In this document: one piece after another, positions 1 to 64,000 of the stretch | How the letters are laid out: the number at the start of each line of letters is the position of its first letter | Position numbering within the stretch: the first letter of the stretch is position 1 | DNA from: Styela clava | Lineage: Eukaryota | Assembly: GCF_964204865.1 (NCBI RefSeq) | Contig: NC_135254.1 | Coordinates: 14,198,001 to 14,262,000 of the forward strand | Direction: 5' to 3' | DNA length: 64,000 nucleotides | Program-made: the position numbers and the translations under genes | Notes under the pieces: model-generated | Database searches by the model: none | The model's input: only the letters and a program-made list of their open reading frames with translations | What the model was told of the DNA's origin: nothing

Positions 1-555
1 AGAATTTAGGCGGAGATAATTTTTATTCAACCATTTTACATTTTATAACTATGCAGAGATGTACCTAACTCGACTCGGCGTGAAATTTTATCATATTATA
101 CTGTTATTGTTATATGAATATTTAGTATGTTATTGATCACCATAAAAAACTGAATAACACAAATGACATTGAATTTTTATCAATTTCAGAAGTTAGACAA
201 TTGTTAACACTTTCAGACTTAACAGTTAATATCCTCCAAGACAAAAACATTCTTTAAACTCATCCAGAGGCTATTATTATATGATATACCTTATATCTGT
301 ATATACAATCAGAGATCTGGAGATTGAAAATACAATGCCCTACAGTACAAACTGACAAACGAACACCTAATACATATTTCACCTGACAATCAACTGAATA
401 TACAGAATGCATGTAATAACAGAATGATAATACGCCTTCCCTCAGCAATAAAACTAAAACGCGCGTTATCAACGTCTAAGCCCAGCGAATGACAATTCGG
501 GAACAACAGCCACGATATCCAATCTTTGTTATCAGGCGGAAATATATTGTGTTGT

Positions 556-624
556 GATTGCGCAATCGATAAGTTACGTCACAAACAAAATCATTGAAGC
601 AGAACTATTTTAGACGTGACGTCA
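556..624. promoter_or_regulatory. CpG-containing promoter region of the APBA gene with clustered bZIP sites
   Basis: GATTGCGCAATC palindrome (556-567, C/EBP-like), TTACGTCA (574-581) and perfect CRE TGACGTCA (617-624), 100-170 bp upstream of the ATG. Confidence 0.45.
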
Positions 625-726
625 TTCTCCGACAGTCGAATGTGTCTGATCAATGAAAGCGACGATTCCGTAATGCTGTAATGAGAACCGGAATAAGGAT
701 TTGGTGATGGTAAGCTGATCTTTAAT

Positions 727-2784
727 ATGAATACGGTTGCGGACGACCAACCAGACCCTGTCGCAGGTGACGAAGAAAGTGTTATCGATCATAATGGAGT
801 AATTGCGTCTCAAGGGAATTTAATAATACCAGAAGAACTCGAAAAAACAAAAGACGAACCATTTGAGAATAACGTCGAAATTGCTCAGACGAACTCCCAG
901 ACATTTGAGGAAAGTAAAGTGCGATCGGATATAAATATGACGTTTGTCGCAACAGGTGCTACTAATGCAATTGATTATGAAGATGTTTTGAAATCAGCAT
1001 TAGGAAAAATTTCAGTTCTAGATAATGCATGTGAAGACAATTTACATGGACTTTCTATTGAATCCAGTGCTGAACATGGTACTGCAACAGAAAACGTATC
1101 TTCTCAAAATGTTGAAAATGATGGTAGCTATGATTCAGATACATTAGATGGCAAGACTGATCGGATAAATCCATTCAATTTGGCTGGAAAACAGTCAGTG
1201 GTGCCACAATCCCCAGAACATAATAAATCTATTGGCAAATTTATGCCTTTGGAAAGTTTTGGGAATGATGAAATAGCTGGTAGCTTTATACAACATGGTA
1301 ATGATGCTACTTTTGACCATGCATCGGAAATTGTCAATGCCAAAGACGAGTCTTTTAGTAATCATTCTGAAAATAAAAGTGCTTCATCGAGTCAACACAA
1401 AGAAATGAACCATCCTTCCTATAGTACTCCTCCAATTGCAAGTACTTCTGATCCATGGGTAAAGCTGCCATCTGATCCTGTAACAGAGAATGAATCCTCG
1501 CAAATCTCAGAAAAAGTTTCTGACTCAGAAAATGTTCAAGATTCATTATCATCGAGTCAGAATTCTATCAACAACTCCGATATTGGTTTAAAAAAAGCGC
1601 CAGCGATTGAAAACAGTGTTTCCCTCAATCCCCTTGTTTTAGATATACCTGGACCATGTGAACCAGAAGACTTGATTGAAGGAATCATATTTAGTGCTAA
1701 TTATCTCGGAACAACACAGCTTGCATCAAATCGCAATGCTGCAAAAAACACCAGGATGCTTCAAGCACAAGAAGCTGTAAACAGAATTAAAGCTCCTGAC
1801 GGAGAATCACAACCTACTGTTGAAGTCGATTTGTTCATCTCTACTTCAAAAATTAAAATTTTAAATGCTGATACTCAAGAAACAATGATGGGGCATACGT
1901 TGCGTTCAATCTCATATATTGCCGACGTTGGTGATCTTCTCGTTATTATGGCTAAACGACATTCTTCAAATGATGAAAATCCAGATGACGAAAACGCATC
2001 TCGTAAAGAACCCAATAAACGCCAACGAATTATATGCCATGTTTTGTCATCTTCAGATTCGCATCTCATTGCTGAATCGATTGGTCAGTGCTTTAATGTC
2101 GCTTACCAACAATTCTTACAGAGCAATTGTATCGAACCACAAAATCTAACACAAGCCGATTTTAATAAACTATTAGACACTCAAGAAATGTATCATGACG
2201 ATCTTGTACATTATTCCAAACAAGAAAATGTGAAAGAAATTTGGGTTGAGAAAAAGAAAGGAGAAGCAATGGGAATTGCTATTGTTGAATCAGGTTGGGG
2301 ATCTATAATTCCAACAGTGATTCTAGCAAATTTGCAACACGGAAGTCCGATTGAAAGAAATGGGAAGTTTAGTATTGGAGATCAAATTATGGCTATCAAC
2401 AGCACAAGTTTGGTTGGACTTCCATTACTGACGTGTCACAGCATCATCAAAGGTCTTCGTAATCAAACTCTCGTAAAATTAAATATCGTTTCTTGCCCTC
2501 CCGTTGTATCAGTGTTAATCAAACGTCCAGATTTAAAACATCAACTTGGTTTTTCTGTTGACAACGGAATAATTTGTAGTTTGATGAGGGGTGGTATCGC
2601 AGAACGAGGTGGGGTACGGGTGGGTCATAGAATTATTGAAATCAATAACCAAAGTGTGGTAGCCACTCCCCATGACAAAATCGTACAAATGCTTGTTACT
2701 TCTGTGGGTGAAATACAGATGAAAACAATGCCAGCTGCCATGTATAGACTTCTTACAGGGCAAGAACAGCCTATTTATTTGTAA
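727..2784 (+). CDS. APBA1/2-like (lin-10): APBA/Mint/X11 (LIN-10) family adaptor, 685 aa, single coding exon: acidic disordered N-terminus, PTB domain, two PDZ domains
   Basis: Hallmark motifs: [27 protein letters not shown]...[21 protein letters not shown] (PTB), [18 protein letters not shown] (PDZ1), [34 protein letters not shown] (PDZ2), C-terminal [18 protein letters not shown]. Confidence 0.97.
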
Positions 2785-4604
2785 TATTAATCGATTAAAA
2801 TCTCAATTTGTTCATGTTCATGTAAGCTGCAAATCCTGCCATATTTTTGTATAAATTCTTGTTTTTACAATGCTAAGCAAGAGTCCAAGAGGAATAATAG
2901 ATGCATGAATTGGGGCGTTAGTTTCTGAATGTTGTTTTTATTAAATCTTTGTATTTTACAGTCAAAAGGGTACGTTTTTTTGTTACGGTATGTAGTAGCA
3001 GAGCAGAACACAGAATTCTAGGCATTTAGTACTAAATTGTTTCTTGAGAGCAAATATTTCAACCTGTATTTTGATCTAAATGTTAAAAATGAAAATACCA
3101 AATATTAATATAAATTGTCAGCTTAGTTTATAAGAATCTTTTATCATAAATATCACAGTATTTTGTTGTTGGGAACTTCATAGAATATATTTTTTAATCG
3201 TTACCCATGTAGATCTTTGCTTAACAGAATCTATGGAATTTCTAGTTTCCTTAACAATATTATCACTCTGGATTACTTGAAATTCTATTTATTTTAATTA
3301 TATCGATCAAATCGTTCTAATTGTTTTGTTAATACCATCCATCATTGTGTGCCACTTATATTTTTATTTCAATCAATGGTAAGATTCGAGGAAAGTTCCC
3401 CGTCAAAATACCTGCCAAATATGAACTAGACTTGGTATTCCAGAATTCTACCTTGCAATTAGTTTTGTAAAATATTTTAAATCAATTTGATGCAAAGCAT
3501 GATTCTGCTGCAATCCCACAAATTTTTTCAAAAGCAGAGTAATTTTATTTAGCTCTGTTGTCGAATAGAGCTTCGTTGATTTTTCAAATTTTGATTTTTG
3601 TTTGACCTACCGTAATTTCTAAGTACAGACCCAGGTTCAATCAAGGGAGAAAGGTCTCTTAAAATGAAAATACTAGATGTATTTTTGACTGGAAAAATTT
3701 GCTGATGAGTTTTAAAGCTTTTATTTTAATAAATTAGTTGAAAAATGTTTACTGCAATTGCGTTTGAAGCTTCTCTAATATTCAGTATTATTTTGTGCCA
3801 ACTAATATGCGTTCTCAATAAGGTATGATATTTTTTTCTTTTGATTAGAGCACACCGTGTTTATTTCATGACATAGACCACATTCAATATCTCCATTGCT
3901 TGAAATGCTTGTATGGTACACCTTTTTATTTGTTAAATCTCGATTTTTTGAAGCAAATGTTCAATTAGATTTATTTCAGCTGGACTTTATACAGTAATAT
4001 TCAAATAACACTTTGATATTATATTGTAAACTATAATTGGATATTTTCAAAAACAGAATATTATTTAGATAAAAGTGCTGTTGAGCTATTTCAACAATCT
4101 TGACTTGTTTCAATTCCCAATTGTGTTTAAAATTGATTTGGCGCTCAGTTTCACTTAATGAAATTCAATTTGCATCTTAAATTAATTTACATATAAAACA
4201 TTTTGGAAAATAGACAGATTAAAAATTGTGATCCGGTTTCTGGCTATGTGCAAACCTTGTTACTTAATGTAGATATATTATCTTTGTGTATTGTAATGAA
4301 CATATACTGGTATAAGAATGACTATTATATCATATACTTTATGTGAAAAATAATCCCATACTTCAATAGAAGGGTATTTTTATGTTCTCAACCTGTTTCT
4401 TCTCTTCAAATATGTACTTTACAAGTACAACTTATCAACCAATGAAAATATATATATTGATATTTATTGTAATCTGAAGGATATCGTACGATTCTTGTAT
4501 CTAATGATTGTGATCTAAATATGAACTATTTTTATTGCTGTGCGTAACCACTGCATGTTTATGTTGCATTTTTATGTAGGTTTTAGATATTTAAAATTTT
4601 AAAG

Positions 4605-6912
4605 ATGGATAAAAAGGTTTTTGTTAGATTGCATGATCAATCTATGAAAACGATTTCTCAGGAAGATATATCATTTGTTGGAGAATTATCGAATCATTTA
4701 CAATTGGATGATTACTATGTGGTGTGTGAAGGAAAAGTTGCTAATGATGGAGATGTTATTATACCAGGGAAATGTTACTCAATTTGCCTACGTTTACGAG
4801 GAGGTAAAGGAGGGTTTGGATCTATGTTGAGAGCGATTGGTGCACAGATTGAAAAGACGACAAACAGGTACTAAATTGTTATTTTTCATATTTGATATCA
4901 TAAATTTTTTGTTCTTTTTAATGTGTATTTTTGAAAGAATGTTTGGATTTTTCATTTCATAATTGAGTGATATTCTAATCCTATCAACACGCTTCATTAG
5001 TACTATATGTCACAAGTTTCCAAGATTGCTTTAATTCATTTCTACATATTTGAAAGGCATTACATTATGCATACCAAATATCTTTTATCTTTGAACATGA
5101 TCATAAAAAATAGCTTCTAGACCAGGGGTTCCCAAACCAGCGGTCGCGACCCAAATTGGGTCGGAGTGATAAGTAGGTGGGGTCGCAAACAGGTCATGAG
5201 GTCGGTGGGGTCGCTGAGGTATGGTGGAGGATGAATGTACAAAACATTTAAGATTTGATAAATCATGTTAAATTTAGCAGCTTGTTCCATGGCTTACTGT
5301 AAAACAGGCCCATAGGCATCGCTATATGCTTATGCTATAGAAAAGGTAGGTGCTTATTGCAACATCACTGTTTGGTTTTAGCTTATTTTACTTAATATCA
5401 CCACATGACCAAACTCAAAGTCCAGTGAAAGAAGCTCCAAAGTTTCATGAAAAATATATATGTTGACCTGGGGTCGCACTGGACACTTGAAAGTTGTTAT
5501 ATGGGTCGTTCTAAAAAAAGCTTGGGAACCCCTGTTCTAGACTAAAGTATAACGATGTAACCACTAGGGCACTGTTGCGACAATTTGACTTATTCAGGAA
5601 TCTTTTATTCGGCAATCCAGAAGTATTTGTACCATTGTACCAATATGGAGGTAACTAATTTTGTTCGCCAACTTTACATCAAGTTGTGTAAAGGGACGGA
5701 AGCTTATGGGCAGGGGGTATATTCAATTGGCTAACACAAACAATCCCCGAACTTGTAATAGAACTAAAATAAGGAAAATCGGAATAACGCTATGGCCTAA
5801 CCTGACCTGGTACACATACTACTGAGTACTCTCTATTCTAATCACTGAAACCACATATTAGATTAACATACAATGATAAAAATATACATTTGTGATATTT
5901 TTCCAGGGAAGCATGTAGAGATTTAAGTGGAAGAAGGATGAGAGATGTCAACAATGAAAAGAAAATGGTGGAATACCTCGAAAAGAAAGCAGAACGAGAA
6001 AGAGATCGCGAGAAGAAACGAATTGAGAAATTGGAAAGACTTACACAACAACCAAAACATTTTTTCAACGATCCAGATTACGAGTCGAAACTACGAGAAG
6101 CAGTGGAAAATGTTGATAACGCGGTTGAGAAAGGGATTATCGCACACACAAAGAAAAGGAAATCCAATCCAAATGAAAAACAGAAGGAACCAAAAATTAA
6201 AAAAGGACTTTGGCTCGGTGAGGAACCGATGAGTGACAGTGACTCAGATAATGACGACATCGATGAATTAAAATCTGCATCGAGACTACAAAGCTCATCC
6301 ACAAAACATGGTTTAGAGTTGGGAGCATCCACAAGCAAAAATAATTCAGTCTTAACGCAAGCACATACATCTGCAAAAAGTAGTTCGGTATCTGGGATAT
6401 CTACAATTGAAAGTGATTCTGTTTCATCTGGCTCAACATCCGCAGCATTACCAACCCCTGAAGATTCCAATAATAAATTACCAGAAACGATAAAAGTTCC
6501 AGATACCTCGGGTTCCAAAACCACCAGCGAGACTAATGAAGAAACCAAAGTTATTGGAAATATTAAAAATGAAAATACTGGCAAAGAAAGTGCCAATGAA
6601 TGTAACAAAATTAACAACAGCCAAAATCAGACTGAAATCGCTGTTATCAATTCAGTTGAAAAAGATGACACTTCCAAAGAACTATTGAATGTGGATGACA
6701 TTGATTTATCTAAATATTCTACGGCAGATGAACTAGAGTCTCTCGGGTTAGAAACTTTGAAATCATTACTAATGAAAAAAGGTGTAAAATGTGGCGGCTC
6801 TCTGGAAGAAAGAGCCTCAAGACTGTTTACAGTGAAGGATTTAGCACCAGAGAAAATTGATCCAAGTCTGCTTGCGACAAAGTCTAAAAAGAGAAACAGA
6901 TCGAAAAAGTGA
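4605..6912 (+). CDS. SDE2: SDE2 (ubiquitin-fold-activated splicing/replication-stress regulator), 2 exons join(4605..4867,5907..6912), ~422 aa
   Basis: Spliced RLRGG|[36 protein letters not shown] (UBL cleavage site and SDE2 domain). GT..AG intron 4868-5906 in phase 2. C-terminal SAP-like [33 protein letters not shown]. Confidence 0.96.
5123..5534. mobile_element. Non-autonomous hAT (Charlie-type) MITE, 412 bp, in the SDE2 intron
   Basis: TIRs CAGGGGTTCCCAA...TTGGGAACCCCTG; perfect 8-bp TSD TTCTAGAC (5115-5122, 5535-5542); internal GGGTCGC subterminal repeats. Confidence 0.93.
5616..5826 (+). mobile_element. ~210-bp dispersed MITE-like repeat (family A), copy 1
   Basis: Ends ~CTCCAGGAGTATGTGTACCA...TGGTACACATACTACGGGAG (terminal inverted repeat); core GGAGGTAACTAATTTTGTTCGCC; subterminal CCTAACC. 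Recurs at ~8845, 13243, 25972, 41755 and 45992. Confidence 0.85.
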
Positions 6913-8844
6913 TATCTGGTGCCTGCCCTGATGCCAGACTTTAGAAAAGGCTGATCCAATTTTGTAATGACAGTTTATACTTGTTGAATATTTGCGAGAT
7001 TACTGTATATAGGACAGACACAAGAATGCTGTATCCGACTTGGATGTATATCTATATCAATCATAGGCCATGAAGATTTTATTTTAACGAAGCACCTTAT
7101 ATGAAGGCCGTATTCATTTCAGCCTTTTACTAAACTCAAACCATGATAAAATACTCTTCACTCGCTACAATTATTATGTTTTTATTATAGTTAGGGTGTT
7201 CAAATTCATTCACTTATTTTTGTATAGTGGTTCTGCTTGCATATACTATAATAAGTTTTATTGAGATTATGAACCTGAATAACATATCACAGCTTGTTGT
7301 CAGACAGCTCAACTGCCATGCTGGTGTAATTTGTTCAATTTTATGCTTCATTTAATAATTATTGTCTGTTCATAGATGTTACATGATTGGGACATACTTA
7401 TCAAATATGGCCTGTAATGATATAACAATAAATGTCAGTACAAGATCAAGTTTCGACCCAGTGCACATGAATAATATATTAAAAGCCTAATGGATTTTAA
7501 CGATGCAAGCTTTAATAAAAATGCAAAAATGATTGATTTTTCTTTAATTGAAAGTGCCATGTTAGTGGTTTTCCTAGCAGGTGTCTGTTTGCACAATATG
7601 ATAAAGTAGACAGTTGTTTAGAAATTGATTTGCTGCGAAAGAGATTATTGAAGCGTTGATTGTACTTCTGCTACAGTAACTTACTAGAACTATAATTATT
7701 TATTACTTGTATTGAAGCTGCAGAAAAGCTTATTGAATGCAATAAATTTTACCGTTGTTTTGAAATTATCCCTTTAGGTACTTAGAAAAATGGTGCTGGC
7801 AAGAAAACCAGTGGTTCCCAACCTTTTTCGATACATTACTCCTTTTACCCATTTTAAACATCTCAATGAGTTAATATCGCCTCGTTATGCATAAAAGCTT
7901 GGTTTCCTTTTTTCAATCTTTATTGTCAGTCAATCAAGAAGATGGATGTGTCGCTGACTCGGGTTTGGGAAGTTAAAAAATAAACAGATAGAAATGGCAT
8001 GTTTTCATCAAACTCATCAAGTGTCAAAATTCTGAATTCCCGGTAGCTGGAATTTCAGACTTGATGTCAATAATGGAAGTCAACATATTGCACAGAAATT
8101 ATATGACTTACGGTAAGCATTCTCAACAGTCCTAGTTTTTGTTGTTAAAATTTTCTCGAAGCTGGAGTGAGTCGAATCAGACAATATTTTCAGACTCCGC
8201 AAACCTGATAAGTGTTTATTCTACCACACAAGATCATGAAAATAAGTGATAATTTGGCGAATTCACAAAGTCAACAATTGCCTTATTTCAGATATGTCTT
8301 TGGCACAACACTGGTGTAATTTTTTTATCATTATATATGGTATCCCTTTTGTATAAATACAACAACCATCAATTCATAAAGCATTTCAACTACATTTCGT
8401 GCAAGCACATGTGACCTTGCCTTAGCATTTCTTGGTGTCCTAAATTCAACAGAACCAATGGCAAATTTTCACCTCTAAACTCATCACATGACCAACAACC
8501 TGCTTTGAATTTTTTCAACTTTCTGAACCTTTCAATTGAGCCTTGTGGCCATTGTTGAACAAACATAAACATAATAATATAATGAATGTATTCAGAAAGC
8601 ATAGACCAAATACTAGTAGACAAAGAGAAATACTGTCCATTTTTATCTTCTGTGACACCCGAGAAAAAGTAATACACAAGTTCCAATGTTTTTGAGTGGT
8701 GCAAACAGCCAATTACAAAACTGTCAATTAAAAGCAGTTGACAACAGAGCTGTTGTGTCTTGGATTGTCATGTTTTCGCTGGAGTCAGAACTTCTCCTTG
8801 ATTTCCCCAGAGTATGGATATCAGACTTCTAATGGCGATAAAAT

Positions 8845-9043
8845 AAGTATGTACCAGGTTAGGGTTAGGCCATAATTTTATTCATATTTTCTTTATTTTA
8901 GTTCTATTACGAGTTCGGGGAATGTCTGTTTTAGCCAAGTGAATATACCCCCTGCCAATAAGTTTCAGCCTCTTCATACAAATTTATGTAAAGTAGGCGA
9001 ACAAAATTAGTAACCTCCATATTAGTACACATAGTTCAGGAGC
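8845..9043 (-). mobile_element. MITE family A copy
   Basis: Reverse-complement match to 5616-5826 (GGCGAACAAAATTAGTAACCTCC). Confidence 0.85.
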
Positions 9044-10252
9044 ACCATTTACTAAGCCAAAAGTTTTTTAACAAAAATTGATGATTTTTGTAGCTGGCCC
9101 TGGTTTTTCATTCCCAAATAACTGCTAATATATTTCTAGAATACTTGAATAACAAACTATCAATATTTCCACTCAATCAAACGTTGTATTGTATTCCAAC
9201 CTTTGTATATGAAAATCACCAAGAAATGAGATTTGCCAAAATGTTTTGCGGCAATACCAGGTCCGTGTTTTATGAAAAAATCACACTTGACCATGCAATA
9301 TCCGCATATACATTCTGAGCAATTATAAAAATATAACATTAAAAGGAGAAAAAAAAATTACAGTATATAACAGCAACCAGTTTATGTACCATTTCAACAC
9401 AGTAAATACAAAAAATATATGTTTCGAATCAACAAAAAACTATAATGAAGCTAGTAATAATAGCACCTTATGATTTGTGCATGTGGTGTAATATGACAAA
9501 GATAATAAGAATGAAATATTAAGGATATTTGTTAACGTTACTGTAGATGTTGACTTCAAAATAGTTGGTGGATGAGTGAATTACATATGTTTACAAAAAT
9601 CTCAAAGGTTGGGAGATGCAGCTTTCGTGGCTCTGATAAACGAAGCCATTTAATCTTGTTGAAAATTATTTTATTTACCTAGATTAGATTACCGGTAATT
9701 GGGGAATTATTTGTTTCAAGTTTTTATCATCGTACAGATTGAACCCTTCAGAACAAAAAGTACTTTTTGAATCCTCATACAGAACTCAAATTTTACTAGA
9801 CAATGTGCCTGTTATATTAGGCTCACGTCATTGTCATAATTTCAGATACAGCGTTCCTAAAATTTACTCTCATAAAGTTACATATAACAACAGTTTGTAC
9901 TAATTTAAACGGCGGTCCAATACCTAATAGCATTTGCAGGCAATGCTAATAGAACAACAGCGAGTGTTGTCAAATGGGACATAAGTTTGGAATATATGAT
10001 TTTCGAATCACAATGTCAGATTCAAATATTTCCAATTTTTATAAAATAAAATCAAGTAGTATTTTCTGTAATGACTTGGAATCCACGAGAATTAATTTTT
10101 ATTTGAATTGCTTTAATTCGAAATTCTGAAATTATATCCTACTGATCACACATTTTCGAACAGTCCGAGTATCTCCATTTTCAACCTACATAAAGGGATA
10201 ATCAACATTCAACAAGAAGGCACCACTGATTCCAAATGCCCTTTTTCTGTCA

Positions 10253-13200
10253 TCATTTTTTTGAACTCACTTTTTTATTTGATTGCCAAAGCGAGTTTTT
10301 GATTGTGATGGCATCAATACTAACAGACAAAGTTTTGGATGGCAAAGATGTGAAGGCTTTTCTTCCAGAATTATACTTGAATAAACGTTCAATCATGCTT
10401 GGAACAATGTTAACAGGACCTGAAAAAGAGTTTGAAATGAGATAATCTTTATGGAAGATGTGGGATGTATTTGATAACAAATTTTAAAAACATCGGGCAT
10501 GAAAAAACATTCAATGGTACAGTCCAGGGCTATAGAGTTCCTGGGTCGTATTTCCAAACCCCCCAGGTCACGGGCTGAGTTGAAACTCAGAAATCACCGA
10601 GGCCAGAATCGTAGAATTTCAATAGTAATAAAATAATTCAAAAAGTCCTATTAAAACTTTTTGTTATCAAAATTTGATTCTCTCCAAGTTCAAGTCGCGA
10701 TTTTCTACAACTCAAAAGTCGGAAGTCAGAGTCAAAATTTTTCTCAACCTGTGATCATAAGTGGAAGCCAAAATTTTGTTCAACTCGAGATTCTGGAGTC
10801 GATTTTTAATTTTCCACATCCCTGGTACGGTCTTAAATATCTAATCTGCCTTTATTCCCTATAATGCAAGTCCAGAAAGGCAGTTAACAATAGCAGTGAT
10901 CAAACAATAATTATGATTAAAAAAACAGTGCACAACCATTACTTCTACAAAGTCTAATAGTGAAATGAGTATTACTCCATTTACCGTTTCCTGCTAATCT
11001 TTTAAGATGTTCTCCATCAGGATCATATGAATATAAAGCTCGGAATTGACATTTGGCATCTCTGAATAATATCATAAAATGTCTTGCATCCGACATTTCT
11101 AAAACCTGGAGAAATGAATAAGCATTGAATTGAATCAGCAATTTGATTTATACGGCAAAATTCATTTTGCTTGCAAGTGGTTACACCTTTGGTTTATTCA
11201 AGAGTTTCACAGCATTCATTCAAGAATATGGGCTTTTTAAAACACGTTGATCTCTATGTATAGGGTGTGATTTTGAATGAACTTAACAACATGATGAAAA
11301 GAAAATAATCTTCAACCAATATTAAAGCAGCGCTTTCTCTGATCAAACATGTTTTTGTGGCAATTCTTTCAAGACAGCACCCATGTTTTTGTATGCGCAA
11401 TCCCGCGGGAGATTTTTAAATTCATGAGCTAAAAAGGAAATTACATTGTTCTCTTTTATATACCAGAGAGAGTTTGCCGTATTCCAACTAAAACCTTTCT
11501 GGGGTAGATGCTGTCATAATTTCATCAACCCGACCCAAACAGGAAATTGTAGCCTATTTTTTGTGGTTACCAACATTCATTTGCCAGTTACAGTGAATGA
11601 ATAAAAATATTGTTAACATACCTGAATAGTGTTATTTCGACTTGTTTCATTGACTTTTCCTGGCAAGCAACAATGACTTATAGCATTATTGACGATGTGT
11701 TTATTTGACTTTGAACTGGGTTGTTTATATAACTTTGGACCTGAAATGAGAAACACAATGAATCGTTCGTTATTCATGTTCCGCTCCAATCAAGGCTCTG
11801 TACTAGCAGGCATTACTATGTAAGGATCTAATATTGTTTGAAAGAAATAAATGAAATCTTTTCCCGATTCGCATTGCCTACCTGATTTATTACACACTGG
11901 GTGAGATGGTGGACATGGGATTTGAACCCAAGATTTTAATCTGCGATATTGACATTGGTAAGTAAACTGAATTAACCACTTGGCCACCATGCCCATGAAA
12001 CATACCTGTGTATTCTGATGATACTGCAGAAGAGGAAGCTGACTGGTTATCCCATTCTTTTTTATGTCCACTACCAAGATGCTAGAAAAAGGAATATACA
12101 GTCTTTGATAGATTTTAATATAAAATTACAAAACAAATCCATTCATTCAGTAGGTAAACATATACCAGAGTATAAAATGTACACTCACAAGCCACACAGG
12201 AAAGCAGTGATATCAATTATTTCTACAAAAATGCAGATAATTGAGTTAACACTTGAACTTCTGTTTGTGTACGATTGTACCCAAAAGTTTTAGAAGTCTG
12301 GGACGCTTTGTACAAAAAATTATATTCTCTCCAAAATAGGATTGAAATGACCCGTTTTTTAGTCACCCTGTAATATTGTTTTGTCGTGATGTAAATTTTG
12401 ATACACTCTTCTACAAAATCATATTTAATGCAAATTGGGATTTAACTTATGACATATACAAACACTAATCTCCGAGCAAAGTTATGGGAATAAATAAAAA
12501 GTCAACAGCTACTAAAGGTATTAAGAATCACAGCGTAGAATTGCCCTCTAGTAAATAAATACTCATCAACGCGAGACTTGAAGTAGTTCATGTCAATTCT
12601 ATAAGAAAAACTGCTATGAAATAGCAAACCTGGCATGACTGAAATTCTTACTTTTGATTCTAAGGTATATTTGAACAGGTTAAAATCAAAACTGAAAACG
12701 ATTTTAGCAAGTAAATAAGAAAATGTTTAAACACTGATATATTCAGAATGCAATAACAATATATTTACCACTTTCTGCATTGGAAACAGACTTGCATTCG
12801 AACATGCGCTTCCATCCTCAGCATCCATGTTAGTGAGATATGTTTCATCTGAAAAATATGCAATTGAGTTACTTAATTTTTACATATCCTTATTGGCATA
12901 GGAAACATATTTTAAAGCCGCCTGAGGTTGGAATCAAAATTTTGAAGAAGATAAAAAATATCTGAACTCAAAAAGCATTAAGTTTATTAAGAGTTCTTAA
13001 CAGGTTATTAAAAAATGCTTGAATGCACAAAAGTTTTATTATCAAAACATTATTTCCTCAGAGTTCAGATTTGAAGTCTGAAGGCTATATATTAACCCTT
13101 AGTCGGGAGTCAGAGTCGAATGCTTCTCAATAAGGCATCGGAGTCTATTGTAAATTTTCCCACTCCACATCTCTGTTTCAAGAGACTTGTAGCAACTATT

Positions 13201-16200
13201 ACATACAAATACAGGAAGAAAGAAATCACAGTTCAATTAGATTCAAATTAGGATTTGGCCATAATTTGATTTTGATTTTCCTTAAGCTTTCCGGTTGAAC
13301 TAAGATTATTTTAGTTCTATTACGGATTTGTGTTAGCCAAGTGAATATACCTCCTGCCCATAGGTTCAGATCCTTAATATAAAGTAGGCGAACAAAATTA
13401 GTTACCTCCATACTGGTACATACACTTCTGGAGCTCCAGAAATACATTACAGTCAAAGAATTAAACAAATCCCAAACAATTTACTTGAACTTAATGTAGT
13501 CATCGCATATGGTACCTGTGAAGGCCCGACCTCATGGACCGCAAAGAACTGCTCCAAGAGGGCCATGGATCCATGACTTAAATCTAGAGTGGCAGGATAG
13601 AGTGTTCAAAAAACGTTTACTCACGGTTTTCAATAACTGCATTATGAACTGGATGATGTTCGTAATTATTTGTTAAAACAGTAGATTCAGGAGATGTTCG
13701 ACCACTTTTCGTTACTCTGTGTGATCTGGCCGTGTGCTAAAAAGGTAAAGCATAAATATAATGAGTGAATGGAAGTAAGAGGGGCTAATACTGAAATTTT
13801 TTTTCAGACAGAGCTTACGATCTGGACAAGGCTTTATACAAGCAGCCATTGACATCTAGGGATATGTATTTTTGGAAGTACAGAAATCTTCCCAATTCAA
13901 GATTGCTCGCCGAATTCATTACACTCAACCTGAAGCGTCTAACCTGGAAATCCCATACAGTTACGGTAAGTCTAATGCTTTAAAGCAGGGGTGTGCATCA
14001 GGAGGCCCAGAACCTAGCCAACGAAGAAATTTAGTGTGGCCCTCGTCAACACTCAGATATTTCCCCATCAAGCATAAAATTCTAATCTGACAGTTTATGT
14101 TCAAATAGGCGCTACCATTGGTAAAAATACATGATACATTTTAGTGTGACTCGGCTAGATGTTAGAAGTTGGGTATATTTCCCACCGACAAAAAATCTTG
14201 CACAGCCATGCTGCAAGGCCAGCGCACCCACGAATCGAAAAGCCCAAAAAAAATTCTCACTGAAGCAGATTCGGATTTGGCAGAAGATGGCGGATGTTTT
14301 TTTCCGCTGCCTCCTGCTTTGATAGCGCTAGATTGTTGAACAAATTGAGCTTCTTCGTCTTGTAACTTTCTCTTCTTATATTCATCGAGTCGATGTTGAC
14401 GTTTGAGTTTTTCTTCTTCTTTCTTAGCTAATAGTTCTTCTTGCTTTTTCCTAAAAATATTGTAAGTGAATGAGATGATACATATCTGAAATGAAACTGG
14501 AGTTCACAGTACTTCGTGTAGAGCAGACTTTCTCAAACTGGAACTTTCAATCAAATAAAATAAAACAAATAAATGAATGTTTATGCAATTACAACTCTAA
14601 ACAAGGCTCTAGACAAGGTACTGCTGACCTAAAAGCCAAACTTATCAAACTGTAATAATAAGGGATGAACATATATGGGCCCAATCGTCATTTGAATGGC
14701 ATTTTTCAACACAAACACGCACAAGACTAAAAATTGAGATCACTTTAACATAATATGGGAGGAATATGTTAAACAAGCATTCCATTGTCCATTTAAATTC
14801 TAAAGTTTTTTACAAAAATTTCAGTTAGGTGTAATTCCCATATATTCACATCGCCCAATAGCTGATTTTTTGATTGTATCGACATGAACTGCTTAAGGTC
14901 TGGCATCAATTGGTATTTACTAACATTAATGCACAATTCTACACTAAACTTGTCTAGGGTCGCCAGTGTTCCCTCTTAAGAAAATATTACACTGTGCAAT
15001 TGTTTGTTTTAGTGAGCATGAATATTTTCAGGGGTCAGAAAGTATTGCGATCCACGAAATCGATACAGGTGCACGAGAATGAGATTTTACTGCGCAAATT
15101 GTCTGGTGGTACTGCGCAATGGCGCACCTTAGAAGGAACCTTGGTGATCACCCATACCCACTTCAATCAGAGATCAGTTTCCTTTGTTTCTAAGCCAGTG
15201 AGCATTACTTTGCTTTTTGTAAATTTCTTTCACAAAAACGAAATTACCTTGCTTCTTCCTTTCTTTTTTCAGCCTGGTTTTCACGATCCGCTTTCTTTCG
15301 CTTCAACTCTTCTTCTTTCTTTAATTGTTTTAATAAAAATTGTTCCTTTTTCTTAGCAACATCAGTATTAGGAGCTGCATCATCAACAATTTCAAATCCT
15401 TTTCCTAAAAAGGGCCCAAGTGAATGCTGAATAACTTGTAACACAAATAATAATTACAGAACTAATAAATTGTATCCTATGTAGTTTTACTGATATTTTT
15501 TAATCATATTGTATTATTATTGTTATACACAATGAAGGAAACATTATAAAACTATTCAATCTATGCAAAAGCCAGAGTGTGTGTTGCGAGTAACATGAGG
15601 TAAGAACACATAACGGAAACAGTATTTCCATGGATAGCGAGAGAGGAATAAAGATTTAAAAAGGGAGGAATAGTGAAAAATGTTAGGAACCGCTGAATCA
15701 AACTAATAGCAATATTTGTTTAGAATGACTTACCGCCTTTCTTATCCACATCCGCTGTTTTCATTAATACACTCGACATATCAGTTTCGTCTTCTGCTGT
15801 AGACATAATTACAAAATCAAAAACCACGAACGAAAATCAAAAACCAGCAAAAAATGAAGGTATGCTCAAGCAGATATTACAATCATAAATAGATTTACTA
15901 GCCAACAATCCAACTAATACTAATACAATGCTACGCCGATACAAGAGACACCCATGATGAAATGAACGCTGATGCTTCCCTAGGGAAATGATGACTGCAG
16001 AAAGGTATGTCAAGACAAAACAAAGCTAGATCACGATGCCCGTTGCAACAAGTAGTAAATAAGAGGGCGTGTCGTTAGGAGTAGGTAATTACCATTGATA
16101 TTGGGTCCAAGATTGCGATTGGTCAACTTGCAACTGTGACTTGAATATTTTGGAATACCCTTCAAAATTCGTTTTAATTCTCTCGATATTGTTCAATCAT

Positions 16201-19200
16201 GTGGTTGAATAAAAATTGCTATATCATTCAAGTACATCTATAGGAGAATTAGGCTCTGAACAAATATCTCAATCTAACAAGTTGAATATTGAATTCCTTT
16301 GTATGTGAATTCCAAATGGGTGTCTAGAGATTGGAGAATTAGATTTAACTACGGTATGTTGGCATCATAGGTCAAATATCTCAAGTTCAAACCCATTGGC
16401 CAGAAACCTAACTCAAGGTATAATAAATAGGATATGCTTATACAATGCACATAGAAAAAAAACGATGATTAACCTAGTTATTTATTTGAAGTGAACTTAG
16501 ATCAGGAAATACAAACCTACCGCATGTTTCTTGTCCTGAAGGTGATCCCTGTAGCGGACTCATTTTCTGTGGAGTTGAATGATTGGATCCAGAGGCAATT
16601 TTGCATGAGAAAGTATCATAAGTAGTTTCATCAGCAGGACCTGAAACAAACATAATATATTCATATTTTATAGGAGTCAGAGTCATATTTGTCTTAATCT
16701 TGAGTCAGGAGTCAGAGTCAAACTTTTCTCAACCCTGAGTCAGTTGTCAGAGTCATATTTTTCTTAACCCTGAGTCAGGAGTCAGAGGTATATTTTTCTT
16801 AACCCTGAGTCAGGAGTCAGAGTCAAATTTTTCTTAACCCTGAGTCAGTTGTCAGAGTCATATTTTTCTTAACCCCGATTCAGGAGTCAGAGTCATATTT
16901 TTTTTTCTTAACCCTGAGTCAGGAGTCAGAGTCATATTTTTCTCAACCCTGAGTCAGGAGTCAGAGTCATATTTTTCTTAACCCTGAGTCAGAAGTCATA
17001 TTTTTTTTAACCCTGAGTCAGGCGTCAGAGTCATATTTTTTTTAACCCTGAGTCAGGCAGCGGAGTCAAATTTTTCTTAACCCTGAGTCCGTGGCTGAGA
17101 GTCGGATTTTTTTTCCAAACCCTGAGTCCGGAACTGAGAGTCAAATTTTTCTTAAGCCCGAGTCCGGAGTTGGAAGTCAAAATTTTTTTTAACTCTGAGT
17201 CAGGAGTCGGAGTCAAATTTTTCATAATCTTGAGTCAAGAATCGGGAGTCGAATTTTTCATAATCTTGAGTCAGGAGTTGGATTCAAATTTCTCTTAACC
17301 CTGAGCCAGAAGTCAAATTTTTCTTAACCCTGAGCGAGGAGTCAAACTTTTCTTAACCCTGAGCGAGGAGTCAAACTTTTCTTAACCCTGAGTCAAGGGT
17401 CAGATTCAAATTTTTCTTAACCCCGAGTCAGGAGTCTAATTCAAATTTTTCTCAACCCTGAGTCAGAAGTCGGATTCAAATTTTTCTTAACCCTGAGTCA
17501 GGAGTCTAATTCAAATTTTTTTCAACCCTGAGTCAGAAGTCGGATTTAAATTTTTCTCAATTCTGAGTCAGAAGCCTGGAGTCAAATTTTTTCAAGCCCT
17601 GGGTCAGCAGGTCAAAGTAAAATTTTTTTTAACCTTGAGTCGGGAGTCAAAGTCAAAAGTTTTGTCAACCCAAAGTCAGGAGTCGATTGCAATTTCGCCT
17701 AAACCTACCTGTCGCTAAATAATTTGGATCAATATTTTCCTGCTCAGCGAAAGTATCTGGATCCTGATTTCCTCCTGGGAATAAGCTTCTTCTCGTAGTA
17801 TGTTCAGGAGAAGACTGATGAATGTTTATTTCAGGAGCTTGGATTCTTAAAACACCTGGATGAACTGCTTCACTTGGTTGCATTGGTACCTGAGGAAAAT
17901 TAAATTATTGACGGAAAATTTGTACTGAGTAAGGATTACTCTTTTATTAGGGGGTTTGGCACAATCGTTCTGAACAAATCTGCAACCATCTCTTATACCA
18001 GTGTTTCTCTTTTATGGTAGAACATGGCCCCCTTTCCAAAGCCTCTCACACTTGTGGTCCCCGCTTACCAATAAAAATATATAGCATTGCTTTTCCAGTC
18101 AAAGAATTAACAGATCACAGTCATAGCGAATGGTACATAGTGAAGGCTTCTGGCTTTCTTCCATTGTAACTTCAGAAAAACTTCAGAAAAAAGTACAACT
18201 GACTATATTTAACGTTAGCTATTTCTAAACTCAATCTAACCTTGCACTCAGATAACATGACCATGAAATTTAAAATAAAGCATATTGTCACTTTTTTCTC
18301 TTTCGAGATGTATATGAAAAATCTTGTTCAAATATATCGCCTTAATGATAAACCCCTCGAATGACCTATTGCGAAAATTATATAAAATCAAGATTACCGA
18401 TTAAGAACTTACCCTTTGAGTGGCTTTTGTTGGCTGAGCATTATTCAATGTATCTGATACATCATATGTCATATGACGCTGGTCTAAATTTTGTGCAGAA
18501 GTTTGATGAGAATTCTGTAATGGCTGAGCATAATTACTATTAGAAACATTGTATGTATTGTGTCTCATATCTTGCCGGGTGGGAACAAATTCATTTCGGA
18601 ATTGATGATTTTCATCGGGAATATTTTCTGGTAGGATTTTATCTACTTGACCGTCGCTGACTTTGTATGTTCTTTGTCGGATATCCTGGCTTGAAAACTG
18701 AGCAGTTGAACTGTCGTCAAAAACCTCGTAAGTCATCTGCCTGTTATCTTGATTATGAGAAGAGATGTGACTCCTACCGTGGTGAACATTTGGATTTACT
18801 GGCTGGAAATGTAAATTGCCTATCTTTTGTACGAATGGATTGTTGGATTCCTGCAAATGGATCTGATTTGGATGATAAAGGGTACCGTTGTTAGTGCTTT
18901 GGTACATTCCTAGCCCTTGCTGTGATGCTGAATGGTCATGTATCATTTGATTAGATCTAATTCTTTGCTTGTCATGATTTAGTGAAGTCATCATCGTTCT
19001 TTCAAATGAATCGAAAACAGGCTTTGGCCCTGGTTGAAGAATATTTCGATGATCGGGTTGTTCTGAAATTGGCATTCCTGGTTGCGAGACATTATATGTT
19101 TTGTTAGAATGTGGAGGCAATGTTGAATGTTGGATTCTACTTCTATCCGGGCTTACATCAAATGTCTGTTTTTGGTCTGATAGACGAGAATTCACAGCGG

Positions 19201-22200
19201 AATGTGATGGTGCAATATTCTGTAAAAAAAATTGTGCATTAAGTTTAATTAATTGAAATAAAAAGTTCGACTCACTTCTGCAAAGAAGAATTTTTCATTA
19301 TTTTATAGTTCAAAAACTTAAAAACTACACGGAGAAAGGTCTCTTTATATTCTATTCGGTACTCATTTAAATTTCCGACAAGTATAAAAATAATATTAGA
19401 TTATTAAGAACGCTTGGAGAAGGGACCACTTTTTGAGATTTTTGGAAAATTCTTTGGACTTAACTGTGACGCCGACCTCACAACTCTGAATGTGACAGAC
19501 CGGTGAGGTCATAAACCACTGTATTTTGAACACACGTACAATATAACCCCGATGGCATATTGGTTACGGGTACAAATTCCACAGATCACAGATTACAAAT
19601 CTCTGGTTCAAATTCTACAACCACCCCCTCACCCAGAGTAAAATAAGTTATGTGGGCAATACCAAACCAAAATGATTTTGATCCTTCCAAATAATAGTAT
19701 CTTATTAATGTTAGATACCAGTTTTGCTTGTATCATGCCTTGTTAAGAGCAAAATGCATGGATAAACATCATATAAAAAATACATACCTGATAAGTTTGG
19801 TCCATTGCAATATTGCTCTTGCTTTGTTCATTTCTTTGAGCTAAGCAAGTTGTTGTGGACAGAGGTGAGGCAAAAAAATTATTGTATGTTTCAGAATGAG
19901 GACCTGAAAAATATTTGAAAAACGATTGTTATACCAATTAAAGGTCTAAAAACAGATCGGCACCAAATTTATATGGCTTCAACCAGAAATCTTTAATCTG
20001 CGGCGCAAACGTATAACTCTAAACACCAAGATATTTTGCCCACTATATTGCGTTGATCAGTGGTTCAAACTTTCATGATCTCATCCTCCTTTCAAAGACT
20101 GTCAACACTTGTGACCTGTTTATGGAAAAAGCCAACAGGCGATAGTAAAAGAATGCAGTGAAGGCAATTACTCGTGGCCCACAGGGAACCATTCCGTGGT
20201 CCCTGTGGCGCACTGACAGCCCAGTTTATTCGTTTACGGGCCATTCGTTCACTTATTAAATACTGAATATTTTTTAAATACAAAGCAGCAAATATATCAT
20301 TAAATGAGGTAATTTCAGTTCACTCAGGGACATTAATCGTTAAATAAAGTTTTATAAATTTACTGTGGGGGCTTCGTAAATAATAGTCAACCCATGATCT
20401 ATTGCATACTGTGATGCATCTATTGCATCACAATTTAACAAGTAAGATATCGGTAAAGCAGAAATGAATAAATCATACTTTCAGGCGGATTTTGTTCGAC
20501 GAATTGTCGTAGGATTTTATTTTCACATTCAATTTGTTCGGAAATATTGTTGTTGTTAATACTTGATGGACTTGGACTTTTTGATGAATAATCTGAACTT
20601 GTCTCTTCATTTTTAGTTGGCGATCTGATCACATGATGTGGAACAGTCGCTGGTTTTTGTTGTTGAACTGTAAGTAAAAAATTTGTTATGGAAACTTTTT
20701 TCCATCAGCTTGCATACTTTTTTATTTATCTCGCCATAACTCATGTTAATTTAGTGCATTAGTTCTAAAAAATTTCGTGGATCGCTATTCTAACACACTA
20801 AGTTGAATATATTTTGCAAAGAACAAAACAAAGCCAAACAAAACAAGCCAAACAAAACAAAGCCAAAATCATTACCTTGTTTTTGTTGTTGTTCATTTTG
20901 TTCATCGTGAAAATCAAGTTTTTCCATTTCTTTGTGAAGCTGAAAATAAGGGATATATTTCCTTAAATTTTAGTATTTTCCAAATATTGATAAAAAAAAA
21001 TTTTATACAACGTATTTATACAATTTTTGCTCTGAAAAAGGCATCAATTCTCAACATTGGACAAAAAAAATATTTCACAGAAGAAAACGTGAAACTTTTA
21101 GAAGTACTATATTGCATTATCTGAATTCAATTTCAACTAAATTCGTCTTTATTTATCTTACTTACTTTTGAAAGTTCTTTCGACCACTCCCTTTGTTTCA
21201 TTTTCTTTTCCTCCTCGACCACTTTCTTTCTCTCTTCTATTCTCCTTCTCTCAGTTTCTATGTATTTTCTACGTTCCTCTATTTTCTTGAAAACGACGGA
21301 CAATTTACCAGAATTGGGAATGTTGCTATGGCGACGACTGTCATCAGAATTGTGAACCTGACAGAAAAAGAAAAACAAAAAGTTATTCCTAGTCATGAAT
21401 TGAGTAAGCTAGACCAAAGAAATATCATGATTTTTAATGTCAATGTTGTAAAGTAAAGTGAATCAGCATTTTTCAGCGTCAATAGTAGGGGACCATCATG
21501 TGCTTGCATTGACTCGGCGTTTATAAAAGCCCTATACAGTAGAACCTCCACTAACGAAAGACGTAGAGTACAAAATTTCCAAGTGATGAAAGATCTTTTT
21601 GTGGAAATCTTGCTTCGAATTTTGTGAGCAAAATAAGGCATTTAGAGGGTGAAATGCATCCTAATTTTCCTGCTAGCGAAAAAGCTTTCGAGACAAATTA
21701 ATTTCACGAGGAGATTTTTTTACTGTTCTTAACTGTGTTGGCATCGTAGCTTACACACAGCATGGTTTCAAATACCATGCCAAGTGTGTTCTAAACTGGG
21801 TAGTCGAATCAGGAAGACCCCAGTCTTTGCAAAAGTAGTAGCTCCTAACATACTGTTAGATATTAATGGCTGCTTGTGCAGGAAAGGGCTGAATGCGAGC
21901 GATGTTATAATTAAAGTATGAGGTGTTGACTCGAGCGATATCCAATTATTGCATAAAGCGATTATATAACAAAAAAGTAAAATTGCTGCGCAATATGAAC
22001 TTTCAAAGAAACAGCAAGCGATGGCTAAAATCTTACTTTCAATGCTTTGCCATTATCTACCCAACTTGTTGCTTTCATGTTTCTTAATGAACGATTATTT
22101 GATCTACGTTGTGGATTTCGCAATCTGACAACAGAATCACCAATAACTACATGATCACCAGAACCTGAAAAACAAAATAGGATAGGTTCATGGGTATTCC

Positions 22201-25200
22201 TAATCGCTGTGCAGTCCGAGTTAGACTTTAGCATGTTTTCTGCAGTTGGTCGAATTCTAATACTGCACAGAATCTGTGTCAAAGTTCTATTTCCCCAGAG
22301 TCAGAGTCTGGATTTCAGACTTTCAAATAGCAATAAAAGTCTAATTTTTAAAAAAAATTGAAAATCTATGAATTTACAAAGCGTTCTTAACGGTTTTCCC
22401 AACAGAAATTTATCATTTACACAGACTTTCATATCCAGTAAAAAACTTGGCTAACACCGTGACTTAAGAAAAATTCTAACTACGACTAAAAGATATTCAA
22501 CTCAGATTCCAGTTCCAAACTTTATGAAAATCTAATTTTGACAACAACATCATTCTGACAACTTTAGCTTCAACTCCCAACTCAAGGGAATTTGAAAGTG
22601 CGACTCCGACTTGAACGCACTTTCGAATAAAATCATCACTTCAATTCAAAATGGTCTATTTAATCCTTACAAAGTGTGGGTGCTGGAATGGAATAACTAA
22701 TGAATTCACAACATCTCAAGCCTGCAATACTAACATGGTTTGGTGAGTCACATTATGCCAACAAATCAACCGAAAAAAAAAAAAAATTTTACCATTTGTT
22801 GCATAACTTGGTTTAGACGTTGAACCAGAACTTCTAAGTTGTGATGAACGATCCTCGAACTCAAGCTTAGTTCTTTCTGGTGATGTTTCAATCACAGGAT
22901 ATCCTGTACACAAAGCATGCTACTGATTACACTATATACAACAAATATTCACGCCAATTCATCATGTAGGCATCACAGGTCAAATTATGGTAAACATGTA
23001 CCGTCCAAGTTAAACAAGATATGTGGGCTTAGGATGATTTAAAAAAAAATTATCTTCAATAAAATTTAATGTTAATGATATTTCAAAAATTTATTTCAAG
23101 AATAAAAAAATTTTTCCCCGGGCATCAGTAAACTTGTCAGAATGTCACAAATGCTTTAAAAAAAATTACCGGCTGCCCTGGCAGAATCAACAGATTCAAA
23201 ATCTCCATTTTGTATAGTGTAGCTCTTCTGGAAAGATGGAGTAAAATTTGAGCTTGTACCAGTGCTGGGGTTTCGATATGGTTTAACACGAGTCACATTT
23301 CTTGGTAATTCTGGTGATTCATCAGTATTGACTATGACAGGATAATCTCTCTCATCAGAATTAGTAAAGGTATTCACGCTAGAGTTACAGTCTTGACTTG
23401 TGGCCTGAAAAAAAATTGTGTGACTGTGATAAGACGTGTCTGAATAGAGTAGATATTTACACTTAAAATATTGATGAAGCTTAATTGTTCGTTTCATATC
23501 ACACGAACTTGTATTTCTAGATAGATCTTAGTCCAAGTAAGGATGGGATAGAATTTTCATATTAATCCTTGGGAAAGTAAAGCTGATAAGACAAGTTAAT
23601 CATCTGCCTTTCATCTAGTTACAGTATAGGAATAGTTAACAAGTTATTCGTTCCAGATACACAGACTTGATGGTAGAATATCTGAGTTTACTGGGGGTTG
23701 TTCAGCAATTCTCTCGTATATAAGTATCGCCCATGAGATTTGAATCTACAAACCCATGTTGGTAATCTGAGACATGATGGACAGTACATTGCTGATGCAC
23801 GTAACTGTACACATACTTAACAAAACTATTTTGAACCATTTCTAAAATTTAAATTATTTTATTAAAGCTCTCTACTAAAGCTTCACATTCCTTTATAGTC
23901 CCAATCTTAAAAAGCAACTTAAGTAAAAATATTCACATTAGAAGTTGTCCTCGATGACACGGATGTGAAATCCGAATTTGAACTGCTACTACTGTCAGTA
24001 ACATTTCTAAGTAGAGTTGATCTTGTGCTCTGAGAATCTGGAGTACGTGCCTGGAATATGATAAACTCAATTATAGCTGATCCAAAGACATGTAGGTAAA
24101 TCTGTTTTTTTTTTCATTCAGAGGATCATGAATTAAACCTCTTCATTCCTTGATCGGGTGTCCCACCTCATACTACTTGGCAAAAATAACATAGTCCATC
24201 TTAGAAATACATAGCAAACAGTTCTGGTTGTATGAGACTATCCAGTATCCAGTAATAGTTGAATATGCATGATTATGGAAGTCCAACATCAGCCAGACCA
24301 AATCTTACAGAAGTGCATTTACGCCGTTGCGAGACTCCCTCAATCCATTTTTGGCTACTTAAACAATTTTTTAGGTTTAAAAAAATGTATTTCAGGATCA
24401 TTTTAATGCAATCTGAAAGTTAAAAATTGGCCTAAATTTTGATTGAAACCAGTACTGAAGAATCTTAATAGTTGGGGCTCAAAGTAAAAAAAATGAAGAT
24501 ATTGTGATTTCAAACCATCTCCTCAACCTCATTTTAAACAATACAATTTACTCACTGTTTCTAATATCATATCATTCTCATTCTTGTGTCTAATATGAGG
24601 AGAATCGAATACTGTAGTTGACAACGATCCAGTTGGTAATCTTGATCTTGCAGAAAAAGTATGAACTTGTGCTAGTTTCCGATCACGTCTTTTAAACTGT
24701 AAAAATGTGAAAATTTGTGTAATAAATTGAGTAGGCAATGCTTAAAGTAAAAACTTCGGTTTTTCAAATAATAGCAAGTCCTCTGAAATCAATGACTACT
24801 CGCAAATGGCCATGCTTCAAACCAATGAAATATAATAGTTACTAATGTGCCTACATGTACGCTTGTGTTTCTCAAATATGAAATACTTTACACCATATAG
24901 CCCCCCCCCCCCCTTTTAGACTTGTAATACTTTGGAAAAGGCTTTTAAAAAAGCATCATTTACCAGTGCCCTTACCACGATGAATTCATTTGTCACTCCA
25001 AAGTGCATTAGTGGAAACCAGGACAGCCAAAGTCGTGTTATTTACTATTCCGGATTTTGAAATAATATTATTTTTGATTACGAAATACTGAATGTATTCT
25101 AAATTGGTTCATGTTCAATAGTGAAATTCGCAGAATACAATGTAAATTCATGAAAATTAAATTCAGTAAAGCAGAATATATAATATATACATATATATCA

Positions 25201-28200
25201 CATCCTGTTTCTGCTTCTAAGATGTATGTAGGCCTTCATACTCATAATAGTTAGGATGAAGATTTAATTGGTTCGCCCAGAATGTAATAAATTGGATAGG
25301 TAAGGAACTGAAAGATTCTGAAACTTCCAATATTAGTACCTTCTTATATATCGAAAGATATCTGTAGCTGTTGTATACGACTTGTTTAGAGCGAAATGTG
25401 TGAAAAAAGCGTCGTAAAAAAATTACTTGAAAATTAAAGACCCAATAAATAAATAATAATATAAATTGCTTTCCAAAGCCTAATCGTAGAAAAATAGAGC
25501 TTCCTACTTTCAAGTTTTCATCATCAATATCCATCGCAACATTTGCTAACAAATCAGTATTTACTGATGCTAGAGAATCTGTGGTCATTGTTCTGCTTGA
25601 AGCATCATTGTGTAAGATGTTTAATCCTTGCTGATTTGTGACATATGCTGATTGAATATAAAAAAAATCAATAGGATAAAAGCTTACCGGTAATACTTGT
25701 ATTATTGATGTTGAAGTGAATAATCTTTCAGTATAGAGAGCGATTTGATGTTAATGTATACACATATGAATTGCCTATGATTATGCAGTTATTACATTTT
25801 TTTAAAGTATAATATCAATATTAAATATAATTCACTCAACAATGGAGACAAGCAAGGGTGGGAAAAATTGTATAATTTACCATTTCAATACATTCTGAAA
25901 TAATAAATTTGGAATACCGAATAAATTCAAATTGTGTTAGGGTTATGATGGCTAAAACCGAATCATCGGCGCTCCAGGAGTATGTGTATCAATATGAAGG
26001 TAACTAATTTTGTTCGCCTACTTTACATCAAGTTGTGTAAAGGGACAGAAGCCTATGAGCAGGGGGCATATTCACTTGGCTAACACAAACAGTCGGCGAA
26101 CTCGTAATGGAACTAAAATAAGGAAAATCGGAATAAAATTATGACCTAACCCTAATCTCATACATATACTACGGGAGTACCAATTATCTACTATTCCAAA
26201 TATATTCTAAAATAATCTTTTTGAATATGAATATCAATGGAACATGTTAATACCTTTGATTACACAGTACAGCCTGAGATCATGTGATAAAAACTCTGGA
26301 AGAATTTGCGTTAATTTTTTGTAAAATGTATATTTATATTACAAAAAAAATCTTGTGAAAAGGGGAAAGCACAGAACGTACTGTTATTTGATGTATTGGT
26401 GTTCCTCAAATCTTGCACAGGAGTTCTGGAATGCCATTTGTTTACTACAACATCCCGAGGATGATCTATAACTCCATTTGATAATCCTTGATGAGAACTT
26501 GACTTTCTTAGAGGATGTAATACAGAACTGAAATAATAAGTTTTTTAATTAAAAATGTATCATATAATCCAAAGCTCTGCAACAGTGGTTTCGAATCTAT
26601 TTTCAAGCAACACAAATTTAAAAAAAATAAATTTGGCGAAATCTCGCGACCCAAGAATATGCTCAAATATTGAAAGGCATGTGGTGCTTTTTTGGTCGCA
26701 AAATTAAATTACGGTACCAATACAAAGCAATAATTTTTACACAACATTTATTTAACCAGAATTACTTCAAGGTTACACTAATGAAAAGGCGCTTGTTAGC
26801 CATCAGTGAGGTTTTAAAATAGTGGCTTAACATAAGCATAGCAAAGTAGATGCTAGAAGTTTCATATACTTCTCCTATATACGATTATTATTAAGCAACA
26901 GTTCAACATTCAATACAAAATAAACAATAAAATCAACTAGAAAACAAAAACAATAACTTTTATGTTTTTGTTGAAAAACAGGCAACTAAAAATGACTTTT
27001 GAGTGTCACACACATTGAAAAACATTGCCCTACAAAAACTGACCAATTGAAAAAATATTCAAGATACAGAATCATTGACTACGATAGAATATATATCTCA
27101 AACAAACCTTGCAGAAGTGTTTTCATCTGACATATAATCATCATTGTGTTCTCTTGATTTAACAGCGGGAAGATGATCTGTTAATGCTCTGGTGTATAAT
27201 TTGGAGGTAGATGATGGTAGGCCATGGTGATGTATGTCACGATTTCTTCTCACGAGAAGAGGTTTAGATGAAAACGGCAAAGAGGATTCATCTGATTCAT
27301 TCAGCGTTAGAGTGCTCTGTTTTATGAACAAACAGATTACAACCGTAAGTCCTCACTCGAAATGAGTCCTTATGTGTGTTTTCATAAAATCTAAGAATCC
27401 ATGGGAAATTGTGAAAAATATGATTTCATGAGTTCAAATGAACAAGTGGAAAGGACTGGCAGTTAGCACTACGACCAAATTATGACTGTTTCTGAATTCC
27501 CCCAACACAGGAATGGTGTACCAGTGACCCACCACTTTGTGACCAGTCATGTGACGTGTCAAATCATGTAGTGTTGGAGACATTGGAGTTACGGTAATTT
27601 AATCTAATACAAGTGAACAACTTCTATAGTTACTGTATGTCAGTATGCAGATACTGGCAATAATGCAGTAATGACATTTAATACAATTGAGCTGTTTATA
27701 ACTTCAACAGGGGTATATTCCAAAGTCCACAAAGCGAAAGGCCTAAAGAAGATTTTCCGAGGTTGGCCATTGTTACTGTTCTAGTTTTTGTACTCCCCAA
27801 AACTTTGCAAATAAAGCTTGAAAAATGTATCGTAATATGTAATGTGTGACCCATTTTGTAAAAAAGATTCGACATCCCTGTCCTAGTATACGAAATTAGG
27901 AAGGCCTGAATAAGAAAGCTTCAAGAACATCCTAAGCCCAAGTGCTCCTTATTCAGTCTCACTTTGAGTGGGAGTATGAACATTTCGGTTCATTCCTCAT
28001 CTCAATGTATGAAAATGTTTGGAGGTTTCAATGTTTCAGATGCTAGATACACAGGATGTTCAACAAGTCTAAAAAAAAATTTAAACTTGCAAAGGGAATT
28101 TTTTGATACCATATATAGTTTGTTGGCCCCTATAGAAGTATTAAATGAAGTCAAAAACTTGAAAAAACAATCATTAAAAATAAACGAAACTAGTAAAAAC

Positions 28201-31200
28201 ATTGAGAACTGACTTCATAACAAAACTGGAAATTGTAAAAAGACTTTATATGAACACCCTGCAGGTTGAAACGAGAAACAAATCAATTTCGTGATAGTCC
28301 AAGTCCAAGTGCATGTGCAATCTAAAAGCAAATACATACCACCGAATCAGTATCAGCAGTACTAGGTTTTGAAAAACTTCTCTTTGTTGCATTGCTGATA
28401 AGTGGTTGTACCCCTGGTATTAGATAACTAGCTTGGGCAAGCGTTTCTTGATGTCGTTCATCCATCGATGTATAAGACAAGGTTTGAGGCTCTGTGGTTT
28501 CTGAAGCACTATAAAATAGAAACGGATATATATATAAATGAATATCTCTCTGAATATTATATTGTCAATAATTTATATGGAATGGACACTACAGCGCTTA
28601 CTAAAATGTAAAATAAATTACTAAAGACAAAAAGAAAGGTGAACCCACTGTGTTGAGGCAGTGAATTTGGCCAATCAATGGGCCACCAAGAATACATCAA
28701 CAACTAACAAGGAAAATGGAGATTTCAGATGGGAATTCAACATACAATATCAAATGCTTGTTTCAATGATTTAATATCACCAATATCAAGTTTGCAATTA
28801 TTTATCCAATATGGCCTTTGCATTCCTACCGAAACAGTAACGATATGTAGGCCCTACTCTTCTATCCAAAAATCTATCATTTTACCTGGATGTGTTGTCT
28901 TCGGAAACAGTTTCTCTTTGTCTCCTACAGATGACAGAATGACCTTTTCAAACAAAATAATCAGTCAAAAATACATAAAAATTTATTGATAATACAAGTC
29001 AATAAAATTTGGAATTCCTAATCAAACAACAACTACATTGGGATACTATAACAATTTAATGTCTTGCAACATATCATTGAATTGAAATCTAATCTGAAAA
29101 TATACGTCACACTGACTCATTCATGATTATTTAATGAGAAGAGAGCACAGTAGTATATATATGATAAGAGCATTATTTGCTAGAAGTGTGTTGACATCAC
29201 AATATATGATGAGGCGGTTACACATAGGCTACCTATTTTAACGAAACGAATTGCCTATTCAATCTATTACACGCTGGTTGAGGTGGTTGTGGTTTGAATC
29301 AAAGATCTTAAACATACAATGTAACAGTGACATTACAACACGATAAGTGTTGGTGTTGAATAGCCTCTTTGAATTAATGGAAGTCGGCGGATAGGAAAGT
29401 CAGCTTATAACAACCATGAAGAATATTGCCCTACATTTTCGTGTATAGTGGCCAAAATCATGAAGAAAAATGTATCCCTAACAACATATTCGACAAATGC
29501 CTAAGGCACAATTTTGCGGAAAAATACAACTCGTGTTGATGAGTGCAGAATTGTTGTAGCACAGTCAGAAACATGTATTTCTACTTTTCCATTATGATTC
29601 GATTGTATGATTCAGACCATGATAATAATACAGAACCTAAAGAATAAGAAATACACAACTAAACGCACAACTCTTAGGTAAAACACTTACCCAAAGGAGA
29701 CACGACGTCCTGAAGAGCATTCGTTTCAAGGTAGTGAAAAAGATTCCCAAGAAAAGCCATGATATTGACATTCATGTTCATATGTGGTGAACAATAAAGA
29801 AAATCTACAGCATGCAATATAGTAGGACTTATGGCATTCAGGTTAGATTTAGTGTGTGGAAGTAATATATCGTTACAAAAATTAATACTGAGTTGAAGAT
29901 TGTGCCATGCATCTGCCATTGAAATCGGATCTTTCATTGATATATCTGAAGAGAAGAAAGCAATGTTCTAAAATATATGGATACGTAGGTCACATGACAA
30001 ATACCTTGACAATTTAAAAAACATTCAAGCCATATTCCAAAAAAATTGTTTGGGATATACAACATTTAAATTTTTTTATACATGTATCTCTACACCTTTC
30101 ACTTCAAACAGGACTCAAGCACAAGAAGACACTGCTAGGCTTAGGGCCTACTGTGGTTTGAAAGAACCGGTTTTGCCTGCCCGATTCATTACACACACGC
30201 TGGGTCAGGTGCATGGAGTTTGGACAAATAGCAAGGTGTGCTCGCGTACCATAAAAATCAGAATATTGGGTGAAATATGGAGCTCCGTTAGACTGGAAAA
30301 ATACGAACGTTACAGCTTCATAGCGTAGTACTAAAATTTGAAATCTTTCATTCTACTAGTTTCCGACAAGCAATATTTTTTCATTACCATAACAACAGAA
30401 ATTTAGCAAAACGATCTATAAATCTATCGAATGTCCAGTGAGAAAATAATAGTATTTCTGTAAAATTAGCAGATTTATTTATTATACAAGCTTTATGGCA
30501 TGTTAGTTCCTCTATAACACTGCATTAGATCAATTTATTGACATTTGTTTTGTCAGTACATTCCAATGCATACCGCAACGATGCATGGAATGGGTGTGAC
30601 ATAGCATTGTTTATTCAGACTATACTATCGAATCGAACATGGAAACTCTTTACAGTTTTATCAAATGTGAATAACAAAGAATCCAAAATATCACATCATA
30701 ACAGGAATGACTGTAAATTCAGCAAAAAACATGACACAGAAAAGAAGAGAAAAAATACAGTGAAAAAAATTGTTAAAGCAGCAGAATTTAAGTAATTTCA
30801 GTTTGTAATAAAAAATTGTATACCTGTCATCAATTTAATGCACCCATATAAAAAAAATTAAAACCTCGAAAACAGCTAATGAAAGTTATAAAATATTAGA
30901 AATTTTAAGAAAAGCGTCCATAAACCTCCTAAATAAGTGACAAAAACAAGAAGTCCAAACCTTGAAAAGATATAAAACTGGAACAATAATAGTGTAATAA
31001 GAGAGCGATTGCTCGACCATCATACAGATCATCAGTAAGTTTAGAGATCAAAGGAAATTGGCTATCATCTTCTCGTGGCTGTCCGAATGTGTGCTGTGAA
31101 AAAAATAAAATTAATAATGTATGAAAATACGGACAAGATAGAGCTAGATTGTTTGAGATGCTTCACAGCAGCTAAACTTTCAATATATGGAGGGTTGAAT

Positions 31201-34200
31201 ACTGTTTTTATATCACGTTTTACACGCCTTTTGCTCCAAATAAGGCCCTGTACACGCAGCCATTGCTATATAAAAGGGTTACTATTTTTGGTAAAACTGG
31301 AATCCTTACAGTTTGGCATTGACTACCTAATTTATTACACCCTGAATGAAGTGGTGAGCATGAAATTTGAACCTAAATATGTAGCCAACGATGCCAATAC
31401 AGTTAAATTCAATGCTTTTTTTAACTGCTAAGTCATTTACAAATAATTCAACCCATTAATGTCAAGAATGAACAAGATTACAGAAGTAGGCTATTTTAAT
31501 ATCAGTTAGATTCTGTAAAATTTAGATACTAGGATTATTTTACATTATTTTCAATCAAAAACTTGTCTAAAAACAGATAAAAGTCAATTTGCTTCAAATT
31601 ACAGAATGGTCTGATTTTCATGAAAAATCATTGTTTTGAAAGGCATTTGCAATAATAAATGATTATTTAATTAAGTAATGGATATCATTGCATAATATTG
31701 AAAATGCACTGCCATGGTCTTAAATCATGTAAAAAAATCATGTAATGGACAATGGTTGAAAATCAATAGTGAATAGCATAGGCGTCTGACATCCAAAATG
31801 ATAAGTAATTGATCCTAAAGATCACAAGTGGGAACAATAATCCCCTTCACCAAAAACCATACTTATATCATCATTTCCTCAATTGGCTGTTTACAAACAA
31901 CTAAAAATAGATGAAGTTAAGTATTGCAGTTTTCCACCTTATTTTCAAATATTACACCAGGCTATTGCCGGTATATGACTATATAGGTTCAAATGGGTTC
32001 AGAAAAGCTTCCTCGAGTTCTTTCTAATGCATGTGTATATTCCTAGTTTAACCCTTTATGTTGTGTTATAAATAACACATATAATAATATTATTCTTAAG
32101 ATGATTGAAAGGATCAGGACTTTATTGAACCTGATCCTATTGATCACAGATTATAGCTTTAATGAGTTTATTTTTCCAACTATATATTGCTATAAACCAA
32201 TCATGGTTTTCTATGACTATGAAACATATTCAAATTTCTTTCAATTTTTGTCATATTATGATATGTGTTACAATGATATATATGGAAAAATACTTGGAAT
32301 ACAAGATTTTATACACAGTAAACTAATGCATTAACTACCAAATTACATGCATAATGTCACAAAAATTACATTCATGCTATAATACAGGGTGACCCAGAAA
32401 GACAGGACCCATGCCATTTGGAATCTATTCTAAAGAGAACATTTGTGAACTTTTGTGTTAAGCTTCCTAGCATACTAAAACTTTTGGGTACAATGATACA
32501 CAAACAGAAATTCAAGTGTTAAATAATTTTTATTTTCATTTTCATAGGAGTAATCAAGAAAGTCATGAGCTCTGTTACTTGGGGTCGCCCTATACATATC
32601 AATTCCAGTCTGTAAGTTCAACACAAAACCATTCAAGGAACATATATTAGTAGTTACTGAGAATACATATTTTACAAATTCTTTTTGATCAGGGGTGTAT
32701 ACCTTTTTTGTTGGAGGGCTATATAACCACTTTCAGACATCTAGCTGGGCCACACAAAAGATTAAGTTTTTCCATGTATACAACGAATTAAAAAAATTAC
32801 CACAATGCAAGATTTAACACAGCGACAAGAGTTAAGAAGCATCATGTATATCTACCCATAAACTGTCGGATTAGGATTTTACGTTTGGAGAAAAAGCTGA
32901 GAGTTGACAAGGACCACATTAAATGTGTGGTTTATTATTTGCCTGTTGCCCACCCCTGCTTTTAAATAACCATTGTTGCTTTCATTTAAAATCATATTTG
33001 GCCTTTCAGAAAGTGTTCTATAAAATGAGTTTTCATTCATAGGCCATGCAGAAACAATCATTCTTGACAAGACAAACAATCACTGAAACTCATCATCTTA
33101 GATGATTTATTTTCATATGAACAATCGAAAGATATTAAATAAACTCTGACCAACATCAATTACGACATGTAACTCACACGTAGTAGTCTATGAAACCACT
33201 GGTAAATAGATAACAAATATTTGAAGTGCCTGGCTATCAAAACGAGAGCAACTTGATCTTTAATGAGAGTCTTTTTGACTCGTTCAAGTTTAAAAAAACT
33301 TTATCACAGAAATTATATCTATAACATGTGTTTTGAGCTGTTAGTAAATCTGGTGTTATTAATACTTAATGAATAGTGTGATATACTTAGAGTTTTCTGT
33401 GTCAACTCAAGTTAATCTGTTTCGATGAGAAAGAGAGAAAAAGCACACAGATTGCAATTAAATGAATTTCTACAGAGACATTTTTACATCCGAAATAAAT
33501 TAAAACTGCACCATATAAAAAATACCAAAATTTAACCAAATTGACCAAAATAGATAAATTGTAATTGAAACCAAACACAACTAGAGTCATTGATTAGAAA
33601 TATATTTGCTTCTTATTTGCCTACCTTGTCTGATTCCAATGCATTTCTTTGGATGATGTGAACCTTCTGTGATACCTGTGAACAATAATAGTTTTCATTA
33701 TTACTTTTCATTATTATCGATCTTGATCGGTAAGTATGTTGATAGGTATTTGACTGTTTGTCTGTCTGTTAGATGCACGCGATATCTCACGAAAGCGAGG
33801 TTGAATCTGCTTCAAATTTTGCATGTGTATTCATCATATCTCGGACCAGAAGCCTATTGATTTTGGATGAATTATGTCGTATAATTAGCGAGTTATTAAT
33901 TAATTAGTGATGGGACACGCGGTGTCACTATAGAGTCATAAATCGAAACCGCAGTTTCGATCGTGAGTCTTCGGTCTCCGACCGATATTCTCGTTAATAT
34001 ATTAGGCTTGGTGGAAAATCAGAATACAACACAATATTCTCTTGAGGGGTCAAGTGTATAAACTCCTATTACAGCATTTAGAGTGATGTATTTATCGTAA
34101 CCAAAATTGTGGAAATGGCCGTAATCAAAAAATTCCGCAAAACAATAATTTCTTAAATTTTTTAACTTCATAGCTTATCCAAGAATGCTATACAAATCTC

Positions 34201-37200
34201 AGCTACAATCAAAGAATCCATAATAACAACATACATACAGGGTCTTTCCTGTGAAGTCCTCAAAATAAAATAAATTTTGTTATGAAGTCAGTTCTCTAAT
34301 GTAATTTAACCAGGTCTGTTATATTTTAATCAGTGTTTATTTGAGCATTTTCATTTCTTTTAATACACCTGAAGGGGCCAACAAACTATAAATGGAGAAT
34401 TATTTCGGTTAATTAAAAAAATTTAATACGAACATCATGTATAATTTTTTTGATATTACCTTGTTGAGCCATAACATAAAAGCTTCTTCCAAATTATCAG
34501 GTGATTCCTTTGATGCACTGAATTCAGAAAACTTTCGAACAGTCGTCACCAATGAATTGACTGAAGCCAGTTTAGTTAACGTATGCGCCTTCATTAGAAT
34601 GTCAATAATCTTTATATGAGAAAACTAAAAAAATAGAAAAATATTTAAAATATTTTTACTGTAGTAGAGCAGGGTTTCTCAAAATGGGACCTTGAAGCGG
34701 TTATCTGGAATCCACAAGCAAAGACCATATCCAATGACTACATTAATTCAGAAGATAGTTAACATGGATTTGTCCTGTTTTTTTATTGTAATGCATTTAT
34801 TCATCATTCATTTTAATCATCAAACGTGCCGATAATATAACAGATGAAAACTCATTAAAAACAAAACTACTGTAAGTGTATCTATAGAAGAGCAGGAGGC
34901 CATGGCATATTGAGAGTCTTTGAAGGGGGCTATGAAACTACAAATAGACACAGACAATGCTTAGATAGAAGATAAAATCAAATATTTGAAATTCTTGGTA
35001 TGCTACTGATAAAAAAATTATTTTGTATGGTCCCAGAGAGCTAAGCTTGATCAATCTCAATTTTTCAAACATGTGGAATGAAATCTATTAAGAACAAAAA
35101 AGCTATCCACTGCAATAATTCCCTTCACCCAATAAAATAGCCTCACATACTTCAGTACTGAGCAACCTATAACCAAAAGATTTTTGTTACCCACCAATGC
35201 AAGAGGCATTCTTCGTAAATGATCTGCTCTTATAAGTGAATCAGAATCATCCAATACATATATTCCTCGACTGCATAATATCTGAATCACATCTTCATGA
35301 GATCGAAGTAATTCCTTTACATCAAATAGTTGTTCTGTAATCCTGCAATATGGTTCCCCTAAAATAAAAGTAAATAATATTACCTCAAATTGAATCAGAA
35401 ACTTCATTTTGAGTATGCAGATCTTGGCATATCAGTTGCTGCTTGTAAGAATAATCAAAGATGAGTCTCAACTACTTCTGCGAGTTTGAGTGTGAACTTG
35501 TCTCGAGTTTTTTATATTTTTTATACCATGGTTATTCCATGTCTTTACCCATGAACAAGGCCCTGTAGAAAGATCCACTGGAGCTACTGATTTTCAGGAC
35601 CAAAATCGCTTCGGTTCGGCATTGCCTGTCCAATTTACTTAACTCTGGATGAGATGGTGAGCATGGAATTTGAAACCGAGAAATGCATGATTGATTCGAT
35701 GTGTGTGCCTGTTTTGGGAAACAATTGAAACGAGGTTTCATCGCTCCCTTTTTTGCTTTTAATTTCAGTCAGAGCAAGAAAACATTTTCACAGAGCCATG
35801 GAGATACAAATGGCCAGATTAATTCGATGAATTATGCACAGTCAAAACTCGTACAAACTTGCTTGCCTGTTAGCCCAACTAGGCGCGCAAGTCAACATGG
35901 TGAAAGATGGACGTCTTGTTTGAATATACATTGAACATACCAATACAATTATAGCGTGGCAATTACCCTTACTACAACGACAAGGCAAATGCAATGATGT
36001 TATCAGTCTAATAATGGATAATGCGCACTCAAGTCTTTCCCGTCGCATGCATGCCTATATGTGTAATATGAAAAGCCTATTTTCTAAAACTCCAAAAAGC
36101 TCTGCGGCACACCTGAGAATCTCTCACGGCACACTAGTGTGCCGCGGCACACAGTTTGAGAAACACTGTGCTAGGCCAACTGAGCCACTAAGGCTAATTT
36201 TCTCTCAAAATATAACTAAAATTCATCAGACACTTACCACTACATAATAAAGAAGCAATTGTCTTCTTGACACCTCCATCACATTCAAATATATGTTCAA
36301 TATCACATCTTGGAATATATTTTGGTATATCTTCATTTTGATATGCATGTGTTATTACCCAATGTACTGAGCAGCGTACCTGAAGGTTTAAAAAGACATT
36401 TGAAAAGACCACTGAAAGGTACGTACAATAAATGCCATACTGGTTAATAATAAGTACCATATATCCTCGCACATAAACAGAATTTAAAACCCCCAAAAAA
36501 ATTGCCAAACTAAGGGGTCGGCCTACACATGCATAATTCTGATCACACTGAAAATTCTTATATGCGCACAACTCTGATCGCACTAAAGGTGGGTCGTACA
36601 ACCCGTTGCCCGCGGGCCACATGTGGCCCGCTGAGGAGTTTCGAGTGGCCCCCGCTGTATTTTCGGAATTAAATTTAAAAAAATTTAGTAAAACTTCTAT
36701 TTTTCGAGTGATGTAGTTAATATGAAGATATGATACAAACAATTTGTTCATTTTCCTGAAATGCGCTCTGCTAGCGCTTTCAAACGAGCCATGAGTGCCA
36801 TCAGCAACTGGAAGATATCGATACATTGTAACAAATTAACCAATAATTTGGATAATGGAAGTCAAATTCTATATAATAATTGACGTAATCGAAATATTGA
36901 AGAGATCTTTCTAGTCTTCCTCGTGTATGAGAAAATGGATATTTTCCCATGTCGGGTGACCCATAAACAACCGAAATATTGAAGAGATCTTTCTAGATCA
37001 TTCGAAATATTGAGTCTAGATCTTTCTCGTGTATGAGAAAATGGATATTTCCCATGTCAGGTAACCTATAAACAAGTGTAATTATTGTAAGAAGGGTACC
37101 GAACATGCTAGATATGAGCAAAAATTGCTCCGTGGGAAACGAGATTTTTGGATAATAAAGAAAGGTACCGTTTTTGGCGAGCGAGATGAAAAAGATGTTA

Positions 37201-38671
37201 CCGCTTAAATAGACATTTTGATCGTGGTTTGCCCCGGCTTTTCTATTTCAATTCGTTCGATACAGCAGCCCGGCTTTTCTATTTCAATTCGTTCGATACA
37301 GCAACCGGCTTTTCTACTTCAATTCGTTCGATACAGCAACCGGCTTTTCTATTTCAATTCGTTCGATGCAACAATGCTAATTCATCACCGACTTGGTTTT
37401 CACGATTGTGAGTGTGTTTTATTGTAAGTAAATTTATTGTGATATATTATCCGTGGAAATAAAAATCTTTACAGGCAAATTGGTCAGATCCTTACTGTTA
37501 TATAAAATTAACAGATATCTCAAATTTGAACACGTAACCTACTATATATTCTGTTTTTGGAGTCAGATACTTCTCTAATTCGCTTAATTAGAAAGCAAAG
37601 ACACCAGAAGTTACAACATAAATAGTAGCTTACACACTTGGGCAGAATGGCAGTTTTAATGACCTCATTATTTGGCAGCACGTACTCGTACAAGCAAGTT
37701 TTTTCACAGATGAACCATGTCAAATCCCCTGTGAGATCACTAATTTCTGACAGTCATATAAAAAATTCGCTTCGCATTGCTACATCGTCCATTTCAGCGA
37801 ATATTGGAAAATTTGTTAGTGAAAAAAAGTGCCAAACTTCACACTAAAATATCTACGTGTAGAAAAAACTTTGTTGACTTTACTGTATCTTCGTTTTTTT
37901 ATTGTTCTTATTATTGAGAAAGTTTGGTGCGAGGGTTTTGTTCGTTTTTTCATCAACTTTTAGTCAGTGTAGCAAAACTAGAACATAATTACCATGTTAG
38001 GTGGGCCGCGCAATTATTAGTAAACTAAATGTGGCCCGTCAGACAAAAAGGTTGGCCAACCATGCACTAAAGGGTTGGCTTATACGCTCATAACTCTGAT
38101 CGCACTCAAACGAAATGATATTATGCTAACTTGATTCCAACATCTACAGCTCGAACGATTCAAAGGGTCAGCTTATACAGTTACATGCTAATTTTTATGA
38201 ATTTAATGTTTTAGGTTGAGGGTAGGCTCATATGCAAGGATATACAAATTACAAATACAATTCAAATATTTCATGTCAAAATATGAAATAGGCTACACAA
38301 CCTCTTGTTTTGAGCAAACCTTATAATCAAAAGAGTTCAAAATTTGGTACTATCTCGTTACCACAACTAATTTCTGATCAGTTTTCTTTGATTCTGTTCA
38401 TCTTCAGATCTTAGGATAGGTTAAATTATTGCCACACATTCTTCAGTTCTTACTCTACCCACACTGAAAGTGAAAATGCCGATGGGAAGCTTAGTAGTGT
38501 GGCAATAACAAGGTACCAGTTTTCAGAAAAATCACCTATACAAATACGGGAGGTTATTTCTGTACTCCTGTACCGTATTCCGTTAATAAACATATCTGCA
38601 CATTCAGACATTACAAGTCTGCTCACCTTTGCACTTTTCCCATCATATTCAGTTAAGGTTGGAATTTCCAT
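10253..38671 (-). CDS. CAMSAP: CAMSAP/Patronin microtubule minus-end binding protein (CH domain, coiled coils, C-terminal CKK domain), about 33 coding exons
   Basis: N-terminal exons: 38627-38671 (MEIPTLTEYDGKSAK), 36238-36379, 35195-35358 (SRGIYV), 34460-34624 (FSASKESPDNLEEAFMLWLNK), 33625-33675, 30961-31093 (DGRAIALLLHYYC), 29691-29945 (ISMADAWHNLQL), 28886-28943, 28340-28508 (ISNATKRSF), 27108-27316, 26382-26527, 25508-25647 (LANVAMD). Middle exons include 21165-21357 (KIEERRKYIE coil), 18413-19219, 17709-17889, 16521-16640, 15248-15404 and 14261-14450. C-terminal exons: 12006-12081 (EWDNQSASS..EYTG) and CKK exons 11622-11740 (PKLYKQPSSKSNK), 10985-11105 (HFMILFRDAKCQFRALY), 10253-10419 (KYNSGRKAF..SVSIDAITI). 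Splice phases were consistent where checked. Confidence 0.95.
11865..11996 (-). mobile_element. tRNA-derived SINE
   Basis: Minus strand GGTGGCCAAGTGGTTAA (A-box-like)...GGGTTCAAATCCC (B-box-like), followed by a body ending GGCAATGCGAA shared with copies at ~19547-19650, ~35600-35700 and ~58260-58380. Confidence 0.6.
13243..13434 (-). mobile_element. MITE family A copy (CAMSAP intron)
   Basis: Reverse-complement match to 5616-5826. Confidence 0.8.
16672..17686. repeat. Tandem minisatellite, ~35-bp unit (TTTTTCTTAACCCTGAGTCAGGAGTCAGAGTCATA), roughly 28-30 diverged copies
   Basis: Direct reading. It occupies nearly all of CAMSAP intron 16641-17708. The GGAGTCG/AGAGTC motif also occurs in dispersed repeats at ~8160, 10700, 13100, 22300 and 46920. 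Confidence 0.95.
25972..26177 (+). mobile_element. MITE family A copy (CAMSAP intron)
   Basis: Near full-length match to 5616-5826 with both ends. Confidence 0.85.
33695..33995 (+). mobile_element. DINE-1/HINE-like (Helentron-associated) non-autonomous element
   Basis: (CTGT)n microsatellite; 3' stem-loop TCGGTC-TCC-GACCGA followed by TTCTCGTT; second copy inverted at 48780-49087. Confidence 0.65.
37234..37372. repeat. Tandem repeat, 35-36 bp x ~4, inside the hAT element
   Basis: CCGGCTTTTCTATTTCAATTCGTTCGATACAGCAA units starting at 37234, 37270, 37305 and 37340. Confidence 0.95.
37638..37847 (+). pseudogene. hAT transposase dimerisation-domain remnant
   Basis: FGSTY.cEq.FS.M...KS..RS.l.D.H....LRIA...CQ.SH pattern of GTF2IRD2/SPIN-type transposases; the conserved CE is degraded to YK. 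Confidence 0.85.
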
Positions 38672-39091
38672 TTCACAGTTTTAATATGACCTTGTAGCTG
38701 GCAACTGGTCACTGTATTCTGGTATTCAGGTATTATATCACAGTACAGCAGTATCAGGAGCAAATCAATGTAGTGTTACCGGTACTATTATACTGTACAT
38801 TCTTATGACAACCTGTGTAATTGCAAATTTATATTTAAATTTATTTGAGATAAAAATTTAATGATAACCAGTGCTTCAGTACCGGTACCGAACTTACAAG
38901 ATTTTGTTTATCAGTTCACTGGTTTACATGAACTTCTGAATCTGGCATTCGTTTTTCAGTTTCACCAATCACACATTTGTTTTATTTCAGCAATAAGTCA
39001 TTTACCAAATTTTATTGTGAACGATTTCATTCGTCAGTTTCAGAAATATACAAAATTGCTAATTCGCGTATAGGTACCGTTATACCGTACC

Positions 39092-41532
39092 TTTTTTTTT
39101 TTTTTTGCCAAATAGAATTCCAGTGCCAATATGAAATTCAATTATTTGTCCATTTTGTCCAAATGAAAGTGAATTAATATTATTTATGTGTATTTCCAAT
39201 TTTGGTTACAGTAATTGATATCGGAATACAATCGCATGGTTTGAATTCCGTTTTAATGAAGAAAAGTCATTTTACAATTTAAATATACAATACCCATACA
39301 TTTACATTCACATATTCAATATCAGCAATTCATTGTTTGTAGTTCCAATTGATTTAGTTGATTGTTGTCCCAATTGTCATCATCGTGAATGTTATTAAAT
39401 TTATTTTATATTAGCATGGAAAAGCAAAATTTATAAATATTAGACAGCAAATTTGAACACCTATCATGCTAATAGGATTTTCCTATTTCCTGTCCAAGTA
39501 AATGTTATTATTCAACTCTAACATAAAAAATTATCCATCAGACACCCAAATAAACATATCATATAGAAAATACAACAATTTATGCTTATGTTTACCACCT
39601 ATGTAAACCAAATATTTTCAAATCATTATAGACTTTATGTGTAGGTTATCCACTATTCCTTCATTGAGAAGATCTTGTCTATCAACATCAGACATTAATT
39701 TAATAACGCCCAAAATCTTACATTTTAAAATAGCACGTATATCACATTGCATCTGATATATATTGTCATATTTTACTTTATTCCTATATTCCCATATAGC
39801 TGACTTTCCACAATGGGTTATTAACAGTTTAGCATCACTTTGAAAATTATTAGAAATAATTTTCTCCCCATTCCATTCTATGTTACTCCATTCCCAAAAG
39901 TCGATTACCCACTCACAATTACAAAATAAGTGCATACATGTTTCCTCATATCTATTACACAATACACATAATCCATTTTCATTGTTAAACCAATGTTTCA
40001 ACTTAACACCCGTTGGTAACCCATTATGAGAAATTTTCCAGCTCAAGATTTTATACTTGTTAGGTATTTTGCATTTCCAAATATTCATCCAATTAATTGG
40101 TATATTCAAATTATATTTTTGTGCTACATGAATGTCATGTCGTGTAGCAATTTCTCTAATTTTCATACTTTTTAGTAAGTTACTTATTTTTTTTGTAGTT
40201 AATTCTTCAGAACCAACATATCTATAAATTTCAGGTCTATTTTCCTCTATATTATGGTTATTTGCTAAGATCTCTTTCCAATTCAAAGGTAATCTGTTCC
40301 AAACTTGTTGACTTTCAGGGGAAAATTTATTTAAATAATATTGTCTTCTTCGGCTATCCCTAATTTGAGTAATGGAGTATATCCTACTTGCCAATGTATA
40401 AGGAGTATTATTTAAAATATCTGCCACCGAAATGACCTTTGCTTGGATCCATTTAGTTGAGAAATGAAAATTTTGATCAGGAATTAAAGGATTATACCAC
40501 AATATTTCATTTTTAACCTCATTTGCATATAATGGATGACTTCTTTCTAGTTGAATATCTTTGAATGAGTTAATTATAGAAGTATAGAAAGTTGGGATTG
40601 CTGTTATTTTTTCAAATCTTACATTTAAATACAAGCATTCTAATTTATCATGAGTCAAGATATGAAATAACTAGCTCCCTGGCTCCATGGCCTATTCTCT
40701 TGATTGAGTAATTTAAATATCCATTTGATCTGAATGGCCTTTAATTGACTTCTGAGGTCCATCATATTTAGACCACCAGATGTAAAACTACCAGATACAA
40801 TTTGTCTACCCACTAACTGGGGTTTATTGTGCCAAATGAATTTCTAAATGATGGATTCTAATTTTTTAATAAATGTTTCAGGCATAATTTCATAGTTAGC
40901 AATGTGCCACACTTTGGATAACATTAATGCTTTCAATATTAGACATTTTCCTATCATAGTTAAATTCCTACCCTGCCACAAATTTATTACACTTTGTATA
41001 GAATTAGTTATTTTTATCCAGTTTTTATCTCGTGATATGATACTATTTCCTATGAATGTTCCTAAAATTTTTAGTTCCTGTGTGATTTGGATACCTTTAT
41101 ATGTAGATCCTATATTCCAATGTTTAGCTGACCCGCACAACATGATATTACACTTAGAAATGTTTATTTTCAACCCTGTAGCTTTTTCAAAAATTTTCAT
41201 CAAATCCAATACTGCATCTAATGATCTTAAATTTTCTACTGTTACTATGGTGTCGTCAGCAAATCCCATATATACTTCCCTTGTTCCTGTGCAATTTTTA
41301 AAACCTTCAATTCTACTATTACACCTGATATTGCAGGCTAATAGTTCAGCCATTATTAAATATAATAGAGGCGCAAGTGGACAACCTTGTCTTAACTCCA
41401 CACGCTCCACATAAAATTCCTTTGACATGAAACCATTTGTTATAATTTTTGCCCTTGTGTTATTAAGAAGAGTATAAACCCATTTTATGAAAAAGTTTCC
41501 AAATTTTAGTTTTTTTAATAATTTGAATAAGG
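39092..41532 (-). mobile_element. 5'-truncated L1/Tx1-clade non-LTR retrotransposon (RT C-half, zf-RVT, ~500-nt 3' UTR, poly(A))
   Basis: RT motifs LRQGCPLAPLLY, YMGFADD, FEKATGLKINISK, ILGT; zinc knuckle CVLC..EETCMHLFCNC. Poly(T) 39092-39106 on + strand. TSD TATACCGTACC(T) at 39081-39091 and 41533-41543. One nonsense codon (40844-40846) and one frameshift near 40670. Confidence 0.93.
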
Positions 41533-41559
41533 TATACCGTACCTACTACAACAAAAGAA

Positions 41560-41720
41560 TTTAAACCAAAGGGCATTTAAAGTCGGCAGCGCTGCCGCCT
41601 GAGCGAAAACTAAGAAGAAACCACAACAAACAAAAAATCGATTTCGTTCCGCATGAATAAATTGAAGGGATTTACATGTCGGATAAAATTTAAAATTTCG
41701 GGATCGAGATTAGAAATGTT
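41560..41720 (-). promoter_or_regulatory. Candidate CAMSAP promoter / 5' region
   Basis: Locally CpG-rich stretch just beyond the LINE; perfect 14-bp palindrome CGGCAGCGCTGCCG (41584-41597). Confidence 0.35.
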
Positions 41721-42078
41721 TAAAAAGCATGCATCTTTTTGGGTACTCTAGATTCTAGAAGTATGTGTCCAGAAGTATGAGTCAGTCACTTGGCTAGTCA
41801 CCGTCACCGAACTCGTAATAGAAATAAAAAAATAAGGAAAATTGAAATAAAATTATGGCCTAGCCCCAACCAGGTACACATACATACTTTTTGTAATATT
41901 GGCAAGTTTAAGAACTAAAAAATTGAGGCGACTTTGATTTCATCAGTGAAGGAGAGCTGGGAGCCGAGATTGCTTTCTCATTGGATTTACTTTCTCTTTT
42001 TTATGCACGTTACTTCTTTAATTGCTCACGCTTATTTTGCCTGATTATTGACGATGCCTTTTGTAGGTTTTGCTAGAC

Positions 42079-43453
42079 CAGTGTTTCCCAACCCGAGTCC
42101 GCGGTCTCAAATGAGTCCGCGGAGCGTTTGAATGAGTCCGCAGCGAGCCAGAAATTCACTGCGGACTGCAAAAGTTTTTGCTAAACTTAATTATCAGCCA
42201 AGTTACGATTTAAGTTAGAATTGACATAAAACATAAAAGGCAAGTTTATTCACATAACAATATTCGAGACAATAATTACTGGTTAAGGAGTAGGACTGGA
42301 CATATATATATATATATTCGAGTACTCAACTATCAGAATAGCAATTTACTATTCGAAAATTTGGTAACAGGTGACGCGTCGCCTGATCAAACGATTGGAT
42401 TTCACAACTCACTTGCGGATTTCCGACGAAAACACGAGTCTGCACACGCTTCGATAGATATCTTAGTGGTGTTTCTCGCGAGTTCGAACAACGAGGAATA
42501 AAAAAAAGAATGAAAAGCGGCAATACAAAATACTAAAAATAAAACAGAGAACACCATAAGTTTTGTTTTATGATGGTCCGCAACCGAATGAAAACGCTTC
42601 TTTAGACATTGCAAAACGCAAAATTTCGAGTGCTACTCAGTGGTGGGATTCAAATTTATTGTCAGGCGGTTCCATCACAAAAGTCATATTTTTCGGCCGG
42701 TTCTGTTACATGTTTTTTTTAGTAAGGCTTACCGGTTCGCTGATTTCATAAAATTCCGTGAGACGGTTCTATAGAACCGGTGCGAATCGGTTGCGCCATA
42801 AGTGTTGTACGAACAGCTCAGATTTGTAGAATTCACAAAAATACGAATCAAAACAAAATATAATCGGGCACTACCACGCGTTGCTTTCATTTCATCAACA
42901 CAACTGCAGATTAAAATCATCACAATTAAATTAATAGTGAAGCAAGGCGATGAATTTTTATTTTTTAATTTACTAATATACTTTAAATATATTTTTAATA
43001 AGTGCTAAATCAAGTTGTACTTTCTGGAACTTTATAGCAGATAGTAGGATTTTTCTAACGGCGATAACAAATTCGCAAGATTGCAAAAAATATATATCAA
43101 AACTAAATATAATCGGGCAATAGTATTCTCACATTATTATGTTCACAGATTGCCGTGGCATTTTGAAGAAGTAATGCTTTCATCATGTCGCAAGTCGACG
43201 CAATCGTGAGTTACCATGAACACAATTAAATTAAAATAGAAAGATATTTTGAATTGTCGTCGTTGTTATGGATTGAATATTGTGCGACGGAAACGGCCAT
43301 TATACACTAAAAAAGTCGGCTCTTTTAACGAGCACGTAATTGCTTTAACTGCTCCTTCACACAGAGTACGGTTGCAATAAACGCACCTTGAGTCCGCAAA
43401 GGTTTTCGCCGGTGAGAAAGTAGTCCGCGACCAAAAAAGGTTGGGAAACGCTA
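42079..43453. mobile_element. Non-autonomous hAT element, ~1.4 kb
   Basis: TIRs CAGTGTTTCCCAACC / GGTTGGGAAACGCTA; perfect 8-bp TSD TGCTAGAC (42071-42078, 43454-43461); subterminal GAGTCCGC repeats; nested fragment starting CAGTGGTGGGATTCAAA at ~42638. Confidence 0.92.
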
Positions 43454-44947
43454 TGCTAGACCGTAAATTTTTTGCCTGGTTTGTGACTCTTATACGCTCT
43501 TGTTTTTCCTTCCTTCTATCACCTGACTTTTCATGCAGCTCTCATCCGCTCCCATTGCCCCTCCGTAATGCTACCCGAAAATTTCCCCTCCTTAACACCA
43601 CGATGGCTTTCCCCAGCCGTTGCCTTCCATCCCTCGACTGTGCGCTTTTGGTCTCTAGTCTGAAGACTGCTAATTTTTCATTCTGAATAATCACAATCTC
43701 CACGCAGACGCAGATAACAATAAATTGGCGAGACCTAAAAGTACATGAAAAGTCACAAAACGTTTTTGCCTTTATCTGTACTGAATTTATTAAATAATAT
43801 ACGCAATAGCATCCAAAGCATTCTTACGCCAATACATTAGCGCACTTGATGTATCTAGTGCCCAAGGATAGAAACTTCATATCCACCCCGAGGGAGAGTA
43901 AAGCCGGTTCAGATTCCTCATGCGGCAAACATAGTGGCCTACATTTGAATAAAAAAAATACATTCACCGAAAATATATTCAATATTTTGAATGCAAAAAT
44001 GCTCTCCAACGAAACTGCACGATATTAATTGAACATATGTGAAATCAACAAATTCGTGGATACAAGGCAAAAACAAACTCAGCATTAGATCATTTAATAA
44101 TTAAAGCAAATTCTTCAAATTGTCTGGAGAAAATTTTTCTGTTACAAGCTGGAGCTTGATGAACACTTATTTATTTGCTGACACATGCATTTTTAGATGT
44201 TTCCCGTCGACGCTTTTTTTTTGGTTACTGGCACCGCCTTCAAAAATAAATTTTTCTAGAGTGATTAGCTGAGTTTAGGTCCATTTTTTGACAACTTTAT
44301 GCTCAAAAATATTCATCTCATGTAAATTAATGGACAGTTGTGTGGAGCACATATCGAACTAATTTCATTTAGAGCGCTTTGGAAGCAATTACAAGCCATG
44401 TAATAAACAGTATAAAATACCGAGGAGTAAATCCTGGGGAAAACACAAATAAAGTTTTGACTAGTCTTGATAAAAAATACCAAAGTTACGTTGTTCCAGA
44501 ACATGCTTTCTTTATTAAATTCAAGGCAAACATGCTGCAATGAAAAGGTAGTCTATTTTGACAGCTAGACCTTCTAGGAACACCATTGTAAAGCAAAACG
44601 TTCAACTTAAATTTTTAAATTATCCAATTCAAAGTATGATCAGGCAAAAAAATAAGCCTAGATAATAAAATATCAAATACAAAGACATTAAAATGGAAAC
44701 AATATAGGTTACTGATTCAATAGAATCTTAATTACACAATATACATGTTAAATTGCCCATATACATCGGATAGAATAGTTGAGTCAGGTCTAAACTTGAA
44801 AATAACTGGAATCATAAGACCGTGGTTTTGCTATGAATGAAAACGTGACCCGACCAAAGAAGATTCTTTGATAAACAGCAGTCGGGAAGCGTAAATAAAA
44901 CATAGTTCGACATTGGCCCTTATTTGGTTGAAGATAATCTGCGTTTT

Positions 44948-47900
44948 TCAAGCGTATTTGTTGAGAGTTCCGACAATCCAATGCATAAGTACAGACGTAT
45001 CCGCGTATAGTCCAGGGTATGGAATACCGTCTTCATCCTTATTGGCACAGCCCCATCCCCAACTGATTATACCAAGCTGAACAAAGCATTTGTCGCCATC
45101 TTTGTTTGTGACCTAAAATTTATAACAAATTGTCATTGAATTTCTCCGAAGATTATATTTTCAATAAATAAACAAGAGAGTAATTCTCAAATATATGGAC
45201 ACGAAAGCCAAAACAAAGTGGTATCAAATCTTTTTCACTTACAGTACCAGTATTCTGACCACTACATTACTGAGATGTTATCACGGAACCACGCAGGTGC
45301 GCAATTTTTCATTTTGATGACGTACAATACACAGAAAAACGAATTCCATACAGGGCACAGGAATAAAAGGAATGGCCCTCTAGCGACAACAACAAGCCTT
45401 AACCACTGAAATTTTCAAAGAAATAAATCCTGTTGTTAAAGAGTAAAGCGACACCAGCAACATAATAACAAACCATCACAGTGTCAGTAAAATACCAGCC
45501 AGATGTTTAGAGAATTGTAGCAGATGTCATATGGAACTGTTACACGATGTCATATAAATCTGTTCCAATGAATTGAAATAAAAATTCTGGGTGAAATAGC
45601 GGGCCCATAGGACTGCTTTAGCATTACATAGAATAAATGAAAAAAATGGAAATTATAGTCTTTTAGCGACGTTTTCCACCTTCACACTCTGAAAATCTGA
45701 AATCCAATAATCCAGTAATTGCCAAAAGCGATTTTTCACAAAAAAAACAATGATTTCTCAAAACGATCCATATGAACACTTCATGTTCTTTAGATTTGTA
45801 CATACCTGTCTTACTAATGGTCCACCGCTGTCACCCTGACACGCATCCCTGCTCGTAGAGTTACCAGTGCATAACATTCTGCTTGTAAATCGAGCGGATT
45901 TATATTGCTCTTTTATGCGTTTAACACCACTTACACAACTGAAAGTAAATAAATCAAATAGAATTTAAACCAACGTTTCTACAATAGACGATACTCCCGT
46001 AGTGTGTGTACCCGGTTAGGGTTAGGGCATAATGTTATTCCGATTTTCAATATTTTAGTTATATTACGAGTTCGGGAATGGAGAGCCCAATCGACAACGT
46101 CTTCATGAATATAGCATTATTTATATAATTATATAGTTGAAAATTGTTTATAAATATAATGATCATTTTAAGCATCATTCACAATCTTGGAATTCTTAAA
46201 CATTCTCATTTTCCTAAATTTTGTGGGAAGTTTTAGTAATTTCTGTACGAACAAGGCTCCGTACACAGCCGTACTCGGAGCGAAAATCGTATAGATATCA
46301 ATCTTTCTGTATCGGTCTGTTACAACCCGGCTGAAATGGTGGACGTTGGCTTGAACTGTTGAACGGTTCTGCATTGGTTACTCAATTTATGATTTAGACG
46401 GGAAAAGTAATACCATAATCTGAATTCTTTTTTTCAATCCAATTTAAACCTTATTATTTGCACAGCTCTGATATGCCCTTTTCTATATTTGTAAAAATAG
46501 CTTCTGATATTGAAATATTGAACATAAAACTTACTCGTCAGATTTAAGAAGTTTTAATAAACTCTGCTGCAACGATTCAGGGAAATCGAATATTTGGCTC
46601 AGCATAGTATTTGGTGTTGTGTCTCCGAATCCCGTTATTACCACGCCGTCTTCTTCCTCCACAGACTTGATTTTCCTACCTGGGATAAAAAAGTTTAAAC
46701 ATAAAGTAAGATAACTCGTTAGATGTTTTTATGGTTGAAATGGGTTGCTACAATAGTCATGTTTCAGCACATGATTATGTGGTTTAACATCGTGTTAAAG
46801 GTACGAAACGCGCCTGCCTTCTGATTACCTTCCGCGGAATCGCAGGTTAGGATCCCTTGATGGTAATTGGGTACGGTATGACTACTAGACTCTCTCTCGG
46901 ACCATTAGTAAAAAGATTCCGGTTCTGACACTCGACTCCGGGTTGACAAAATGTTGACTCCGTGGCATCCGGTTAAAAGAAATTTTGACTATGCTTCCAG
47001 CTCTGAACTCAAAAATTTGATCAATTTTGATACCAAAATTGTTGGCGTATGCATGCCTCCTTTCATTGTCTATTGAAAATGCTTAGTCAGACTAATGCTC
47101 TTCAAGTTCCTGTTGATAAGTTTGAGGTAGATTATCGCCATTTAAAATTCAAAATTCCGACTCCGTCTCAGACTCACTTATATCAATAAAATATTTGTGG
47201 GCTCAGTTGCCCAGAGTTTGAAGCAGTGAGACTTAACCATGGTCACATCATTTGCGTTAAAATCCCATAGCCACAACTTTACTCAGCAGGGTGTAATAAA
47301 TTGGGTAGACAATGTCGAAGCAACAGGAAAAGTTCAAGTCCTCCTAAACCATAGTCGCTTCTTACAAAGCGGTGGCTTCTTGTGCATAGCCTCGTTAAAT
47401 GAAATCATAATCATAATCGTAATCATAAATCATATATTTTCAGTTTTATGTGGAATCCAGTGAAGATTCGTCTTGAAACAAGATTGATACTGCCAGTCTG
47501 CCAGGTAAACAAACAAAACGTTACAATTTTTTCTACATACCATATTTAATGCAACGAGTTTGATCGAAGGAATAAGATGGAATTCCATTTTCAATTTTGG
47601 AATCTTCTTCTATATCGCAAGCACTTATACAAGGCAATGCAACAGGTCTAACATATTGACTGAATGTTATTTCACCATGTGTTGCGTCTTCGTCCACAAC
47701 GAAAACATCATCAGCTATCTTCAGCCGTTTTCCTACTTTAATCTGAACAAAAATTTGTATAGCGTTCTTTCTTAAGCAATTTGACACACATTCTAAGTTA
47801 GAGGTCTTCGGTTTAAGCCCAAGTCCACTCGACTTGACTTGAACTCAGGTACTTTTTCTAAAAACAGGAAGAATTCGAGCCATATTCTATTCATATTTGC

Positions 47901-50900
47901 TCATTTTATTGTTATTTATGTAATCTACAATGACTTGGACTCGTAATGGGTCTCGAAACAAAAACGACCCGAATCGGCTTGTCACTCGCAACCAAAATGA
48001 CTCGACTTGCCATCGAAGTTTAAAATTTGCTGTGACTCGAACCCGGGTGGCTCGTGACTCGATTTGAGACTCGCGACTTAGAGTTATACATTGAATACCT
48101 ACCAGAGCAATATCGTAGTCAAAACTTTTTCTGTCAAATTTTTCATGCTTTGTTGACATCTCAGGCTCAAAGAATTGCACCCAACTTTTGATTTGAGAAT
48201 TTTTCTTTGGTATCTCGGTGACACCTAAACAATATATGGAAATATTTTGTTCTAAGAAACGCATAACAAATATCCTACAGCAGAGATATAATTCTTGCAA
48301 ATGGTGAAAACATTGCTGTCGCGCAATGGTGGAAATATAATGGGAATTGTATTAAATCTGAACAAGTTTGCATACTTCTAGCTATATTCTGAAAAGCTAA
48401 AACATATCAAACTGAATAAAATAAGATGCGACTCCAACCGTCCAAAATTCAATGGCATTATGTCTCATACCTAGTCCCAATATGATCTTCTTCGTCTCCG
48501 CAACAAGATGCGCGGCTGTGAGAATCCATTTCTGATTAATAATCGACGCACCACCCATCAATGAGTCCAAACTCTGAAGAAATATGGAAATGAAACGGCG
48601 TATTTGTACTAAAAGATCATTATAATAAGCTCTGAATAATTCTTTTCCCAACAAGTCACTGCTAGTTAAGGAGCTATAAGGCCCGGAAGGAACAGGCTCA
48701 CCAGGCCTACGAATTCTAGGAAATCAAAATCAAAAGGGGTATGTTACAATAGACGTTACAACACGTTACAATAGAATAAAACGAGAATATCGGTCAGAGA
48801 CCGAAGACTTATTGATCGAAAGTTAGGGGATCCCCCAGAACAGCTCTCTTACTTCATAGTGACACCTAGTGTCCCGTCACTAATTAATCAATAACTCGCT
48901 ACTTATACGACATAATTTGCCCAAAATCAATAGTCTTTTGGTCCGAGATAAGATGAATGCACATGCAAAATCTGTAGCAGATTCAATCTCGCTTTCGTGA
49001 GATATCGCGTGCATCTAACAGACAAACAGACATACAGACAGACAAATACCAACATACTTACCGACTAAAATCGATAAGTAATAATGAATATGCTATTTAC
49101 CATACATTCCTAGTTTTGAAAGTTATTGAACGAACTATTCTAAGAATAGATTCAAATGTCTTACTCTATATAATAAGTTCCTCTCATTTCTAAGTACCAC
49201 AACTTGCCACGGCCATGCGCCAGCTTTTGAAGACTTTCCTCCAATTACACGCTGCAACGAATTTTTTGTTAATATGTTCCCGATGTCGCCAGCTATACCT
49301 GGTGTGTTGAATGCTAAAAAATGATAATTAGTAACCATGAGTTATGAGTAGGCCTACCTTACCTTCCTATTAAGAGCATTTCAATGCCTGAGAATGTACC
49401 AGCCAAATTGTAACTAAATATGGTGCTCTCTTATTTCGCTTAGATTTCATCCTGAATTATGAAAAAACAGTAGCAAAATGTGGAATAAAATGTCGAGTCT
49501 TGGTCCCAAATTGATTAGTAATTGATAATTCTTTCACAAACAAACGAAAACAACAACAACAACTGTCCAGCAAATCAATCTATAGGTCTGCTTCGTGTCT
49601 AATAATATTATATAGTCAAGATTGAAATACTGTGACATTGATCTTGATTTAAGATTCAAAACAACTTACAGAAACATTTTGGAGCTAATCCTGTCCATCT
49701 TCCATCAGATCTGCATACTCGGCTTTGAACACCGGTCAGAATATAACCAGGATTACATCCATAATCTACCTTGTACCCATATGTTTTATGGCCACTGAGT
49801 ATGTAACCATTTTCGGGCAAGTTTAGAGGCTCGCATTCAGCATCTGAAGAAAGTAAAAAACGAGGTTCGTTGCTTGCTCAAATACGATTTTTGAAAACGT
49901 ACCATTATCTCTTGTAAAAATACATCAACCCGATTGAAAACGAGGAACCCTACCCGCCGTTTTCACGCTAATAATCAGGTAATGTGCTTTAAAATTCAAT
50001 ATTTATTATCCTAACCTGGGTTGAAGCATGATTTTCCACACCATCCATCACATAAACATTTATATCCAATTCCTTCACATTGATTATCAGATTCACATTT
50101 AGGAGGACAAGTCATACCATTTTCGACTCTCTTCAAATTTCGTCTGCAACTTCGTGCTAAAATACAATTGAATATTGCTTTGACACCAAATGTATATAAA
50201 TTCGATTCGATCAGAAACTGCTTGCATCATTGGTTTAAAGATCCCCGGGTTTATCTCAAGCCCCAGTAGCTCTCAGCATATCAGTGGTTGCCTGTACAAA
50301 TCATTGTACTGAGAGAAGCCGGTCCCATGAAAAATATATTTATTTGTGGGCGCTGTGGTCTAGTGGTAAAAGCTTTAGACTCAACTATGATGGCATTGCT
50401 GGTTACAATCTCGGGTACAAATTCCATGCCCGTCACCTCGCCTAGTAATAAATGCCCTTAAAATAAAGCATCGTACATATCAGTATCATCTTTTCCATAG
50501 CCTTGTTCGGAGCTAAGCCTTGTTCGAGGCGAAAGACAAACAAATACGTCGTGGAAAATATCACTGGTATTTTCATTTTCGTCTCAAACAACTTACGCCG
50601 CTAAAGCATTAAGCACCAGTATTTTGTAGACCGTTGGCAGCGATTAAGAATTACAGGAATATGAGATAAAAATTGGCTATATGATATTTGAATTTCTTAC
50701 CTGCACAGTATGGAGCTGGACCAGACCATCTGCCTTGTTTCATACATATAATCTTGTTGTCACCCTTCGTTTCATATCCAATATCACATTCAAATGTTAT
50801 TTCGGTACCAAGTGGATGAGGATATTCGTTCGTTGCAGTCATATCGCTGTTAAATGGACGAAAAACCTTCTGACAAGTAACCGTTGGATCTGTAATTATA

Positions 50901-53900
50901 GAAATAAATATTTAAATTTTTAAAATGATATAAACATATTAAAAATGTGACTGTTTCCCAATATAAGCTAACGCCGTTTGTTCAATAAAAAATGTTTTTG
51001 AAATGCATAAAAATTTTAATATCAGAGGAAGTTGGGGCACGCAAACTGTAACCACCGTGTAGCGAATCTAGGCTCAACCAAACCAATGTGCTTTTGATCT
51101 TTGGAAATAGATAATATATTTTCACATGGGCATAAGTTACTGCTTATCTAAACAGAGCATGATTCAGAGAATTATGTACTTAATATTAGGAATGGATATG
51201 TAGTTTCAATTGTCACTTAAATGCCTCCTCTGTACAAGGCTGTTTCTTGCGAGGTTATATACTCATCGAGTTTCACTTTTAGGCAGTTAAAATATGTACT
51301 GATAATAAAGTGCTACTATGCATAAAACAGATGTGGTCCGTCTACCCTTGGATATCCTATTTACAAAATTCTTTTTGCGTTATTCTCACCGAATGCACAG
51401 TCTGGTCTTTTACATTCTGCTACATCTAGATGTGGTCCATCGCATTTTGTCACTTCCATCGCTCCATCGGCACATTTTCTTGTTCGAGTCTTTGTTCCTG
51501 TTCCGCATGTAACCGAACATGCGCCGAAAAGTTCCCAATCTGACCACTTGCCTGTTGAAAAATTCAAAATATTATTTACGCAATAATGAATGTAGTTGGG
51601 TAGGTTAGGAATTTTATATTTATATCGGGGGCGAGGAAAGCCGATAAGACGACTCAATTAAATGGCAAATCACGGCTCCTCGTCCTGTTATCAGTTCATG
51701 TCGGATATGGGGTTAGTTAGCCAGTTGTTTCAGATGCGTGGACATGAAGTCGTAATCGATCAGCGGTTACGCGAACCACCCCTCACGACGGCGAGGAGTC
51801 CAGCAATCCCCTCGCACATAATTAGCTCCCACGGGTCTCCAACCTGCGAATTCGTGCCAGATGGAAAGCGCATACCTTACGATTTGCACGATGCGCCAAA
51901 CGCCGAACCAGACGAACATAGAAACGAAATATTCGAAAACGAAATGAAATTAATTAACCAGTGTTTTGTTGTCATTATTTAGCAACAAAAATTGAAACTG
52001 AAATACAAGCATCTGTTATTTTTTTTATTAAGTACATTCAAGATTACAAGTATCAATGTACTCTTGTATGATATATTTTTGTTCCACCTCTAAGACTAAG
52101 TGAATGATTTTAAACTTAATCGATGTTTCTCCGACTCGTATTACCCAAAGTAAAATATTTCAGAATATCCAACCAGTTCAAATATTGATAGATAAGTTCA
52201 GCCTAGTATATCGCAGCTCTTTCTGGACTAATTCATGATTACTGAAACTGAACTGAAATTACTATAAAAACTAAATCACCAATGAGGTATTTGATTTATA
52301 GTGAAACTGACAAATAGCTAGCAAAATGGGCAATAACGAGTTAATGTTTACAACCGTGCCTAAAAATCTGTCCGAGTGAAAAAAAATGTTTATGAGCGGA
52401 TAAAATTCCACTGTTGTGTCACTTTTAACATCTCACTGACAAGCCAATCTTACAGACAGAATCAAACGAATGCTTGGAGAAATGTTACACAAAAACAAAG
52501 AATCAATTTAAAAATGGAGGCACCCACATTCTGGTTTCTCGCATCTTCTATGTTGCGTCCTTCTTCCAACGCATCCACCTTTACCAACTTCACCGCCGAT
52601 GCAAGTTCTTGTACGACGACTTATACCGGATCCACAGGGTACAGGACAATCCTCCCATTTTTGCCAGTCACTCCATCTACCTGTAATATCCAACGATATA
52701 TCTCAATCGAATAATTCATTGAACGACGATTGTAATTTCCATGCATCGAACCCACAAAATACGGTAGAGACTGACTTATCATTAGTGCTTGTCTATAGCC
52801 TTATTCAAAGCAAACCAACCTACGAAAATGTGTCACATTCGTAAAACTGTACATGAAGATTGTCTTGGACATTTTCTTCGTATGCTGATAGTTAAACTGC
52901 AATTCATATAAGTGTGTCGTCATAAAGAGAACACTCTGGTTTGTCGCACACAACAGTTACATACGTCAATGGTAACAACATTGAAATTTTTTTCATAAAA
53001 TCCCTGCTCACAAACGGTGCCAGTTTGAGAAACGTTTTCGCCACTGACTGACTCAGTTGTCCTACACGAACCTATCGATTAAGTACATATATGACACTCA
53101 TGCATACAGAACCTTTTGTGTTGCATGGGGTTTCGTTACAAATCCTTGCTTGTTCTGGATCTCCTTGACATTCTCCAGGTTTTGAGCAGGTTCTTGACCT
53201 TGCTTGTGTACCAGAACCACAGGACACGGGACATGCGCTCCAGTCAGACCAAGGCATCCAAGTAGCTTGGGGTTCTAAGACATAAGTGGGCTATAAGTTT
53301 GAATACATTACAAGGTGAATATAAAGAAAAAATATGTAAGGCCCTATAACTGACCCGTGTCGCACTCCATATCATTGCACATTTGCGATTCTTGGCCTCC
53401 TTCCTTGCATCCTTCATCACCAATACTTCCACCTTCACATTTCCTTATTCTCAAAGATAGCCCGATACCACACGAAGCAGAACATATACTCCAATCACTC
53501 CAATCTCCCCAACCTATAGAAAATGGTGTAAAAGAAACGCTTAAAGATTTAGGGTTTTTGTTCTGAATTTAACGCGACGATAACACGTCAAACTGAAAGA
53601 TTCAAACCATTTTTATACAACGCTGGAAAGATCGGAATTTTTCGGTTTGACATTAACTACAAACTCCGCCCTGAGTGGGACTCGTACACAAGATTTTTAC
53701 CTGCGAGGTACCATCGTTAAGTCTAACGATTTAACCACTAGGCCATTGCAATTGTTTTTTGCGTCACTTGTCAATTGCGGTTGAACCATTATATCTCTGC
53801 TTCCAAATTATTATTTTTTTGTTTAATTCTGGTTGCTTGTACAGAGCGTTGTTCTGAACGAAACGCGTGAATAAACGTCTTATATATAAACTGCCAAGTG

Positions 53901-56900
53901 GAAAGAGAGTGAGTAGAAAATTTAAAAAAAACTATGACTCACTTGCTGCACCGTTACAATCATCTTCTTCACAAATCTCTGAGTCTTTAGCTTTCCCTTC
54001 ACAATTGTCTCCTCCATCACATACTCGAGTCCGTGATATTGTTCCTATACCACAGGTCACAGAACAAGTAGACCAATTTAACCAGTTGTTCCACGTTCCT
54101 AAAACAAGTGCTTTATTTATTTATAGTCATAAAACTTCATGAAAAACGACTAATAACCAAGTAAAGTTGTATTCAGATGTAAGGTTGCAGTCACATCTCA
54201 TTTCCCATTTCGAAGATGGAAACCTAGCAGCAAATTATTTAAACTATTTTGCCGTTGGGTGATTCGAACCTAATGTCCTCTTTCTCACCCACAGTGTAAT
54301 AAATTGAGTGGGAAATGCCAAATCAAAATTCCGATTCTTCTAAAAATGATAGCTTTTTACATTATAAGTCTTCATTCAGAGTGAATCTACTTTGACATGT
54401 TTTAATTCATCTTTCCTTTTTATTAGTAAAAAGCTTACCCATCGTTAAACATTTATTCGTGTTGCATTCATCCGTCTGTTGATCTTCACCAAAGCATCCT
54501 GGGTTGCCAACCTTTCCGCCCAAACATTCTCTACTCCTGGATTTGCTTCCTCCCCCACAAGTAACAGAACATTTACTCCAGGTGGTCCATCTCGACCATT
54601 TAGCTATAAAAATGATTAAATATTATTGATATGACATAAAATATTTATTCTATTTTACTCAAATCTAAAAATATGATTCCAAAGACATTACAACATACTA
54701 TATAGTTAGATATTAAATACATAGAAAAATATTTAATAGACTCGATGTAATGTAATAACAAATAACAAAAGAGCAATGCCAAATACACGGGCATAAAGGC
54801 CAAAATAAATGTTGCAAAATTCCATCAAAGTTTTAAATAGATATTACTTAAAAATGTGACATGAAGATGTGTCCAAGAAATATTGAAACCAGCAAAATTT
54901 TGAATTGAAATATCGGTTCCGGTAGTACTCGAAAAAAAATTATATAAAATAAAAACAATAGCTTTCTAGCGATTATCAATTACAGAAATGGAAAATTTGT
55001 TAGTCGATTAGTTGCCTTGAAATTTTCTTCACAACAACAATAACAACTAGAACAGAACAACAATTTAGCCAATTTATAATTCCACTTAGGGTCCAAAAAT
55101 GCCCAAAATACCATCACTATGTCTATATTCATCACATTACCATTGCAAGAATTTCTACCATTTAAACTTTGATAACTCAGCACATCCAAGACAATGATAT
55201 GTATTAAGACCAAATAGGACAAAAGCAGGTAATTAAGTTAAGGAATTAATATCCTACCTTTATCCTCGATTAAAAAGAGGAAAACCTTTAAATAGATACT
55301 GCTAAGACAAAGCCACAAATAACATTGTACTTATATATATATGTTTATATATGTGACTTACCATCAACTCTACAAGCAGGTCTGAAGCAATTTTTTATAG
55401 CTTCATTATCTCCCCTGCAACCTGTGTCACCAATATTTCCATCGATACAGATTCTTTCTCTTGTTGTCTCTCCTCGACCACATGATACTGAACACGTTGT
55501 CCAGGTTGACCATTTGCTCCATAATGCTGCGTTAAATACAAGTTCGAACAATTTATTCCAAAACTTTTCTAACACCTCTAAGATAATTTGAAAGATTTAA
55601 TTAACACTTGAACCTTTGTTTGAGAATGATTGTACCCAAAAGTTTCAAAAATTTAAGACGCTTTTCACAAAAATGATGTTCTACCTAGAATATGTTCCAA
55701 ATGACCTAGGTTTTTTTGGGGCTACTCTGTCTTTATGACTTCATCTACAGATCTAACAATAGAATACAAGCTAGAGACAAGCGCTTTCGGCATAACTAAA
55801 TTGAATTTTCTTTTTGTTTATGCGGTATGACCTATCTGTTATTCTATTGTATACTCAAAACCAATTAGAGGTAAATTCTGCGCAGTTTATTACACTTTGT
55901 TTGTATTTTTTTTTGCGTGTATGACACATAGACACATTTATCACTATACACAATTCTGAAACCCGAACAGACGGTTTATCCTTTCTCCATCGTGTTTTAG
56001 GCTTTATTTTATCCCGCAAAGTAAGATTGACAATTTAGCACTTTTATATCTCCTATTAAATCGCTACCTTTTGCGAACACAATTCCCAAGAAAGCGACAT
56101 TTTACGGTAATGTAATTTACCGGGAAAGGACTTCTGCGCGAATGTAGTATAGAATTAATTAATAGTGTAAATGTTTGGTAAATAATCAGTAAGAATAAAG
56201 TAAAAGAGTAAAGTAAAGTACCTCGTTTACATGGTGGTCCGTCACATACATCTTTCATTATTAAACTTCCCAGGCAGCCAGGTTGCCATTGCCTCCCATC
56301 TATACAAGTTCTGGTACGACTCCTTTCACCATTACCACAGGTCGTACTGCATTCACCCCAATCACCCCACTCTGACCATTTGGCTGAAAGACAGTGGAGA
56401 AATATTTATTAGTATGTATCATAGTCAGATATTTTCATGATCATGTAATGAATTGTTCTTGTTGTATGTCTTAGTCCAATGCACGTCTCAAATGGTGCAA
56501 CAGACGAACACAATGATGAGTTAAAACTTGCGTCAACATGACGTTTAATGCGACTTCTAATCGTATTTTCGATATGACGTTTTTTCGTGCCGTTTTCGAA
56601 TTAGCCTCAAAACACGAAGCCATCGATATGGAAGTTTCATTATAATTCGACATAAACAGAATCTTTTTATTTCGGCATTGCCTACCCAGTTTAATAAAAC
56701 CCACTTTTAAGGGATTATTTTAGTTTTAGGCCTAATTAAGAACTCCAAAAAAGAATTCATCCAATTCGGTCTAAAATTTTCGAATTTGAGTCACTGTCTT
56801 TCTGCTACAAAAATTAATTTTCTGTATAAAAATTAAACTGTCTAATCTTTGTATCCGTATAATTAATAATAAATACAAACCCTTGATACAATCTACAGTA

Positions 56901-59900
56901 TTGCATTCTGAAGTTTCCTTCTCGTCTCCATCACATTCTCCTTGGGCACATTTTCTACTTCTCGAGATTTCACCGGTGCCACAACTGACTGTACATTTAC
57001 TCCAGTCACCCCATGGGCCCCAGATACCTATAAAATATAATTCCCGTAAAACGTTTCACTTATTCTCGATTGTATATATTTATATGTGGTATTTTGAACT
57101 TTCCGAACTTATCCCTCTAAAAAAATCATTTTCAGTCGTCAAATCTGTCGGTTAGCTCATTGCTATGTAAAGCAACGTTGCCAAATTATCTTGTGGGCGT
57201 ATACGTAACAGTGTTGGGCATGCCCGAGTCACTGACTCAACTTGAGTCATACTCAAGTTACCATATATTAAAAACTCGAATTGTCATGTCAAGTAAATGA
57301 CTCGGACTCGTCATCGACCAACCACCAGTAGGCAGAACCCAGTGTTTGACTTGACTTTGGACACGGACTCGAGGCTCGTATGGCCCGTGACTCGACTCGC
57401 GACTCGAGCGTTGGGGACTTATACCCATTCGAGTATCATACTTTGCCATATAATCGAATATTTAAAAATATACGATGTTTTCAATCACATTTACCTGCAG
57501 AGCACGATTGAGTGTTACATCTTTTGTAACCATAGTTATCGCCTTGACAGTTTTTCGACGGTGTTGGTTCTCTACATCTTCTTAATCTGTAATCAAATCC
57601 GCCTCCACATGATTTATGGCATCCGTTCCAATTTGCCCAGTCTTCCCATCCAGCTGTTACATAGACGGTAAGTTGTTACGATGTCTCAAGTATACCGCTA
57701 AAGTGGATTTATTGATAAAATGACTTACAACCACACTTTTCCATGTCGCATGTTGTTTCTTGTTCTTCCTCACATGATCCTACTTTACAAAATCGTTTTC
57801 TTTTGGATATCCCAGATCCGCATGTTACGCTACAGGGACCCCATGGTTCCCATTCCTTGTAATCGGCTGAACAAAATTAGAAGAAAAAAAAATTCGATTG
57901 AGTTCCAAAAACTATGTGGTTTTAATAGTGTCTCGTAATAACGACAGCTAACAAACAATTATCAGCAAAATAATACTTTGCGGGGCAAAGGTTCTTTTTC
58001 ATTATTCCAGTGTGTAAGCAGGTCGTGAAACTGACACCAAGTACAGTTTATATTCAAGTCACAAATTTATCGCAAAATGACAAACATATTTATTCTTATG
58101 CAATAAAAGGTAATGTAAAATCGTTCCTGAGGCCTAGTAATTTACAGCAATATCCTATTTTAAACTACCAATGCACCGACCAAATGCTTTTTTTATTTGA
58201 GAGTTAAAATTTTATTGTGGTCCTTTAAGTTTTAAGAATTGCACATTTAATCCGATGACTTTCGGCATTGCCTGCGCAATATATCATTCCCCTGGTGGAA
58301 GAGTGGGAATCAAATTTGAACTTGGGTTTTTATCCTGCGACACTATCATAATCAAAACTGGCTGCCACTCCCACCAAGAGAAAGTATTGAAGATTAATTA
58401 TAAATAGAACAACTTTCCAAAGATATTCTTATTGCTTTAACTATATTATAGCTATCTACCTTTTATGTCCAAATATTATACATCTAAATTCTAATTTCTC
58501 AGGCTAGTGAAGGTAATCACTGAAGTAAGACCTCCATGGACGTTAAGACTGTGCTTGTTAAAGGATGTGTGAGCTTTGTTCAATGAATTATAAGTATTTT
58601 TATTATATACGTACGTGGACAAGCCTCTATTCTACATGTCTTTGAGGACGTCTGTTCGCATGTTCCAACATTGCAATATCGTTTTCTTATTGAAAATCCA
58701 AATCCACACGTTTTGCTACATTCACCCCATTCCTGCCAAGGCCCGTACTTTTCCCCGACTGTGAAAAATAAGAACCTTGACAAACATTTCAAATAATAAA
58801 GATGCCATGCTGTTTGCCGGGCAGTGTTGGTGAGACTCGAGTCATTGACTTGAGTCTTGACTTTCTCACAGACTAAGTTGAATGACTAAGGAATGACTAG
58901 AGTTATCTAAATGTAATGACTCTAGTCATTGACTTGCTTCACCATTCATCAAACACTAGAAGTGACTCGAGTCAACTGAATGAAATAGCTAAGTCATCGC
59001 CTTAATTTACCATTTATCAAAGACTAGAAGTGACTCGAGTCATCCTAATTAACTTAATTAACCATTTATCAAAGACTAGAAGTGACTCGAGTCATCTAAA
59101 TGAAATAACTCGGGCTCGTCATCAAGTAACCCCTAGTGATACTTAATCAGTGAACGAATCAACCACGGACAATATTTTGTAAGTTCAAAGTTGATTAAAG
59201 TTCAATAACCATGATCACGAATTGATTTTGTATTGATAACAACGTAGCTAAAGGGGCGAAAAATAGTCAATATTTATTCTATGACTTCATAACGATTATC
59301 CAATTATTTCTTTCTGAATATTGTCATGTCTTCGTTGGAGAGGGTATCGTGCTAACGATACAAAAACAATCTAGAAACTCATACTCGTGGTTTAGAAAAT
59401 CAACAGATTATCTGTGAATTTCGAGGGAATCATAATATATATTTAGGGACACTAAAGCTGGTTCTCCATATCCCAGTCTGTTTACCTGTTTTGTCAACTC
59501 GTAAATACGTGAGATAGTGGAAAATGAAATGAAAAATTTGAATGAATTCGAGTTATGAATTAGGACAGGCTATATCTAATAATAAAGACAAAAAAATTAT
59601 TAGTCGTATATATATTTTCAATATTTGTCTCACGGTTAGTTTCGCAATCTTCCATTTTACAAGAGCTTGATTCTGTGTCTCTGCACGATCCTATTTTACA
59701 AAAACGAACTCTGGATCTAACTCCTGTGTCACATGTCACGCTGCATCCAGACCAAGGCATCCAATCAGCGTATTTGTCTGGGTCTGCAGAAATAAATCAA
59801 CGGAAATGAGTAGTATAATCAGAATGTCTAATTTCGCCAAAAGTAATTAAGTTATTGTCTAGTTTGAAAACTTGCTTTTTTAAAGACAAGCGTGATTGAA

Positions 59901-62900
59901 TATAAAGTAGGACACCTGATACTCGTAGTATATTCGAATGAAAGTCAAAATGCTGTCCATGCATCGGAAATGAATACCTGGCTAACAATTCCCATAATTG
60001 ACGAGATAAAGGAAAACTTTATGTTATGAAAACCGGCAAATTACACAAATTTTATATGTATAAAAATCTGTTAAAGTTTCGAATGAAAAAGTAATAGTGA
60101 TCTTCATTTATAAGTATAGCAAAACTATGAGTTAAATGAAAACAATTATAATTCAATTCTTCATTTATACCCCATATACAGTCGCAAGGTGGGCATGCTT
60201 CGATCGATCTCCATTTTAGCGCGCCTAAACACCAAGATAGGTGAGATAATTGTAAATGCTATGAAAAATGTGCAATTATTATTTGCTTGGTACCAGAGCA
60301 GCCAATTTATTTTTAAAGTAGTTTACTAAGATCGTGTTTTCAAAACTAAAAATTTTATAAAAATAGTCGAAAATCATTCATATAAATTTATTATCATGAG
60401 AAATATGACATATTATTTCAAAAAAATATTAATAAATATAAATTGAAAGCGCACTAAAATTATAAAAAAAACTTTCGGTTTTCAGATTCTAAGTATACGC
60501 ATTTTTATTTTATTCCAGATAGTCAGACCGTTGCGTCATTTAATACTCGACCGTGTTTGTGTTCAAAACGGGCCTTACCTCGATCATATCTATTTTTGAT
60601 AAAATAAAATTAGAAGTGAACAATTTTTAATTTATTCAAACTTTTATTTTGAATGAAAGCCTATCAAATTAATAGGCAGAATATTCATAATAAGATCACT
60701 TGAACTAAAAAAAAAAAAATTGAACACGAAGTGGAAATATTAATTGTTTAACTAAATAATTTTTGAAGTTGTTATTGGGATTGTTGTTATTAAGGGAAAA
60801 TAGCTTATTTCCGCGACTACGAATCGATTCTGAAGAGAAGGCTAGTACATCAACTTTTTTTAAATTTTAAATTTTTGAGGGCCAACAGAGCCCGATATTT
60901 TACCACACATTTTGCTGTTTTATATTAATGCATGGGAATGCTGTTTTGACGCTCGTGGTATTAGGTATAGGCAAGTCCACCGCTTTCCCGACCTTCCCGA
61001 CAATGAGCTAGCACCGTAGCGAAAGCGGTGGACGATTTGGAGCATTTTAATGATAGATTTTTGTGTAAATTTAGCATTAGGCTGTATATTGCTGGTCAAT
61101 CAGCCGTGATTCTTAAACTCTCATGATCTAAGCTGCCTATCTGCAGACTTTAAACACTGTCCACTTACAAAAAAATACCTGGTTTTGCATTTAACGCGTT
61201 TCCTACAGTTATTTTATGCGCTCAAAATGCCAACACACGAAAGCTAAATGTACCAAAGTCAAAGAATAAAACAAATTACAGTTAATTCATTTTAAATTAA
61301 TGTAATTATTGTGAATGGTTTGTAGTGAGGATTACGATTGTGGCCCCAGAGCACCGCTCCGTGGCCCGTTTGGGGGCAAAATTTCCATTCGCTAAATCCT
61401 ACAAAGAACCTTCGTGTTCAGATATCGAGCTCTAATACTTTGATTATTGAATTTTAAAGAAACTCGAAGAACATTCTGCTTTTTTAAATGCATCAGCATA
61501 ACACACACCTTCATCCAAACATCGTCGTATATTACAATATGTAAGTTGTTCTTGAACGCTCGATCCTTCCGGATATGACCTTGATCGTTTCATTTCTCCG
61601 GCACCGCATGTTGCGCTGCATGCTGACCAAGGACTCCATTCACCTTGTTTCGGAGAAGCCACCGCTATATGAGAATGAAAGCATGACATGCTAAATCAAT
61701 CAATCAAAAATGTCATGCATATTGGAAGCAACGATCCAATGATGGATTTGATCAGAAACGTGAAGCTATGTAATGAATTTTTAAAAGATGACGGTGTCGC
61801 GACAGACTATAATAAAAATAATCCTAAGCTGTTTTTATTGAATTGAAAGCTCATCATTTTATTATCCGTGGAAAACCAGTACAGCGGTCAAATATCCGTT
61901 TAAATTGTTTACGAAAATGTCAAACAAATTAAGTTATATATCATTAGAAAATTTCTGGAATTTGTATAATTTTAAATATGGCAGTGAAGGCTTGATGTGC
62001 GTTTGTCAATCAACGTTTGAAACTTTTACACTACAATGAAATATATTCTAGATATCTTAGTAAGTCCAAACGCAGGCCAACATTTACAAAAATTCCTACA
62101 GATCTTTTGTACAAAGCCCCCACCAAAAAAAGCATCCCCGCCAACGCCAAAATAAAAAAAAAATAAATTATCCAGTTAGGGTTAAGAATGCAGATTGTGC
62201 TGGAAATTTAAATTTCCAAGTCATTCCTAACACTAACTCCAACCTCCATTGGATAGTTAACGAGGCGAGGGTGTTTTTTTCTAATCTCACATTCTTGGCA
62301 GGGACTTTGCACATAAGATCCCAATATACTTTCTAACATATATGTGGAGGGTGAAGTATTATATTTTGGATATACACGTACGCTTTTCTGTAACAGTGCA
62401 ACTTGGTTGTCTGCATGTTCTTGTGTTAACTTCGACACAACCGCCTACTTTACAACGTCGTCGTCTTGTTTCTTTGCCTGATCCACATGTGACGTCACAC
62501 GCTGACCAATCTTCCCATGAATGAAATTGTTTATCGTCAGCTGAGAATAATTTTTTACATAAAATTGAGTTTTTTTGTTTAATCTTAATTTATCAATTGT
62601 TATTTTTTTCATTCTAATCAAAAAGCGCGATCAAGGAAGGCCATGTAAAAATATCACAGATTCTGAATATCACACTACTCTTGGGCAATAATAGACGTTT
62701 TGCTGTGATTTTGTCACGGTGTATTTACATAGATAGTCTATACCAGGGGTGGGCAAAGTTTTTGAACCAGGGGGAAAAGTTACATTTCATGAATAATATT
62801 TACAGTGTTACAAAGCGAAGGTGGAAAACAATAAGCCCCGTGCCAAAACTAAATTTACCCGCAATCTCAACAAATTCCTCGAGCTATTTTAGCTGAAACA

Positions 62901-63814
62901 TCAATTTTTTCACATTTTTTTCAATTTGGTTGATAGTTTGGTTGGCTAATAGGTAAGATCTATTTCAGGATTTAATCGAATGAGGAAAATAGCAGACGGA
63001 GTGAAAGTCGCAAGGTCAGCAATGGCGGTATTATTAAAACACACGCTTTCGTAATTAATCCTTGAATATAGGAAAGATCGAGTCGTCGAATTAATTTTGT
63101 CTCTCTATCATTACGCAATGTCTCAAAAATGCAAACCTAAGACTAATAAACAACGGTGTTTACATTTTTATAAGTCTGCTTTTTTTCTAATTATATTTTA
63201 GAAATTGTTTTTAGATTTGTATGAGCATGTTTTTATTTTTCGATGAAACTTCGAAAAATAGTTAAACCCCCGACCAGCACCAAATTGGATGACTACTCCC
63301 GCAGGCTGGCGCCCGAACGGCTGTGCTAAAAAGGTGTCACTCAACAGTCAAATATCAACTATGAGTGTAGCTTACGTTTGTGCCACTTGTAATATAGCCT
63401 ACAACCTCTTGAATTTAAAAAAGTGTGGTTGTTCGGAGAAAAATCTTTTTTTGTACCTGGAGATACCACGCTACCAACTGTATTTTATGGAATTATCGTA
63501 TTCTGATGGAAAATACTTACTACCACTATCCTGCGACTTAGATTATTTCTACATTATTTCATTCCTAATTTAGGGTACTTCTAAATTGCACCAGTTTGAA
63601 TTAATAAATTAAATTACTGGCGCTTGTGACCTGCCATTTATGTAATACTTACGTCCAGCACAAACCCTTTCCCGACAAGACTTCTCTGCCTTTTCAACAC
63701 AGCCTCCCAATCTACATCGACGTTGTCTGGTTTGTTTTCCTATTCCACAAGTAGCACTGCAAGGAGTCCATTCTTCCCATGACAAAAACTTGCCAGTAAT
63801 TGGTTTCGGGTCAG
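44948..63814 (-). CDS. Mosaic extracellular trypsin-family serine protease: (TSP1)x>=16 - CCP - WAP - CCP - S1A protease; 5' end beyond the window
   Basis: TSP1 exons (WxxWxxCSxTCG..R.R.C): 63653-63814, 62382-62540, 61509-61664, 59634-59783, 58615-58758, 57729-57866, 57495-57653, 56881-57027, 56222-56383, 55362-55526, 54439-54603, 53943-54098, 53355-53513, 53113-53274, 52528-52680, 51390-51551. CCP 50701-50889; WAP 50016-50156; CCP 49670-49843. Protease exons: 49165-49313 (R|VIGG..AWPWQV), 48471-48573 (WILTAAH), 48103-48224 (DYDIAL), 47541-47742, 46535-46679 (ITGFG), 45806-45938 (DACQGDSGGP), 44948-45112 (GIISWG..PGLY, TGA). Confidence 0.92.
48780..49087 (-). mobile_element. DINE-1/HINE-like element, second copy (protease intron)
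   Basis: Reverse-complement match to 33695-33995 (GTGAGATATCGCGTGCATCTAACAGAC). Confidence 0.7.
51660..51912 (-). mobile_element. GC-rich SINE-like element with tRNA-related head
   Basis: GC/CpG-rich island in an AT-rich intron; related partial copy at ~46775-46885 (CGCAGGTT..GATCCC) and a matching 3' piece (ATCCGACATGAACTG-like) near 14878. Confidence 0.5.
53660..53750 (-). mobile_element. tRNA-derived SINE head
   Basis: TGGCCTAGTGGTTAA...GTACGAGTCCCAC A/B-box-like motifs; a similar head lies at 50348-50445 (+). Confidence 0.5.
58822..59135. repeat. GACTCGAGTC-rich repeat (MITE-derived), with related copies at ~47820-48080 and ~57210-57440
   Basis: Starts CAGTGTTGG; three tandem ~60-bp units ACCATTTATCAAAGACTAGAAGTGACTCGAGTCA. 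Confidence 0.75.
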
Positions 63815-64000
63815 CTGTGAATGATAAATAGCAAGTTCATATATTCGTGGTAGACCAGGCTTCGTAGCACAGCCGATAAAAGGATCTATCCCAAAGGGAA
63901 CTTCTCTGTCATTCAATGTAGATTCGGCATGGAATTAGTATACTAGTTATTAGTGCAAGCGTACGGATCTGTGTAAAAAGAGTTTTGGGTTTTAGACAAT

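What the first reader, a model, noticed from the sequence alone, without database searches (positions are those of the whole stretch)
44948..63814. Properdin-like TSP1 array fused to CCP-WAP-CCP and an intact complement-like protease
Seen: at least 16 TSP1 modules, then CCP, WAP and CCP, then a zymogen site (QR|VIGG) and a complete triad (TAAH, DIAL, GDSGGP) with Asp189 (trypsin-like specificity). Established: properdin is built only of TSP1 repeats and stabilises the C3 convertase; C1r/C1s/MASP and factor B/C2 carry CCP modules with their protease domains. The segments RPVALPC and FVQLGIISWG recall factor B/C2 (RPICLPC, FIQVGVISWG). I know of no characterised protein with this domain order. 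Inference: a lineage-specific innate-immune, fertilisation or matrix (tunic) protease carrying its own surface-binding stalk, possibly a properdin-plus-protease 'one-chain' system.
Basis: partly seen in the sequence, partly recalled or inferred. Interest (0 to 1): 0.85.

Follow-up and report, generated by a model that had tools for sequence, protein, structure and literature searches.

The report
Sea-squirt factor-B-type protease on TSR stalk
This is a real, expressed gene of the sea squirt Styela clava that joins 24 thrombospondin-type repeats to a trypsin-like protease descended from ascidian complement factor B; the design is unusual and has not been studied, but the gene is already predicted in RefSeq and belongs to a larger ascidian gene family.

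Summary
The gene lies on the minus strand. It has 26 coding exons in the window (44948-63814) and 11 more up to 7.8 kb beyond the window's end.

It encodes a signal peptide, 24 TSP1 repeats (16 in the window), CCP, WAP, CCP and an intact S1 protease. The protease has R|VIGG, His/Asp/Ser, Asp189, an AGC Ser195 codon and no histidine-loop cysteines.

Spliced RNA contigs from four runs in two studies join the TSP1 exons to the protease exons, so this is one transcript. It is Styela clava LOC120344501, named 'SCO-spondin-like' or 'uncharacterized' in RefSeq (1528-1808 aa isoforms).

The protease domain sits inside the ascidian complement factor B clade (100/99 support) but lacks factor B's VWA domain. 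It belongs to a Styela family with a CCP-WAP-CCP-protease core (at least 10 loci, mostly on one chromosome) and varied add-on domains.

This gene alone has lost both cysteines of the bridge that ties the catalytic domain to the stalk. Activation probably releases a free protease.

The TSP1 array is generic, not specifically properdin-like. I found no paper on the gene or this architecture. The scan's only earlier notes are two on this same window. Its biological role is untested.

The parts
63653..63814 (-). TSP1 repeat 9 exon (first one inside the window), phase 1-1
   Evidence: PF00090 E 4.3e-7; GT-AG junctions reproduce P0015
62382..62540 (-). TSP1 repeat 10 exon
   Evidence: PF00090 E 1.8e-6
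61509..61664 (-). TSP1 repeat 11 exon; degenerate, with the middle cysteines replaced
   Evidence: PF00090 E 3.6e-7, N-terminal half only; sequence
59634..59783 (-). TSP1 repeat 12 exon
   Evidence: PF00090 E 2.6e-6
58615..58758 (-). TSP1 repeat 13 exon
   Evidence: PF00090 E 1.3e-7
57729..57866 (-). TSP1 repeat 14 exon (last of the short WxxW type)
   Evidence: PF00090 E 2e-10
57495..57653 (-). TSP1 repeat 15 exon (first of the WxxWxxW type)
   Evidence: PF00090 E 4.7e-6
56881..57027 (-). TSP1 repeat 16 exon
   Evidence: PF00090 E 1.7e-8
56222..56383 (-). TSP1 repeat 17 exon
   Evidence: PF00090 E 2.3e-9
55362..55526 (-). TSP1 repeat 18 exon
   Evidence: PF00090 E 1.4e-9
54439..54603 (-). TSP1 repeat 19 exon
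   Evidence: WxxWxxW and CSVTCG motifs; one of the 24 TSP_1 stretches in P0001
53943..54098 (-). TSP1 repeat 20 exon
53355..53513 (-). TSP1 repeat 21 exon
53113..53274 (-). TSP1 repeat 22 exon
   Evidence: present in spliced RNA contigs
52528..52680 (-). TSP1 repeat 23 exon
   Evidence: joined to its neighbours in RNA contigs
51390..51551 (-). TSP1 repeat 24 exon
   Evidence: spliced to the CCP1 exon in RNA contigs
50701..50889 (-). CCP (Sushi) module 1 exon, phase 1-1
   Evidence: PF00084 E 7.5e-11; RNA joints
50016..50156 (-). WAP four-disulfide-core module exon; 8 cysteines, with CxC in place of the usual CC
   Evidence: PF00095 E 2.2e-5, 25.1 bits against cut-off 20.8; 5 of 6 paralogous exons also hit PF00095; best solved relative is elafin; RNA joints
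49670..49843 (-). CCP (Sushi) module 2 exon
   Evidence: PF00084 E 2e-10; RNA joints
49165..49313 (-). Protease exon 1: linker without the family's cysteine (TPGIAGD where paralogs have CGQAGD) and the activation site SLQR|VIGG
   Evidence: RNA joints; Thr codon at 49303-49305 unchanged in RNA
48471..48573 (-). Protease exon 2: His57 (TAAHL); no Cys42 or Cys58
   Evidence: PF00089 E 1.4e-5; RNA joints
48103..48224 (-). Protease exon 3: Asp102 (DYDIAL)
   Evidence: RNA joints
47541..47742 (-). Protease exon 4: RPVALPC (Cys122 replaced by Ala, codon 47638-47640) and the factor-B-type insertion with its cysteines
   Evidence: 100% match to residues 1582-1648 of P0001; RNA contig
46535..46679 (-). 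Protease exon 5 (VVITGFG region)
   Evidence: the loose end of the RNA contig at 47538 continues into this exon's sequence
45806..45938 (-). Protease exon 6: Asp189 and Ser195 (DACQGDSGGP); Ser195 codon is AGC
   Evidence: PF00089 E 3.8e-9; codon read
44948..45112 (-). Protease exon 7: SWGWGC, Pro225-Gly226, C-terminus and the TGA stop at 44948-44950
   Evidence: PF00089, weak; trypsins are the best solved relatives; sequence

Best explanation
This is Styela clava gene LOC120344501. It is one secreted mosaic protein of about 1800 residues. The order is: signal peptide, 24 TSP1 repeats, CCP, WAP, CCP, then a catalytically complete trypsin-like S1 protease.

Shown:
- The protease domain is a VWA-less offshoot of the ascidian complement factor B lineage.
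- It belongs to a tandemly expanded Styela family with a CCP-WAP-CCP-protease core and varied add-on domains.

Inferred mechanism:
- The protein is secreted as a zymogen.
- The roughly 100 nm TSP1 rod, which carries C-mannosylation and O-fucosylation motifs, parks the zymogen on sulfated glycans, matrix or foreign surfaces.
- An Arg-specific protease, or a neighbouring molecule, cuts at Arg|Val-Ile-Gly-Gly.
- This gene alone has lost both cysteines of the linker-to-Cys122 bridge. The roughly 38 kDa catalytic domain is therefore no longer covalently tied to the stalk.
- It is released, or held only non-covalently, and cleaves after Arg or Lys.

The most likely setting is a humoral, complement-related or other extracellular proteolytic cascade. 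Confidence by layer: identity and architecture about 0.95; factor B descent about 0.85; release on activation about 0.5; immune role about 0.4.
For: One gene:
- Spliced contigs in runs X1, X2, X4 and X5 (two studies) join the TSP1, CCP, WAP, CCP and protease exons with GT-AG introns.
- The exon map reproduces RefSeq isoform X1 exactly.

Identity: an exon search returned the cluster XP_039269683-9 / LOC120344501 at 100% identity.

Domains.

Catalytic competence:
- R|VIGG, His57, Asp102, Ser195, Asp189, Gly193 and Gly216/226 are all present.
- 10 of 12 differences between RNA and genome in coding exons are synonymous.

Factor B descent:
- Halocynthia Bf scores 5e-53 at 32% identity.
- Shared motifs include CGQAGD-type linkers, RPVCLPC plus an insertion, C(F/W)VQ(I/L)GIVSWG, and the absence of the histidine loop.
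- In the careful tree, the branch separating the Bf-containing group from the nine other proteases sampled has 99/96 support, the ascidian clade 100/99 and the Styela family 95/89.

Family:
- At least 10 loci carry the same exon cassette.
- Add-on domains vary between members.
- One member lies next to a VWA-bearing Bf-type gene.

Lost disulfide:
- In the 13 aligned ascidian sequences that span the linker, only this one lacks the linker Cys and the first Cys of CLPC.
- The remaining 8 cysteines form 4 consistent pairs.
- Both codons are unchanged in the RNA contigs.
Against: - There is no tissue, protein or activity evidence. The run metadata are coded, so the role is inferred from ancestry alone.
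- Without the VWA domain the protein cannot work like factor B.
- A rigid CCP2-protease interface could keep the chains together without a disulfide, as is known for C1r, C1s and MASP.
- MASP, C1r, C1s and vertebrate Bf/C2 sequences could not be fetched, so the tree tests factor B descent only against TMPRSS9, ovochymase, ST14, plasminogen-like and factor C-like domains.
- Solved human factor B and C2 are not among the best structure-database matches.
- The assignment of the lost cysteines to one disulfide rests on covariation and on recalled knowledge of the chymotrypsinogen Cys1-Cys122 and factor B disulfides. It was not checked on a structure.
Confidence: 0.6

Rival explanations
1. The reader's one-chain properdin-plus-protease reading. 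The TSP1 array does what properdin does, binding and stabilising surface-bound C3b. The attached factor-B-lineage protease cleaves C3, so recognition, stabilisation and convertase activity sit in one polypeptide.
For: - The protease domain is of factor B descent.
- Bf-type proteases are fused to TSP1 arrays repeatedly: three more Styela loci; C-terminal TSRs in Styela P0198 and P0220; a complete CCP3-VWA-protease followed by 14 TSRs in Clavelina P0180; and one TSP1 unit in a spider Bf model, P0280.
- Properdin is among the best solved matches to repeats 19-24.
Against: - There is no VWA/MIDAS domain. From established knowledge of C3bBb, that domain is what holds factor B on C3b.
- Similarity to properdin is generic: about 17 bits per repeat, against about 30 for thrombospondin-1.
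- PF22195 stays below its cut-off on every exon, and no TB/TSR0-type N-terminal domain was seen.
- The stalk-to-protease disulfide is lost in this very gene, so the active enzyme need not remain on the stalk.
- No binding or cleavage data exist.
Confidence: 0.12
2. A gamete or fertilisation protease. It would be a serine-protease counterpart of the ascidian Tast proteins (astacin plus TSP1 repeats on the sperm surface), with the TSP1 array binding the egg coat.
For: - Ascidian sperm use TSP1-bearing proteases to penetrate the vitelline coat (PMC6353882, PMC11673157; found).
- Trypsin-like specificity fits the known ascidian sperm proteases (my own recollection, not checked).
- Expression is sample-specific: five RNA-like runs hold the transcript and three runs of another study hold next to none.
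Against: - There is no membrane anchor.
- The catalytic class and ancestry differ from Tast.
- The nearest relatives are complement factor B genes.
- No gonad or sperm expression data are available here.
Confidence: 0.12
3. An extracellular-matrix or tunic remodelling protease. It would act in development or tissue turnover, as ADAMTS enzymes do, with the TSP1 array as a matrix anchor and no link to immunity.
For: - TSP1 arrays are typical matrix anchors. RefSeq names the paralogs 'ADAMTS-like' and this gene 'SCO-spondin-like'.
- The signal peptide and the lack of an anchor fit a secreted matrix protein.
Against: - The RefSeq names rest on the TSP1 repeats alone. Pfam finds no reprolysin, disintegrin, VWD or LDLa domain.
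- The protease ancestry and the rapidly diversifying tandem family look more like an immune-type expansion.
- That argument is circumstantial.
Confidence: 0.14
4. An annotation artefact. The TSP1 exons and the protease exons would belong to two neighbouring genes, or the locus would be a decaying pseudogene.
For: Gnomon models of neighbouring family members can look like fusions. P0007, for example, contains two protease units.
Against: - Single assembled transcripts of up to 4.6 kb cross from the TSP1 exons into the protease exons in four runs.
- There is no stop or frameshift in the 37 exons.
- Polymorphisms are mostly synonymous.
Confidence: 0.02

Closest known systems
Ascidian complement factor B (Halocynthia roretzi Q9BP40, 'C3/C5 convertase'; Ciona Bf-1 to Bf-3)
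   Same: - The protease domains fall in one well-supported clade (100/99) at 32-37% identity.
- Shared features are the CGQAGD-type linker, R|V(V/I/L)GG, the absence of the histidine-loop cysteines, RPVCLPC plus a Cys-bearing insertion, and C(W/F)VQ(I/L)G(I/L)(V/I)S(W/F)G.
- CCP modules sit upstream of the protease.
- WAP modules also occur in VWA-bearing Bf-type proteins of Clavelina and Styela.
   Different: - There is no VWA domain and no LDLa module.
- Two CCPs are split by a WAP, where factor B has a CCP run before the VWA domain.
- A 24-repeat TSP1 array sits at the N-terminus.
- The linker-to-Cys122 disulfide is lost.
MASP / C1r / C1s
   Same: - CCP modules lie directly before a zymogen-type protease that is cut after Arg.
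- The Ser195 codon is AGY and there is no histidine-loop disulfide, as in the MASP-2/C1r/C1s lineage (established knowledge).
- Both are modular recognition-plus-protease proteins.
   Different: - There are no CUB-EGF-CUB modules.
- The protease domain is split into seven exons.
- A WAP sits between the CCPs.
- The interchain disulfide is missing.
- Kinship was not tested in the tree because no MASP, C1r or C1s sequences were available.
Properdin
   Same: - It is a secreted array of TSP1 repeats with WxxWxxW and CSxTCG motifs.
- It is among the best solved matches to repeats 19-24 (E 9e-29).
   Different: - Properdin has seven repeats, no protease and an N-terminal TB-like domain, and it forms oligomers.
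- Here the similarity per repeat is lower than to thrombospondin-1.
- PF22195 is below its cut-off.
Tast proteins (tunicate astacin-like metalloproteases with TSP1 repeats)
   Same: They are ascidian proteins that join a protease to a run of TSP1 repeats (PMC6353882, PMC11673157).
   Different: - The catalytic class differs: a metalloprotease there, an S1 serine protease here.
- The domain order differs.
- Tast proteins are reported on the sperm surface (PMC6353882).
- The ancestry is unrelated.
Limulus factor C
   Same: - It is a mosaic pattern-recognition zymogen with CCP modules next to a trypsin-like domain.
- RefSeq names several relatives 'clotting factor C-like'.
   Different: - Factor C has EGF, LCCL and C-type lectin modules and no TSP1 or WAP.
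- A shrimp factor C-like domain fell with the outgroup in the tree.
SCO-spondin / ADAMTS (the RefSeq names of this gene and its paralogs)
   Same: They carry many TSP1 repeats.
   Different: None of the other defining domains (VWD, LDLa, EMI, CTCK; reprolysin, disintegrin) was found by Pfam. The names are by-products of the repeats.

Membership tests
S1 (chymotrypsin-fold) serine peptidases | His57-Asp102-Ser195 triad with the GDSGG oxyanion motif | tested here: met
   TAAH, DYDIAL and GDSGGP are present. PF00089 matches exons 2, 6 and 7 and scores 118 bits on P0001.
S1 (chymotrypsin-fold) serine peptidases | Zymogen activation site that yields an (I/V)(I/V)GG N-terminus, with Asp194 present | tested here: met
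   SLQR|VIGGK, and the D of GDSGG.
S1 (chymotrypsin-fold) serine peptidases | Trypsin-like S1 pocket (Asp189, Gly216, Gly226) | tested here: met
   DACQGDSGGP, SWGWGC and YPGLY, read. Assignment is by alignment only; no activity was tested.
Complement factor B / C2 | Protease domain groups with factor B proteins | tested here: met
   Ascidian Bf clade 100/99. The branch separating the Bf-containing group from the nine other proteases sampled has 99/96 support. Vertebrate Bf/C2 and MASP were not in the tree.
Complement factor B / C2 | VWA domain with a MIDAS site between the CCPs and the protease | tested here: not met
   CCP2 ends at residue 1469 and the protease linker starts at 1471. Pfam finds no PF00092 in P0001, although it finds it in the relatives P0007 and P0049.
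Complement factor B / C2 | Run of three or more CCPs at the N-terminus | tested here: not met
   Two CCPs are separated by a WAP and preceded by 24 TSP1 repeats.
Complement factor B / C2 | CLPC cysteine pair with the linker-to-Cys122 and Cys125-to-insertion disulfides | tested here: inconclusive
   Every ascidian Bf-type domain in which the motif could be read has C-L-P-C. This gene has A-L-P-C and lacks the linker Cys. The second pair is kept. Assignment to disulfides is by covariation and recall.
MASP / C1r / C1s | CUB-EGF-CUB N-terminal region | tested here: not met
   Pfam on P0001 shows only TSP1-type and Trypsin families.
MASP / C1r / C1s | AGY Ser195 codon and no histidine-loop disulfide (MASP-2/C1r/C1s lineage) | tested here: met
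   The codon is AGC. MGGASII...TAAHL has no Cys42 or Cys58. The whole ascidian Bf clade also lacks the loop, so this is not specific to MASP.
MASP / C1r / C1s | Intron-less protease domain (MASP-2/C1r/C1s lineage) | tested here: not met
   Seven protease exons, four of them confirmed by RNA joints.
Properdin | TSR-only protein with an N-terminal TB/TSR0 domain and the special C-terminal TSR (PF22195) | tested here: not met
   PF22195 scores 14-21 bits on single exons against a cut-off of 27. The protein starts with an ordinary TSR straight after the signal peptide and ends in a protease.
TSP1 repeat (PF00090) | WxxW, CSxTCG and six cysteines in about 50 residues | tested here: met
   24 of 24 repeats have WxxW, 9 have WxxWxxW and 23 have Cxx(S/T)CxxG.
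WAP four-disulfide core (PF00095) | Eight cysteines in the WAP spacing, with a score above the Pfam cut-off | tested here: met
   25.1 bits against 20.8. Five of six paralogous exons match. Elafin is the best solved match. The central CC doublet is CxC in all six.
Tast (astacin plus TSP1) | Astacin metalloprotease domain | tested here: not met
   No astacin family among the Pfam hits of P0001.
SCO-spondin / ADAMTS (RefSeq names) | VWD, LDLa and CTCK domains, or reprolysin and disintegrin domains | tested here: not met
   None appears in the Pfam scan of P0001.

The most novel reading that the evidence does not exclude
TSP1 arrays fused to factor-B-lineage proteases may be the invertebrate-chordate counterpart of properdin: a built-in surface or C3b-binding module of the alternative-pathway protease. 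The fusions seen are this gene, three more Styela loci, and a Clavelina model with a complete CCP3-VWA-protease plus 14 TSRs. In this particular gene the system has gone one step further. The VWA domain and the stalk-to-protease disulfide are both gone, so surface docking of the zymogen is coupled to release of a soluble Arg-specific protease. That would be a new way to start or spread a complement-like cascade.
Probability: 0.12. Interest if true: 0.85.

Novelty: new variant of a known kind. Interest (0 to 1): 0.58.

Why it matters
Ascidians are the closest living relatives of vertebrates. Their complement system has C3, factor B and MASP, but no properdin is recognised (my recollection, not checked here).

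This locus shows that the ascidian factor B protease domain has been copied many times and shuffled onto TSP1, EGF, lectin and CCP arrays. Here it sits on the longest TSP1 array of the set. That gives concrete, clonable candidates for three questions:

- How did recognition modules and complement proteases come together?
- Do TSP1 arrays act with factor-B-type proteases outside vertebrates?
- What does a WAP module do inside a protease?

The paired loss of the two bridge cysteines is a clean natural experiment on tethered versus released catalytic domains. If the role turns out to be matrix or gamete biology instead, the gene is still a clear example of exon shuffling with phase 1-1 modules.

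Tried and rejected
- **Searching my own spliced model.** Whole-protein searches used the database protein P0015/P0001, which the exon search returned and which the exon map reproduces exactly.
- **Human factor B or C2 motifs.** The best matches were trypsins, kallikreins, factor XIa/Xa, tryptase and prostasin.
- **P0003.** This 3387 aa ENA protein looked like a strong hit to protease exon 4. It carries only low-complexity families and was dropped as spurious.
- **Sushi and WAP in the whole-protein Pfam scan.** They did not appear in the scan of P0001, although the single exons score well. I trust the exon results and suspect a filter effect in the long Cys-rich protein.
- **Very high read depth at 48779-49172 and 51734-51930.** I suspected small RNA genes. 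There is no Rfam family or tRNA. Both are interspersed repeats, with about 3200 and about 780 first-look matches in the genome.
- **Vertebrate Bf/C2 and MASP sequences for the tree.** My last protein search, seeded with P0085, returned chelicerate, amphioxus and hemichordate Bf but no vertebrate Bf/C2 or MASP. P0085 turned out to be a spider Bf.
- **Literature.** Searches for the gene id, protein accessions, 'SCO-spondin' with Styela clava, and the domain combination found nothing relevant. A findings search by words also gave nothing.
- **Not attempted.** I ran no structure prediction or complex prediction. The tools cannot take a sub-range of a long protein, and domain contacts in such a model would not have settled the disulfide question.

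Full report
**What is there**

The window has no N runs and about 35% G+C. Between 44948 and 63814, on the minus strand, lies a series of short stop-free segments. Each encodes one protein module.

Pfam, run exon by exon and by reference, gave these results:

| Module | Window coordinates | Pfam result |
|---|---|---|
| TSP1 repeats (first ten tested) | within 55362-63814 | TSP_1, E 2e-10 to 5e-6 |
| CCP1 | 50701-50889 | Sushi, E 7.5e-11 |
| WAP | 50016-50156 | WAP, 25.1 bits against cut-off 20.8 |
| CCP2 | 49670-49843 | Sushi, E 2e-10 |
| Protease exons 2, 6, 7 | 48471-48573, 45806-45938, 44951-45112 | Trypsin |

The protease reads SLQR|VIGG, TAAH, DYDIAL and DACQGDSGGP, followed by SWGWGC and YPGLY. 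Activation site, triad, oxyanion motif, Asp189, Gly216 and Gly226 are therefore all present. The Ser195 codon is AGC. There is no cysteine at position 42 or 58.

Its end coordinates are the stop codon and the acceptor site of the first TSP1 exon inside the window.

**The gene runs off the window**

The window is G000:C5:14198001-14262000. I fetched the next 30 kb. The first 8 kb of it holds eight more TSP1 exons, two short spacer exons and a signal-peptide exon. The full gene has 37 coding exons over about 26.8 kb.

Junctions and phases:
- 35 of the 36 junctions were solved as GT-AG pairs that reproduce the database protein exactly.
- The one junction my script did not solve (T01 to T02) lies outside the window.
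- All TSP1, CCP and WAP exons have lengths divisible by three and are phase 1-1, the classic substrate for exon shuffling.

The repeats fall into two kinds. Repeats 1-14 are short, about 43 residues, with WxxW. Repeats 15-23 are longer and have WxxWxxW. Repeat 24 is as long as repeats 15-23 but has only WxxW. Repeat 11 has lost its middle cysteines. Of the 24 repeats, 23 carry the Cxx(S/T)CxxG O-fucosylation consensus and all carry WxxW.

**One transcript**

Five runs of the same organism hold about a fifth of the sampled words of 47400-53300, which fits exons only. I laid four of them, from two studies.

- In all four runs, contigs skip exactly the predicted introns. The skipped stretches end in CT..AC on the plus strand, which is GT..AG on the gene's strand.
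- In three runs a single record joins TSP1 exons 22, 23 and 24, CCP1, WAP, CCP2 and protease exons 1-4. The longest is 4643 nt.
- That record has 2.3 kb of further sequence upstream and 0.7 kb downstream.
- Its loose end at 47538 continues into the sequence of protease exon 5.

The runs are only guessed to be RNA, but spliced joints are themselves evidence of processed transcripts.

Twelve differences between these contigs and the genome fall in coding exons. Ten are synonymous, as expected for a gene under purifying selection.

**Identity**

Protease exon 4 (67 aa), searched against 1.84 billion representative proteins, returned a 1795 aa protein at 100% identity over residues 1582-1648.

Its cluster consists of Styela clava XP_039269683-9 and later versions, gene LOC120344501. 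The first annotation called it 'SCO-spondin-like' and the current one calls it 'uncharacterized protein'. Isoforms run from 1528 to 1808 aa. The stated contig length equals that of C5.

Isoform X1 (P0015) begins MDYIKGFLLLFFILGVES and continues straight into the first TSP1 repeat. It maps exactly onto the genome. The predicted isoforms differ by skipping the spacer exons and TSP1 exons 2-6, and by a change in exon 8. All keep the CCP-WAP-CCP-protease end.

From here on I used P0015 and P0001, which are database proteins with ids, for whole-protein searches.

**A family, and its origin**

In the same genome, the WAP exon and protease exon 4 each find many further copies, paired 2-4 kb apart. 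They lie mostly on C5, at 10.34-10.38, 14.11-14.13, 18.80-18.85 and 20.19-20.46 Mb. One pair is on C1. Five loci that I fetched show the same exon cassette: CCP, WAP, CCP and protease exons.

The add-on domains differ between members:
- no add-on at all;
- three further protease domains;
- EGF arrays;
- CCP runs with C-type lectin and TSP1;
- C-terminal TSP1-CCP-TSP1;
- N-terminal TSP1 arrays of at least 7, 14 and 17 repeats in three other loci.

A search with the C-terminal 507 residues of P0015 found these relatives:
- the Styela paralogs, at 37-40% identity;
- Clavelina lepadiformis proteins with WAP, Sushi, Trypsin and often VWA;
- Halocynthia roretzi complement factor B (Q9BP40, 5e-53, 32% identity), the best named protein with a single protease domain.

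The alignment shows that the resemblance to ascidian factor B is specific. Both share:
- a CGQAGD-type linker;
- an R|V(V/I/L)GG site;
- no histidine-loop cysteines;
- RPVCLPC followed by a Cys-bearing insertion;
- TGFG;
- C(W/F)VQ(I/L)G(I/L)(V/I)S(W/F)G.

I built a careful maximum-likelihood tree of 46 protease domains. Rows left out: long-branch second domains of P0002 and P0033, and redundant isoforms.

| Split or grouping | Support (bootstrap / SH-aLRT) |
|---|---|
| Branch separating the Bf-containing rows (ascidian, amphioxus, hemichordate, chelicerate, myriapod) from the TMPRSS9, ovochymase, ST14, plasminogen-like and factor C-like domains used to root the tree | 99/96 |
| All 28 ascidian rows | 100/99 |
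| The Styela CCP-WAP-CCP-protease family, including this gene | 95/89 |

Two points follow from the tree:
- VWA-less members of Ciona and Clavelina nest within their own species' factor B groups. The VWA domain seems to have been lost more than once, unless some gene models are incomplete.
- At C5:10.37 Mb a VWA-bearing Bf-type gene lies 2 kb from a family member, which fits origin by tandem duplication.

Solved human factor B and C2 are also not among the best structure-database matches to the protein or its exons.

**A feature peculiar to this gene**

In the 13 aligned ascidian sequences that span the linker, 12 have a cysteine in the linker about 17-20 residues before the cleavage site. Every ascidian Bf-type domain in which the motif could be read has C-L-P-C. 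This gene has TPGIAGD and A-L-P-C, so both cysteines are gone.

A second, independent pair also covaries across the family: the extra Cys in PCxxxC with the Cys in C(F/W)VQ. This gene keeps that pair.

Its protease region thus has eight cysteines, which make four consistent pairs. By analogy with chymotrypsinogen Cys1-Cys122, and with the factor B disulfides as I recall them from UniProt P00751 (not checked here), the lost pair is the bridge that keeps the catalytic chain on the heavy chain after activation.

The two codons (49303-49305 and 47638-47640) show no difference in the RNA contigs. The inference is that cleavage at Arg|Val frees the catalytic domain from the TSP1-CCP-WAP-CCP part, unless a non-covalent CCP2-protease interface holds it.

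**The other modules**

The WAP assignment holds. Five of six paralogous exons reach the Pfam threshold, and a profile of them finds elafin as the only solved relative. The usual central CC is CxC in all six. What a module best known as a serine-protease inhibitor does next to a protease is open. Self-inhibition of the zymogen is a possibility that I did not test.

The TSP1 array is not specifically properdin-like:
- Properdin's repeats score 102 bits over about 300 residues.
- Three repeats of thrombospondin-1 score 90 bits over about 160 residues.
- The properdin C-terminal model stays under its cut-off on every exon.

**Reading**

The evidence supports the following with high confidence: a secreted, catalytically competent, Arg/Lys-specific zymogen of factor B descent on a very long TSP1 stalk.

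The proposed mechanism is an inference from the anatomy: docking by the stalk, cleavage at R|VIGG, and release of the catalytic domain. The physiological setting is the weakest part. Ancestry and the tandem, fast-diversifying family point to humoral defence. A gamete role remains open, by analogy with the ascidian Tast proteins (PMC6353882, PMC11673157). So does a matrix role.

It is kept alive by the repeated fusion of Bf-type proteases with TSP1 arrays. One example is a Clavelina RefSeq model with a complete CCP3-VWA-protease followed directly by 14 TSRs.

**Novelty**

The gene and its paralogs are automated RefSeq predictions with misleading or empty names. I found no paper that mentions the gene, its accessions or this domain order. 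The ascidian factor B literature that I could see cited covers the canonical genes only (Ji et al. 2000 and Yoshizaki et al. 2005, from the reference list of PMC5465252).

I class it as a new variant of a known kind: a mosaic S1 protease of the complement factor B lineage.

Both agree with what I found. Nothing was noted on other DNA.

Noticed in passing
window 48779-49172 and 51734-51930 (introns of the gene): Read depth was 10-100 times that of the exons. Both stretches are interspersed repeats. The first is about 310 bp, with 91-93% identical copies on many contigs and about 3200 first-look matches. The second gives about 780 first-look matches. No Rfam family or tRNA was found.
   Followed up: yes
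window 39618-41542, minus strand: Two long open frames (346 and 232 aa) look like the reverse-transcriptase and C-terminal parts of a non-LTR retrotransposon. They lie just downstream of the gene. Not run against Pfam.
   Followed up: no
window 727-2784 (+) and 5938-6912 (+): Two long intron-less open frames of 685 and 324 aa. The first ends in stretches that look like PTB/PDZ-type adaptor sequence. The second is Lys/Ser-rich with a SAP-like C-terminus. These are impressions from reading only and were not tested.
   Followed up: no
G000:C5:14113192-14133923 (65-85 kb before the window's start): A family member with one CCP-WAP-CCP-protease unit followed by three further protease domains (P0002/P0032, RefSeq 'TMPRSS9-like'). 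Four copies of protease exon 4 lie within 20 kb.
   Followed up: partly
P0180 (Clavelina lepadiformis LOC143455431, 1702 aa): A RefSeq model with three CCPs, a VWA-sized gap, a Bf-type protease and then 14 TSP1 repeats starting 3 residues after the protease. That is a complete factor B with a C-terminal TSP1 array. It could be a fusion of two gene models. No RNA check was done.
   Followed up: partly
P0280 (Argiope bruennichi, 1747 aa): A spider factor-B-type model that also carries a TSP1 unit and many CCPs. The Logan proteins P0085 and P0090, which I first took for unknown Bf, group with chelicerate Bf.
   Followed up: partly
Family protease domains P0007 domain 2, P0033 domain 2, P0199, P0035 domain 2: Several relatives have lost Ser195 (GDNGGP or GDGGGP), so they are probably inactive protease homologues. 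This gene keeps the full triad.
   Followed up: partly
Alignment; window 47541-47742 and 44951-45112: A second cysteine pair covaries perfectly across the family: the extra Cys in PCxxxC with the Cys in C(F/W)VQ. It is present in ascidian Bf, the Clavelina members and this gene, and absent in five Styela paralogs. It is probably a lineage-specific disulfide.
   Followed up: partly
G000:C5:10383339-10384246 (locus A) and G000:C1:16074001-16074267 (locus D): In two paralogs a TSP1 exon follows the last protease exon within 65-350 bases. This matches RefSeq models with C-terminal TSP1-CCP-TSP1 (P0198, P0220).
   Followed up: partly
window 62800-62905: The first 105 bases of my locating query are another abundant repeat, with 86-95% identical copies on most contigs and about 2600 first-look matches.
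   Followed up: no
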